The notes beneath the pieces were generated by a model. The model was given only the letters and a program-made list of their open reading frames with translations, had not been told where the DNA came from and made no database searches. A stretch of DNA of 33,109 nucleotides from Micrococcales bacterium (GTDB lineage Bacteria; Actinomycetota; Actinomycetes; Actinomycetales; Dermatophilaceae): the NCBI GenBank assembly GCA_003132125.1, contig PKWT01000031.1, positions 1 through 33,109 on the forward strand. Direction: 5' to 3'. The number at the start of each line of letters is the position of its first letter. Position 1 is the stretch's first letter. The position numbers and the translations under genes are program-made. Positions 1-33,109 of the stretch are shown here, piece by piece.

Positions 1-652
1 TCAGGTAGGCGGCGAGCGCCTCCTGCGCCTCGTCGACGATCGAGTCCACCGCGGTGAACCACGCCATGGCCTGCGTGAGCACGTTGACGTCCTCAGGGTC
101 CAGGGCGCGCCCGGCCGGCTTCGGCGGGGTCGTCACCAAGCCGGACTCGGCGAAGGCCCGCACGGCCACCGTGGAGTCGAGGTATGCGGGCGAGTTGACC
201 GGGGCGACGTCGACGAGTTGGCCCTGCAGGAGCGTCCGCATCGGGAAGCCCTGCTCGGTGAACCCCCACTCGTCCTCGATGCAGTAGAACGCGAACGAGG
301 AGTAGCGCAGGTCGCCACGCTTGGCTAGGACGGACGTGTCGCGCCCGACCGTGGTGTCCGGCAGTGGGTTGTCGTAGACCAGGCCGACGTCGTCGATCGA
401 GAGGGTCAGCGTGCCGGCCTCGGTGGTGCCGAGCAGCCCGGCGTCACTGTGGTTCGCACGGCACAGCACGCGGACGTTGTCGGCGAGCGACTTGTTGAAG
501 AATCCCGGGGCGATGCGCTCGACGAACCCGCCGAGGTTCTGGGACAGGACGTTGAACTTCGCCGCGTACCCGTGCAGGGTGCCGAGGCCACCGGCGGGGT
601 CGGCCCGGAGCTCGACGACCTGCGCGAAGTTACGGCGCTCGAGATCACGCAT
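1..652 (-). CDS. HK97-family prohead maturation protease, first ~217 codons; ORF runs off the left edge and resumes at 33109..32925
   Basis: Absent from the ORF track. Own translation from ATG at 652: MRDLERRNFAQVVELRADPAGGLGTLHGYAAKFNVLSQNLGGFVERIAPGFFNKSLADNVRVLCRANHSDAGLLGTTEAGTLTLSIDDVGLVYDN...LAKRGDLRYSSFAFYCIEDEW...VDVAPVNSPAYLDSTVAVR. This is the typical prohead protease layout. It sits immediately after the portal gene, with an 8-nt overlap of the portal stop. Confidence 0.88.
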   Translation of the reverse strand, partial: MRDLERRNFAQVVELRADPAGGLGTLHGYAAKFNVLSQNLGGFVERIAPGFFNKSLADNVRVLCRANHSDAGLLGTTEAGTLTLSIDDVGLVYDNPLPDTTVGRDTSVLAKRGDLRYSSFAFYCIEDEWGFTEQGFPMRTLLQGQLVDVAPVNSPAYLDSTVAVRAFAESGLVTTPPKPAGRALDPEDVNVLTQAMAWFTAVDSIVDEAQEALAAYL

Positions 653-1856
653 TCGGTCCTCCTGAAGGTCCGGGACTTGCTGGGGCGGCGACCGGCGCGG
701 CCACCACCGAGGAGTTGCCGCGATACCACGCCTGCCATTGCGCGGCTTCCTCGTCGGTCAGCGGCGGCTTGTCCTCCGCTGCCCGGGCTTCCGTGAGCGT
801 CTCTTGCCCGGACGCGAGCGCGGCCACGTGGGCGAGGGTGCGGGTGGTCTTGTCGCCCTGGGAGAGCTGGTCCAGGTCGAAGCGGAAGTACTGGGGCCGC
901 GGGAAGATCTGGTTCAAGGCGGCCTCGAGGCGTGCGCACCACACGGCCAGAGTCCGGGAGGTGAGCTTCGCGGCGTCCTGCTCGAGGGTCTTGTACGTCA
1001 GGGATGCGCCGGTCTCACCGCCGACGTCCTCGGGAGACACGCGGTAGATCGCGGCGACCTGGGTGGCGTTGGACTTGATCGTCTCCAGGAACTGGGACTC
1101 GTTCGGAGAGACGGACAGGGTCTTGTAGTCCCAGTCGGCGCCCGTGACGAACACGTCCCGTCCGCGGATCGCCTCCTTGTAGCGCTTCTTGATCTTGTCG
1201 GCCTCGTCCGGGGGGACCGTGCGGCCGATGTTCTTCAGCTGGCCGGACGGGTTCGCGCCGTTGCGGAACCAGTCGTCGCCGTGCTGCTGGGCGCGCATCC
1301 CCGTCTCGATCTGCAACTTGAACAGGCCGAGCGGGCTGTAACCCTTGACGGACCCGGGGAACGTGTACGCGGGGATGTGCACCACGAGGGTCCGGTCGAG
1401 CTCGCGACCACGCCAGTAGTACGTCGGGTAGTGGAACCAGTCGAGCTGCTCCTCGATGACCGTCACGTCATCGGGTGCGAGCCACTGGATCTGACCTGGG
1501 CGACCCTGGGAGTCCAGGGCGGTGATGTACCCGTAGGCGTTGCCGCGCAGCAGCAGGGACGTCAGCGCCTGGTGTAGCCAGTCGATCTTCGTGCCGTATG
1601 GCGCCGGCTTGGTCACCAGCGTCGGCTGGGACGGCAGGAGCATGCGCGTGCCGTCGGGCGACTCACGGAATACCCGCAGCGGAGCCGTGGAGACCAGGTC
1701 CGCGATCAGTGACGTCGCCGCGTACACGGGTATCAACCGCAGGCCGCCGGCGACGATGTCCGGGCCACCGATCGCGTTGGCGACCGACCCGCCCGAACCC
1801 CACACGTCCTGGTAGGACAGGCCGCGCTGCTCGGCCCCGCGGAAGAAGAGGCTCAC
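645..1856 (-). CDS. Portal protein (HK97 family)
   Basis: 403-aa ORF between terminase and protease. Portal-like segments include DWFRNGANPSGQL and AAIYRVSPEDVGGE. Disordered Ala/Pro-rich C-terminus. Confidence 0.93.
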   Translation of the reverse strand: MSLFFRGAEQRGLSYQDVWGSGGSVANAIGGPDIVAGGLRLIPVYAATSLIADLVSTAPLRVFRESPDGTRMLLPSQPTLVTKPAPYGTKIDWLHQALTSLLLRGNAYGYITALDSQGRPGQIQWLAPDDVTVIEEQLDWFHYPTYYWRGRELDRTLVVHIPAYTFPGSVKGYSPLGLFKLQIETGMRAQQHGDDWFRNGANPSGQLKNIGRTVPPDEADKIKKRYKEAIRGRDVFVTGADWDYKTLSVSPNESQFLETIKSNATQVAAIYRVSPEDVGGETGASLTYKTLEQDAAKLTSRTLAVWCARLEAALNQIFPRPQYFRFDLDQLSQGDKTTRTLAHVAALASGQETLTEARAAEDKPPLTDEEAAQWQAWYRGNSSVVAAPVAAPASPGPSGGPNA

Positions 1857-2095
1857 TGGCGCACCGCCCGGGCCCGCACCGATGCGCTCGTGAGTCGGTA
1901 GGACATCGCCAGGAGCGCCACACCGGCCGCGATGAACGCCGCCGGTACGAACACCAGGGCGATGCCCGCCACGACCAGCCCAGCCCCAGCCAGGTCCAGC
2001 AGGGACGTGCCCACCGAGCGCGAGAAGAGGACCGCGGCCATGCGCCCACCGGTGGCGGTGACACGACGACCGGCAGCCTTCAAGGTGGCCTTCAC
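1853..2095 (-). CDS. Small membrane protein (80 aa) between terminase and portal
   Basis: ORF-track protein with two hydrophobic stretches (LLDLAGAGLVVAGIALVFVPAAFIAAGVALLAM). Its stop overlaps the portal start by 4 nt. Confidence 0.6.
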   Translation of the reverse strand: MKATLKAAGRRVTATGGRMAAVLFSRSVGTSLLDLAGAGLVVAGIALVFVPAAFIAAGVALLAMSYRLTSASVRARAVRQ

Positions 2096-2106
2096 GTCGC
2101 CTCCGA

Positions 2107-3591
2107 TCAGTAGAACGAGTCGAGCAGGTCGTAGTCCTCAGGGGCCGTCTCCACCCACGCGAACCGGGCCACGGTCACGGCGTACAGCGGGGTGATGTCC
2201 GCGAGCGCCTTGCGGGTGAAGAGCCATGCGCCGTCGCCGACCATGCGCTTGGATGCCCCGGCGAGAGCGGTGTTGAGCATGGGTTCGTCAAGGTGGCGGA
2301 TCAGGGTGGCGAGGACGTCGTCGTAGAGGGCGCCGCAGGCGTCGACCTTGTCCCGGACGGAGAACCTGCGGACGTCGAAGCCCGCGGTCTCGAGGTCTGT
2401 CTTCAGTGCGCCGGCAGCGCCTGAGCCGTCGATCGCGACGAGGTTGCCGCCGTGGATCCGGCGCAGCTCGACGAGCTTCGCGACCGCGCCGTCGGTTCCT
2501 GCGATCTGGCCGATCGCCTCGACGTACACGCGGGCCGTCGGGTCGGACGAGCGAGCCGCGAGACCGAACGATGTCGTCGAGCGATCCGGCGCGACGTCCA
2601 GGCCCCAGACCGGCGGGCCGGTCCACGGTGCGTCGACGCCCTCAGGGACCTTGCAGAGCCCCCAGCTCGCCGGCGGGATGACACCGATGCCGGCTTTCTT
2701 GTCGCGCCACTGGTTGAGGTACGCGCGGCGGAACTCGTCGTCGTCCATCTTGTCGCGCTCGGCCTCGATGACGGACAGGTCGATCGTGTGGTCGAGAGCC
2801 GGGAGGCATCCTTCCCAGACGTCCGGGTCGTCGGCGTCGGCGTCGTCCAGTGCCGAGTACTCGAAGTAGGCCACTCGCGAGCGTGCGGATGGTGTCTGGA
2901 TGCGGGCCCGGCCATCGTCGACCTTGGCGCGTAGGTACGTCGAGTCGCCGTCGCCGGCGGCGGAGGCGATCCACAGCTGGGCGTTGGGCTTGGTCGTCAT
3001 GGCCGGGCTCATCGCCTGCTCGAGGCGGGAGTCCGTGTGAGCGAACGCCTCGTCGATGTGGCCCTCGTCGAGCGGCGGACCGTGGCCGGCCTTCTTCGTG
3101 ACCGCGTCGATCCACCACCGCGACCGGTTCGCGAACGCGATGTGCTCGCTGCCCGCGGCCGCCCTCAGACCCGGCTTCGGGCCGCCCGTCGCGGCAAGGA
3201 AGTAGCTAAGGGCACTGTCCGAGATCGGGTCGTAGAAGTCTTCTTCGAGGCGCCGGCGCGCCATGTTCCTGGTCTGCGCGGTGTACACGTGGCGCTGTCG
3301 CGGGGCCGACAGGCACCGGTGTGTGCCCTTGGCGAGGAGGATCGTGGTCTTGCCCTGCTGGCGCGGGATGATCAGCCGCACCTCGCGGTAGAAGAAGAAC
3401 CCCGTGGCCGGGTTGATCTCGCACGCGACGTCCGCGACGTACCGCTGCCACGGCATGAACGGTGTGCCGAGCGCGGCGCCGACCTTCGCGACCTTCCCGC
3501 CGAGGGTGGCGCGAGTCAGGTTGCGTTCAGTCCCGAACCGCGGGGGCGGGTCAGTCGCTCGAGCCGAGGTCACTGAGGAACGCCGCGGCAT
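2107..3591 (-). CDS. terL: Terminase large subunit
   Basis: Walker A-like IIPRQQGKTTILL, a large ATPase plus nuclease-sized protein, and position after terS. The start is uncertain: ATG 3591, GTG 3573 or GTG 3624 are all in frame and none has a clear SD. Confidence 0.92.
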   Translation of the reverse strand: MPRRSSVTSARATDPPPRFGTERNLTRATLGGKVAKVGAALGTPFMPWQRYVADVACEINPATGFFFYREVRLIIPRQQGKTTILLAKGTHRCLSAPRQRHVYTAQTRNMARRRLEEDFYDPISDSALSYFLAATGGPKPGLRAAAGSEHIAFANRSRWWIDAVTKKAGHGPPLDEGHIDEAFAHTDSRLEQAMSPAMTTKPNAQLWIASAAGDGDSTYLRAKVDDGRARIQTPSARSRVAYFEYSALDDADADDPDVWEGCLPALDHTIDLSVIEAERDKMDDDEFRRAYLNQWRDKKAGIGVIPPASWGLCKVPEGVDAPWTGPPVWGLDVAPDRSTTSFGLAARSSDPTARVYVEAIGQIAGTDGAVAKLVELRRIHGGNLVAIDGSGAAGALKTDLETAGFDVRRFSVRDKVDACGALYDDVLATLIRHLDEPMLNTALAGASKRMVGDGAWLFTRKALADITPLYAVTVARFAWVETAPEDYDLLDSFY

Positions 3592-4018
3592 CTTCGGAGA
3601 CGCTGGACCCGGCGGACACGGCACGCAGCCGGTTCAGCAGCTCCATCGTCCGCAGCTCGAGCGGGGACACCAGGTCGAGACGGTCGTGACGGTTGACCTG
3701 GTCGAGCATCCGCGCGTTCAGCCGCGCCATGCGCGAGAGCGTCCGCCTCCACGGCGGCTCGCCCGTCAACCCGCGCAGGTCGCGGCGCAACGCAGTCTCG
3801 ATGCTGCCCGCCGGCGCGGTGAAGTCGATCGACAACGGAGCAGCCACGGGCTCGACGTCCGCGAGGACGACCGCGGCCGCGACCTCCTCGTAGACGAGCT
3901 CGCGACGCTTGTTCGCCCGGTACGTGCGCATGTAGTCGCGCTTGGCCGCCCGGCAGATCTCGCAGTGACATCCGCGGCGGTAGCCGGCGAGGCCGTGGTT
4001 GGTCACCGGAGTCGCCAT
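3551..4018 (-). CDS. terS: Terminase small subunit (putative)
   Basis: 155-aa ORF directly upstream of terL. The N-terminal GYRRGCHCEICRAAKRDY motif is common in actinophage small terminases and DNA-binding proteins. GGAG lies 7 nt upstream of the ATG. Confidence 0.7.
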   Translation of the reverse strand: MATPVTNHGLAGYRRGCHCEICRAAKRDYMRTYRANKRRELVYEEVAAAVVLADVEPVAAPLSIDFTAPAGSIETALRRDLRGLTGEPPWRRTLSRMARLNARMLDQVNRHDRLDLVSPLELRTMELLNRLRAVSAGSSVSEDAAAFLSDLGSSD

Positions 4019-4143
4019 CAGGTCGCTCCGATCACACCCTGTAGGGCCTCACGTGGGCGATTCAGTGGGGAGAAAAAAAGGTTCACTGGGCGGTCGCCCA
4101 TACCCCAGATTCTCAAAGAATCGGCGTCTGACCTGCGATGACG
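4019..4143. other. AT-rich intergenic region between HNH and terS; candidate cos/packaging site and terS leader
   Basis: GC is visibly lower than the surroundings, with an A7 run (ggggagaaaaaaaggttcac). The HNH / terS / terL order is typical of HK97-like cos phages. Confidence 0.3.
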
Positions 4144-4479
4144 CTAGAACGGCCAGTCGCGGGACGTGCGGCGAGGCGGGTCCTTAGCCCGCCTCTTGCC
4201 GGCATTGCATCCGAAGTGAGCGGGACGAAGGTTCCACCGCGCCGTCGGATGCCCGCCGTACTGCAGATCCTGGATGTGATCGAGGGACGGACCGTGCGGA
4301 TGGTTGCGCCTGAGCCCGAAGATGATGACCCGATTCAGTTCGGGGTAGAGGCACACCGGCGTCTGACACAGCGACCCGGGCGGACACAGTTCCTGGACGA
4401 GCGAGCGCCACAATCGGCCACCGCGACCGCGTCTCGGATCCCACTCGGCCAGGACCACTGCTAACCCCCAGCCCTGCAC
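4144..4479 (-). CDS. HNH endonuclease (terminase-associated type)
   Basis: Own reading of the 155-aa ORF: ...LCPPGSLCQTPVC...GPSLDHIQDLQYGGHPTARWNLRPAHFGCNAGK contains CxxC...DH...N...H..CN HNH signatures. The start is probably GTG 4479 or 4458 rather than the upstream ATG at 4611. Confidence 0.8.
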   Translation of the reverse strand: MQGWGLAVVLAEWDPRRGRGGRLWRSLVQELCPPGSLCQTPVCLYPELNRVIIFGLRRNHPHGPSLDHIQDLQYGGHPTARWNLRPAHFGCNAGKRRAKDPPRRTSRDWPF

Positions 4480-4610
4480 GGCGCTCGGTACCCGATCCGG
4501 TGCGCGAGCTGAGGTGATGATGAGGACTGGTGACGTCGGATCGCACGACGTTCGACGACCCGGAGCAGGCCCACCAGCCCAGCACCCGACCGAAGCCGGG
4601 ACGATCTGCA

Positions 4611-4631
4611 CCCAGGGCGTGCGGCCCTGGG
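4611..4631. terminator. GC-rich hairpin (8-bp stem cccagggc/gccctggg, 5-nt loop)
   Basis: Read directly from the sequence. Lies in the noncoding stretch between the early operon end and the HNH gene. Confidence 0.3.
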
Positions 4632-4640
4632 AAGCACGAA

Positions 4641-4661
4641 GGCCCGGTCAACGACCGGGCC
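4641..4661. terminator. GC-rich hairpin (9-bp stem ggcccggtc/gaccgggcc, loop aac); candidate early-operon terminator
   Basis: Read directly from the sequence. Followed by tctctct on the plus strand and ttcgtgctt on the minus strand. Confidence 0.35.
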
Positions 4662-4748
4662 TCTCTCTGGGCACAGCATGCCCACTGACTGAGACGGTAC
4701 ACCGCACGGCCTATCTCTCGCGCCACGCGCGCGCAATGCGGCGTGTCG

Positions 4749-4988
4749 TCACCACGGCCGGGGTACGAGCTTCATCCGAGGAAGCGGCGGAAACGTCACG
4801 AGCGGAGTGCGTGGAAGCGTCAGGAGAGGACCAAACGGGGGCGTCAGGAGGAAGTGCTCCTGCCACGTTGTGAGCGGCATATCTGGGCCGAAGTGCTTGC
4901 GAACGAACGCCACGATCAGCGCCCCGTCCCACCGTTGCGGAGAGACGTGGTCCCGTCGCAGCTGGTGTCGCATCTTGTCGACGTTCAT
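4749..4988 (-). CDS. Hypothetical protein (79 aa), last gene of the early operon
   Basis: ATGA overlap with the upstream stop. GC3 is good in the first two thirds and weaker toward the Pro/Leu-rich C-terminus. Confidence 0.45.
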   Translation of the reverse strand: MNVDKMRHQLRRDHVSPQRWDGALIVAFVRKHFGPDMPLTTWQEHFLLTPPFGPLLTLPRTPLVTFPPLPRMKLVPRPW

Positions 4989-5479
4989 CGGCCGACCCTG
5001 CGCGGTGGGCCGCCTACCGGGGCGAAGACCCAGCGTCGTTGATTCTCACGCCACCCGACGATCGTGTACGTCGTGATGACCGGGCCGCTGAACAGCAGAT
5101 CGACCGGATCGCTCGCGCGGCTGAAGAGAGCAGACGAACGCTGCGACGCGACCCGCCACGGATCCCAGACGCTGCGGACGTGATGGATCTCGCCATCGTT
5201 CGGACCACCACGCAGCTCGACCTCGAGCGTCTTCGGCCGCCAGGCAGCGGTGACCTCGATGAGGTGCTGGTCGTTGGCTGGCTTGTCCTCGAAGGCGACG
5301 TCCTGAGTCGAGGCGTCGACAGCGAAGACCTGGGCCTCGATGGTTAGGCGACGTGCTAGTTCGCTGTGGAACGCGTCCATCGCCGTGCCCGGGTGCTGCA
5401 GGACGAGGAGCTCGTCGATGGTGCCAGCCACGAAGAGCCGGCCGACGTCGTCGATCTGCCGGAGTGTCCAGGTCGTCAT
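4985..5479 (-). CDS. Hypothetical protein (164 aa)
   Basis: ORF trimmed to the ATG at 5479, which forms an ATGA overlap with the upstream stop. Starts MTTWTLRQIDDVGRLFVAG. Confidence 0.7.
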   Translation of the reverse strand: MTTWTLRQIDDVGRLFVAGTIDELLVLQHPGTAMDAFHSELARRLTIEAQVFAVDASTQDVAFEDKPANDQHLIEVTAAWRPKTLEVELRGGPNDGEIHHVRSVWDPWRVASQRSSALFSRASDPVDLLFSGPVITTYTIVGWRENQRRWVFAPVGGPPRRVGR

Positions 5480-5682
5480 CGCTGCGGACCTTCCTGGGGT
5501 TCGATCCAGCCGAGGTCGATGACGACGCCCCAGTTGTAGCGATGCTGCCGCGCCCACTTGCTGCAGAGATAGCGGACCCGGTTCCTCGGGACGCCAAGCC
5601 GATCACCCGCATAGCGCGGCTGCTCGCCGGCGACGAGCGCCGACCAGAGAGCGACCTCGTCTGGCCGGGCCGGCATGCTCAC
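5476..5682 (-). CDS. Small putative DNA-binding protein (68 aa)
   Basis: GTG 5682 makes a GTGA overlap with the upstream stop; ATG 5676 is an alternative. HTH-like segment GDRLGVPRNRVRYLCSKWA. Confidence 0.6.
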   Translation of the reverse strand: MSMPARPDEVALWSALVAGEQPRYAGDRLGVPRNRVRYLCSKWARQHRYNWGVVIDLGWIEPQEGPQR

Positions 5683-6077
5683 GGCTTCCACTCCTGCTGA
5701 TAGTCCCGGTGCTCGACGTAGATGGAGGCGAGGAGTTGGCACGTCGAGAGGCCGTTCTCGCGCCACCCTTGCACCAGCCCTTGCTGATGAAAGTCGAGCG
5801 ATTTCTTCTCGGCGAGGGCGAGGCGGTACATCTCGACAATCTGCCGATCAGCCGCGCATCGACGCAGAACACGGTCGGGGTCATGGCGACAGACGTGCTC
5901 GTCGATCGTCATCGGCAACGCCACTATCCGCACACCATCAGCAGCCAGATCGCGCGTCGCCGAGGCGTCCCACGAGCGGCTCCACGATGACCACTCTCCC
6001 GTGCCAGGCCCGCGCGCCGACAACGCCGCCGACTCGACCTCGGCGATCCGGGCAAGCAGGAACTCGGTCAGGGTCAT
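5679..6077 (-). CDS. DUF6221-like protein (132 aa)
   Basis: MTLTEFLLARIAEVE...HDPDRVLRRCAADRQIV...YVEHRDYQQEWKP resembles the actinobacterial DUF6221 pattern (recognition only). ATGA overlap at the start. Confidence 0.7.
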   Translation of the reverse strand: MTLTEFLLARIAEVESAALSARGPGTGEWSSWSRSWDASATRDLAADGVRIVALPMTIDEHVCRHDPDRVLRRCAADRQIVEMYRLALAEKKSLDFHQQGLVQGWRENGLSTCQLLASIYVEHRDYQQEWKP

Positions 6078-6742
6078 CGTGTCGTCTCCAGTTCTGGGAT
6101 CGGGTCGGCCATGGCCAGGCGGACGTGCTCGCCGAGGATCCCGATTGTCGTTGAGTCCCACGCTGAGCCGCAATGCCGGCAGACTGCGGCGAGCGGATCG
6201 AGTCGGACCTGCAGACCGCCGCGCTTGGAGCACACCATGCACGGCACGTTCGGCTTCAGCGGTGCCGTGTCCCAGGTCGTGACGATCCGCGCCTGAGCCC
6301 ACCAGCGCAACACATCCCGGTCGAGGCAACCGAGGTCGCCGGCGTCGAGCTCGTGCGCACGGGAACCGATCGTGACCAGATCCTGCGCCAACGTGCCCGG
6401 CTCGGACTGCAACGCCCGGCGGACCCACCACCTGGACTGGCGGCGGATCGTGCGCAGGCAGTCGACCGCATCGAGGCTCCCGGGCGGCTGCGAGTCGTAC
6501 CCCGACGACGACGTGCCGGCCGTGCTGCCACCGATGACCTGGGCCAGCTGCTCGATCAGCGGCGGGTACTCGGTGACCAACGGTCGAGGCTCCAGGCGCA
6601 CCCCGTCAGCCGAGAGCAGCCACTGGGTCTCCCGCGTCGTCATCGGCTCGGTCAGGTCAGCGATGCGATCCGAGATCCGCTCACGGATGACCTGACCCCG
6701 ATCGTGCTCAGCGTGCTGGTCTGGCCCACGGTGGTAGCCCAT
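6074..6742 (-). CDS. Hypothetical protein with C-terminal zinc-ribbon-like motif (222 aa)
   Basis: C-terminus CMVCSKRGGLQVRLDPLAAVCRHCGSAW (CxxC...CxxC). One-nt TGATG overlap with the upstream gene. Confidence 0.75.
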   Translation of the reverse strand: MGYHRGPDQHAEHDRGQVIRERISDRIADLTEPMTTRETQWLLSADGVRLEPRPLVTEYPPLIEQLAQVIGGSTAGTSSSGYDSQPPGSLDAVDCLRTIRRQSRWWVRRALQSEPGTLAQDLVTIGSRAHELDAGDLGCLDRDVLRWWAQARIVTTWDTAPLKPNVPCMVCSKRGGLQVRLDPLAAVCRHCGSAWDSTTIGILGEHVRLAMADPIPELETTR

Positions 6743-7701
6743 CAGGTGTCTCCTCGGTTCGGGTTGCGACGGCCACCCCTGCGACCACGACGGCGGGCAG
6801 GCGGATCAGACAATGCGAGATCGATAGCCGTGGAACGTCCAAGACCAAGATCAGGCCCGACCCGACCCGACCCGGCAGGTGTAGTTCTGACGGACCTCGG
6901 AACTGCATTCCGTGGGACTTCTTGGGGTACTTCTTGGGCACGCCCGGGCGCCGGTGCGGTGTTGTCGCTCGTCGCCGTCGCAGATCGCACTCTCTTGGGT
7001 GCGGTATCTGCGCCAGGCGCCAGCGCCAGTCGCACTTCGTCGTCCACGGGCGTGGTGGGGTATCCGTTGTCGGTCAGCTTCTTCGCGGTCGCCTCGCCAT
7101 ACCGAGGACGTTGCGGGGCAGGGCGCAGCGTGTGCGCCGAGTCCCACCGTTCGACGTCGCCGCCACGTGCCCGGTTGCAGCCCACGCATGCGACGACCAT
7201 CGTCTCGACCGTGCCGGGCTGGCCCGGGACCAGGTGATCCCACTCACCCGAGCGCGCCGTCTTGCGACCGAGCCAGACGACGCCGATCCCGCACCAGCGG
7301 CAACTGTCACCGTCGCGCAGCAGCACCGGGATGAGCAACGACACGTTCCGGGTGTCGTTGCGCTGCTGGCGCTCCCACTCGACCTCGGCCTTCGAGCGCA
7401 AGTGGATGAAGTCCGGGTCCTCGATGAGCTTGTACCCGGCCCCGTGATCGGTGCGGACCTTGGTCAGCAGCCTGTGCTTGACGGCCAGGCGCAGCAGCTC
7501 GGTCGTGCGGGACCCACCGAGCATCTCGACCGTTCCGACGTCCAGGACGTAGTCCGTCGTGTGGGCACCGGACTGCATCGACAGGCGCCACACGAACCCG
7601 GCAATCTCGTTGATGGTGCGGTCGTCGGCCCTGGCATCGCCGCGGACAGCCATCAACTTCGGGTAGGTGGCGCCAGTGTCGCCGCTGCGTTGCCAGGCCA
7701 T
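6742..7701 (-). CDS. wHTH-like N-terminal domain plus internal HNH motif protein (319 aa); candidate replication initiator/nickase
   Basis: CRWCGIGVVW...GEWDHLVPGQPG...VVACVGCNRARG is an HNH signature. Basic, disordered C-terminal tail (RRRGRRGGRRNPNRGDT). AAGGAGG lies upstream of the ATG. Confidence 0.75.
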   Translation of the reverse strand: MAWQRSGDTGATYPKLMAVRGDARADDRTINEIAGFVWRLSMQSGAHTTDYVLDVGTVEMLGGSRTTELLRLAVKHRLLTKVRTDHGAGYKLIEDPDFIHLRSKAEVEWERQQRNDTRNVSLLIPVLLRDGDSCRWCGIGVVWLGRKTARSGEWDHLVPGQPGTVETMVVACVGCNRARGGDVERWDSAHTLRPAPQRPRYGEATAKKLTDNGYPTTPVDDEVRLALAPGADTAPKRVRSATATSDNTAPAPGRAQEVPQEVPRNAVPRSVRTTPAGSGRVGPDLGLGRSTAIDLALSDPPARRRGRRGGRRNPNRGDT

Positions 7702-7730
7702 GCGGTCCAGCGCCTCCTTGAGGTCATGAG

Positions 7731-7808
7731 CTAGTCAGAGCAGGCACACTCGCCGGTCTGCTGATTGATCCATCTGCCGCACGAGTCACAGCGCTCAGGC
7801 TCAGCCAT
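7731..7808 (-). CDS. Micro-ORF, 25-aa four-cysteine peptide MAEPERCDSCGRWINQQTGECACSD
   Basis: Too short to be listed as its own ORF. GGGAGGAGG sits about 7 nt upstream of the ATG at 7808. CxxC...CxC pattern. Overlaps the upstream stop by 8 nt. Confidence 0.45.
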   Translation of the reverse strand: MAEPERCDSCGRWINQQTGECACSD

Positions 7809-8418
7809 CGGGTCCACCTCCTCCCGGGTCGCAAGTCGGGTGTGACAGGTACGTCGCATCACGGGCCGCCAGGACGCCGTCGAGCGGCTGCCCGCACTCA
7901 GAGCACCGCGGCGCCTCAGACGGGCGCCTGTGGGCCGTGGACGGGCAGGAACGCGAGTGCTGACGGAACAGCGGTTCGTCCTCCGGCGGTGTCTCGTGAC
8001 CCGCGATGACCACGGCGCGCTGGCCGTCCTTCGTCGTCTTGGGCCACACCCGACCGTCCGGGTGCGGGAACGGGTCAACCTCGAGGTTCTTGCCCGACTC
8101 GGTGATCACAACCCGCACCGCATGACCACAGCCCGGCGCCTGGCAGACGCTGACCCCCGGGAGCATCCGCTCACGCGCCTCGAGCAACCCCAGGGCACGC
8201 GCCCACGTCTCCACCGACGGCGCAGACGTCAGACCAGCAGCCCGCCGAACCCGGTTACGCCGATCCGCGTCAGCCACCGTCCCACCGACGCACTTCAGCT
8301 CGTACACCCGATACCCCATGCCAGCTGCCGTGGCCGCGAGCGCCTTGGCCTTCTTCTCACGGTTGGCCTCGGCTGTCGGGTTGTGCGCGAAGTGGTCCTG
8401 CGCGCCGGCGGCGCTCAC
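7801..8418 (-). CDS. Hypothetical protein (205 aa) with Cys/His zinc-ribbon-like domain
   Basis: Trimmed from the 361-aa ORF to GTG 8418, which forms a GTGA overlap with the upstream stop. Domain: CQAPGCGHAVRVVITESGKNLEVDPFPHPDG...HSRSCP, plus a C-terminal CSECG. Confidence 0.65.
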   Translation of the reverse strand: MSAAGAQDHFAHNPTAEANREKKAKALAATAAGMGYRVYELKCVGGTVADADRRNRVRRAAGLTSAPSVETWARALGLLEARERMLPGVSVCQAPGCGHAVRVVITESGKNLEVDPFPHPDGRVWPKTTKDGQRAVVIAGHETPPEDEPLFRQHSRSCPSTAHRRPSEAPRCSECGQPLDGVLAARDATYLSHPTCDPGGGGPDG

Positions 8419-8741
8419 TGGTTGGCCAGCTCGAGGAGCACGTCCGCGTGGCAGGGCTGGTTGAGCGGGCACCAGCACGCGAGGTCGCGGCCGGCGAATG
8501 CTGCGCGGATCTCCGGGGCGTCGGGTGCGAACGCCTGCCGGTACATCTCGACAGCCAGCGACGGGGTGACACGGAACTCCCGGACGTAGCGGCCGCCCGG
8601 ACGCTCGTGCTCGACGAACACCGATGAGCCGACCGCCCACGGGTTCCCCCACTTGCTCGGTCTGGCGACGATCACGGCGTCGGGGTTGTCCGCACGCCAT
8701 GGGCGCTGGCGGGACATCTGGACGCGCTTCGGCGCGCTCAC
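8415..8741 (-). CDS. DUF4326-like protein
   Basis: ARPSKWGNPW...GRDLACWCPLNQPCHADVLLELAN matches the DUF4326 signature as I remember it. Start is GTG 8741 (GTGA overlap) or ATG 8717. Confidence 0.75.
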   Translation of the reverse strand: MSAPKRVQMSRQRPWRADNPDAVIVARPSKWGNPWAVGSSVFVEHERPGGRYVREFRVTPSLAVEMYRQAFAPDAPEIRAAFAGRDLACWCPLNQPCHADVLLELANQ

Positions 8742-9136
8742 CGGGACGACTCCGGGCGGTACAGGAGCGTGGCGATGCGTGGGCCCATGAGCGGGCAGTC
8801 GGCTGGTTGGCCCACCCGAACGAACCCGCCGTCTGTCGCCTGCCATTCGTGGCGCGGCCAGCCGGAAAGCCATTCGCGGGAGCCACCGAACTTCTGCCAG
8901 ATCCGGTGCTCGTAGGGCTCGACCGTCATCAAGGTCATCACCACACTCCCCACAGGCAGCGCGTCCATGTCCTCGGCGGTCGCGATCGTCACCGCGGTGG
9001 CGGCCAAGGCGGCACGGGCGAGATGGTGCCAGTACGCCCGAATGTCGTCGTCGGTGGGGTGCTCCGGAATGCCCCAGAGGGCATCCTCGACGAACATCGC
9101 CTCCGCCGCCGCCGCGACCTCCTGTTCGGCGGTCAT
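8738..9136 (-). CDS. Hypothetical protein (132 aa)
   Basis: Trimmed to ATG 9136, which forms an ATGA overlap with the upstream stop. Starts MTAEQEVAAAAEAMFVEDALWGIPEHP. Confidence 0.7.
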   Translation of the reverse strand: MTAEQEVAAAAEAMFVEDALWGIPEHPTDDDIRAYWHHLARAALAATAVTIATAEDMDALPVGSVVMTLMTVEPYEHRIWQKFGGSREWLSGWPRHEWQATDGGFVRVGQPADCPLMGPRIATLLYRPESSR

Positions 9137-9375
9137 CGCTTGAGCCCGAGCAATTCGGCGAGGGCGACGAAGCCTTCGGACACTCCACGACCGATCTCGG
9201 AGAACGCGCCGCCGAGGATCCGGGCGGTGTTCATGTAGGGCTGGAAGATGCACGCCAAGCAGGTCACCTCGGCCAGGGGCGACGCCCAGCCGAGAGGTGC
9301 CTGCTTGCCGCCCTGGCAGATCGGGCTCACCTGCCCCAGACCGCGAGCGTGGATGACTGCTCTGGAGCCGGTCAT
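9133..9375 (-). CDS. Hypothetical protein (80 aa)
   Basis: Trimmed to ATG 9375, which forms an ATGA overlap with the stop of micro-ORF 9372..9515. The upstream part of the listed ORF is Arg-rich junk. Confidence 0.6.
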   Translation of the reverse strand: MTGSRAVIHARGLGQVSPICQGGKQAPLGWASPLAEVTCLACIFQPYMNTARILGGAFSEIGRGVSEGFVALAELLGLKR

Positions 9376-9515
9376 GATGCGAACCCGGGGCGCGCGGCGG
9401 GCGGATCCGCGGGAACGATCACGAGCTTGTACCCGAACGCGGCGACGACCTCGCGGAGCTGGTCGAGCGTGACGGTCCCCGGGATGTCCGGCAGGGGCTT
9501 CGGATCGGTGGTCAC
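9372..9515 (-). CDS. Micro-ORF, 47 aa (VTTDPKPLPDIPGTVTLDQLREVVAAFGYKLVIVPADPPAARPGFAS)
   Basis: Not in the ORF track. Own translation. GTGA overlap with the upstream stop at 9512 and ATGA overlap with the downstream start at 9375. It fills an otherwise unexplained 136-nt gap. Confidence 0.5.
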   Translation of the reverse strand: MTTDPKPLPDIPGTVTLDQLREVVAAFGYKLVIVPADPPAARPGFAS

Positions 9516-9817
9516 GAGATCGCCTCCGATGCGTCCTCGACGTCGACCTCGATGGGGCGCCGGTCGACGAACTCACGAGGGACGACGATGAGGGCCGCTG
9601 GGGCGAGCGGGTCGAAGGCCTCGACGGGCAGGCGCACGGTGACCTTGATGGCCACCTGATCGCGCGCGAGCACCGCCGGCCGGTTCGTGCGCAGCGCGAC
9701 GATCCTGGTCTTCTCGATGCAGCGCAGGCCCGTCTCGGGATCGGGAGAACCGTAGCGAGGCCGCGTTCCCTCGATCACGAGGTATGCCGTGGCATCGACC
9801 TGCTGCTTGGTGGTCAT
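9512..9817 (-). CDS. Hypothetical protein (101 aa)
   Basis: Trimmed to ATG 9817 (ATGA overlap). Starts MTTKQQVDATAYLVIEGTRPRYG. Confidence 0.7.
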   Translation of the reverse strand: MTTKQQVDATAYLVIEGTRPRYGSPDPETGLRCIEKTRIVALRTNRPAVLARDQVAIKVTVRLPVEAFDPLAPAALIVVPREFVDRRPIEVDVEDASEAIS

Positions 9818-10200
9818 AGGACGTTGCCTTCCCAGTGGCACCGGCACCCGCAGGTGGTCGGCTCGTCGGTCTGCTCGTTCCACGCGTCGCCAGCGCACGC
9901 GCGGTGCTTGTTCTGCTCGCAGTCGGGGTTGAGCGGGGTCTTGAGGGTCACCGGCGGCCGGGCTGGCAGGGTGCTGCGCCCGGTGGCGTCGACCTCGAGG
10001 TTCGTGAGCCCGTACCTCAGGCGGATGGTGCTCTCGGAGACACGCTGAGAGACGGACGCGTCGATCACGAACCTGTCCACCGCGTCGGTGAGCTTCTGGA
10101 TCAGCCACTCGGCCGTGGCGAGTACGTCGCGCTCGTCGCTGACTTCTCCGCCGGCCGCCATGACCTTCAGCGCCTCGAGGAGCGACGCGACGGTCACCAC
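9814..10200 (-). CDS. Hypothetical protein (~128 aa) with Cys-rich C-terminus
   Basis: ORF-track protein with C-terminus CEQNKHRACAGDAW...CGCRCHW. GTG 10197 would give a GTGA overlap with the upstream stop. Confidence 0.72.
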   Translation of the reverse strand: MVTVASLLEALKVMAAGGEVSDERDVLATAEWLIQKLTDAVDRFVIDASVSQRVSESTIRLRYGLTNLEVDATGRSTLPARPPVTLKTPLNPDCEQNKHRACAGDAWNEQTDEPTTCGCRCHWEGNVL

Positions 10201-10616
10201 TCGGGGATCTCGGTACGGAACCGGGCCAGCTCGGCGAGGAGCCGGTCAGTCTGCTCCTCGATGTCGCCCTCGATACAGGTCGCGCCCGGCGGGACGTCAC
10301 CGAGGGCCTCCGCGATCCGCCAGCTGATCGCATTGAGCACGACCGAGTCGACGGTCAGGCGCCGGACCTCGGTCGCGCAGCAACCCTCGGGATGCGATGC
10401 GAGCGCGAGGAGCTCGTCAGGATGCAGGACTGGGTGCGGTGCGGTGGTCAGGCCGATCGGCTCCGAGAAGCCCTCGAGCGTGGCGGCCGCGAGCGCGAGG
10501 TTGGCGTGTACCTGGGCGACGGCGATGAAGCCGGTGCGCAGGGAGACGCTGATGGTTTCGCGGGCGTCGTCGAGAGCGGCCCGGGCCTGGTTGCGTTCTT
10601 GGTCGTAGGTGGTCAT
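10194..10616 (-). CDS. Hypothetical protein (140 aa)
   Basis: Trimmed from the 418-aa Pro/Arg-rich ORF to ATG 10616, which forms an ATGA overlap with the upstream stop. Starts MTTYDQERNQARAALDDARE. Confidence 0.72.
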   Translation of the reverse strand: MTTYDQERNQARAALDDARETISVSLRTGFIAVAQVHANLALAAATLEGFSEPIGLTTAPHPVLHPDELLALASHPEGCCATEVRRLTVDSVVLNAISWRIAEALGDVPPGATCIEGDIEEQTDRLLAELARFRTEIPEW

Positions 10617-11272
10617 GCGGTGTACCTGCTTTCGATGTTGAGGGCTTGGCGGTCGCGGAGGATGGTGCGGGCGGTTGAGGAGCAGCGGTGGGCGATCTTG
10701 GCGTCGGAGATGCCCTGGGCTGCGAGGCGAGTGACGATGAGCCGCCTTTCGGTGCGGGTGAGGGGTGTTCGGTGGCCGGTCATGGCGCGTCGGATCGCGA
10801 CCTCGTCGACTGCGGTGCTGGGTGGGGGGCCGAGTGACGGCTTGGCGGTCGGGTCGTCGATCGTGTCGTCGTCCCACGCGAGGGGTGGTGGCCAGCCGGC
10901 GGCCAGTGCGCGGGCCCGCGTGATCGCGGACGGGCCGGGCGTCATGGACAGGCGGTCGTAGAGGGCGGTGATCCGGCGGGCGGTGGTGGCCTCGATGCGG
11001 GGACGCTCGTCGGTGAGGTGGTGCACGGCGGATCGGGTGACGCCCAGGCGCTCGGCGAGGTCGCCATAGGTCCAGCCGATCGCCGAGAGTGCCTGGATCC
11101 GGCGGCGGGTGCCGACCGCGTTCAGCATGTGCGGGTTGCCGGTCAGGACGTCGAGGCGGTAGCGGGACTGGCGGCGGGCGGTGGCGGCGCTGCAGGGCGC
11201 GCAGCGGCACCCTGCGGAGTACCGGGCGGGCGTGCCGTGCCCGGGGGTGGACCCGGGGATGCCGCGGCTCAT
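10613..11272 (-). CDS. Helix-turn-helix DNA-binding protein (219 aa, two HTH-like segments)
   Basis: Trimmed to ATG 11272 (ATGA overlap). Contains the GTPARYSAGCRCAPCSAA motif, HTH GWTYGDLAERLGVTRSAVHHL, and a C-terminal HTH GISDAKIAHRCSSTARTILRDR. Confidence 0.78.
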   Translation of the reverse strand: MSRGIPGSTPGHGTPARYSAGCRCAPCSAATARRQSRYRLDVLTGNPHMLNAVGTRRRIQALSAIGWTYGDLAERLGVTRSAVHHLTDERPRIEATTARRITALYDRLSMTPGPSAITRARALAAGWPPPLAWDDDTIDDPTAKPSLGPPPSTAVDEVAIRRAMTGHRTPLTRTERRLIVTRLAAQGISDAKIAHRCSSTARTILRDRQALNIESRYTA

Positions 11273-11973
11273 ACCCCACCGACAGGTGCGTGGTAGGTGT
11301 CCTGGTCGTCGCGGATAGCCCGCTCCCAGCACTGCCCGCACGCGACGCCGCCGACCATCGACCGGTTGGCGTGGTGCACGGGCGTGCACGCGGCGGCCGC
11401 GACGTCGGCGAGGCAGTGACGGGCGGTGAACCACGTCGACCTGGGTGCACGGCGTTCGGCGATCGCCACCGACTTGTCGTGCAGCTCGCGGGCGAGGGCG
11501 GTTGCCTCGGCGACGGTCATCTCCTTCTTGACCACCATCTCAGTGACGTCACCGGGCAGGGTCCGCAGCAGCAGCCGACCGGTGATCGTCGACGCGGCGT
11601 ACCCGGTGCGCTGGGAGATCTCCGTGATCGTCATACCCGTGTCCCGCAGCGCCTGGAACGCCGCGGCCTGCTCGACGGGGCCGAGGGCCTTGTGCATCGC
11701 CGCGGCGAGCATCACCGCCACGTGAGAGGCCGAGGCCATCCGGGACGAGAGCGCCAGACACGGCAACGACTTCGCGCCGATCAGCTTCGCCGCCGCGAGA
11801 CGACGATGCCCGTCCACGACCACCCACCCGGTGCCCGACTGCGCGACCACGAGCGGCTGGAGCAGACCCACCGCGCGGATCGACGCGGCCAACTCGGTCA
11901 GGTCACCAAGGTCCCGGCGGACGTTGTGCGGGTGCGGGTGGATCTGGTCAACGGCGATCGTCGGGATGCTCAT
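11269..11973 (-). CDS. ParB/Srx-fold (ParB-like nuclease domain) protein, 234 aa
   Basis: [17 protein letters not shown]...[33 protein letters not shown] is the ParB N-terminal domain with a GxRR arginine patch. An HTH follows ([17 protein letters not shown]), and the C-terminus is Cys-rich. Confidence 0.88.
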
Positions 11974-13028
11974 GACCTCTCCCGCAGGGTTGCGAGCGCG
12001 GCCGGAAGCTCATCGGGTGCGGTGAGGACGTCGCGGGCCCGGGATCCGTTGCGCGGGCTGACGATGCCGGCGGCCGCGAGCGCGTCCATGAGCCGCTCGG
12101 ACTTCGCGAAGCCGACCCGGAGCTTGCGTTGCAGCATCGACGGTGACCCGAACTGGGTCGTGATGACAAGGTCTGCGGCCTGGGCGAGGAGGTCCGCGTC
12201 GCCCGGGTCGTCGTCGCGGATGATGCGCAGCGTGTTGACGCCGGCGACCAGGACACCGGAGCCGTGGCGGAGGATGTCGGCGGCCTGGCGGGTGAGGTCG
12301 TCGACGACCGCGGCCGGGACCGCGACCTTGACGGGGCGGCGGATCGGGTCGAGGACACCGGCCCACTCCACGGTGCGATCGGTGTCCTTGCGCCGGTCAT
12401 CCTCGTCGACGAGTGACGTCTCGCAGAACCCGAGGAGCGCGTCACCACACCGGATCACCAGGCTCTGGGATCTCGCGGTGATGATCGGCAACGATCCCCA
12501 CGCGGCCGCCGACGCCACGAACCGGCCCAGCAGGGCCATGTCCGCGCGAACTTGCACCGTCGACACCTGGCGGGACGTGAGGGCCGCGTGCATGATCCGA
12601 GGCAGATCCGGGTACGTGTCATCGCCAGTGATCTGGATGTGCGGGACCGTCAGCGAGCGCCCGTCGAGGAAGTCGGAGAGCTCGGTGAGCACGACGCGGT
12701 GATCGGTGCGTTCGATGCGCAGGTCCTGGTTGTCCCACATCATGCGGGCGTCCGGGTCTGAGGGGGCGCGGAACACCGCGAGGACGGCCTTGGCGGCCGC
12801 GACGGACAGGTCCCAGCCGTCCGCACCGCCGTCGAGGTGCTCGGCGCCCGTGCACCGTGCTACGACCCCGGTGTGACGGTCCGTCGCCCACACGAGCAGG
12901 GCGCCGCTGATCGGCAGGAACCGCAGGCGCCCGAAGTCGGGGGTCGACTCGGACTCCTTGCCGGCGTGCGGGAGGACCGAGGCGATCGCGGCACGCATCT
13001 GGCCCCGGCGGACCGTCATGGTCGTCAC
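11970..13028 (-). CDS. Beta-sliding-clamp-like N-terminal region fused to an FtsK gamma-type winged helix (about 352 aa)
   Basis: Trimmed from the 532-aa ORF to GTG 13028 (GTGA overlap); ATG 13019 is an alternative. N-terminus [36 protein letters not shown]...[11 protein letters not shown] resembles DnaN domain patterns. C-terminus [49 protein letters not shown] matches the FtsK gamma consensus. Confidence 0.75.
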
Positions 13029-14557
13029 GGCTTGGCCTTCGTGTGGGTGTCGATCGCGAGCTGCTCGACGGCCGCGAGGGGGTAGCCCCACGCGGCCAGG
13101 CGCACCAGGTGCGCGACCCAGACCGGCGCCTCGTAGCTCTGGCGCGCGTGCCAGAAGTCGCGCGCCCAACCGTGCTCGGCCTGCGCGGCCGCGAGCGCGA
13201 CCAGGTAGCGCAGTGCGGGGCCGGGCCGGTTGAAGTCGCGGAGCAGGTTCCGGTTGAAGTCGCGGAGCAGGTCCCGGTCGGAGAGCTTCTTGTCGCCGTA
13301 GAGCAGCTCCTGCGCCAGGGCGTCGTCGAGGAGGTTGAAGCGGCCGGCGTGCAGGATCTCGGCGACATAGGACTCGGCGTCGGCCGGCAGCACGGTGCGC
13401 TGCAGGAAGTCGTGGATCCACGCGCGGCGGACCGTGAACGCGGCATCGGAGGCCTTGTTGTTCGCGATCAGGGCGCGACGCTCGGCCTTCTGGTCCTCGT
13501 CCTGAGGGCCCGACGTCGCACCGGAGGACGCCTGCGCGTACCGGTTGACGTGACCGAGCATCTTCCACATCACGCAGTAGCAGGTGATGTCCGCGACGAA
13601 GCCGCGGTTGGCGGAGTGGTCGGACCAGTCGGGCTGCGCGGAGACGAAGACGCGGTGCCCGGGGCAGTCGGCGTGGTTCTCCGGGGTCAACCTCACCCTG
13701 CCGGCCTTGTCCTTGAGCTGGTCGATCTGCTCGACGTCCTTCGACCCGTACTTCGGACGTTCGTCCAGGGCAAGGATCCCCGCCGGCAACGCGGCCACAG
13801 CGGCAGCGATCACCACCGCACGGCGACGGTCGTCGCGGAACCCCTGGGCGGCGTGGACGAAGTCGCCCTGGTCTTCGGCGGCGACCTCCTCCAGTTCCCT
13901 GATGGTGTCCGGGGCGTCTTCGAACTCCGCAAGCACCGCCAGCTGGTCGATCGTCAGATCCGGGTGGGCCGCCATCGACGTCGACGCGGCCTTCGACGCG
14001 GCCACGAGAAGGGCCTGCTCGACGGTCCTCTTCGGCTGACCGGTGCGCTTCGCGATCGTCGTCGCGGACCGCCCGAACGCGGCGAGCTGCTCGAACGCAC
14101 GAACCTGCTCACCGTCCGTCAAGGCCTCGCGACCGGTGTTCGCGGTGAGCTGGTCCCAGATGCGGGCCTCGTCGTCACCGACCGGGGGAAGCATCGCGAT
14201 CGGCACCGACGTCAGACCGAGCTCCAGGGCGACGACGAGGCGCCGCTGCCCATCGACGACCAGCAGATTGCCCAGTGGGTCCGTCCGGCACAACAGCGGG
14301 ACCAGCACACCGTGCTCGGCGACCAGGGCCTTGAACTCCGGCGTGATCTTCAGGTCCGCGCGAGTGTTCGTGTCCAGGGTCAGCGTCGCCGGGTCAACCT
14401 CGACCCGCTCGAGACCGAGGACCTGGTGGCGACCGCCGAGGACCTCGTGACCGGCACCCGTGAGAGTGTCCAAGGCGGGCGACGGGCGGGCCTCGGTCGG
14501 CGCGGCCGCCGGCACCGGCGTGCGCTTGGTCGCGGGCTTCTTCGCAACGGTCGTCAC
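13025..14557 (-). CDS. Large ParB N-terminal-domain protein (510 aa)
   Basis: [21 protein letters not shown]...[33 protein letters not shown] is a ParB/Srx domain with a GxRR patch. An HTH follows ([19 protein letters not shown]), then a long C-terminal region of unknown type. Confidence 0.85.
13229..13276. repeat. 24-bp tandem duplication (2 copies, 1 mismatch) inside the 510-aa ParB-like gene, encoding [15 protein letters not shown]
   Basis: gttgaagtcgcggagcaggttccg / gttgaagtcgcggagcaggtcccg, read directly from the sequence. Confidence 0.9.
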
Positions 14558-14781
14558 GAGGCCACCTCGCCGAGGACAGCCCTCAGGTCGGCGAGGTCGG
14601 CCTTGAGCAGGCGCGACGTCTCCTCGGCGAAGTCGAGGTTGTTTCGGGCGTTCTCGACGTCCGTCGCTGCGCGGATGACCTTGGGGAGCAGGTCGTCGAT
14701 CTCCGCCTCGAGGATGGCGCGGACCGATGCCGGGATCACGACCATGGGCACGATCTTGAGGTCGATGTTGGCGGTACTCAT
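14554..14781 (-). CDS. Hypothetical small helical protein (75 aa) preceding the ParB-like gene
   Basis: Trimmed to ATG 14781 (ATGA overlap). Its stop overlaps the GTG start of the ParB-like gene. Starts MSTANIDLKIVPMVVIPASVRAILEAEIDDL. Confidence 0.65.
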   Translation of the reverse strand: MSTANIDLKIVPMVVIPASVRAILEAEIDDLLPKVIRAATDVENARNNLDFAEETSRLLKADLADLRAVLGEVAS

Positions 14782-15086
14782 TCGGGGGTTCCTTCCGTGG
14801 CCGTCGAGGCCGGTTCGGTACGGTGTGCGGCTACCCGGGCGGGGCAGGTCGCAAAGTGGGTGATGGCCGGGTGCTCGGCCGGACCGATCGGGACGTCGGC
14901 CGTGATCGGGCGGCACGTGGTCCACCCGGACGAGACGGCATGCGACGGGGCCAGCCCATCGGGAAGGTGCGGGTCCAGGGGCAGGAACTTGCGGGGGCGA
15001 CCAGCGACCAGGTGCGTGGGGATGACCATCACCAAGACGAGCGGCCTACCGCAGGAACGGCACCGGGTCGTGCGCCGGCGGCTCAC
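14778..15086 (-). CDS. Cys/His zinc-ribbon-like domain protein (102 aa), paralogous to part of 7801..8418
   Basis: Trimmed to GTG 15086 (GTGA overlap). RCRSCGRPLVLV...FLPLDPHLPDG...CRPITADVPIGPAEHPAITHFATCP. Confidence 0.62.
   Translation of the reverse strand: MSRRRTTRCRSCGRPLVLVMVIPTHLVAGRPRKFLPLDPHLPDGLAPSHAVSSGWTTCRPITADVPIGPAEHPAITHFATCPARVAAHRTEPASTATEGTPE
14874..14913. repeat. Copy A of a dispersed 40-nt repeat (37/40 identical to 16725..16764)
   Basis: Hand alignment: ctcggccggaccgatcgggacgtcggccgtgatcgggcgg versus ctcggccgggccgaccgggacatcggccgtgatcgggcgg. Flanks are unrelated. Confidence 0.85.
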
Positions 15087-15409
15087 GGCTCCACGCCGAT
15101 CCGCCGGTACACGCGCACCGTCGCCGCGTGCGCCGTCTCGCCCGTGGACGGGACACGGACGTCGTAGTCCACGCCCCACGCGGACACCTTCACCGGGAGG
15201 ATCAACCCGGCCGCGATCGCCCGGTTGAACAGGCCACCACGCTGACCCGCCGGGACCTCGGCCGCGTCCAGGCGGCGCCGCACGTCGTTGACCGTGAACT
15301 TCCGGCCCACCGGGACCGAGGCGATGACCGTCATGAACGCCGCCTCGGTGTCCTCGGACAGCTCGATCAGGGAGATCTCCTGCCACGGCGCACTCGTCGA
15401 CGTCGTCAC
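15083..15409 (-). CDS. Hypothetical protein (108 aa)
   Basis: Trimmed from the 227-aa ORF to GTG 15409 (GTGA overlap). Starts VTTSTSAPWQEISLIELSEDTEAAFMTV. Confidence 0.62.
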   Translation of the reverse strand: MTTSTSAPWQEISLIELSEDTEAAFMTVIASVPVGRKFTVNDVRRRLDAAEVPAGQRGGLFNRAIAAGLILPVKVSAWGVDYDVRVPSTGETAHAATVRVYRRIGVEP

Positions 15410-15696
15410 CACGAGTCCTGCTCCTCGAAGGCCCACAGCGAGGCGGCCTTGAACGCGGTGCGGATCCGGTTCTGGCGGCGTACCGCGGACGGCTCCGCCT
15501 GGGCGTCGTTGATCGGGCCGCCCAGCAGCGCGCGTCCGGCCGTGCCGTCGCCGGCGAGCAGGAGCGTGCGGTCCAACGGGTTGAGGATCTTGGCGCCGCC
15601 GTCGATGAGCGCGAGGAAGGCGGCCTGGTGCTCGGCGCGGGTCTCGGCGATCGCCGCCGACAGGACCGCCTCGGTGACCGACGGGCCCCGGGTCAC
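15406..15696 (-). CDS. Hypothetical protein (96 aa)
   Basis: Trimmed to GTG 15696 (GTGA overlap). Starts VTRGPSVTEAVLSAAIAETRAEHQAAFLALIDGG. Confidence 0.6.
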   Translation of the reverse strand: MTRGPSVTEAVLSAAIAETRAEHQAAFLALIDGGAKILNPLDRTLLLAGDGTAGRALLGGPINDAQAEPSAVRRQNRIRTAFKAASLWAFEEQDSW

Positions 15697-16094
15697 GCGA
15701 CACCGCCCCACACCGCGAGGATGAAACACCCATCGCCGGCAGCGTGGCGGCCGGTGTGCCCGGCACGGCGCGTGCACGTCCAGTGCGCCGTACCCAACGA
15801 GCGACGCGTCCGCGCAGTACAGACAGAGGGCCAGCAGGAACGGGTCAGGTCCGGGACCATCGCCCCGGTCCCGTACAGCTCCGCGGGCATCTCCCAGAAG
15901 ACCAGGGAACGTGGACGACGCCGGGGTCCGGCACCGCGGCGGACCGCGGACTCCAGGACCGGGCGGTCCTCGATCTGCAGAGCCCGAAGCGCCGGCGCTA
16001 GCTCGAGCAGGTCGAAGAGCCGCGCCAGCTCGTCCGCGCGCTCGATCTCCGTCATCGGCGGGCGCAGCTCGTAGGTACCCGGGTCGATGGTCAC
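15693..16094 (-). CDS. Hypothetical protein (133 aa) with C-terminal Cys/His cluster
   Basis: Trimmed to GTG 16094, which forms a GTGA overlap with micro-ORF 16091..16261. C-terminus CTARTRRSLGTAHWTCTRRAGHTGRHAAGDGC. Confidence 0.6.
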   Translation of the reverse strand: MTIDPGTYELRPPMTEIERADELARLFDLLELAPALRALQIEDRPVLESAVRRGAGPRRRPRSLVFWEMPAELYGTGAMVPDLTRSCWPSVCTARTRRSLGTAHWTCTRRAGHTGRHAAGDGCFILAVWGGVA

Positions 16095-16261
16095 CGCGCA
16101 GCCCTCCGCTCGATGGCGTTCAGCGCGGAGATCATCGCGGCCGTCAGCAGCAGGGTCAGGATCGCGCGACCGTCCAGCCGCCCGGCTGGGGTCGGGGCGA
16201 TCAGCATCCACACGCACAACGCGGTCACCCCGAAGCCCAGGGCACCGATCGCCCGCGTCAT
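16091..16261 (-). CDS. Micro-ORF, 56-aa two-TM membrane protein (MTRAIGALGFGVTALCVWMLIAP...AILTLLLTAAMISALNAIERRAAR)
   Basis: Not in the ORF track. Own translation. ATGA overlap with the upstream stop (16258) and GTGA overlap with the downstream start (16094). Confidence 0.55.
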   Translation of the reverse strand: MTRAIGALGFGVTALCVWMLIAPTPAGRLDGRAILTLLLTAAMISALNAIERRAAR

Positions 16262-16518
16262 CGCTGGGCCGCCTTCACGCGCCGAGACTCACGCCGCATG
16301 GTCAGGCAGATCTCGCCGACCACGACCACCCAGAACGACCCGGCAGCACTGACGATCAGCAGCGGCACGTCGCTACGCGAACCAACCGCGTGCAACACCC
16401 ACGCGGCCGCGCAGATGAGGACCCAGGCCACCACGGTGACGATGGCCAGGTCGACCAAAACCTGAACGGGCGACCACACCAGCGCTGGTGCCGGTGCGGG
16501 CCCGGGCGCGGCGGTCAT
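16258..16518 (-). CDS. Small membrane protein (86 aa, 2-3 TM)
   Basis: ORF-track protein with hydrophobic stretches VLVDLAIVTVVAWVLICAAAWVL and LLIVSAAGSFWVVVVGEICL. ATGA overlap at the start. Confidence 0.7.
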   Translation of the reverse strand: MTAAPGPAPAPALVWSPVQVLVDLAIVTVVAWVLICAAAWVLHAVGSRSDVPLLIVSAAGSFWVVVVGEICLTMRRESRRVKAAQR

Positions 16519-16892
16519 CGCCGGCCGTCCTTGCGACGGGCATCATCCGCGGACATCGCGGCCAGGATCTCCACCGCGGCGAGAACCACCAGCGACGCGA
16601 GGAACGCGTCAGGCAGGGACGACGAGAGGTGCCGCACGATCACGACGACGAGCGAGACGACCACGACGCGGCGGAGCCACCTGCCGACGCGGGCGGCGTC
16701 CCGGATGAGCCGGTCGACCACGTCCTCGGCCGGGCCGACCGGGACATCGGCCGTGATCGGGCGGGCGTGCGCGGAGCGTGGCGGCGCACCGAAGAGGTGC
16801 GGGCGCCGGCAGTGCGAGTCGGTGCACGGGGCATACTCGGCGGCCCGGTCCGGGGCGAAGTGGAACCGAGGATCCGCGGTCCACTTGCTCAC
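16515..16892 (-). CDS. Membrane protein (125 aa) with N-terminal Cys/His segment and the RPITADVPVGPAE motif
   Basis: ORF-track protein with C-terminal TM stretches VVVVSLVVVIV and FLASLVVLAAVEILAAM. ATGA overlap at the start. Confidence 0.65.
   Translation of the reverse strand: MSKWTADPRFHFAPDRAAEYAPCTDSHCRRPHLFGAPPRSAHARPITADVPVGPAEDVVDRLIRDAARVGRWLRRVVVVSLVVVIVRHLSSSLPDAFLASLVVLAAVEILAAMSADDARRKDGRR
16725..16764. repeat. Copy B of the dispersed 40-nt repeat (37/40 identical to 14874..14913)
   Basis: See copy A. Both copies are in the minus-strand coding frame and encode RPITADVP(I/V)GPAE. Confidence 0.85.
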
Positions 16893-17113
16893 AGCGCACG
16901 ACCGAAGACCACGATGCGGACCGCGGCCACGGCCGTCTTGCCGTAGACGCGGCGGATGAACTGACGGTCCAGCACGCCGCGGACGTCGTCGAGGCTCGAC
17001 CCGCCCAGCAACAGCGAGCTGACGAGCCGCGCGAGACGGTCCGCGAGCGCCTGGTCGTTCAGGCCAAGGATGCGCTCAGCGGCGAGCGCGGGGATGAAGG
17101 TTCTCTTGAACAC
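16889..17113 (-). CDS. Hypothetical protein (74 aa)
   Basis: GTG start at 17113 with GGAAGG about 7 nt upstream. Its stop overlaps the next start. Confidence 0.62.
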   Translation of the reverse strand: MFKRTFIPALAAERILGLNDQALADRLARLVSSLLLGGSSLDDVRGVLDRQFIRRVYGKTAVAAVRIVVFGRAL

Positions 17114-17164
17114 GGTGGTGCCTTCCGAGTCGTCGAAGCCGGGGGCGGATGGAGAGAGAGCGGG

Positions 17165-17443
17165 TCAGGGCGTGGGGTCTGCGACGTCGATCGCCGCGTT
17201 GAAGGCCTTCAGGGCTGGGGCCGCACGGGCGAACTCGCGGCGGTACAGCTCGAGGTGAAGGTCGAGGTCCTGTTCGCTGCCACGCAGTGAGCCGAGGGCT
17301 CTGACCATGCGGTCGGCGGCCTGGTGCGCCTCGTCGCGCAGCCCGGCACGGTCCGCGGCCGGGTTGCCGACCGAGGGCGCGTGGTACGGGTCGAAGAACC
17401 GTGGCACGTGGCGCGGCACGTCCGCCGGCGATGGCGTGGTCAC
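17165..17443 (-). CDS. Hypothetical protein (92 aa)
   Basis: GTG 17443 forms a GTGA overlap with the cro-like stop. Confidence 0.65.
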   Translation of the reverse strand: MTTPSPADVPRHVPRFFDPYHAPSVGNPAADRAGLRDEAHQAADRMVRALGSLRGSEQDLDLHLELYRREFARAAPALKAFNAAIDVADPTP

Positions 17444-17682
17444 GACGCGACCCGCTGGCTGGACACGGCGGTCGGGTCGAGCAGGTCCGCGGCGCTGACG
17501 CCGAGGATCTCTGCGATGTGCGTGATGTCGTTGACGTCGAAGGCGGTCTGCCCGCTCAGCCGCCGCGCCATTGCGGACTGTGAGCGGCCGAGTCGATGTG
17601 CGAGTTTGGACCCTGAGATCCGCTGACGTGCTAGAGCTGCTCTGACTTCCTCGGCTACCCGCTGGGTGGGTGGTGGTTGCAT
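17440..17682 (-). CDS. Cro-like XRE-family HTH regulator (80 aa), first gene of the early lytic operon
   Basis: HTH RISGSKLAHRLGRSQSAMARRLSGQ. Divergent from, and paralogous to, the plus-strand HTH gene. Confidence 0.85.
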   Translation of the reverse strand: MQPPPTQRVAEEVRAALARQRISGSKLAHRLGRSQSAMARRLSGQTAFDVNDITHIAEILGVSAADLLDPTAVSSQRVAS

Positions 17683-17689
17683 GGCAGGG

Positions 17690-17719
17690 ACGCTAACTCA
17701 CTAGGAGGGTAAGTTGCAA
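17690..17719 (-). promoter_or_regulatory. Candidate early promoter (minus strand: -35 TTGCAA, 18-nt spacer, -10 TAGCGT) giving a leaderless cro-like mRNA
   Basis: Read on the reverse complement. The -10 ends 7 nt before the ATG at 17682, and there is no SD before that ATG. Confidence 0.4.
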
Positions 17720-17738
17720 GCGCGTTCAGCAGCGTGTC

Positions 17739-17746
17739 GCATATGC
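17739..17746. promoter_or_regulatory. 8-bp perfect palindrome GCATATGC between the divergent promoters; candidate operator core
   Basis: Read directly from the sequence. TGTCGC / TGTCAC half-site-like direct repeats flank or overlap it (17735..17740, 17753..17758). Confidence 0.3.
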
Positions 17747-17770
17747 TGGGAATGTCACCCACTCGGCGGG

Positions 17771-17799
17771 TTGATTTCCTGCTACGCGACCCCTACGTT
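17771..17799 (+). promoter_or_regulatory. Candidate repressor promoter (-35 TTGATT, 17-nt spacer, -10 TACGTT) giving a leaderless mRNA starting at ATG 17806
   Basis: Read directly from the sequence. The -10 ends 6 nt before the ATG, and no SD precedes 17806. Confidence 0.45.
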
Positions 17800-17805
17800 A
17801 GCCAC

Positions 17806-18249
17806 ATGAGTCAGCAAACGGTGCTACCGCTCCCCGATCCGCAGGAGGGCCTCACGAGCCAGATCGCGCGCGCGTTGCGCGGAGTGCTCGCCGAGCGTCA
17901 GATCAGTGGCAACCGTCTCGCGCACGAGACGGGCCTCTCACAGTCGCGGATCTCGCGGCGCCTTACCGGCGAGTATCCGCTGGACACCGACGAGCTCGAC
18001 GTGATTCTCACAGTGGTGGGGGTGTCGATCGACGAGCTGCTGGACCGGGCAGCGAGAAGCCCCCGTCCGGATGGTCCGGACGGGGGCCGAAGAACAGTGC
18101 GCCATCCGCGACTCGAACGCGGAACCCGCTGGTTAAGCGTCTGCGCTGGTCAGAGCGCCCCCGATGGGCCGGAGGGCGGAGCGGACGTCATCGCGTTCCC
18201 GGGCAGCCGTCGGTCCGCCAGCACCCCGGCCGGAACTGAGGCCGCCTGA
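17806..18249 (+). CDS. Repressor-like XRE-family HTH protein (147 aa from ATG 17806), with a long C-terminal tail ending ...PAGTEAA
   Basis: HTH QISGNRLAHETGLSQSRISRRLTGE, about half identical by eye to the Cro-like protein. It is co-oriented with int. The tail is read through a hairpin and a tRNA-like segment. In-frame upstream starts (17734 GTG, 17743, 17752) are possible. Confidence 0.8.
   Translation: MSQQTVLPLPDPQEGLTSQIARALRGVLAERQISGNRLAHETGLSQSRISRRLTGEYPLDTDELDVILTVVGVSIDELLDRAARSPRPDGPDGGRRTVRHPRLERGTRWLSVCAGQSAPDGPEGGADVIAFPGSRRSASTPAGTEAA
18059..18087 (-). terminator. Perfect 13-bp-stem hairpin (gcccccgtccgga / tccggacgggggc) lying 10 nt downstream of the tRNA-like 3' end on the minus strand
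   Basis: Read directly from the sequence. On the minus strand it is followed by cttctcgc. It lies inside the repressor ORF. Confidence 0.5.
18098..18139 (-). other. tRNA 3'-half mimic (T-arm, acceptor 3' strand, discriminator A); candidate attP core
   Basis: The minus strand reads GGTT CCGCG TTCGAGT CGCGG ATGGCGC A, a canonical T stem-loop plus a 7-nt acceptor strand. The upstream CGCTTAA resembles an anticodon loop, but no pairing anticodon stem and no 5' acceptor strand exist. It is therefore a fragment, not a gene. Confidence 0.5.
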
Positions 18250-18518
18250 TGAGCACCACGACGACCCACGCGGCCGCGCGCCCGACGTCGGGCGACGAGC
18301 TGTACACGATCGGACTCGCACTGCAGGCCGAGTACGCCCGGGGCCTGGCCGCCGGGCGCGCCGAGGCCAGCGCCGCGATCGCTACCCTCGCCATCCGCGA
18401 AGAGGCCAACTGGCAGGCCGCATACACCGAGCACCGATCCCGGTGGATGCCCATGAGCTGGTACCTCGACGCACTCGAGGACGCCCGGGCCGCGGCCGCC
18501 GGCAAGGTGACCCGGTGA
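18249..18518 (+). CDS. Hypothetical protein (89 aa)
   Basis: ATG overlaps the repressor stop (TGATG). Ala-rich and helical. Confidence 0.6.
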   Translation: MSTTTTHAAARPTSGDELYTIGLALQAEYARGLAAGRAEASAAIATLAIREEANWQAAYTEHRSRWMPMSWYLDALEDARAAAAGKVTR

Positions 18519-18847
18519 GCCCGCGCGGAGACCACTCCGAGTTCTCCGGGTTCGTTCGCCGGATCCTGCGCGCCTACTCGCGGCGGTGCGCGTGCGCCGA
18601 CCCCGACGACCTCACCGAGTTGCTCGCCCTGCAGGGCGAGGTCGACACCGCCATCACCGCCGCCGTGGCGGGCCTGCGCCGATCCGGCTTCTCGTGGGCC
18701 GAGATCGCCACCGCCGCGCACACCACACGGCAGGCCGCCCAGCAGCGCTGGGGCGTCAAGGCAGCCTTGACGACAGAACCAGTTGTGCTGAACGACACAC
18801 CAGCGACACCCGTGCGCACCATCCGCGTGGCCACAGCCGCGGTCTAG
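18515..18847 (+). CDS. Putative HTH protein (110 aa); possible excisionase/regulator
   Basis: GTG 18515 forms a GTGA overlap with the upstream stop. HTH-like GFSWAEIATAAHTTRQAAQQRWG. Confidence 0.6.
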   Translation: MSPRGDHSEFSGFVRRILRAYSRRCACADPDDLTELLALQGEVDTAITAAVAGLRRSGFSWAEIATAAHTTRQAAQQRWGVKAALTTEPVVLNDTPATPVRTIRVATAAV

Positions 18848-18868
18848 CGCACAGCGGCGCCGGACAGG

Positions 18869-19756
18869 GTGACCGGCGTGACCTACCCGCCGAACGCCTC
18901 GCCCTGGGACGTCCCCACGGCCGCCTGGCTCACCTGGCTCCGTTCCGACGGGCGACCACCAGAGTCGGTCGCCGTTCGACGCACCCAGATCAGCCGACTC
19001 GCCCGCGACCACGCCCGACACTCCCCCTGGGCACTGAGCACCCAAGACCTCGCCGACTGGCTCGCGGCACACCCGACCTGGTCCCCGGCCTACCGGCGAG
19101 CCATGCGCTCAGCCGTGCGCGGCTTCTACGCCTGGGCCCGGGCCACCGGCCTGACCGAACGCGACCCCGCCCAGCTGCTGCCCCGCACCCGCCCCACGCT
19201 CCCAAAGCCACGACCCATACCCGACCAGGTCGTGGAGATCACCCTGGACGACGACGCCACCACCGAACGCGTCAAGCTGATGGTCGAGCTCGGCCGCGAC
19301 TGCGGACTCCGACGAGCCGAGATCGCCGGCGTGCACACCCGCGACATCGAGACCGTGCGCGGCGTGCTGTTCCTGCGCGTGCACGGCAAGGGACGCCGCG
19401 AGCGCCTGGTCCCGCTGCCGCACGGACTGGCGTGGCGGCTGCGCGCCGAAGGCCCCGGGTGGGTGTTCCCGTCCCCCGCACGCCCCGGGAAGCCCCTGAC
19501 AGCCGCGCACGTGGGCCGACTGGTCCGGGGTGCCCTGGGAGGCCCGTGGACGACCCACACGCTGCGTCACGGGTACGCCACCGCGGCGTACCAGGTCGAC
19601 CGGGACCTGATCGCGGTCCGCGACCTACTCGGGCACTCCTCGGTCGCCACCACCCAGGTCTACGTGCTGGCACCCGACGACGCGATGCTCAAGGCAGCCC
19701 ACGGCGCCCAACTACGGCGCCGCGACTACGGACGCGAGACGAACACCGCCGCGTGA
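18869..19756 (+). CDS. int: Tyrosine integrase (295 aa), C-terminus ...GRETNTAA
   Basis: Catalytic-type motifs GLRRAEI, HTLRHGYAT and LLGHSSVATTQVY (R...HxxR...H..Y). Confidence 0.93.
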   Translation: MTGVTYPPNASPWDVPTAAWLTWLRSDGRPPESVAVRRTQISRLARDHARHSPWALSTQDLADWLAAHPTWSPAYRRAMRSAVRGFYAWARATGLTERDPAQLLPRTRPTLPKPRPIPDQVVEITLDDDATTERVKLMVELGRDCGLRRAEIAGVHTRDIETVRGVLFLRVHGKGRRERLVPLPHGLAWRLRAEGPGWVFPSPARPGKPLTAAHVGRLVRGALGGPWTTHTLRHGYATAAYQVDRDLIAVRDLLGHSSVATTQVYVLAPDDAMLKAAHGAQLRRRDYGRETNTAA

Positions 19757-19769
19757 GACGCGGCCGCGC

Positions 19770-20039
19770 TCAGGCGCCCGGGCCGGGACGCACGAACAGA
19801 GGCATGGCCGACAGGCGCCCGGATGCGCCGCCGCCAGAGCCCACGGCCCAGGTGTGCAGCTGCCAGCCGACGCCGATGATGATCGCCATCATCTGCTCGA
19901 TGTCGGCGATCCGACCGGACATGCCGCCCTGACCCGTCGGGGGCATCAGGATCGGGGTGAAGAAGGGCAGGCCCTCGTTCCATGCGTCGGCCGCGTCGGT
20001 GGCGACCCGGTCGAACTTCTTGTCCTTCATCCATGCCAT
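19770..20039 (-). CDS. Hypothetical protein (89 aa); stand-alone gene between the late-operon terminator and int
   Basis: Trimmed from the 183-aa ORF to ATG 20039. Sequence: MAWMKDKKFDRVATDAADAWNEGLPFFTPILMPPTGQGGMSGRIADIEQMMAIIIGVGWQLHTWAV. Confidence 0.62.
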   Translation of the reverse strand: MAWMKDKKFDRVATDAADAWNEGLPFFTPILMPPTGQGGMSGRIADIEQMMAIIIGVGWQLHTWAVGSGGGASGRLSAMPLFVRPGPGA

Positions 20040-20046
20040 GGGTCGA

Positions 20047-20052
20047 ACCGTA
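20047..20052 (-). promoter_or_regulatory. Candidate -10 (TACGGT on the minus strand) 7 nt upstream of ATG 20039; leaderless geometry
   Basis: The minus strand reads ggggcTACGGTtcgacccATG. The same TACGGTTCG string precedes ATG 22445 on the plus strand. Confidence 0.3.
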
Positions 20053-20101
20053 GCCCCTGACGCGCGACCACGGAGCAGACACGGCCGGTGACAGCACGAA
20101 G

Positions 20102-20129
20102 GCGCCCCCCACCCGAAGGTGGGGGGCGC
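20102..20129. terminator. Strong hairpin (12-bp perfect stem gcgccccccacc / ggtggggggcgc, loop cgaa); terminator of the late/lysis operon
   Basis: Read directly from the sequence. Sits in the 109-nt gap after the last late gene. No long U-tract, as is common in high-GC actinobacteria. Confidence 0.6.
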
Positions 20130-20148
20130 TCGTGCCGGGGTTGAGCGG

Positions 20149-20382
20149 TTAGGTGCGCGGAGGCCAGGACCAGTGCCCCGGCTCCGGCTCAGCCGAGAAC
20201 GGGACCGACGTGTTGAAGAAGACGCCGGTCGGGTTGAAGATCGCGAGGCCGACGCGATCGGGCTCCGTCGCCGTCGGCGACACGAGGCATGTGATGATCG
20301 CGGCGCGCGGTAGAGACCCATGCTCCCCGCCAGGGGTGCCGTAGGACTGGTAGTGGACGATCCGGCCGACGCTGGGCTCCAT
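20149..20382 (-). CDS. Hypothetical protein (77 aa), last gene of the late operon
   Basis: Trimmed from the 218-aa ORF to ATG 20382, 2 nt after the holin stop. Starts MEPSVGRIVHYQSYGTPGGEHGSLPRAAIITCL. Confidence 0.62.
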   Translation of the reverse strand: MEPSVGRIVHYQSYGTPGGEHGSLPRAAIITCLVSPTATEPDRVGLAIFNPTGVFFNTSVPFSAEPEPGHWSWPPRT

Positions 20383-20384
20383 GG

Positions 20385-20885
20385 TCAGGCTCCGATGCTG
20401 GGGTCGGGCACAGGCGCGGCGATGGGTGCCGGGGTGGGGATGGGTTCCGGGGTGGACTGCTCGAACACCGGCGCAGGCACGGGTGCGACGGGAACAGGGT
20501 CGGCGACCGGGTACGTGAACGCGACAGGCGGACTGACCTTCGGCCACGCGATCGTGACCCCGGCGACCTGCTCGGGGATCACCTGTGGCGCAGCGAAGGT
20601 GGTGACCGGGACCTGGTCGACGGGCGGTGTGACTACCAGGTCCGGGCGGTGGGTGTGTGGCGCGAGGTAGCCGCCCAGGAGCGCGAGCCCGGCCGGGAGC
20701 AGCGTCAGGAGCAGGCCTGCCACCGGGGCCGGTACAGCGGCCGTAGCGACGTCGGCGGACCCCGCGGCGGACGGCGCACCCCACACGGTGACGCCGAGCA
20801 CCCACAGCAGGAACGACGCCAGGGCGCCACCCACACCGCCGGCGGCCGCGGAGGCAGCCACCTTCGTCTCAAGGATTCTGGTCAT
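20385..20885 (-). CDS. Holin-like membrane protein (166 aa) with Pro-rich C-terminal tail
   Basis: Two TM stretches (GGVGGALASFLLWVLGVTVWG, VAGLLLTLLPAGLALLGGYL). Lies immediately downstream of the endolysin. ACGGAG SD. Confidence 0.7.
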   Translation of the reverse strand: MTRILETKVAASAAAGGVGGALASFLLWVLGVTVWGAPSAAGSADVATAAVPAPVAGLLLTLLPAGLALLGGYLAPHTHRPDLVVTPPVDQVPVTTFAAPQVIPEQVAGVTIAWPKVSPPVAFTYPVADPVPVAPVPAPVFEQSTPEPIPTPAPIAAPVPDPSIGA

Positions 20886-20898
20886 GGTCGAGCTCCGT

Positions 20899-21981
20899 TC
20901 AGGCGATGGTCGGCAGGAGCCACACGGGGTGCGTGGCCGGGAGGTCAGTGATCAGCGGGCTGTTGATCAGCACGTACTCGGCAGCGGTGATGTGTCGGAT
21001 GCCACCGCCGGCGAGCAGGAACGCGGCGCCCGTGACGTCGCCGGCCTTGCGGTACAGCTCGCCGGGGTCGCCGAGGATCTCCATCGACCACAGCGGGTTC
21101 GTGGGGCTCGCGACGGGCAGGATGCGAGGGGAACCCATGAGCGCGTAGGCGGCAGCGGTGAGGTGCTCGCGGCCGACCCCTGGGTGGACGTGCCACACGG
21201 CTGCGCCACCGGAGAGGCGGTAGGTCGCGGGGATCTGCCGATCGGCGTCCACGCGGTGGGAGATCTCGAGCACGGACTGCTCGACTTGGGCGCCCTGTGC
21301 GAGGACGGGTGCGACGACAGTCTGCAGGTCGGCGATGCTGGCCATGATGTCCTCCTGGGGTGGAACGGGTGCGGGCGGGATGACCGGTGCGGTTGGTGTG
21401 GTGCCGGCGGGAACCAGGACCGTGACGGGGACGCCGCGACCGGACCCGACCTGCAGGACGGTGCCGTGGAAGACCGACGCGTCACACGGGCGGGCGATCC
21501 CGGCGAACGACCGGGCGTTGGTGAACTGCCACATCACGTGGCTGACGGCCGGCTCGGCCTGCCCATAGGCGGCGATCCACTCGATGCCCACCCCGGGCAG
21601 GTGAGCGCGGGCGAATGCGAGACCCGAGTAGACCCACTCGACGGGGTCCTGCAGCGCATCGAGCCACGCCTGCCGGCGGCCGCGCTGATCTCCGGTGCCC
21701 TCCTCGAGGTCAAGGATCGCGACCTCACCGGGGAGCAGCGGGCCCGTCGTCGCCTGGAACGCATGCGCGGCCGCGGTCGGGTCAACAGATGCCGGCAAGT
21801 ACTGGTAGAACCCGCGCCAGGCCACGTGGCCGCGAGCGCCGTCACGGTTGCGCACCCAGTAGTTGTCGGGGCGCCACCCGTTGTGCACGCGGATGATGAC
21901 GGCGAGGTTCTGTGCCCCGTAGGCAGCCCAGTCGACAGCGCCCTGGAACTCGCTCACGTCCGCGATCACGATGTCGGTCAT
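20899..21981 (-). CDS. Endolysin: N-terminal GH25 muramidase plus C-terminal putative cell-wall-binding domain
   Basis: DVSEFQGAVDW...IRVHNGW...GFYQY fits a GH25-type N-terminus. A Pro/Thr linker is followed by a second domain. GGAGG SD. Confidence 0.88.
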   Translation of the reverse strand: MTDIVIADVSEFQGAVDWAAYGAQNLAVIIRVHNGWRPDNYWVRNRDGARGHVAWRGFYQYLPASVDPTAAAHAFQATTGPLLPGEVAILDLEEGTGDQRGRRQAWLDALQDPVEWVYSGLAFARAHLPGVGIEWIAAYGQAEPAVSHVMWQFTNARSFAGIARPCDASVFHGTVLQVGSGRGVPVTVLVPAGTTPTAPVIPPAPVPPQEDIMASIADLQTVVAPVLAQGAQVEQSVLEISHRVDADRQIPATYRLSGGAAVWHVHPGVGREHLTAAAYALMGSPRILPVASPTNPLWSMEILGDPGELYRKAGDVTGAAFLLAGGGIRHITAAEYVLINSPLITDLPATHPVWLLPTIA

Positions 21982-21993
21982 GTCAGCCTCCGG

Positions 21994-22362
21994 TCAGCGG
22001 TGGGGCAGCATCGAATAGAGGGAGTAGGCGATGCTCACGGCGCCGACAAGGAACCCGAAGAGCCGCGTCCGTGGCGTCCAGAACTTCTCGACCTTGACGA
22101 TCTCCGCGTGCGCCTGCGCCTCCTGGGCTTCCTTGGCTTCCTTGACTGCCTGCGCCGTCGCGACACGGGTCGCGGCGTCGGTCACGCGCGCCTCGGTGAG
22201 GGTCTGCACGGTCGCCGTCAGGCTCTGGGCGATCTCGACGGTCTTGGCGAGGACCGTGTTCGTCGCCTTGATCTGCTCTTCATGGTGGTCGAGCTTGGTG
22301 AGAATCTTCCCGGTCTCGATACCCCGGGCGTAGGCCTCCTGGGGGGTCTCCGTGATAGTCAC
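21994..22362 (-). CDS. Coiled-coil protein with C-terminal TM anchor (122 aa); lysis-cassette accessory protein
   Basis: Trimmed to GTG 22362. VTITETPQEAYARGIETGKILTKLDHHEEQIK...FGFLVGAVSIAYSLYSML. The longer 196-aa version is probably an antisense shadow of 22445..22666. Confidence 0.55.
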   Translation of the reverse strand: MTITETPQEAYARGIETGKILTKLDHHEEQIKATNTVLAKTVEIAQSLTATVQTLTEARVTDAATRVATAQAVKEAKEAQEAQAHAEIVKVEKFWTPRTRLFGFLVGAVSIAYSLYSMLPHR

Positions 22363-22432
22363 GAGACGGACTTGCTGGCACGGTCGGGCATGGTGGTTCC
22401 CATCTGGCTCGGTGGGCGGGTGGGCGGAGCGG

Positions 22433-22438
22433 TACGGT
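22433..22438 (+). promoter_or_regulatory. Candidate -10 (TACGGT) 6 nt upstream of ATG 22445; leaderless geometry
   Basis: gcggTACGGTtcgtggATG, read directly from the sequence. The -35 region is weak. Confidence 0.25.
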
Positions 22439-22444
22439 TCGTGG

Positions 22445-22666
22445 ATGGCTGCACACGAAGCGCGGGATGCGACGGCCACTCGCTGCCCGTCGTGCGACCA
22501 CGACAACAGCGCCCTGGTGGTTTGGCGTCCGCTCCGGTGGCGGCTCAAGGGGATCCCGGCGACGCTGGCGTGCGATGCCATCAACGACGAAGACCGCTAC
22601 CAATGCGGGTGCAGAGACCGGTGGCATCTGACGGCGGGGGTCATCAGGCGATCTGCTCGACGATGA
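22445..22666 (+). CDS. Reverse-oriented small Cys-rich protein (73 aa), zinc-ribbon-like
   Basis: MAAHEARDATATRCPSCDHDNSALVVW...YQCGCRDRWHL. It shares third-codon positions with the antisense ORF, so GC3 cannot decide between them. By hand count over 67 codons, G at codon position 1 is about 40% versus 27%, and the GC1>GC2 pattern holds only for the plus frame. Confidence 0.42.
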   Translation: MAAHEARDATATRCPSCDHDNSALVVWRPLRWRLKGIPATLACDAINDEDRYQCGCRDRWHLTAGVIRRSARR

Positions 22667-23306
22667 TCTCGATTGGCTCGACAGCCGTAGCGGGCACGGA
22701 CTCCGTGCCCGTGCCCGCAACCCTCGCGGCCGTGTACGTGTAGGTGTGAGTGCCAGCCGCGGGGACGTGGGTGATGGTGAGTGTCGCCGTGTCGATCGTG
22801 CCGTTCGAGATGGCAGTCACCAGGCCGGAGCGTATGGCCGTTCCGTCAGCCTTGATCTTCAGCACCACAATGTCGCCGCCGATGGCACTGATGGTGCCGC
22901 TGGTCGCGACGATCCTGAACCGCTTGACCCCATTACCCGTGACCGTGGGGGACGTCACCAGGGTCACATCGGCGGTCGTGATGGAGCCAACCGCCGATGT
23001 CGTCTGTGCGACCAGCGCAGCAGCGAGGACACTCACGGCGACCCACGTAGACCCGTCGGTCGTGATCTCCTCCTGCGCACCCACCGGAGCATCAGCACGC
23101 CAAACCCGAACCGGGGCCGACGACGACGGAACCACCGCGGGCGTCAGAGCCGCGAGCGCGGTGATGTAGGCGGCGCGGGCGGTGACGTTCGCGACCGGGA
23201 ACGCGGTGCGGGGGCCGACGGACTGCTGGGCGGCCTTGACGATCTGGATGATCGACATGGCGGTGGTGCCGTCGGGGTACCAGAGCCCGGAGGCGGTGGA
23301 GGCCAT
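22644..23306 (-). CDS. Minor tail protein / receptor-binding fiber-like protein (220 aa)
   Basis: The N-terminus MASTASGLWYPDGTT resembles conserved N-termini of actinophage minor tail proteins. The body is Thr/Ala/Val-rich and beta-like. It is the last tail gene. GAGAGGA SD. Confidence 0.75.
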   Translation of the reverse strand: MASTASGLWYPDGTTAMSIIQIVKAAQQSVGPRTAFPVANVTARAAYITALAALTPAVVPSSSAPVRVWRADAPVGAQEEITTDGSTWVAVSVLAAALVAQTTSAVGSITTADVTLVTSPTVTGNGVKRFRIVATSGTISAIGGDIVVLKIKADGTAIRSGLVTAISNGTIDTATLTITHVPAAGTHTYTYTAARVAGTGTESVPATAVEPIEIIVEQIA

Positions 23307-23316
23307 CAGAGTCCTC

Positions 23317-25677
23317 TCATGGGGAGACTCGCAGGGGCAGGGCGTCGGCTTGGGCTGCGGTGACGCCGCCGGGGCGCGACGCGGCCCACTGGGAGTCGTG
23401 GTACGCGGCGGTGGAGGCGGCCCAGCGGGCGTCGTAGGTGGCCACGGTGACGGCGGCCGGGGGGATGAGGCGCAGGCCGAGCTTGCACGTCATCCGACGT
23501 TCCTCGGTCAGGGCGAGGGTCGGGTCGATGCGGGTGATGCGGGCTTGCTGGGTGGGCATCCGCCCGGCGGTGTCGGTGACGGTGACGAGGTCGCCGAGCT
23601 GCCAGCGCGGATCCCATTGGGTCTCGACGTCCTCGAGGAGCAGACGCGGGTGTGAGAGGGCGTCGAGCAGCGAAGCCACCAGGGTCGCCGTGCCGACCGG
23701 GTCCTGACGCCACTGGGACTCGGTCAGCTCCCACGTGCGCGGGGTGTACAGGTACGCGGTGCCGTCGTTCGTCGCGGAGACGGGCACGGTCGGGATCTCC
23801 GCGTCGATGGGGGTCGCCCACCCGGACAGGATCAGGGACGGCGCACCGCCCTGCAGCGCCCACGGGAGCGCCCCTGCCCACCCGGTGGGGATCACCGTGT
23901 ACACGTTCACTCCGGTCAGGTTCACGACGGTGAGCAGGAGCGTGGTGGCCGAAAGCTGGAGGATCGAGACGGTCGGGATCGACGGAGAGGACATGGTGAT
24001 CTGCCCGGACGACCCGTCAGCGACCGTGCACAGGGTGATCATGTGATAGCCGACGAACGAGGCCGGCATGCCACCACCGGTCCACAGGTAGACGGCGTGA
24101 CTCTCGATAATCACGGGGCGGGGGGCGGTGATGATCTGCGACGTCGTGCCGGGAGGAAACGCGAGGACCTGGCCCAGCACGCACGGCGCCTGCCACACAC
24201 CCGACCGGTCCAGGCCGGCAGCCCGGTACGTCATCGGGCGGACCTTCGCGGTGACCGTGGACACGACCGCGGCGAGCGCGGTGCCGCCGACAAGGTTCTT
24301 GGCGATGTCCGTGCCGATCGTGGCGACCGGGGTCGTGGTCGCGTTCAGTGTCGCCGCGGACCGGAAGAAGGGCCGGCCCGCCTCGTTGAACCCGACCGCG
24401 CCGCCCTCAGCGGCGGCCACCTCCTTCAGGACATCCCAGGAGACGCGGCCCGCGACAATGGGCACATAGTCCATGTTCAGGACGGACTGGTCGACGTCGG
24501 CCTGGGCGGCGAACGTGGCCCCGCCGATCGCCGAGTCGAATGCCACACCGGGCGCGAACCCGTGAATCTGCAGGGCCTGGCTCGCGAAGTTGGCGGCCAC
24601 CTGTATCCACAGAGGCGTCCCGCCGCCTATCAGCACAGGAAAGACGGCCGTACCGGAGCTGACAGCGGCACCGTCTACCCACATCGCGTAGTTGCCCTCG
24701 TAGCGCAACTGAAAGGCGACGTGATGCCACCCCGCGGTCACGGTTCTCGTGCCGAGGTTGGTGCTGACGTCGAACCCGGTGTCCCAGTTGTCCGAGGTCA
24801 GGGTGAGCGTCGTCCCTGACAGGGTCAGATAGAAGGTCGGGTCACCGCCCGCACCATTGATCCTGAAGATCTCATGGGCACCGCTCGAGGGCGGAACACA
24901 GTTCCACCAGCCCTCCACAGAGACCCCGACACCGGGATTCCAGACGAGCGTCCCGATCTCGGCCCAGTAAGCGAGAAGCCCATCGTTGACCGAGAGGGCA
25001 GGTCCGAACGGTCCCGGGATCCACGAGGGCTCAACCCGCACAAAGGAAGACGGCACAGAGTACGGCGGCATCGTCCGCCCAACCTCCGCGAGCAACCCGC
25101 CCACCCCAGGCACGGACAGCAGGCACCCGGCGCGTGGGGCCGGGGTCATGCGGATCCCGTTCGCGTGCAGCGCCGCGGTGACAACAGCAGACAGGTTCGT
25201 CGGACGCGCCGGGACAAGACCCGGCTGCGCGGACAGCCCAGCCGACCCGAACTGCGGCAGCGTCAGCGGCGCCCGCAGCAGGTCCGCACCATCAAGACAG
25301 GACACCTTGATCTGCCGCGACAGCTCATCGATGCTCATCTCGCGGACCGTGCCAGTGAACACCGGCACCGTGAGCCCCGCGAAGCCCGCCTGGACACGCA
25401 CCGGGGCACTGGTCCAGTCGATGCGGTCCGCGTCCGCGAGAGGGTTCGGGGCGCCCGTCATGAACCCGTCCACGTCCAGGGTGGCCTTCGCCGCGATCGA
25501 CCCCGATACCTCGGACGCCAGGTCCGGGAGGTCGCCGGCCAGCTCACGGGTGATCGCGATCTTCGACGTCATCGGAGCCAGGTCGCGGGTCGTACCCCAC
25601 ACGTCCGCCTGAACCGTGATCGTGGGCGACGTGCCGGCCGCGAGCGCGGCAGCGAACCCCGTGGGACCGGTCTGCAT
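23317..25677 (-). CDS. Large minor tail protein (786 aa), distal-tail/tip protein with a LamG/concanavalin-like central region
   Basis: Immediately follows the tape measure gene (TGATG overlap). The segment GWHHVAFQLRYEGNYAMWVDGAAV is typical of LamG-type lectin folds. Confidence 0.8.
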   Translation of the reverse strand: MQTGPTGFAAALAAGTSPTITVQADVWGTTRDLAPMTSKIAITRELAGDLPDLASEVSGSIAAKATLDVDGFMTGAPNPLADADRIDWTSAPVRVQAGFAGLTVPVFTGTVREMSIDELSRQIKVSCLDGADLLRAPLTLPQFGSAGLSAQPGLVPARPTNLSAVVTAALHANGIRMTPAPRAGCLLSVPGVGGLLAEVGRTMPPYSVPSSFVRVEPSWIPGPFGPALSVNDGLLAYWAEIGTLVWNPGVGVSVEGWWNCVPPSSGAHEIFRINGAGGDPTFYLTLSGTTLTLTSDNWDTGFDVSTNLGTRTVTAGWHHVAFQLRYEGNYAMWVDGAAVSSGTAVFPVLIGGGTPLWIQVAANFASQALQIHGFAPGVAFDSAIGGATFAAQADVDQSVLNMDYVPIVAGRVSWDVLKEVAAAEGGAVGFNEAGRPFFRSAATLNATTTPVATIGTDIAKNLVGGTALAAVVSTVTAKVRPMTYRAAGLDRSGVWQAPCVLGQVLAFPPGTTSQIITAPRPVIIESHAVYLWTGGGMPASFVGYHMITLCTVADGSSGQITMSSPSIPTVSILQLSATTLLLTVVNLTGVNVYTVIPTGWAGALPWALQGGAPSLILSGWATPIDAEIPTVPVSATNDGTAYLYTPRTWELTESQWRQDPVGTATLVASLLDALSHPRLLLEDVETQWDPRWQLGDLVTVTDTAGRMPTQQARITRIDPTLALTEERRMTCKLGLRLIPPAAVTVATYDARWAASTAAYHDSQWAASRPGGVTAAQADALPLRVSP

Positions 25678-27227
25678 CAGCGGACCGCCTCAGAGGCCTC
25701 GTAGCGCTTGACGGTGCGGTACAGCTCGCGCCCGTCGAGGTTGACGACGGTGGTGATCTCTTGGACGGACCCCGCGCTCGAGCGGCCGTTCAGGCTGCCG
25801 GCGACCATGTCCGCGAACTCGGAGGCCTTGTTGAACGGGAGCACCGCTTCGGTGCCGCCCTCACCGATCATCGCGATGGTCGCCTTGGTGGCCACACCAC
25901 CCTCGGCGAGGTAGGGGAGCTGCGGGACGCGCATCGTGAACCCGCCGATCACACCGATCCCCGGGATGTGCGTGTCGATCGACGGCAGGGACAGGTGGAT
26001 GCCGTTCCACCCGCCGATGATCCAGTTGATGACACCCCGGAAGCTGTTCTTGATGCCGTCCCACATGCCCGACGCCGCGGAACCGATCCGCCCAGGGATG
26101 CCGCCGATGAACCCCACCAGGTAGTTCCACCCGCCGACGATCCAGTCCTTCGCCACGAGCGCACCATTGGAGATCGCCGACCAGGCGTAGGTCCACGCGG
26201 TCTGGAACCAGGTCGTCTTTGTCGCCACCCACACGATGCCGGCGACCAGGGCCGCGATACCGATGATGATGATGCCGATCGGGTTCGCGGTAGCGGCAGC
26301 GTTCCACGCCCACTGGGCCGCGGTGCCGATGGTCTTCGCCGTCGTGTAGATGCCCTCCCAGTGGGCCGCGATCGCGACCGCACCAGCGATCACACCGATC
26401 GTGGTCGCGAGCGCGATCGCGGCCGGCTGGTTTGCGTTCATCCAGTCGAGGATCTGCAGGCCTGCGTTGGCGAACCCGCCCACGGCGGGCATGGCCTTTT
26501 GAACGATCGACTGGGAGAGGTCCTCGAAGGACCGCTGCCCGCGCTGCATCTGCCCGGGGACCGAATCGCCCGCGGCCTTCGCCGCACCACCGAACTCGGT
26601 GGTGAGCTCACCGAGGATCAGCTTCTGCGCGCCCGCGACGTCGCCGGTGGCGACCATCGCCTTGATCGTTTCCTTCTGCGACGCGGTGAACTGGACGCCC
26701 ATCTTCCCGAGCGCGGTGATCCCGTTGACCGGGTCGTTCAACGCCTTGCCGAGCTTGACGGCCATATCGGAGGCGTCGCCGCCCATCTTCGCGGCCATGT
26801 CCGCGGTGGCCTTCGTGGCCTGATCGAAGATCTTGTCCGGGCCGTTGTTCTTGATGTTCGTGAACGTGAGCAGCAGCTGCTCGGACTTCACGATCGAATC
26901 GTCCGTCTGGCCCGAGTAGCCCTGGACCGAGGTGGCCAACGCCTCCAAGCCTTCGACGGACACGCCTGCCGCGTTGCCCGTGGACTTGATCCCGGCCTCG
27001 AGCTGCGCCTGCCCTGTGGCCGCGTCCATGGCCTCCTGGGTGCCGGTGTGAACGATCGCCGCCATCGCGGCCACACCGCCGGCGAGAACGCCCGTGGCCA
27101 CGCCACCAGAGACCTTCAGGGCGTCCCACTTCTTGCCCTGACCGTCGATCGAGGACCCGATGTTGTCGAGGATCTTCGAGGCCTTGTCGTTCGCGATGAT
27201 GTCGAAGATCAGGTTCGCACCGGCCAC
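25677..27227 (-). CDS. Tape measure protein (516 aa)
   Basis: Gly/Ala-rich with central TM-like stretches (IGIIIIGIAALVAGIVWV). Conserved TMP-like N-terminus (GQTDDSIVKSEQLLLTFTNI). Positioned after the chaperones. GTG start. Confidence 0.92.
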   Translation of the reverse strand: MAGANLIFDIIANDKASKILDNIGSSIDGQGKKWDALKVSGGVATGVLAGGVAAMAAIVHTGTQEAMDAATGQAQLEAGIKSTGNAAGVSVEGLEALATSVQGYSGQTDDSIVKSEQLLLTFTNIKNNGPDKIFDQATKATADMAAKMGGDASDMAVKLGKALNDPVNGITALGKMGVQFTASQKETIKAMVATGDVAGAQKLILGELTTEFGGAAKAAGDSVPGQMQRGQRSFEDLSQSIVQKAMPAVGGFANAGLQILDWMNANQPAAIALATTIGVIAGAVAIAAHWEGIYTTAKTIGTAAQWAWNAAATANPIGIIIIGIAALVAGIVWVATKTTWFQTAWTYAWSAISNGALVAKDWIVGGWNYLVGFIGGIPGRIGSAASGMWDGIKNSFRGVINWIIGGWNGIHLSLPSIDTHIPGIGVIGGFTMRVPQLPYLAEGGVATKATIAMIGEGGTEAVLPFNKASEFADMVAGSLNGRSSAGSVQEITTVVNLDGRELYRTVKRYEASEAVR

Positions 27228-27230
27228 GAT

Positions 27231-27808
27231 TCACCTCCCCGACGTCGCACGCTCGATCTCCTGCTGCTTGGCCATCCACGCATCAGCACCGGCGGCGAAG
27301 ATCAGCCACTCGGCGAACGGCAACGCCCAGATCTGCGCCGGCGTCAACCCCGGCCAGAGATGACAGACGATCAGGAGACGGCTGTGGACCTCGACCTCGA
27401 GCCGCTCCCCTTGCCCCTGGGCACCTTCACCTGTTCGGGCTCGAGTGGGCCTGCGCCCGGAACGGAAACCGTCCGGGCTGACGTAGGGTCCGGTGCGGTG
27501 TCCTCGGCGGCGTCATCGTCCGACCGGTCGGACGGCTCGACGACAACCTCGTAGTCCTGACCCGTGAACGCACCGACCTCGTCCCACGTCACCCAGAACC
27601 CCGCGTTGCGGAGCGTCATGAACAACGTGAGATGCGTGGTCAGGCCCGCACTGACCTTCGTGCGCTCGACCAGGACGTCAAGCTTGAGGCCCGTGGCGAA
27701 CTCGGCGGCCGCGAGCGCGTCGGTGCGGGCCCGTTGGGTGTCGTGGATGGCGACGAGCTCGACACCGGCGAACTTCGCGCCGTCCGGGCCGGTGAACTTG
27801 ATGCGCAC
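27231..27808 (-). CDS. Putative -1 frameshifted G-T-like chaperone fusion
   Basis: The -1 frame is open from about 27515 to TGA 27231..27233, 3 nt before the tape measure start. It encodes ...LTPAQIWALPFAEWLIFAAGADAWMAKQQEIERATSGR. No canonical XXXYYYZ heptamer was found; the G-runs at 27405..27421 are the best slip candidates. Confidence 0.4.
27371..27808 (-). CDS. Tail assembly chaperone (G-like, 145 aa)
   Basis: Positioned directly upstream of the tape measure gene. Acidic C-terminal half. GTG start with AGGAGA SD. Confidence 0.72.
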   Translation of the reverse strand: MRIKFTGPDGAKFAGVELVAIHDTQRARTDALAAAEFATGLKLDVLVERTKVSAGLTTHLTLFMTLRNAGFWVTWDEVGAFTGQDYEVVVEPSDRSDDDAAEDTAPDPTSARTVSVPGAGPLEPEQVKVPRGKGSGSRSRSTAVS

Positions 27809-27817
27809 AGGGGTCTC

Positions 27818-28411
27818 CTACTCGAGGGTCGTGGTCTGGTGTGCGGTGATCGCATCCAGGGCGATCTGGATCGCGTCCTCCATGGAGGCGCGGAGGTTCT
27901 TCGCCTCGGAGTACACGCCGCGGTTGAAGTACTGGGAGCCGGGCTGCTCGACCCATGTGTCCGGGTCCTTGAACACGGGGTGGCGCCAGGACCGGGTGTT
28001 CATGGCCTTGCGCAGCGCGCCGCCCGTGGTCGTCAGCCGGACCGAGGTGCGGGCCTTGCCGGTGGTGACCTTGAGCTTGAGGCCCCGCTTGATCTCCGCG
28101 CGGGCACCGGTCGATCGGGACCGGGTCGCCGCACGGGTGTTGATCTTGTCGACGACCAGGTGCACGCGGCCGCGACGGTCCGTGCCGAGCCGGTGCGTCT
28201 TGCCGGTGACAACACCACCGGTGTCCTCGTCGAGGATCGTGCTCATTGCCGCGATCGCCGCATCACCAGACGCGCGGAGCCGCTTGCGGACCTCGGTGGC
28301 GAGCTTCGGGTCGAACTCCTTCAGATCAGCGAGGACCTGGCGCAGGTTCGACTTGATGTCGAACCCGGCCTCGGCTTGCTCACCGGTCCCGCCCGAGCGG
28401 TGCGTCGCCAC
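27818..28411 (-). CDS. HK97 gp10-like neck/tail-completion protein (197 aa, putative)
   Basis: N-terminus FDIKSNLRQVLADLKEFDPKLATEVRKRLRASGDAAIAAM and C-terminus WRHPVFKDPDTWVEQPGSQYFNRG resemble the gp10 family pattern (recognition only). Confidence 0.5.
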   Translation of the reverse strand: MATHRSGGTGEQAEAGFDIKSNLRQVLADLKEFDPKLATEVRKRLRASGDAAIAAMSTILDEDTGGVVTGKTHRLGTDRRGRVHLVVDKINTRAATRSRSTGARAEIKRGLKLKVTTGKARTSVRLTTTGGALRKAMNTRSWRHPVFKDPDTWVEQPGSQYFNRGVYSEAKNLRASMEDAIQIALDAITAHQTTTLE

Positions 28412-28414
28412 GGG

Positions 28415-29443
28415 TCAGACGACGGTGTCGGTCGTGACATGCACGACCGTGAACGGCGGGTTCACGAGGTTGCTCAGGCCGTCGAAGTCGATGGACTGGG
28501 TGATGACCTGACCGCCGTTGGATGCCGGGATGTTGCCGTTCAGGTTGATCAGCGGCACCCAGATCTGCAAGACCGGGTGAGCGGATGTCCCGATGATCGC
28601 CGGGTGGGTGAACGTGAGCAGCAGCGCCAGGTCTGTCTGGGCGAGGTACGCGTCGCGGAGCTCGACCGTGTCGTACTCCGCGGTGATCTTCCCGGTCAGC
28701 TTCGCCGGACCCACGGCCGGCTTGCGGGTCCGCTTGCCCGCGCCGCCCAGGTTCCACCCCTTGGCGTCCAGGCCCTGGTCCCACTTCAGGGAGAAGCTCG
28801 TGATGTCCGCGACCGAGGTGCCACCCGTGGCGATCGCCGTGGTCGTCGGACCCACCACGGTGCCACCGATGCAGATCACCCCGTGGACGAACGTGAAGAC
28901 GTCCAGAGGCGTCGGGTACGACGGGGCCGCGTAGGCGGGTGCGGTCTGGACCTCGCGGGCCGTCCAGTCCGTGGTGACCTCGACGATCTCGCCCTGCTTC
29001 GCGGAGATCTCCATCGACTTGCACGCCGAACCGAGGAACGTGATCGGCGTCGTCGCCCCACCACCGAGCGGCGGGATGCCCTTCTGGATCGTGTAGCTGT
29101 TGATCGGATCCGTCAGGGCCGGGGTGTGCACCTGCTGGTAGACAGGCGGCGTCTGGCCCGCTACCACGGTCGACGTGACCGCACCCATCGCCGCGTTGAG
29201 GAAGATCCCCAGGCCCTTGATCGGAGCCTCCAGAGTGATCGACCCTTCAGCGAGCTCCTCACCCAGGGAGCGCCGGTCAGCGCGGTCCACGCGAGACGCG
29301 ACACGCAGACCCTTGCCCTGCAGGAACGTCGGCTTACGGTCCAGGGACTCCGTCAAGAACTCGGGGAACTGGTCGACGACTACGGCCGTGCCGTAGGTCG
29401 CCTCGACCTTGATGCCGATGCTGCAATCCGCTTGCGTGGTCAT
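28415..29443 (-). CDS. Major tail (tube) protein (342 aa)
   Basis: IGIKVEATYGTAVVVDQFPEFLTESL... is a typical tail tube N-terminus. Size and position upstream of the chaperones and tape measure fit. Confidence 0.72.
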   Translation of the reverse strand: MTTQADCSIGIKVEATYGTAVVVDQFPEFLTESLDRKPTFLQGKGLRVASRVDRADRRSLGEELAEGSITLEAPIKGLGIFLNAAMGAVTSTVVAGQTPPVYQQVHTPALTDPINSYTIQKGIPPLGGGATTPITFLGSACKSMEISAKQGEIVEVTTDWTAREVQTAPAYAAPSYPTPLDVFTFVHGVICIGGTVVGPTTTAIATGGTSVADITSFSLKWDQGLDAKGWNLGGAGKRTRKPAVGPAKLTGKITAEYDTVELRDAYLAQTDLALLLTFTHPAIIGTSAHPVLQIWVPLINLNGNIPASNGGQVITQSIDFDGLSNLVNPPFTVVHVTTDTVV

Positions 29444-29688
29444 GCGGGTTCTCCCTCGGTATTGCCTCGCGCGATCGTGACGGTGGCGCCGGAGACGATC
29501 AGGATGCTGACGCCCTCAGGCAGAAGCGACGCGGCCGTGGCCTTGATCACAGCCGCTGTCTGCTGGCTGATCTGGGCGGCTGGGTAGTTGAGGATCACGC
29601 TGTCGCCCGGGCGCACGATGTACGCCGCTTCGCCGGCAACGAGCATGGCCGGAAGGGTGACCGCGGGGTCGGTGATCTCGACGCTCAT
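29440..29688 (-). CDS. Hypothetical head-tail region protein (82 aa)
   Basis: ORF-track protein with ATGA overlaps at both ends. Confidence 0.6.
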   Translation of the reverse strand: MSVEITDPAVTLPAMLVAGEAAYIVRPGDSVILNYPAAQISQQTAAVIKATAASLLPEGVSILIVSGATVTIARGNTEGEPA

Positions 29689-29918
29689 GCGGGATTGTCC
29701 GCGGCGTCAGGAGCGACGACTGGCTCGGGTTCAGCAGTGGCGGCCGCCTGGATTGGGACAATCCCGCCATCGGCGGCGGGCTGCCAGTTGTCGACCTGCT
29801 CGAGCAGGATCTCGGCGTGGGCCGGGTCGACGTCGACCACCTCGCCGGCGGCGACGATCCGGCCCAGCAATGGCACGTCCAGGTCCCCGCGGGGAGAGAC
29901 GTTGCGGATAGCGGTCAT
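29685..29918 (-). CDS. Hypothetical head-tail region protein (77 aa)
   Basis: Trimmed to ATG 29918, which has AGGAGCC 5-8 nt upstream. ATG 29936 (ATGA overlap) is an alternative. Confidence 0.58.
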   Translation of the reverse strand: MTAIRNVSPRGDLDVPLLGRIVAAGEVVDVDPAHAEILLEQVDNWQPAADGGIVPIQAAATAEPEPVVAPDAADNPA

Positions 29919-29932
29919 GTGAGGCTCCTGAC

Positions 29933-30406
29933 TCATGGCCCGGTGACCCGGACCTGCGCGGTGAACTCGGCTTCGATCTCGATCAGGCGCCCGTAGTTCA
30001 GGAACTTCGGGTCCGTCTCCCCGGTGGCCGTGTGGGACGTCAGGAAGCACTGCCGGACGACGCCACCCAGGGTCGTGTCCGTCTGGCGCACGTAGTGCTC
30101 CAGGAGGCCCAGCAGGGCGTAGGCGGCGTCGGAGGCCACACGCTCCTGGTCCTGATCACCTGGGCGCTCGCACGAGACCCACACCTTCTGCGTGAGGGTC
30201 TCCTCGCGGGACCGGTTCGTGCCCATCGTCGCTACCGATTGCTGCGAGACCGTGTCCGCGAAGGACACGATGTCCCGCCAGTTCGCGACGTCAACACCCG
30301 GGTGACCGAACGTCACCAGGACCTCTTGACCTGCGACGAGCGCGGTCATCGCATCGACCATGGCCGCCTTGAACTGCTGGGCCGCGGTGACCGAGGACGT
30401 GGCCAT
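29933..30406 (-). CDS. Head-tail joining / tail-terminator-like protein (157 aa)
   Basis: Trimmed to ATG 30406, which forms a TAATG overlap with the upstream stop. The call rests on position and size only. Confidence 0.6.
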   Translation of the reverse strand: MATSSVTAAQQFKAAMVDAMTALVAGQEVLVTFGHPGVDVANWRDIVSFADTVSQQSVATMGTNRSREETLTQKVWVSCERPGDQDQERVASDAAYALLGLLEHYVRQTDTTLGGVVRQCFLTSHTATGETDPKFLNYGRLIEIEAEFTAQVRVTGP

Positions 30407-31173
30407 TAGGCGAACCCGCCGGCGTGCACCGTCAGGTTGCACAGCTCGACGACGCGCTTGGGAACCGCGAACCCGAACGGGGTGGCGACCATGTCCGCGG
30501 GCGCATCCATCCGCCCCGGGGTGCCGGTGCGGCGCCCGGACGACCATAGGTGCTTGATGAGCTCAGCGGCGGCCAGGCGCAAGTTCGCGGGGATCGTCGT
30601 CGATCCCACCGTGTACGTGACTGAGATGTTCCGCGGCGGCCCAGTCGGGAACGAGGAGAACACCAGGCCGGCGTCTGCGTCGACCTGATACAGCGCCGGG
30701 TCCAGCACCACGGCGCCTACCATCACCTGGGACACCTGCACCGGTGCGGCAGGCAGCACCACCGACGTGCGAGGCCCGTCCGTGAGGTACGTGCGGGCAG
30801 CGGAGATCACCGGACCCGCCAGGTTCTCGATCACGTAGGTCGCCGTCGCGACGTACAGCGCAAGGTCGTTCTGCTGAGACGCCGGCATGGACCCGAGAAT
30901 CCCCAGGGCGTCGGCGATCGAGATGATGTACCGCGGGTCAGCGGGCCACACGTCCAAGATGTCGACGAACGTGACGCCAGCGAGCGTCCACGTCAGCAGA
31001 TGACGACCTGGTTGGGACGTGACGATCGTCGCGGACTGTGTCCCCGCGGAGACCGTCACCGTCGGGGCGGGCGTCAGCGTCGTGGTATCCGGCAGACGGA
31101 CCGCGAGCGACGCCGCGACCGTCCCCCCTGAAGCCCACGAGACGGGCGCTGTGGCCCCGACGATGACCGGCAC
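30406..31173 (-). CDS. Head-tail adaptor (gp6-like) with N-terminal extension (255 aa)
   Basis: The central DALGIL...QQNDLALYVATATYVIENLAGPV resembles head-tail connector family motifs. It lies downstream of the capsid gene. Confidence 0.62.
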   Translation of the reverse strand: MPVIVGATAPVSWASGGTVAASLAVRLPDTTTLTPAPTVTVSAGTQSATIVTSQPGRHLLTWTLAGVTFVDILDVWPADPRYIISIADALGILGSMPASQQNDLALYVATATYVIENLAGPVISAARTYLTDGPRTSVVLPAAPVQVSQVMVGAVVLDPALYQVDADAGLVFSSFPTGPPRNISVTYTVGSTTIPANLRLAAAELIKHLWSSGRRTGTPGRMDAPADMVATPFGFAVPKRVVELCNLTVHAGGFA

Positions 31174-31179
31174 GAGGTG

Positions 31180-31488
31180 TTACGCGCCCTTCGACTTGCC
31201 AGCGGCGTCAGCAGCCGGCGGGACGTCGGCCGCGGGCACCGGGGTCTCCGGCGCGGGCGGCGCGGGCGTCTCCGGCGCGGGCGGCGCGGGGGTCTCCGGT
31301 GCGGGCGGCGCGGGGGTCTCCGGTGCGGGCGTGACCGCGGCCTCGAGTGGGACCTCGAGCACGGAGGCCATGCCGGCGGCGATCATGACGGCAGCCTCGG
31401 CGTCGGGCAGGTCGATGACCTCGCCCTTCGGTGGCCACGGTGCGCCGTCGCGCGAGCCGGAGATGAAGGCCTCGATGGTGACCTGCAT
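31180..31488 (-). CDS. Conserved actinophage head-region protein (102 aa) with a C-terminal (APETPAPP)n repeat
   Basis: Trimmed to ATG 31488 with GGAAGG SD. MQVTIEAFISGSRDGAPWPPKGEVIDLPDAEAAVMIAAGMA resembles proteins found just after capsid genes in actinophages (recognition only). Confidence 0.68.
   Translation of the reverse strand: MQVTIEAFISGSRDGAPWPPKGEVIDLPDAEAAVMIAAGMASVLEVPLEAAVTPAPETPAPPAPETPAPPAPETPAPPAPETPVPAADVPPAADAAGKSKGA
31241..31331. repeat. 24-bp tandem repeat, about 3.8 copies (ggggtctccggygcgggcggcgcg), in frame, encoding APETPAPP units
   Basis: Read directly from the sequence. Units at 31241, 31265 and 31289, plus a partial unit at 31313. Confidence 0.9.
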
Positions 31489-31527
31489 GGCGTGTCCTTC
31501 CGTTGAGCGGGTGCGTGGGGTGTCGCG

Positions 31528-31558
31528 GCGGGCCCGGGCGACCGGCGCCCGGGCCCGC
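31528..31558 (-). terminator. Very strong hairpin (13-bp perfect GC stem, 5-nt loop) immediately after the major capsid gene
   Basis: gcgggcccgggcg accgg cgcccgggcccgc, read directly from the sequence. No U-tract, so it is likely a partial terminator or an mRNA stabiliser. Confidence 0.5.
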
Positions 31559-31573
31559 TGCGGCGTGAGTGGA

Positions 31574-32824
31574 TCAGGACGCGGCGCCGACGAAGTGCTT
31601 GACGGCGCCCGTCTGGTCGAGCAGGGTTCCGTCCGCGCGGAGCACCGCACGGAACGTCGTCTGGTCGGTGTTGAACTGGTAGTCGCGGGACTGCTCGAAG
31701 CGCAGCCCGTTGACGATCCGCGCGAAGTACGCGGCCATGTCCCCGAAGATCACCGACTTGGCGTTCAGGGCCGTGCCCGGCATCCAGACCTCGGAGATGA
31801 CCCGCTTGCCGAGCATCGTGTCCGGCGTCCCCTCGGTCAGGCCCGGCTGCCACAGGTACTGCCCGTAGGTGTTCTTCAGGGTCCGCAGGACCCCGACGGT
31901 CACGTCGTTCGTGATCCACGCCGCGGAGGCCGCGGCCCGGTACTGCGGGATGACCGAGTAGTACAGGGCGATCATGTCGTCGAAGTTCGGCGCGCCCACC
32001 ACGGCCGTGGACCCGGTCTTGCCGAGGGTCGTCAGGGTTGTGATCCCGGTCGGCTGACCGGTGCCGGTGCCGACGACGAGGCCCTGGCCGATGAGGTTGC
32101 CGATCGCGCGACCGGCCTGCATCGACAGGTACCCCTGGAGATCCACGCCGGTGTCCTCGATGAGCTCGTTCGCCACCGAGATCAGCAGCCCCGCCTTGTA
32201 CGCCGAGAGGGTGCGCTGGGCGAACGCCGGGTCGGACTCGTTCAGCGGGGCCTGCGCCGCACCCCACGTTGCGGTCGAATGCGACGTGGTCGTGGGCAGC
32301 TGGATCTGGTTGCCGTCGTTGGTCTGCAGGACCGTGATGCCCGACTGCAGCATCTGCGAGGAGTTGATCAGGTGCGCCCACAGCTGGTTATAGAAGTTCG
32401 TCGGCTGGGTCGCACCACCGGCGGCCGCCGTTAGCCCGGACAGGCCCGCGCGCTGCTCCCGGTACGCCCCAGCAGCCCGAACCTCGGCGACCGTTGGGTT
32501 GATCTCGTAGGCGCGGGTCTCACCGCGCAGGAACGCGCGCAGCGCCTCGGACTCGTTCGCCTTGGCCGGCGCGTGGGCCGGGTTCACCGGCGCCTCGGCG
32601 AGCTTGCGCAGCGACTCCTCGGACGCCGTCGCGTTGCGCTCGTCCTCGATCAGCTTGTCGACCATCGCCCGGGAGGCGTTCAGGTCCTCGGTCATCTTCG
32701 CGTAGGAGGCCTCCTCCTCGCCGGTGAGCTTGCGCTCTTCCTTGGTGGCTGCATCGAGAAGCGCCTTGGCCTGCTCCCAGGTCTTGGCCCGCTGCTCGAG
32801 GAGCATCGTCGTGTATCCGCTCAC
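31574..32824 (-). CDS. Major capsid protein, HK97 fold, with N-terminal delta (scaffold) domain
   Basis: A coiled-coil N-terminus of about 100 aa is followed by a capsid body (e.g. GLLISVANELIEDTGVDL, NDVTVGVLRTLKNTYGQYLWQP). GTG 32824 has GGAGA 7 nt upstream. The listed ATG 32845 sits next to a hairpin and has no SD. Confidence 0.93.
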   Translation of the reverse strand: MSGYTTMLLEQRAKTWEQAKALLDAATKEERKLTGEEEASYAKMTEDLNASRAMVDKLIEDERNATASEESLRKLAEAPVNPAHAPAKANESEALRAFLRGETRAYEINPTVAEVRAAGAYREQRAGLSGLTAAAGGATQPTNFYNQLWAHLINSSQMLQSGITVLQTNDGNQIQLPTTTSHSTATWGAAQAPLNESDPAFAQRTLSAYKAGLLISVANELIEDTGVDLQGYLSMQAGRAIGNLIGQGLVVGTGTGQPTGITTLTTLGKTGSTAVVGAPNFDDMIALYYSVIPQYRAAASAAWITNDVTVGVLRTLKNTYGQYLWQPGLTEGTPDTMLGKRVISEVWMPGTALNAKSVIFGDMAAYFARIVNGLRFEQSRDYQFNTDQTTFRAVLRADGTLLDQTGAVKHFVGAAS

Positions 32825-32850
32825 GGTCGTTCTCCGTTCTGGCATGCGAA

Positions 32851-32877
32851 AGCCCCCGGTCGGATGACGCGGGGGCT
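32851..32877 (-). other. Hairpin (8-bp stem agcccccg / cgggggct, 11-nt loop) between the protease and capsid genes
   Basis: Read directly from the sequence. Followed by ttt on the minus strand. Confidence 0.35.
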
Positions 32878-32924
32878 GGGGTGATGCGGGCCGCGGTGGT
32901 TGTCGACCTGCCGCGAGGGGCGTG

Positions 32925-33109
32925 CTACTTCAGTGCGTCGAGCTCCAACGAACGGAGCAGGACGCTCGCCGGGGCCGAGTGCGTGGCGCGCTGCTCGGTC
33001 GGCGACGGGTCGGACCGCGGCATCGGCATCTGCGCCGCGGAATCAGTGGCCGGCTCGGCGGCGTCGTCGTCGTCGACGTCGTCGGGGTCGGGGTCGGGGG
33101 ACGGGACCT
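32925..33109 (-). CDS. C-terminal tail of the prohead protease (continuation of 652..1 across the window junction), acidic/Pro-rich, ending ...LLRSLELDALK
   Basis: Own translation. The split codon (33108, 33109, 1) reads AAG, and the frame runs uninterrupted to TAG at 32925..32927. Sequence: ...AAYLKVPSPDPDPDDVDDDDAAEPATDSAAQMPMPRSDPSPTEQRATHSAPASVLLRSLELDALK. Confidence 0.7.
   Translation of the reverse strand, partial: VPSPDPDPDDVDDDDAAEPATDSAAQMPMPRSDPSPTEQRATHSAPASVLLRSLELDALK

Follow-up and report, generated by a model that had tools for sequence, protein, structure and literature searches.

What would a small temperate phage want with two ParB-like proteins, no ParA to partner them, and a protein that appears to join a cut-down sliding clamp to the winged helix of FtsK gamma? 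The question is posed by a run of four genes in the window, as we call the whole stretch of 33,109 nucleotides analysed here, which is the entire 33-kb genome, circularly permuted, of a temperate siphophage whose host is a high-GC bacterium. A preliminary description had offered replication-origin handling, genome condensation or protection, and interference with the host as possible roles; that list is not narrowed decisively, but the gene context favours replication or recombination. Our answer, put forward tentatively, is that the four genes form an early-lytic accessory set for DNA replication or recombination, in which a clamp-type docking platform would work beside NTP-gated ParB clamps. 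By domain, the gene set is already annotated in many related phages; its role is a candidate one, read from sequence.

The phage and its coupled genes

The genes occupy 14781..11269 on the minus strand, and the 4-nt overlaps between their starts and stops (GTGA, GTGA and ATGA along the run) bear out the translational coupling noted beforehand; another ATGA couples a fifth gene downstream. The GC3 coding signal is strong in all four ORFs (0.90-0.92). The features are as follows.

14554..14781, minus strand: 75-aa acidic protein, first gene of the coupled run (ORF, GC3 0.92)
13025..14557, minus strand: ParB510, large ParB/KorB-like protein of 510 aa (phrog_6218, 1vz0, AF2/Foldseek)
11970-13028, minus strand: 352-aa fusion, counted from its GTG start (predicted clamp fold, PF09397)
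12639..13028, minus strand: fusion aa 1-130, predicted full DnaN-type clamp domain (AF2 secondary structure, DnaN alignment)
12333..12638, minus strand: fusion aa 131-232, predicted reduced second clamp domain and long helix (AF2, YPDLPR alignment)
12204..12332, minus strand: fusion aa 233-275, linker (AF2 pLDDT, conservation)
11970..12203, minus strand: fusion aa 276-352 and stop codon, FtsK gamma winged helix (PF09397, 2ve8, AF2)
11269..11973, minus strand: ParB234, small ParB of 234 aa (ParB_N, HTH_ParB, TIGR00180, 1vz0)
10613..11272, minus strand: phrog_1590 multi-HTH protein, basic, pI 11 (phrog_1590 E 2e-40, HTH_23)

This set lies in the early region, flanked by the immunity/integrase region on one side and the HNH/terminase genes on the other, a place in which siphophages usually have their replication genes. 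Searches of the window with Pfam and PHROG gave no recognisable initiator, helicase, primase or polymerase; one too divergent to be recognised could lie among the many early ORFs that are without annotation. A short tyrosine integrase (at most 302 aa) is encoded at 18848-19756, and the ORFs scanned across the window include no ParA, which together make classical partition unlikely and agree with the earlier view that an integrating phage has no need of a plasmid-type system. Canonical parS has no match within the window at up to 3 mismatches, a non-canonical site being possible, and no repeated palindrome, parS-like or operator-like repeated site was found there, palindromes occurring at chance level.

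A predicted, reduced clamp fold

On the structural model, the N-terminal part of the fusion is a DnaN-type clamp fold of one full and one reduced domain. Searched against the PDB, the family profile matched Thermotoga maritima DnaN (1vpk) at E=5.8e-7, with aa 10-211 aligned to residues 137-335 of the chain, and dozens of further beta clamps more weakly; a profile of the N-domain only recovered 1vpk at E 6e-6. For the AF2 model of the 352-aa protein (pLDDT 88.4), the top 50 Foldseek matches in the PDB were all beta clamps or PCNA (probability 1.0, E about 1e-7), and Pfam DNA_pol3_beta did not match the fusion at E<=0.1. Structure prediction had been set in advance as a check, and it returned both the clamp fold and the gamma winged helix-turn-helix with high confidence.

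The clamp domains had been put at some 250 aa; the fold stands, and the part is shorter, spanning about 206-230 aa with a full domain at aa 1-130 and a reduced one at aa 131-206. AF2 builds the former from two beta-alpha-beta-beta-beta units, which align with domain II of T. maritima and mycobacterial DnaN and bear PHAG and ATDR(H/Y)T motifs (H21 and T53 invariant), and the latter from a YPD motif, two helices and three strands, followed by a long helix at aa 209-229. The sequence YPDLPR, with P140 invariant, aligns to FPDYKRVIP at the junction of DnaN domains II and III. There is no third clamp domain, since the alignment covers DnaN 137-335 only and leaves domain I without a counterpart; with domain I absent and the second domain reduced, the clamp-like ring of the preliminary description finds no support. 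The linker consists of a short conserved helix, kept in close relatives including gamma-less ones, and a disordered stretch (pLDDT <50 at aa 258-273).

When the DnaN pocket residues listed in PMC11139829 are taken as reference, the most strongly conserved motifs of the family (ATD and YPD..R, with LMP.R in most members) fall on partner-pocket segments, the E. coli alignment being ambiguous as to domain. The same motifs double as structural hallmarks of the clamp fold. The window fusion has lost the MP.R strand and carries CETS in its place. Homologs are labelled RusA Holliday-junction resolvases in RefSeq and PHROG, a label that we reject: the fold is that of a clamp, and Pfam finds no RusA domain in the fusion. 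A RusA gene adjoins the homolog in mycobacteriophages, which may explain the error.

An FtsK gamma head without its motor

The winged helix reported at the C-terminus is firmly there: PF09397 matches aa 279-336 with 72.1 bits against a cut-off of 30.6, a profile search of the PDB matches this part to 2ve8 at E 3e-11, and AF2 places helices at 276-291, 296-303 and 307-319 and a wing, all at pLDDT >90. Identity between this gamma and that of actinobacterial FtsK is 65-72%, and the consensus of phage-fusion gammas is nearly identical to that of host FtsK, so the DNA-contacting surface has probably been kept; the window copy departs from the consensus in the helix 2-helix 3 and wing region. The window has four copies of the motif GGGNAGGG, three of them in plus and one in minus orientation, with no significant skew, and actinobacterial gamma may read another motif. 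The RecA-like alpha/beta motor (PF01580/PF17854) is missing from the fusion, which has FtsK_gamma only, and PF01580 is present in host FtsK matches and absent from the phage proteins, so that the annotation 'translocase' is a misnomer. The gamma part also matches PHROG 13700, a family classed as host takeover. Gamma uses a single surface for both KOPS DNA and XerD, and XerD is activated by FtsK gamma alone, even by a 9-residue stretch of it (PMC5052618).

Two divergent ParB-like proteins and their small neighbours

That the 510-aa and 234-aa proteins are both ParB-like holds on several lines of evidence. ParB234 passes the models TIGR00180 (68.5 vs 58.45), ParB_N (41.9 vs 26.3, E 1e-10) and HTH_ParB (37.9 vs 22.6, E 2e-9), matches Spo0J (1vz0) at E 1e-21 with a residue-level alignment, and is laid out as a ParB N-domain, an HTH and a Cys-rich tail. 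ParB510, 31% identical to it over 159 aa, falls under the cut-offs of Pfam (21.9 vs 26.3) and TIGR00180 (37.5 vs 58.45) and is identified by phrog_6218 over its full length (E 7e-50), by 1vz0 (E 6e-8) and by the KorB-like fold of its AF2 model (pLDDT 85.9), for which Foldseek ranks KorB in its KorA complex best (8qa9, TMt 0.64), then ParB and Noc, over the N-terminal half only.

ParB510 opens with a disordered N-tail (aa 1-48), followed by the ParB N-domain and HTH (aa 50-255), a beta-hairpin region in which the invariant H295/C298/C328/H336 probably form a Zn site, and a helical C-terminal domain (aa 354-506) that has no match in the PDB. Of the motifs by which ParB-CTPase clamps bind nucleotide, GERR (box II) and ENLQR (box III), it retains GxRR and N..RE, with GERR changed to GQRR and ENLQRE to ANTGRE. 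ParB234 has GHRR in box II and a degenerate box III (ENLQRE to AAMHKA), and may for that reason not bind nucleotide. The ParA-binding motif LG(R/K)GL is in neither protein; their N-tails show KR(T/S)xVPAP and ALDxLTG.

The 75-aa protein that heads the run (pI 4.5) has a GGAAGGA ribosome-binding site upstream and shares the GTGA overlap with the ParB510 gene; it has no match in Pfam, PHROG or PADLOC and is absent beside ParB homologs at the other loci surveyed. The phrog_1590 HTH protein is possibly a fifth member of the set, being found near clamp-like or gamma genes at loci L004, L006, L011, L020, L039, L059, L063 and L093.

Relatives and gene neighbourhood

Clustered at 50% identity, the clamp-like family falls into no fewer than 667 groups, some members carrying gamma and others not. 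Among its best 150 representatives, about 60 are stand-alone N-domain proteins of 226-300 aa, such gamma-less versions being about as common as fusions. The co-occurrence anticipated for related phages was found, with a ParB-like gene in the fetched flank of 19 of 31 clamp-like loci; the other 12 have none, so the proteins can work apart. A ParB of ~500 aa, a small ORF and a clamp::gamma gene follow one another in three genera of cultured temperate Gordonia phages, and gamma-less close relatives (L084, L088) still adjoin two ParBs, which places the linkage with the clamp-like domain and not with gamma. Surveyed in reverse, from ParB510 homologs, a clamp-like gene lies nearby in L092 (an integrated prophage with an ordinary integrase of 377 aa), L093 and L097. 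Two ParBs flanking a fusion is thus an apt description of the window, but not of its relatives: gene order differs among the window, L006, L088, L092 and L097, a ParB is frequent without being obligatory, and gamma is optional. Remote mycobacteriophage homologs, Sejanus gp65 and BigNuz gp51 (hhalign 90%, E 1.5e-6), sit between RecE/RecT and RusA. Adephagia gp35, a cytotoxic mycobacteriophage 'sliding clamp', is not a homolog (hhalign 1%), so its toxicity cannot be carried over to the fusion. A literature search found no paper on the clamp-like family.

What the gene set may do

On the reading that we tentatively prefer, the 352-aa protein would be a homolog of the host's beta sliding clamp, pared down by loss of the third domain and tethered to DNA by a winged helix borrowed from FtsK, with no loading as a ring by a clamp loader. 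Its clamp-fold part would serve as a docking platform, bringing either phage partners or the host's clamp-binding enzymes (polymerase, ligase, factors for repair or recombination) to the DNA of a phage without a recognisable initiator, helicase, primase or polymerase. ParB510 and ParB234 would be NTP-gated DNA clamps of the KorB/ParB/Noc type; once loaded on phage DNA, they would organise it, or mark it, for replication or recombination. Four steps in this are inferred: that gamma holds the protein on DNA, that host factors dock there, that the ParBs bind nucleotide, and that ParB and clamp-like protein touch at all. The clamp fold and DnaN homology count for docking, as does the placing of family motifs on pocket segments, a weak mapping; the early position in a window without recognisable replication genes, and the RecE/RecT and RusA linkage of the mycobacteriophage homologs, point to replication or recombination. 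ParB linkage across Gordonia phages, gamma-less relatives and L092, L093 and L097 argues for a joint set, and GxRR, N..RE and the KorB/ParB/Noc-like fold of ParB510 for an NTP clamp. Counting against the accessory set are the 12 ParB-less loci, the lack of a parS-like or repeated site in the window and the degenerate box III of ParB234. A clamp homolog also leaves origin melting and helicase loading unexplained. A bolder version, which we hold to be improbable, is that a ring-less clamp homolog, tethered by gamma, and orphan NTP clamps of the ParB type make up an unrecognised phage system, in direct contact with each other, that loads on phage DNA and captures either the Pol III replisome of the host or its repair enzymes; if true, it would replace the initiator and helicase-loader genes missing from these small temperate actinophages.

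The same protein could be turned against the host, with gamma occupying host FtsK motifs or binding XerD and the clamp part titrating clamp-binding proteins or capping DnaN, so as to stall replication, chromosome segregation or division in lytic growth. The gamma is close enough to that of the host (65-72% identity, the consensus matched almost residue for residue), its one surface serves both KOPS DNA and XerD (PMC5052618), PHROG 13700 is so filed, and the loss of ring-closing domain I is as expected of a decoy. We nevertheless think this unlikely, as gamma-less versions are about as common as fusions, linkage to ParB, RecET and RusA points to phage DNA transactions, and the toxicity of the non-homologous Adephagia gp35 lends it nothing. 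Activation of a Xer-type recombinase by gamma, either host XerD or the phage integrase, would let the fusion control multimer resolution or integration and excision; the 9 residues that suffice for XerD (PMC5052618), the short integrases of the window (at most 302 aa) and of fusion-carrying Gordonia phages (269-286 aa), and the RusA gene abutting the mycobacteriophage homolog would suit it. It is nonetheless very unlikely: many family members do without gamma, the integrase of the L092 prophage is of ordinary length, the window gamma departs from consensus in just the part (helix 2-helix 3 and wing) that contacts XerD and DNA, and the clamp fold would be left without a role.

Other explanations start from the ParBs. 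As KorB-style sliding-clamp regulators they would silence or time phage transcription, the clamp-like gene being a mere neighbour in the early operon, and the KorB-KorA complex as best structural match of ParB510, the missing ParA, the gathering of two paralogous HTH-bearing ParBs and a multi-HTH protein in one operon, the ParB-less loci and the varying gene order would all fit. Against this, which makes it distinctly unlikely in our judgement, the linkage shows up whichever gene the survey starts from, and in distant phages it persists where genes are rearranged or gamma is lost; nor was any operator-like repeated site found in the window. Plasmid-type partition of an extrachromosomal prophage could appeal to ParB234 passing a ParB/RepB/Spo0J domain model, and some actinophages reportedly use parABS (Dedrick 2016, as cited in PMC12704722); with no ParA, no LG(R/K)GL motif in either ParB, no parS found in the window, an integrase present and homologs in integrated prophages such as L092, it is close to refuted.

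Comparison with known systems

DnaN itself has three domains, of which domain I pairs with domain III at the interface of a head-to-tail dimer ring. The fusion shares with it fold and detectable sequence homology, which extends to AGRDDTLPMLTGIRVE...ATDRF in actinobacterial domain II and to the junction motif FPDY, and differs in its one full and one reduced domain, in lacking domain I and in what appears to be a DNA-binding head of its own. FtsK gamma, a KOPS reader and XerD activator, is matched in winged-helix fold, in a Pfam score well above cut-off and in near-identity to the host consensus, whereas the fusion copy has no attached motor and that of the window is substituted in helix 3 and the wing. 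The CTP-dependent KorB/ParB/Noc clamps resemble the ParBs in N-domain and HTH fold, in GxRR (both proteins) and in N..RE (ParB510). Here, in contrast, there is no sign of a ParA, a KorA or a membrane-targeting partner, the GERR glutamate is Q in ParB510 and H in ParB234, ParB234 is without box III, and the C-terminal half of ParB510, Zn-like and helical, is peculiar to its family. Short phage 'mini-clamps', for example the Rhodococcus phage REQ2 'DNA polymerase III beta subunit' (266 aa) and several ~200-aa proteins of uncultured siphophages, are the best BFVD structural matches to the fusion N-domain (E down to 3e-14, TMt 0.6-0.74, rmsd about 4 A) and, unlike the window fusion, are without gamma.

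The nearest parallels are in Gordonia phages, whose GenBank records already name both domains, so that in annotation at least such a fusion is no novelty. RayTheFireFly gp60, Bowser gp53 and Ewald gp44 (344-349 aa) are annotated 'DNA polymerase III sliding clamp beta' or 'FtsK-like DNA translocase', homology-based names applied inconsistently, the RefSeq copies being 'RusA-like Holliday junction resolvase'. Identity to the window fusion is only 27-32%, their N-domains keep the LMP.R strand that it is without, and a small ORF separates ParB from clamp with no second ParB after. The two-part architecture is nevertheless like that of the window, the N-domain HMM finds them at E-values of 1e-63 to 1e-86, and their phages are likewise temperate siphophages with a tyrosine integrase and the fusion in the early region. 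The genes ahead of the fusion (gp58, gp51 and gp42, 'ParB-like nuclease domain protein') encode, as ParB510 does, a ParB of ~500 aa with a C-terminal extension of ~270-320 aa, paired with the fusion.

Organisation of the operon

All four open reading frames of the preliminary description were recovered in their proposed places (GC3, the coding signal, 0.90-0.92), and together they form an operon that is read from 14781 down to 11269.

Genes of the operon
14554-14781, minus strand: 75-aa protein
13025-14557, minus strand: ParB510, a large ParB/KorB-like protein
11970-13028, minus strand: 352-aa fusion of a clamp-like N-domain and an FtsK gamma winged helix
11269-11973, minus strand: ParB234, a small ParB

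Successive genes are joined by 4-nt overlaps (GTGA at 14554-14557, GTGA at 13025-13028 and ATGA at 11970-11973), and a fifth gene (10613-11272), whose product is a basic multi-HTH protein of phrog_1590, is coupled to them by ATGA at 11269-11272. The 300-nt gap directly upstream of the 75-aa gene holds one copy (14871-14913) of a 43-nt direct repeat, the other, 91% identical, lying within ORF 16515-16892 (16722-16764); both translate on the minus strand as RPITADVP(I/V)GPAE, and the repeat may be a duplicated piece of coding sequence or else a regulatory element. Within the ParB510 gene, a tandem 24-nt duplication (13226-13273) is absent from a 75%-identical homolog (P0122).

A reduced sliding clamp joined to an FtsK gamma domain

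Pfam has no match over aa 1-275 of the fusion, and the N-domain is too divergent for BLAST (tblastn of the N-domain alone against phage genomes gave three records only). A profile of 24 family members matches T. maritima DnaN (1vpk) with an E-value of 5.8e-7, aligning query positions 10-211 to chain positions 137-335, which are DnaN domains II-III; some forty further beta clamps follow as weaker matches, and a profile of the N-domain only gives the same DnaN outcome. In the N-domain alignment, phage PHAGKDEDTPVLGRVRL...LLVMATDRYT stands opposite mycobacterial DnaN AGRDDTLPMLTGIRVEI...VLAATDRFRLAV, and phage YPDVPR opposite DnaN FPDYKRVIP. The AlphaFold2 model of the fusion has a mean pLDDT of 88.4 and resolves into six parts.

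Predicted layout of the fusion (AlphaFold2)
aa 1-130: complete clamp domain, two beta-alpha-beta-beta-beta units
aa 131-206: reduced second domain, two helices and three strands
aa 209-229: long helix
aa 245-255: short conserved helix
aa 258-273: disordered stretch
aa 276-351: gamma winged helix

When the model was compared with the PDB by Foldseek, the top 50 matches were beta clamps and PCNAs only (probability 1.0, E about 1e-7), whose TM-scores stay modest (0.33-0.55), the fusion containing no more than part of a clamp protomer. Profile matches, model and Foldseek therefore establish that the relationship of the N-domain to DnaN is real. The beta-clamp-like fold first suspected from the sequence thus stands; the third domain, which closes the DnaN dimer, is missing from the fusion, and a ring is not supported. 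With E. coli DnaN (a sequence identical to 1mmi), the first half-domain aligns to domain I about as poorly as to II or III, so that only the alignments with T. maritima and actinobacterial DnaN favour the putative assignment to domains II-III. Mapping the E. coli partner-binding pocket residue by residue was dropped, as the family profile is about equally weak against all three domains. In DnaN this pocket is lined by T172-L177, P242-V247 and M362-R365 (PMC11139829), and the best-conserved family motifs (ATD, YPD..R and LMP.R) coincide with the pocket segments; because these motifs belong to the architecture of the fold as well, and the window protein has CETS where the family has MP.R, the overlap would lend weak support to a docking role for the clamp-like domain.

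The FtsK gamma domain proposed at the C-terminus is borne out both by Pfam (FtsK_gamma at aa 279-336, 72.1 bits; cut-off 30.6) and by the winged helix of the model, and over the last ~75 residues the identity with the gamma of actinobacterial FtsK proteins is 65-72%. Consensus strings drawn from 15 phage fusions and from 97 other gamma-bearing matches, mostly actinobacterial FtsK, are almost the same; the window gamma departs from both at AKAGRLMDLLE and at GPSEGSKAR (SPRNGSRAR in the window), positions located in helix 3 and the wing. In E. coli FtsK, the stretch between helices 2 and 3 touches KOPS DNA and XerD, never both at once (PMC5052618). Four database proteins among the best family-profile matches (P0271, P0276, P0283 and P0291) contain two or three tandem gamma domains, with three gamma stretches in the 204 aa of P0271.

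Two ParB-like proteins

The presence of two ParB-type proteins was likewise confirmed: ParB234 carries Pfam ParB_N and HTH_ParB, and ParB510, in which ParB_N falls below threshold, matches phrog_6218 ('ParB-like partition protein') from end to end (E 7e-50) and, by sequence, the structures of Spo0J, Noc and ParB. The two are paralogs, with 31% identity over 159 aa. Residue-level alignment with Spo0J and Noc places GQRR and ANTGRE in ParB510 opposite the nucleotide-binding motifs GERR (box II) and ENLQRE (box III), and GHRR in ParB234 opposite the former, but AAMHKA, a degenerate box III, opposite the latter. In the ParB510 model (pLDDT 85.9) structural matches to KorB (8qa9, TMt 0.64), ParB and Noc cover the first half; the second half, with no PDB match, comprises beta hairpins bearing invariant H295, C298, C328 and H336, then a helical domain. 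ParB, Noc and KorB are established NTP-gated DNA clamps, and by analogy with them ParB510 is likely to be another; for ParB234 such activity is doubtful.

A Cys/His-rich segment containing H-x-ANR...C is common to ParB234 (aa 175-234, 11269-11450) and ParB510 (aa 293-338, 13540-13680); H295, C298, C328 and H336 are invariant across the ParB510 family, suggesting a zinc-binding module that the two proteins share. The disordered N-tail of ParB510 (aa 10-48, 14414-14530) and of its aligned homologs bears the motifs KR(T/S)xVPAP and ALDxLTG, which are limited to Micrococcales-type members, Gordonia phage homologs beginning right at the ParB domain. The idea that these motifs are a docking peptide for the clamp-like pocket found no support: the ParBs of Gordonia phages and of a Cellulosimicrobium prophage (L092) lack them and have a clamp gene nearby all the same.

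Linkage of ParB-like and clamp-like genes

The association of the two gene types in the preliminary description recurs in related phages, a ParB-like gene lying within the fetched flank of 19 of the 31 clamp-like loci (IMG/VR, metagenome and genome loci; the count is not de-replicated). Searching from ParB510 homologs revealed a clamp-like gene in the Cellulosimicrobium prophage, in a Georgenia prophage (L093) and in the closest relative (L097), and close relatives that lack gamma are still placed after two ParBs.

Gene order at two surveyed loci with a gamma-less clamp-like gene
L084: ParB302, 73 aa, ParB234, clamp300
L088: ParB498, ParB233, 108 aa, clamp282

Order varies, from ParB-clamp-ParB in the window to ParB-ParB-x-clamp in L088 and ParB...ParB-clamp in a further locus (L006), so that the flanking of the clamp-like gene by ParBs holds for the window and not for these two. 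The other 12 loci have no ParB, and include mycobacteriophages Sejanus and BigNuz, whose gp65 and gp51, respectively, are distantly homologous (hhalign 90%, E 1.5e-6) and placed between RecE/RecT and RusA.

Family size and nomenclature

HMMER, run against all 1.84 billion cluster representatives (50% identity clusters), places at least 667 clusters in the family at E<=1e-30; among the best 150 of these 667, about 80 extend into the gamma domain, some 60 consist of the N-domain by itself (226-300 aa) and four are repeated gamma domains. BFVD contains many ~200-aa phage 'mini-clamps' that can be superposed on the N-domain (TMt 0.6-0.74), with the 'DNA polymerase III beta subunit' of Rhodococcus phage REQ2 ranking first. 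GenBank records of cultured temperate Gordonia phages, from three genera, show a ~500-aa 'ParB-like nuclease domain protein', then a small ORF and, directly after these, the fusion.

ParB, small ORF and fusion in Gordonia phages
RayTheFireFly: gp58-gp60
Bowser: gp51-gp53
Ewald: gp42-gp44

Three conflicting names are in use for the fusion, and each is wrong or no more than partly right: 'DNA polymerase III sliding clamp beta' and 'FtsK-like DNA translocase' in GenBank, and 'RusA-like Holliday junction resolvase' in RefSeq. It has no FtsK motor domain, so the translocase name is misleading, and the resolvase name was rejected, there being no RusA domain and the fold being that of a clamp. The RusA label is found on clamp-like::gamma proteins in the RefSeq records of Bowser (NC_030930), Nyceirae (NC_031004) and Schnabeltier (NC_031255) and in PHROG phrog_12598; the adjacent RusA gene in mycobacteriophages may be its source. 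Cytotoxicity data exist for two mycobacteriophage proteins named 'sliding clamps', Adephagia gp35 and Waterfoul gp48 (PMC11373665, PMC11797047), and carrying the gp35 result over to this family was rejected, gp35 being no homolog (hhalign 1%).

The preliminary description knew of no function for the fusion, and we found no published paper on it or on its link with ParB; the architecture itself is already recognised in public phage annotations. With its architecture annotated and its family large, the fusion is a further member of an annotated, uncharacterised family, and the conserved ParB-clamp linkage might be the part worth a specialist's experiment.

The surrounding phage genome

The head protease ORF (start 652) runs in frame over position 1 into 33109..32925, to a stop codon, which shows the window (33,109 bp, 66-73% G+C) to be the complete genome of a temperate siphophage, circularly permuted; its ends (1 / 33109) have no terminal repeat. 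ParB510 homologs are present in genomes of Cellulomonas, Cellulosimicrobium and Georgenia, which makes a Micrococcales host probable. The minus strand holds almost all genes.

Phage genes identified by PHROG search
31574-32806: major head protein
30406-31059: head-tail adaptor
28415-29443: minor tail protein
25677-27227: tape measure protein
20899-21981: endolysin
18848/19115-19756, plus strand: tyrosine integrase
3551-4006: HNH endonuclease
2107-3456: large terminase
645-1856: portal
2-652: head protease

GC-rich tandem repeats GGCGCGGGCGTCTCCGGCGCGGGC... (family D1), spaced by 9, 15 and 24 nt, lie between the major head and adaptor genes (31235-31330). Between the early operon and the integrase (17900-18800), five near-perfect palindromes (17914-17931, 18064-18082, 18279-18294, 18623-18640 and 18754-18772) form a cluster that is likely to be the operator/terminator region of the lysis-lysogeny switch; measured against Markov shuffles it was the sole cluster found, palindromes elsewhere in the window being at chance level.

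No initiator, helicase, primase or polymerase is recognisable among the window ORFs searched. PADLOC defence models gave no meaningful match. A 319-aa ORF with a weak GC3 signal (6742-7701, minus strand) matches phrog_15463 and phrog_26098 over their first 270 positions (E 6e-64); these PHROGs are labelled 'HNH endonuclease' and are 435-463 aa long. The ORF has no Pfam match, and could hide a replication function. Bowser (gp61), Ewald (gp49) and RayTheFireFly (gp66) have, in the corresponding arm, proteins of comparable size that are labelled 'HNH endonuclease' or hypothetical.

A possible role in phage DNA replication or recombination

The position in the early region, the lack of replication genes, the clamp ancestry and the ParB or RecET/RusA neighbours together point to a function in phage DNA replication or recombination. 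We tentatively suggest a model, possible rather than probable as a whole, in which the clamp-fold part would be a platform where clamp-binding enzymes or phage partners dock, the gamma head would keep it on DNA without a clamp loader, and the ParB-like proteins would load on the same DNA and organise it. Searches of the window for direct and inverted repeats yielded no candidate ParB loading site or gamma target above chance, nor did over-represented or strand-skewed 7-10-mers or KOPS variants exceed it.

Host takeover, in which the fusion would act against the bacterium, is an unlikely explanation. It is improbable that the ParBs are KorB-like regulators unrelated to the clamp-like gene; the KorB match of ParB510 stands here beside the recurrent linkage of the two gene types. 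Activation of a Xer-type recombinase by the gamma head is distinctly improbable. Plasmid partition has scarcely any likelihood, the ParB homology notwithstanding; no ParA gene occurs in any window ORF scanned, the ParA-binding LG(R/K)GL motif is in neither ParB510 nor ParB234, and canonical parS, with up to 3 mismatches, does not rise above chance in the window.

Recognisable replication genes are lacking in many small temperate actinophages, and a candidate for the missing machinery that copies their DNA is the pairing, conserved and widespread, of orphan ParB-type clamps with a reduced homolog of the sliding clamp. According to a 2025 survey, mobile elements commonly carry orphan ParB-fold proteins, and these bind CTP, ATP or GTP. 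The survey flags orphan ParB-CTPase-fold proteins as functionally open; their pairing with a clamp-like protein, which would give those of phages a role outside partition, goes unmentioned there (PMC12704722). Homologs exist in cultured, genetically tractable Gordonia and Mycobacterium phages, and the replication model can therefore be tested directly. Among known systems, a gamma-tethered clamp-like protein would find a loose analogy in herpesvirus UL42, a processivity factor with a clamp fold, which attaches directly to DNA and does not encircle it.

Follow-up and report, generated by a model that had tools for sequence, protein, structure and literature searches.

Why would the repressor gene of a phage carry, in the middle of its coding sequence, the 3′ part of a tRNA gene together with a perfect hairpin? 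The question is raised by the window (the whole stretch of DNA that was analyzed, 33,109 nucleotides in length), in which an earlier note, made from the sequence alone, had placed a candidate attachment site inside the repressor open reading frame (ORF). In the interpretation favored here, to which we assign a probability of roughly 0.85, positions 18097-18137 are the attP core of a ~33.1-kb temperate siphovirus-type actinobacterial phage, and this core, located in the repressor gene (rep), belongs to an integration-dependent immunity switch.

The phage genome and its immunity cassette

The window is an essentially complete genome of ~33.1 kb with a G+C content of 69.5%. The identical sequence was found in five contigs of 33.1 to 33.2 kb that come from at least two independent assemblies, and in at least one of the five the sequence is permuted, so that its end corresponds to window position 18333; because the genome is free, circularly permuted, and complete, it represents the viral form. 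The immunity cassette consists of rep, two small ORFs, and the integrase gene (int), all co-oriented on the plus strand and facing a divergent cro-like gene on the minus strand:

17440..17682, minus strand: cro-like helix-turn-helix (HTH) gene, 80 aa (Pfam BetR/HTH_31/HTH_26; phrog_4583)
17683..17805, unstranded: rep-cro intergenic control region, 123 bp (assigned by position)
17806..18249, plus strand: rep, viral form, 147 aa (Pfam HTH_26, 4e-9, and HTH_3; PHROG transcriptional repressor)
18249..18518, plus strand: 89-aa ORF between rep and int (gene call; GC3 0.91)
18515..18847, plus strand: 110-aa HTH DNA-binding ORF between rep and int (phrog_686, 2.7e-11)
18869..19756, plus strand: tyrosine integrase, 295 aa, with the C terminus -NTAA (Pfam Phage_integrase, 2e-19)

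The other recognizable genes, which encode ParB-like proteins, the large terminase, portal, major head protein, adaptor, minor tail protein, tape measure, and endolysin, are all located on the minus strand, and the cro-like gene, transcribed divergently from rep, heads this long lytic transcription unit. A divergent HTH gene is found in the equivalent position in two of the integrated relatives described below (L001 and L022) and in the phage GMA5. By comparison with genes 33 and 34 of mycobacteriophage BPs (PMC4557955), the 123-bp region between rep and the cro-like gene is presumed to contain the divergent promoters and the operator; a scan of positions 17300-19000 for sigma-70 consensus promoters and for terminators gave no match.

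The start of rep is the ATG at position 17806, which in the alignment is common to the homologs P0002 and P0003. In tblastn searches of GenBank phages, the best matches of its product (Rep) are annotated immunity repressors, and a weak match was obtained to prophiGD16-1, a Mycobacterium abscessus prophage whose repressor is located at the extreme end of the prophage. In the viral form of Rep, an HTH domain (approximately residues 20 to 80) is followed by a Pro/Gly linker, for which the hairpin supplies the codons, then by a stretch read from the tRNA fragment, and finally by a tail of 36 residues with the end -TEAA.

The 89-aa ORF is without a Pfam or PHROG match. The HTH ORF that follows it is a homolog of GMA5 gene 18 and also matches, in blastn, a 93-aa ORF of the integrated relative L005; it lies upstream of int and could encode a directionality factor. 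In the integrase (Int) itself, the R, K, HxxR, H, and Y motifs are readable in the sequence, and Pfam detects the catalytic domain and a weak SAM-like core-binding match; no N-terminal arm-binding domain was found by this search. The gene calls agree with the earlier note that int is flanked by only 21 nt of noncoding DNA upstream and 13 nt downstream.

The tRNA fragment and the hairpin within rep

The element inside rep and its immediate surroundings comprise the following features:

18059..18087, minus strand: perfect GC-rich hairpin, 13 bp (inverted-repeat search; fold)
18097..18137, minus strand: predicted attP common core, 41 bp, with the discriminator and the next C included (tRNA match; breakpoints of relatives)
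18138..18156, unstranded: phage-side flank of the core, CGTCTGCGCTGGTCAGAGC (alignment; kept in prophages with Int 70-81% identical)

On the minus strand, positions 18137..18098 read CTTAA-CCAGC-GGGTT-CCGCG-TTCGAGT-CGCGG-ATGGCGC-A, that is, in the 5′-to-3′ direction, the anticodon CTT followed by AA, the 3′ strand of the anticodon stem, a variable region of 5 nt, a perfect T stem-loop, the 3′ strand of the acceptor stem, and the discriminator A, altogether the 40-nt 3′ part of a tRNA-Lys(CTT). The segment from 18127 to 18098 had been read in the same way, letter for letter, in the earlier note, which is thus correct for that segment but stopped 10 nt short of the actual end of the fragment at 18137. 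Of its 40 positions, 36 are identical in a tRNA-Lys(CTT) that is widespread among actinobacteria, so that the fragment is unmistakably the 3′ part of this tRNA, and the guess of a CTT/Lys-type anticodon loop proved to be right. A degenerate pattern built from its conserved parts, CTTAACCAGCGGGTTC-NNN-GTTCGAGTC-NNN-GATGGCGCA, has a single match in the window and none in 100 shuffled sequences.

The hairpin, described previously as a perfect one of 13 bp, was found again exactly as such: it starts 10 nt downstream of the discriminator (in the tRNA sense), and its two arms of 13 nt (18059-18071 and 18075-18087) are 100% complementary and enclose a loop of 3 nt. Measured against dinucleotide shuffles, the fold of the 101-nt stretch has a z-score of -4.4. 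The hairpin occupies codons 85-94 of rep and the tRNA part codons 98-111, which bears out the placement of the element within codons ~85-112; the plus-strand bases of the hairpin encode the Rep linker PRPDGPDGG that follows the HTH domain.

A functional tRNA gene was considered and rejected. ARAGORN finds no tRNA gene in the entire window, as had been anticipated; Rfam, used at permissive thresholds, reports no tRNA match for the fragment, and the miRNA and sRNA matches that it does report merely reflect the hairpin. A full cloverleaf, with acceptor 5′ strand, D arm, and anticodon stem, is lacking: the sequence upstream is GCAGA, not GCTGG, and cannot pair with CCAGC. Because of the ARAGORN result and this missing pairing, the element is regarded as a tRNA 3′ fragment.

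The flank at 18138..18156 is a candidate Int-binding arm of attP. A search of IMG/VR with the phage-side 17-mer CGCTTAACCAGCGGGTT returned five matches, all of them unrelated chance ones.

Junctions in integrated relatives

The earlier note suggested a search for integrated copies of this phage and mapping of attL and attR; in relatives, both kinds of prophage junctions were indeed found, at the homologous position and on separate contigs (no single contig has both junctions). Judging from these sequences, integrated relatives are split exactly at this core: their homology breakpoints coincide with the two ends of the segment 18097..18137.

The int-side junctions come from the contigs that encode the closest integrases, L006 (Int 81% identical), L138 (72%), and L005 (70%). 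In all three, homology to the window begins at positions 18096-18098, exactly at the tRNA 3′ end, and the DNA beyond that point is unrelated host DNA, with host genes directly upstream of the int cassette. The order of elements is the same in each case: the tRNA-Lys 3′ fragment comes after host DNA and a host hairpin and is itself followed by the conserved phage-side sequence, the rep 3′ end, and int. The orphaned rep 3′ end of L006 encodes ...TTEAA-stop, and the host flank of this contig is nearest (~65% identity) to metagenome-assembled genomes (MAGs) of Micrococcales and Cellulomonas. The L006 and L005 repressors were not returned by the Rep similarity search of the protein collection.

At the rep-side junctions, truncated repressors run antisense into complete tRNA-Lys genes. 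In L001, a 105-aa Rep (64% identical) enters a tRNA-Lys(ttt) gene and is terminated by the TAA of its anticodon loop; in L022, a Micrococcales MAG that is a GTDB representative, a 114-aa Rep-like ORF enters a tRNA-Lys(ctt) gene, and a cro-like gene adjoins it in the divergent orientation. In the integrated relatives, int is located at the prophage end opposite to rep. The proposal that integration at this site would split the repressor gene and move int to the other prophage end is thus borne out by these contigs.

The junctions also bear on the simplest alternative, namely that the tRNA likeness arose by chance in a GC-rich coding sequence. The silence of both Rfam and ARAGORN would suit such an origin, the 36/40 match to a real tRNA-Lys(CTT) 3′ part and the absence of matches in shuffled sequences speak against it, as does the presence, at the same codons of homologous phages, of other tRNA-Lys fragments, and it is effectively refuted by the junction data, since the prophage junctions coincide with the fragment. 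Its probability is regarded as negligible.

A phage-form relative is the metagenomic sequence L003, whose Rep is 85% identical over residues 1-94 and which has a GMA5-type tRNA-Lys fragment in the same place and the same hairpin; the L003 fragment is read in another frame because the spacer differs by 4 nt. A related-locus search of IMG/VR yielded one distant locus with Rep and none with Int.

The host tRNA and the variant T stem

The search for a host tRNA gene had a divided outcome. Kin of the fragment were readily found among tRNA-Lys(CTT) genes, but a search of 185,579 species genomes, the JGI metagenomes, and IMG/VR gave no exact copy of the 30-mer 18098..18127, and the nearest tRNA differs by two compensatory T-stem pairs. 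One of the refuting conditions named in the earlier note, the lack of a tRNA gene that matches this segment in a plausible host, thus applies in part. There was also no match for a 20-mer composed of the T loop, T stem, and acceptor in the IMG/VR viral contigs, nor for a degenerate version of the 30-nt fragment in the JGI metagenome contigs. A scan of genomes in which the T arm was left free, with anticodon arm, variable region, and acceptor kept as in the window, gave at least 120 loci, and those listed span Amycolatopsis, Micrococcales, Cellulomonas, Intrasporangiaceae, Nocardia, Saccharomonospora, Bifidobacteriaceae, Actinomyces, and others. The T arm is CGGGGTTCGAGTCCCTG (stem CGGGG/CCCTG) in 115 of the 121 matches listed, compared with CCGCGTTCGAGTCGCGG (CCGCG/CGCGG) in the window. 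The four differences make up two compensatory pairs, G50-U64 to C-G and G52-C62 to C-G, and a compensatory T-stem variant is present in an Actinomyces MAG. From CTTAA up to the T stem, the window and the host-type tRNA agree in all 16 bp (CTTAACCAGCGGGTTC).

Since these differences are strictly compensatory, they argue for selection for a working tRNA arm and not for decay. It appears very improbable, then, that attP is decayed or orphaned, with an altered T stem that blocks productive integration and a phage that is lytic or episomal. This explanation would account for the exact attB being found in none of the collections searched and for the protein collection containing neither an integrated copy of this exact phage nor its prophage-form Rep, yet Int is intact with all its catalytic motifs, and the 16-bp identity that starts at CTTAA and precedes the T arm would be long enough for strand exchange. 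The two ParB-like proteins (encoded at 11269-11973 and 13025-14557) might be taken as a sign of an episomal state; however, the PHROG families that they match, which comprise ParB-like partition proteins and nucleases, occur commonly in lytic-cycle modules, and the ten large ORFs scanned showed no ParA.

A tentative possibility, which we consider rather less than even, is that the phage does more than copy the tRNA end of its host and carries its own evolved tRNA-Lys module, consisting of the compensatory T arm, which no sequenced genome was found to contain, and the hairpin embedded in the coding sequence. Strand exchange would take place 5′ of the T arm, within the 16-bp identity, so that the tRNA-Lys(CTT) of every lysogen would be a chimera in which T arm and terminator are phage-made. 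If so, the phage copy of the T arm would be free to drift under selection for tRNA function or pairing alone. The alternative would be an unsampled host lineage with this T stem.

The hairpin as a predicted replacement terminator

In 74 of 79 native genomic tRNA-Lys(CTT) genes, the 60-nt downstream stretch folds at -20 kcal/mol or below, with the pairing beginning 0 to 21 nt past the discriminator. An equivalent GC-rich hairpin follows the fragment, after a short spacer, in L003 and in the Gordonia phages GMA5, Coeur, and McGonagall; GRU3 has instead a second copy of the fragment downstream. The host flanks of the int-side junctions contain a hairpin of their own, arranged alike. The most economical reading is that the hairpin serves as a replacement terminator for the rebuilt tRNA-Lys and is carried for it in the attP module, because integration leaves the host hairpin on the int side and the rebuilt tRNA becomes followed by the phage hairpin. 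The tail of the hairpin (TTCTCGCTG) is weakly T-rich, with no canonical T-run, and the consensus scan calls no terminator there. The hairpin appears likely to double as coding sequence and terminator. A narrow search of the literature on these systems found no discussion of this hairpin.

Predicted truncation of the repressor and putative C-terminal tags

To model what integration would do to Rep, window positions 17806-18137 were extended in turn by the 5′ half, in antisense, of every genomic tRNA-Lys(CTT); the 5′ half expected to become the partner of the core at the rep-side junction is GCGCCATTAGCTCA.... Of the 121 tRNA-Lys(CTT) matches listed, 78 give in silico a 117-aa protein (Rep117) that consists of residues 1-110 followed by RASCSAN, in line with the suggestion that the C-terminal part of the repressor would be replaced by host-derived sequence. 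Its stop codon is the TGA contained in the conserved D-stem sequence GCTCA. Rep117 keeps the HTH domain and ends with -CSAN; the last 37 residues of the viral form (Rep147) are gone, among them the C terminus encoded by the following feature:

18235..18249, plus strand: codons T-E-A-A of the Rep C terminus and the stop codon (-AA tail; orphan end of L006)

The 105 aa of the L001 repressor and the 114 aa of the L022 one show the length of real truncated forms.

The C terminus -AA is found in 2 of the 29 proteins of the window, Rep and Int only; at an alanine frequency of 0.142, ~2% of proteins are expected to end in -AA by chance. Homologs of Int end with -RAA, -RRAA, -VVA, or -NVA. By analogy with the characterized systems described below, the -TEAA of Rep is predicted to be an ssrA-like degradation tag that is removed by integration.

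In the proposed mechanism, infection would lead to the joint expression of rep and int. Rep147 and Int, both with the ssrA-like -AA tail, would be degraded by host proteases, and Int, if it survives long enough, would catalyze recombination between the core and the 3′ part of tRNA-Lys(CTT) in the host genome. The tRNA re-formed at the rep-side junction would combine a 5′ half from the host with a 3′ half from the phage and have the phage hairpin as its terminator, while the rep frame would run antisense into the host 5′ half and stop at the D-stem-derived TGA. The resulting Rep117, tag-free and retaining its HTH domain, is expected to be stable and to maintain lysogeny, and int, together with the 3′ end of rep, would be shifted to the other end of the prophage, away from the rep promoter. 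Excision would restore the unstable repressor and thereby allow lytic growth.

It is also conceivable that the attP site in rep is functional but immunity does not depend on integration, so that full-length Rep is stable and active, the -AA tail is no degron, and the splitting of the gene is simply tolerated. In favor of this version, the Rep of L003 ends with -VAS, not -AA, and the extra HTH ORF at 18515-18847 could add regulation beyond the canonical three-gene switch. We nevertheless regard this version as improbable: the -AA ending is shared by Rep and Int and by none of the other proteins among the 29, it is kept in the orphan fragment of L006 and in the Rep of GMA5 (which ends with -AAA), and the tag is functional in every experimentally studied case with such a layout (PMC4557955). 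A switch that depends on integration remains the preferred interpretation.

Comparison with known systems

Integration-dependent immunity is said to have been known since 2013, when Broussard et al. (Mol Cell 49:237) reportedly described it for the mycobacteriophages BPs, Brujita, and Charlie. The earlier note did not recognize this established and experimentally characterized kind of system. The systems of BPs and its relatives have rep and int in one transcription unit opposite cro, with the attP site within rep; ssrA-like tags are present at the C termini of both proteins, the shortened Rep made by the prophage is stable and active, and Int alone catalyzes recombination in both directions (PMC3694055, PMC4557955). 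The window phage resembles these mycobacteriophages (Clusters G, I, N, and P) in the co-orientation of rep and int opposite a divergent cro-like gene. It also shares with them a predicted attP core within the rep ORF that coincides with tRNA 3′-end sequence, a viral Rep that is ~30 residues longer than the prophage form (predicted here as 147 versus 117; 136 versus 103 in BPs), the -AA ends of Rep and Int, and a small Int, in which no arm-binding domain was found here. It differs from them in having no detectable DNA similarity to these phages, a distant Rep, a host other than Mycobacterium, and two ORFs between rep and int.

A closer relationship exists to phages of Gordonia. According to Pope et al. 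2017, the Cluster CW Gordonia phages GMA5, GRU3, Jeanie, and McGonagall use integration-dependent immunity, have the same attP of 37 bp, whose counterpart is a tRNA-Lys attB of G. terrae, and include GMA5 with an extra gene (18) between rep and int; the same type of immunity is found in about half of the Gordonia phages with a predictable attP (PMC5559632). In the sequences analyzed here, GMA5, GRU3, Coeur, and McGonagall have a tRNA-Lys 3′ fragment inside their repressor genes. The Gordonia phages show 77% nucleotide identity to window positions 18061-18150 and ~65% in int, whereas no other DNA is shared and the genomes of Cluster CW are 17 kb compared with 33.1 kb here. The core in the Gordonia phages is of the 37-bp AATCAGC... 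type with a canonical T arm, and that of the window is of the CTTAACCAGC... (CTT isoacceptor) type with the variant T stem and is read in a different frame. Membership of the window phage in Cluster CW was rejected because the relatedness is limited to the cassette: megablast of the cassette against GenBank phages gave no match, and there are only patches of 65-77% identity within it.

Among the M. abscessus prophages described by Dedrick et al. 2021, int is located either directly downstream of rep or several genes away (PMC8092301). The two ORFs between rep and int in the window therefore represent a variation already documented, both in GMA5 and in these prophages. The window phage is like these prophages in the predicted location of attP in rep and the predicted truncation of Rep by a closely linked stop codon at attL (PMC8092301), and unlike them in its host, attB site, and repressor family.

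Another known strategy, the tRNA-dependent lysogeny of Guerrero-Bustamante and Hatfull 2024, involves a core of ~10 bp, leaves the tRNA not rebuilt, and requires a phage-borne tRNA gene (PMC10865867). Here, too, a tyrosine integrase is predicted to act on a tRNA-Lys gene of an actinobacterial host. This strategy was rejected for the window phage because the full 40-nt 3′ part, up to the discriminator, is supplied and the phage is without a tRNA gene.

Implications

The design of the switch, that of Broussard and Hatfull, is already known, and the phage of the window is a new member from an uncultured actinobacterial phage; the understanding of such switches is unchanged, and the remaining oddities are the compensatory T-stem variant and the hairpin that is both coding sequence and a likely terminator. 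The phage joins the set of those that decide between lysis and lysogeny by means of the integration event itself. Its compact rep-attP-int cassette of ~2 kb is a candidate integration and immunity module for the genetic manipulation of actinobacteria with this tRNA-Lys(CTT). Taken with the junctions in MAGs (Micrococcales-like, Nocardia, and others), the phage suggests that the tRNA-Lys-targeting switch extends beyond Mycobacterium and Gordonia.

Completeness of the phage genome and other window genes

The phage genome represented by the window is complete and circularly permuted in the assembly. Its sequence is present in five contigs of 33.1 to 33.2 kb, the end point differs in at least one of these (one ends at window position 18333), and the window ends carry no exact terminal repeat. 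The early region encodes two ParB-like proteins, both matching phrog_6218:

11269-11973, minus strand, ParB-like ORF
13025-14557, minus strand, ParB-like ORF

No ParA was found among the ten large window ORFs scanned. The cro-like protein (17440-17682) and the repressor (17806-18249) match the same PHROG (4583) and have in common the motif ...ISG..LAH..G.SQS...RRL.G...; the two look like diverged paralogues that lie face to face.

The predicted attP core and its flank

Within the predicted attP core, which corresponds to the 3' part of tRNA-Lys(CTT), the T arm (18106-18122, minus strand) has the stem CCGCG/CGCGG, versus the CGGGG/CCCTG that is near-universal in actinobacterial tRNA-Lys(CTT) among the matches listed. 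The two versions differ by two pair changes, both strictly compensatory, and the CCGCG/CGCGG version is absent from the genome, metagenome, and viral collections searched. The phage-side sequence immediately beside the core, CGTCTGCGCTGGTCAGAGC (18138-18156), is kept in three integrated relatives with int-side junctions (L006, L138, and L005; consensus ...CGTCTCCGCAGGTCACAGC) despite their differing repressor gene tails, and is a candidate integrase-binding arm. Two independent short Logan contigs with relatives of the window integrase (L007 and L139) start at the identical base within the core (CCATCAGGGACTCGAACC...). This shared start is what would be produced by a branch in the assembly graph where attP, attB, attL, and attR have the core in common.

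tRNA fragments at other loci

In a 702-kb contig (L008, JGI 3300010214), a different tRNA-like fragment is found in two copies 1,954 bp apart (positions 3751 and 5705), each with an identical hairpin. The copies are separated by adh_short and TetR genes, and the second is followed by an integrase gene (product 64% identical to the window integrase) and then by DNA methylase, HNH, and SMODS genes. Instead of a phage, this region may represent a small tandem element of the integrative or defence type. The repressor gene of Gordonia phage GRU3 (L140) carries the tRNA-Lys 3' fragment twice in tandem (...CATCAGCGGGTTCGGGGTTC...), ∼45 nt apart, in place of a single fragment and a hairpin.

The 5' half of the tRNA is missing in approximately 42 of the 121 genomic matches listed for the tRNA-Lys(CTT) 3' part:

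L011, L012, L017, L023, and ∼40 further genome loci, mostly Amycolatopsis: tRNA-Lys(CTT) fragments lacking the 5' half

ARAGORN called no tRNA in the four such loci checked. The flanking sequences are alike among loci. tRNA-Lys(CTT) appears to be a hot spot where other integrated elements have left scars or termini, often several on one contig. In Nocardia amamiensis (L064, 3-1071; NZ_JADLQX010000011.1), a tRNA-Lys(CTT) 3' fragment, with no complete tRNA, adjoins a gene for a homologue of the window integrase (42% identical); this cultured species thereby provides an int-side junction that belongs to another element.

Follow-up and report, generated by a model that had tools for sequence, protein, structure and literature searches.

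A tRNA-Lys Fragment Inside a Phage Repressor Gene Suggests an Integration-Dependent Immunity Switch of the BPs and Gordonia-Phage Type

Introduction

Integration-dependent immunity (IDI), the definition of which is drawn here from three published studies (PMC3694055, PMC4557955, PMC5559632), was described in mycobacteriophage BPs, as well as in Brujita and Charlie, with genes 32, 33 and 34 of BPs corresponding to int, rep and cro, respectively (Broussard et al., 2013; PMC3694055, PMC4557955). Changes made to the degradation tags of BPs alter the frequency of lysogeny, and BPs is the only phage for which degradation via such tags is known to set that frequency (PMC3694055, PMC4557955). Among the phages of Gordonia, GMA5, GRU3, McGonagall and Jeanie belong to Cluster CW, and Hibiscus is another IDI phage of this host genus (Pope et al., 2017; PMC5559632).

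This report focuses on the rep-int region of a 33,109-nucleotide stretch of DNA (the window), which we consider, with a probability of roughly 0.8, to be an IDI switch of the type found in BPs and the Gordonia phages. As in BPs, rep and int are co-oriented, here probably under one promoter, with cro diverging from them; attP, situated within rep, consists of the 3′ part of a tRNA gene; approximately 33 to 39 C-terminal residues of Rep are lost upon integration (from 136 to 103 residues in BPs and, by prediction, from 147 to 108 in the window; PMC4557955); ssrA-like residues end both Rep and Int; Int is short and devoid of an arm-binding domain; and the cro promoter holds an operator between its −35 and −10 elements (a candidate operator, O2, and a putative promoter in the window). 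Unlike in BPs, two extra ORFs separate rep from int, the target is a tRNA-Lys(CTT) instead of a tRNA-Arg gene, and Rep and Cro are recognisable paralogs. BPs proteins were absent from the search listings of Rep and Int, and the 253 mycobacteriophage records that matched Int did so at less than 60% identity. No relative of the phage at the DNA level was found among 50,697 sequenced phage records, in which a capsid-like ORF had no protein match either, and a megablast search of the cassette against phages returned no match.

Organization of the rep-int cassette

The genes and sites of the region are listed in Table 1. The start codon of rep is backed by homologs whose N-termini read MSHQTV or MSTNSV; the gene caller selected an upstream ATG that would give a protein of 168 aa. 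Rep consists of a helix-turn-helix (HTH) domain (residues ~12-84; AlphaFold2 pLDDT of 85-90) followed by a tail predicted to be disordered (residues 89-147; pLDDT of 40-47). It matches the Pfam families HTH_26/HTH_3, falls into a PHROG class of transcriptional repressors, and retrieves annotated Gordonia immunity repressors by tblastn. The product of the divergent cro-like gene, which is separated from rep by a control region of 123 bp (17683-17805), matches Pfam BetR/HTH_31/HTH_26 and the transcriptional repressors of PHROG 4583 (E 4e-19), and shares 42% identity over 64 aa with the HTH domain of Rep (E 1e-16). The divergent gene of GMA5 and Hibiscus carries an excise or MerR-like annotation, whereas that of the window codes for this paralog of Rep.

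Table 1. Genes, attP parts and candidate regulatory sites of the rep-int region
Feature	Position	Strand	Description	Basis
cro-like gene	17443..17682	-	80 aa Xre/HTH protein; heads leftward early operon
Candidate operator O3	17657..17671		15-bp palindrome ACCCGCTGGGTGGGT, within first codons of cro	Exact match to ACCCRCNNNGYGGGT
Candidate operator O2	17696..17710		Degenerate palindrome ACTCACTAGGAGGGT, in spacer of putative cro promoter	Read from sequence
Putative cro promoter		-	TTGCAA (17719-17714), 18 nt, TAGCGT (17695-17690), 7 nt, ATG (17682)	Inferred
Candidate operator O1	17757..17771		Palindrome ACCCACTCGGCGGGT, adjoining putative rep promoter
Putative rep promoter		+	TTGATT (17771-17776), 17 nt, TACGTT (17794-17799), 6 nt, ATG (17806)	Inferred
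rep	17806..18249	+	ATG 17806 to TGA 18247-18249; 147 aa; viral form of immunity repressor
Hairpin in rep	18059..18087		Perfect, 13-bp stem, 3-nt loop; encodes PRPDGPDGG
attP core	18098..18137	-	3′ part of tRNA-Lys(CTT), antisense to rep, within rep codons ~98-111
attP: discriminator and acceptor strand	18098-18105
attP: T-arm	18106-18122
attP: variable loop	18123-18127
attP: anticodon-stem 3′ strand	18128-18132
attP: anticodon-loop bases	18133-18137
orfA	18249..18518	+	89 aa; orphan; predicted coding, GC3 0.91
orfB	18515..18847	+	GTG start; 110 aa; small HTH protein, GMA5 gp18 / RelI-ClpC2-like family
int	18869..19756	+	GTG 18869 to TGA 19754-19756; 295 aa; short tyrosine integrase

The rep stop codon and the orfA ATG share the pentamer TGATG (18247-18251), from which translation of orfA is predicted to be coupled to that of rep, the orfA stop and the orfB start share GTGA (18515-18518, 4 nt), and 21 nt separate orfB from int. 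Because of these overlaps and of the short gap upstream of int, rep, orfA, orfB and int are probably co-transcribed. Int is a tyrosine integrase (Pfam Phage_integrase, E 2e-19) in which the catalytic domain is accompanied only by a weak SAM-like N-domain, and is XerC/D-like by NCBIfam below the cut-off. Its best phage matches are GMA5, GRU3, McGonagall and other Gordonia phage integrases (~42%), those of the Gordonia IDI phages being the closest among isolated phages. By eye, without mapping on an alignment, the stretches RRAEI, HGKGRRER, HTLRHG and LLGHSS...QVY of its translation fit the catalytic residues of tyrosine recombinases. No excise of the HTH_17/MerR type was seen in the cassette, which also encodes the small predicted DNA-binding protein OrfB.

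The initial annotation of this DNA had noted that Rep and Int both end in Ala-Ala, that two small ORFs link their genes through the two overlaps, and that Rep and Cro are paralogs. The ends (...STPAGTEAA and ...GRETNTAA, respectively) and the overlaps are indeed present in the sequence, and the alignment given above bears out the paralogy.

A tRNA-Lys fragment as attP core within rep

The 25 nucleotides at 18098-18122 match, without a single difference, the 3′ end of a genuine tRNA-Lys gene, from the T-arm through the acceptor strand to the discriminator. Compared base by base with the full tRNA-Lys(CTT) genes of the related loci L019, L027, L030 and L038, the core matches actinobacterial tRNA-Lys(CTT) from discriminator to anticodon stem, except for two compensated pairs (4 positions) of the T-stem, which reads CCGCG/CGCGG in the window versus CGGGG/CCCTG in the tRNA-Lys(CTT) genes adjoining the relatives. 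This target family is shared with the Gordonia phages of Cluster CW and with other IDI phages of Gordonia. Neither ARAGORN nor Rfam at its gathering thresholds reported anything in the window, as expected for a partial tRNA; the Rfam tRNA model does not report the half-tRNA even with permissive thresholds or on the cut-out, which makes this test uninformative. Since the window holds neither a complete tRNA nor a second copy of the core, it represents the unintegrated form.

A scan of 185,579 species genomes with the 25-mer yielded no actinobacterial attB; its sole match was a Firmicute tRNA-Lys(UUU), which indicates the type of tRNA and not the host. No match to a 35-mer was found in the JGI metagenomes, nor was an integrated copy of the phage itself. 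A core that has drifted away from any attB might betray a decayed or host-mismatched IDI module and a phage that is lytic or unstably temperate, a situation reminiscent of the Gordonia phages that carry IDI-like genes but lack an attP usable in the host tested (Pope et al., PMC5559632). The absence of the exact core from the genome and metagenome collections searched is in line with decay, but these collections cover only part of the hosts. Moreover, the ORFs are all intact and tightly coupled, Int displays catalytic-like motifs, both T-stem differences are compensatory, as would be expected if the fragment must rebuild a working tRNA, and identity is retained around the likely crossover (GAACCCGCTG). 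Decay is thus quite improbable in our view, and a functional IDI switch is the preferred reading. The host tRNA being deduced from relatives, the point of crossover and the length of the prophage form of Rep may be different in the phage's own host.

Truncation of Rep in integrated relatives

Three related loci of the attR type (L005, L007 and L010), whose integrases are 70-81% identical to that of the window, share the same order: host genes, tRNA 3′ end, a remnant of the 3′ part of rep, small ORFs, int, and the phage tail and lysis genes. At the other junction, in the attL-type locus L002 (Rep 64% identical), the rep frame enters a complete tRNA-Lys gene and stops at a TAA in the anticodon loop, giving a repressor of 105 aa; the Rep proteins of the attL-type loci L038 and L030 end in ...AIRDSNPEPAD and ...VRHQGLEPRTH, respectively, directly before the stop codon. 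The prophage junctions of the relatives coincide exactly with the tRNA-derived core. Searches for Rep-based loci in IMG/VR and in the JGI metagenomes returned no confirmed relatives. When integration of the window is simulated, the 147-aa Rep becomes a protein of 108 aa, ended by a TGA in the anticodon stem of the host tRNA.

In the rep frame, the antisense strand of the host tRNA reads ACC CGC TGA. This TGA is replaced by TGG in the window and in L007, and by TGT in L005, L009 and L010. In phages that read the tRNA segment in the other frame, the corresponding TAA is changed to TAT (L001) or to TTA (GMA5, ...CAIRDSNPEPAD...). The relatives have therefore kept a frame that is open across and past the core by substitutions that destroy the stop codon, and the comparison supports the view that read-through of the antisense-tRNA stop in the viral form of Rep is under selection.

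The initial annotation had placed attP inside the repressor gene, had proposed that integration yields a truncated repressor, and had suggested deducing the prophage form of Rep from the attL and attR of integrated relatives, as well as looking for conservation of the C-terminal part of Rep as an open frame in related phages. The location of attP agrees with both the tRNA-Lys(CTT) fragment within rep and the prophage junctions of the relatives at the same sequence; the truncation, in silico for the window, is seen directly in the integrated L002, L030 and L038. The comparison of junctions, once carried out, revealed a Rep that stops inside a complete tRNA-Lys gene on one side, and the rep remnant with int on the other. 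The open frame is conserved by way of stop-removing substitutions.

Ala-Ala ends of Rep and Int

Where the Rep frame could be identified, the viral Rep proteins of the relatives end in TEAA, ETAA, TVAA, EIAA, RVAS or RIVA, i.e., in AA, AS or VA. Those of the isolated phages GMA5, GRU3 and Hibiscus end in GAAA, VTAA and PAAA, and Rep also ends in AA in further IMG/VR elements. As for the integrases, that of GMA5 has a VA end and that of Hibiscus an AA end. An AA end occurs in 35 of 70 short Int homologs and in none of 50 long ones, and an [AVL][AVS] end in 54/70 versus 7/50. Two AA-ended genes in one phage are unremarkable by count alone: alanine amounts to 14% of the predicted proteome, from which ~2% of proteins would be expected to end in AA, and among the 33 genes of a crude call this end was found in Int alone, Rep, which the call missed, being the second. 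The ends nevertheless exceed chance, because their bearers are precisely Rep and Int and because the trait recurs across relatives with unalignable tails. In this family, Ala-Ala-type ends are strongly enriched in both Rep and Int.

These same data bear on a simpler explanation, in which the region is an ordinary tRNA-targeting cassette whose attP happens to overlap a 3′ end that an Xre-family repressor gene can do without, so that both forms of Rep would be equal and the Ala-Ala ends meaningless. The Ala-rich proteome is compatible with it, as are the poor conservation of the Rep tail and the use of two frames across the tRNA segment among relatives. However, the substitutions remove exactly the antisense-tRNA stop, and do so in both frames, the tails that cannot be aligned still have their characteristic ends, the AA end is confined to half of the short Int homologs, and the tag changes made in BPs shift the frequency of lysogeny (PMC3694055, PMC4557955). 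We regard the ordinary cassette as improbable compared with an IDI switch.

Candidate operators, promoters and hairpin of the control region

Exact ACCCRCNNNGYGGGT-type palindromes occur only twice in the 33 kb, both times in the rep/cro control region, and are conserved in relatives. Candidate operator O2 aligns with a perfect palindrome, ACCCACTCTGTGGGT, of L001, and O1 has counterparts equally far from the rep start in L001 (ACCCGCTAGGCGGGT) and L002 (ACCCGCTCAGCGGGT). A consensus scan returned no sigma-70-type promoters or terminators. The putative rep promoter lies 6 nt from the ATG, which implies a leaderless rep mRNA. On the minus strand, the hairpin within rep is found just downstream of the tRNA 3′ end; an equivalent hairpin occupies the same position in L001 and in GMA5, in the latter just before the tRNA fragment. 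Once the phage has integrated, the hairpin of the window would come to lie behind the rebuilt tRNA-Lys gene, possibly as a terminator.

The interval between rep and int

OrfA has no match in Pfam, PHROG, NCBIfam, PADLOC or PDB and none by tblastn in phage records; among 1.84 billion representatives, one partial relative of 51 aa was retrieved. On the other hand, OrfB belongs to PHROG 686 (E 3e-11), has at least 1473 homologs, and is 61% identical (E 2e-36) to gp18 of GMA5, which occupies the same slot between rep and int. Its AlphaFold2 model (pLDDT 86) comprises four helices; a Foldseek search of this model against PDB returned nothing significant, with a weak Fis-like topology at E above 1. 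The relatives carry 0, 1 or 2 unrelated ORFs between rep and int, and the interval is, judging from these sequences, a variable cargo slot. The layout had initially been taken to differ from that of BPs; this stands insofar as two ORFs are inserted (one in GMA5, two in the window with the orphan orfA), but its novelty is modest, an ORF between rep and int of GMA5 having been reported in 2017 (PMC5559632).

The profile of OrfB matches the Mycobacterium tuberculosis antitoxin RelI (PDB 9sdc, Rv2664; E 2.4e-10; PMC13284704), and the 4-nt overlap of orfA and orfB and the sizes of their products are typical of toxin-antitoxin pairs. A RelS-RelI-like addiction pair, present in the slot by chance and shaping the outcome of infection in place of proteolysis, could be envisaged on these grounds. 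Yet OrfA is an orphan that belongs to no family and resembles neither RelS nor any PDB chain by sequence, no RelS-like toxin could be detected beside orfB, and PADLOC gave no match. The similarity to RelI is confined to residues 23-80 of the antitoxin, an HTH segment that ClpC2 also has, and leaves out the toxin-occluding N-terminal helix, the N-terminal region of OrfB being different (PMC13284704). Furthermore, many phage genomes carry an orfB homolog with no partner, among them those of small lytic phages and that of GMA5, where the homolog immediately follows rep. Such a pair is very improbable, and we return to the IDI reading. A role of OrfB as excise is also unlikely, given its homologs in small phages with no noted integrase; one carrier of a homolog, phage Maggie, reportedly has no immunity system (PMC5559632).

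Since integration severs everything downstream of attP from the rep promoter, genes in the slot would be expressed from the unintegrated genome alone. That the slot is reserved for genes expressed before integration, with orfA and orfB perhaps taking part in the decision, is a doubtful proposal; they might assist Int by controlling its directionality or in an architectural role, work as an anti-repressor, or form a transient addiction module. Were OrfB a recombination directionality factor (RDF), the cassette would correspond to the intermediate stage (IDI plus RDF) proposed by Broussard and Hatfull on the way toward lambda-like switches.

Proposed switch and its significance

In the unintegrated genome, the promoter immediately upstream of rep would transcribe rep, orfA, orfB and int. 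By analogy with BPs, the ssrA-like degrons of viral Rep (147 aa, with a disordered Ala-Ala tail of ~60 residues) and of Int would render both proteins short-lived. Int surviving long enough would recombine attP with the host tRNA-Lys gene and split rep, the promoter-proximal part of which would then continue into the host-derived half of the tRNA and stop in the anticodon stem, giving a tailless Rep of 108 aa. This form would presumably be stable, bind the palindromic operators and repress the divergent cro/early promoter. As follows from the geometry, the same recombination would leave orfA, orfB and int uncoupled from the promoter of rep. That ClpXP degrades the two proteins, and that proteolysis sets the decision, is taken from experiments on BPs and would apply here by analogy.

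The region adds a further case to a known design without being a new design itself, and it leaves the known model unchanged. It would extend IDI to an uncultured high-GC phage, and it offers features by which such switches may be recognised in metagenomes, namely an antisense tRNA 3′ fragment within an HTH gene, an antisense stop codon mutated to sense, and AA-type ends on both the HTH protein and a short integrase.

Organization of the rep–int Cassette

The region is best read as a switch of the type found in the mycobacteriophage BPs, i.e., integration-dependent immunity (IDI), in which attP lies inside rep and integration shortens the repressor. The cassette is carried by a phage-like contig of ~70% GC and is bordered by minus-strand genes on both sides, early genes on the left and tail and lysis genes on the right. 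As described in the initial annotation, Rep and Int both end in Ala-Ala, and the order rep-orf-orf-int and the overlaps TGATG and GTGA are all present in the sequence. The 17806 start of rep is supported by its homologs, which begin at the aligned ATG. The proposed paralogy of Rep and Cro also holds, as the cro product and the helix-turn-helix (HTH) domain of Rep share 42% identity over 64 residues (E 1e-16).

Genes and candidate promoters of the cassette and its control region
Feature	Coordinates	Strand	Description
cro-like gene	17443-17682	-	80 aa, Xre-type HTH protein, divergent from rep
Candidate cro promoter (leaderless)	17690-17719	-	TTGCAA, 18 nt, TAGCGT, 7 nt, ATG; read from sequence
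Candidate rep promoter (leaderless)	17771-17799	+	TTGATT, 17 nt, TACGTT, 6 nt, ATG; read from sequence
rep	17806-18249	+	147 aa, C-terminus ...STPAGTEAA
orfA	18249-18518	+	89 aa; ATG overlapping rep stop as TGATG
orfB	18515-18847	+	110 aa; GTG overlapping orfA stop as GTGA
int	18869-19756	+	295 aa, C-terminus ...GRETNTAA; 21-nt gap after orfB

Exact copies of the palindrome ACCCRCNNNGYGGGT are confined to two sites in the window, 17657-17671 and 17757-17771, and a third site, 17696-17710, holds a degenerate one; L001 and L002, two related loci, conserve these copies. The three palindromes are candidate operators, and both promoters would be leaderless, with -10-like hexamers (TACGTT for rep, TAGCGT for cro) 6-7 nt ahead of the ATG, while a consensus promoter scan gave no match. 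The BPs operator OR sits in a promoter spacer, and the degenerate palindrome likewise falls in the spacer of the putative cro promoter. Since the recognition-helix regions of Rep and Cro are near-identical (SQSRISRRL and SQSAMARRL), the two proteins probably compete for the same candidate sites.

Elsewhere in the window, a GC-rich hairpin at 20100-20135 (gcgccccccacc cgaa ggtggggggcgc), terminator-like but devoid of a T-tract, lies between int and the lysis genes, in a stretch of small ORFs on the minus strand. About four tandem 24-nt repeats (GGCGCGGGSGTCTCCGGYGCGGGC) at 31235-31330, at the overlap of minus-strand ORFs 30406-31173 and 31574-32845, may encode a Gly/Ala/Pro-rich repeat.

A tRNA-Lys Fragment Inside rep

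The claim that attP lies within rep is supported by a tRNA-Lys 3′ fragment (18098-18137, minus strand) embedded in the gene, at which the junctions of relatives also occur. The fragment comprises, in succession, the discriminator and acceptor strand, the T-arm (CCGCG-TTCGAGT-CGCGG), a variable loop of 5 nt and, from the anticodon arm, the 3′ stem strand together with the final loop bases; no complete tRNA was found in the window. The 25-mer 18098-18122 is identical to the terminal segment of a bona fide tRNA-Lys gene, up to exactly its last 3′ base. A 30-mer of the version carried by relatives retrieved 28 IMG/VR loci, four of which contain a complete tRNA-Lys(CTT). From discriminator to anticodon stem, the window fragment is identical to tRNA-Lys(CTT) except at four T-stem positions (18106-18122: CCGCG/CGCGG in the window vs. 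CGGGG/CCCTG in L001, L005, L007, L010 and the adjoining tRNA-Lys(CTT)). These differences amount to two base-pair swaps (G.T to C-G and G-C to C-G) that preserve pairing, which suggests selection for a fragment that can still contribute to a working tRNA once the phage has integrated. They also account for the failure of exact-match searches, in which no attB was found with the 25-mer against actinobacteria in 185,579 species genomes or with a 35-mer against JGI metagenomes. No lysogen of the window phage was found in the genome and metagenome collections searched, and the core is present once in the window, which therefore represents the unintegrated form.

A perfect hairpin (18059-18087; 13-bp stem, 3-nt loop) that codes for PRPDGPDGG precedes the fragment in rep, and its position is conserved in L001 and in the Gordonia phage GMA5. 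Its distance from the tRNA 3′ end, downstream of which it lies on the minus strand, is 10 nt. The tRNA-Lys gene restored by integration would therefore be followed by this hairpin, which is possibly a terminator or processing signal doubling as coding sequence.

Relatives in Viral and Integrated States

Searches with Rep and Int, followed by retrieval of contigs, yielded three kinds of relative. The viral form L001, whose Rep N-terminus is 85% identical to that of the window, has a single ORF between rep and int and a tRNA fragment of the same kind. The initial annotation had proposed that the prophage form of Rep be predicted from the junctions of integrated relatives; in those of the attL type (rep side), a shortened Rep was seen in L002, L030, and L038. 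In L002, Rep (64% identical to the window) enters a complete tRNA-Lys, beyond which lie opposite-strand genes, and stops at the anticodon-loop TAA to give 105 aa; L038 and L030 end in ...AIRDSNPEPAD* and ...VRHQGLEPRTH*. In the attR-type L005, L007, and L010 (int side), with integrases 70-81% identical to that of the window, the order is host genes, a host terminator-like hairpin, the tRNA 3′ end (with CCA in L005 and L010), a rep 3′ remnant, small ORFs, int, and phage tail and lysis genes.

Three short, independent metagenome contigs (L008, L009, and L012) have their first base at the same point inside the tRNA-Lys core (CCATCAGGGACTCGAACC...). Such starts mark points where the assembly broke at a sequence that recurs in the sample, as expected of an assembler at a repeat, and could be used as a signature when short-read assemblies are searched for attL/attR.

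On a 702-kb contig (L006:9599-10897), a 71-aa ORF lacks an HTH domain but retains both the hairpin and the tRNA fragment, and its tail ends in -RIVA; downstream come an Int with 64% identity to that of the window and then DNA methylase, HNH, SMODS, and Imm_superinfect genes. The arrangement resembles an IDI element that has decayed and become a defence island. The 17,727-bp IMG/VR contig L015 carries two copies of the tRNA-Lys core at a spacing of 77 bp, both continuing into an identical ...EPADELLSLVTAA tail, a tandem duplication of attP and the rep 3′ end.

Open Frame, Rep Shortening, and C-terminal Tails

Read antisense in the rep frame of the window, the host tRNA gives ACC CGC TGA, and the phage codon in place of TGA is TGG (window, L007) or TGT (L005, L009, L010). 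Phages using the other frame replace the host TAA by TAT (L001) or TTA (GMA5). Identity to the tRNA thus extends no further than the first antisense stop, a codon that the phage copy has turned into a sense codon. The earlier reading had depended on conservation of an open frame past the core in relatives; the frame is open and the stop removed in both reading frames, which argues that selection keeps it open. Simulated recombination within GAACCCGCTG gave a Rep of 108 aa ending ...ERGTR vs. 147 aa in the viral form, comparable to the shortening of BPs Rep from 136 to 103 aa (PMC4557955). In an AlphaFold2 model, the HTH domain (residues 12-84) is confident, and residues 89-147 have pLDDT values of 40-47, as expected of a flexible tail.

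Viral-form Rep tails vary in length, sequence, and even reading frame. They end in TEAA in the window and L007, in ETAA, TVAA, EIAA, RVAS, or RIVA in other relatives, in GAAA, VTAA, and PAAA in the Gordonia phages GMA5, GRU3, and Hibiscus, and in AA in further IMG/VR elements. The -AS end was counted within the tag class since BPs Rep ends in -AS and is stabilized by an A135E change (PMC4557955). Among the best 120 Int homologs, AA ends occur in 35 of 70 short proteins (345 aa or less) vs. 0 of 50 long ones, and [AVL][AVS] ends in 54 vs. 7; with Ala at 13.8% of residues, ~2% AA ends are expected. More distant long homologs occur in Microbacteriaceae, Cellulomonas-like, and Rhodococcus genomes. 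Of the 33 window genes in a crude call, Int alone ends in AA; Rep, absent from that call, is the second.

The rep–int Slot

The slot between rep and int is variable in content, with no ORF in L009, L006, and Hibiscus, one in L001, L010, L007, and GMA5, and two in the window, L005, and L043. OrfB is a small HTH protein (PHROG 686) with 61% identity to GMA5 gp18, and its homologs occupy the same slot in L005, L014, L025, and L043 or occur in small Arthrobacter, Curtobacterium, and Microbacterium phages and in Nocardia phages. The family, which has no Pfam model, numbers at least 1473 proteins, most of them encoded on small contigs of actinophage size. By profile, it matches the HTH portion of RelI (PDB 9sdc), an M. 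tuberculosis antitoxin described in 2026 (PMC13284704), and more weakly Rv2667/ClpC2. OrfA is an orphan, without match in phage records, PDB or PADLOC and with one partial relative among 1.84 billion representatives. The layout had initially been regarded as different from that of known systems; the two extra genes are indeed there, but an inserted-gene layout has already been published for GMA5.

Class and Lineage

Given the position of attP within rep, integration would separate orfA, orfB, and int from the rep promoter. The window phage appears, from the sequences compared, to belong to an unsampled lineage without close sequenced relative: a tblastn search of 50,697 phage records with the 342-aa capsid-like ORF 28415-29443 gave no match, and the cassette (17400-19800, the only part of the window so compared) had no megablast match among phages. 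All the features that define the IDI class at the sequence level appear to be present and, together with the inserted-gene precedent in GMA5, they point to a fresh example of a known switch design.
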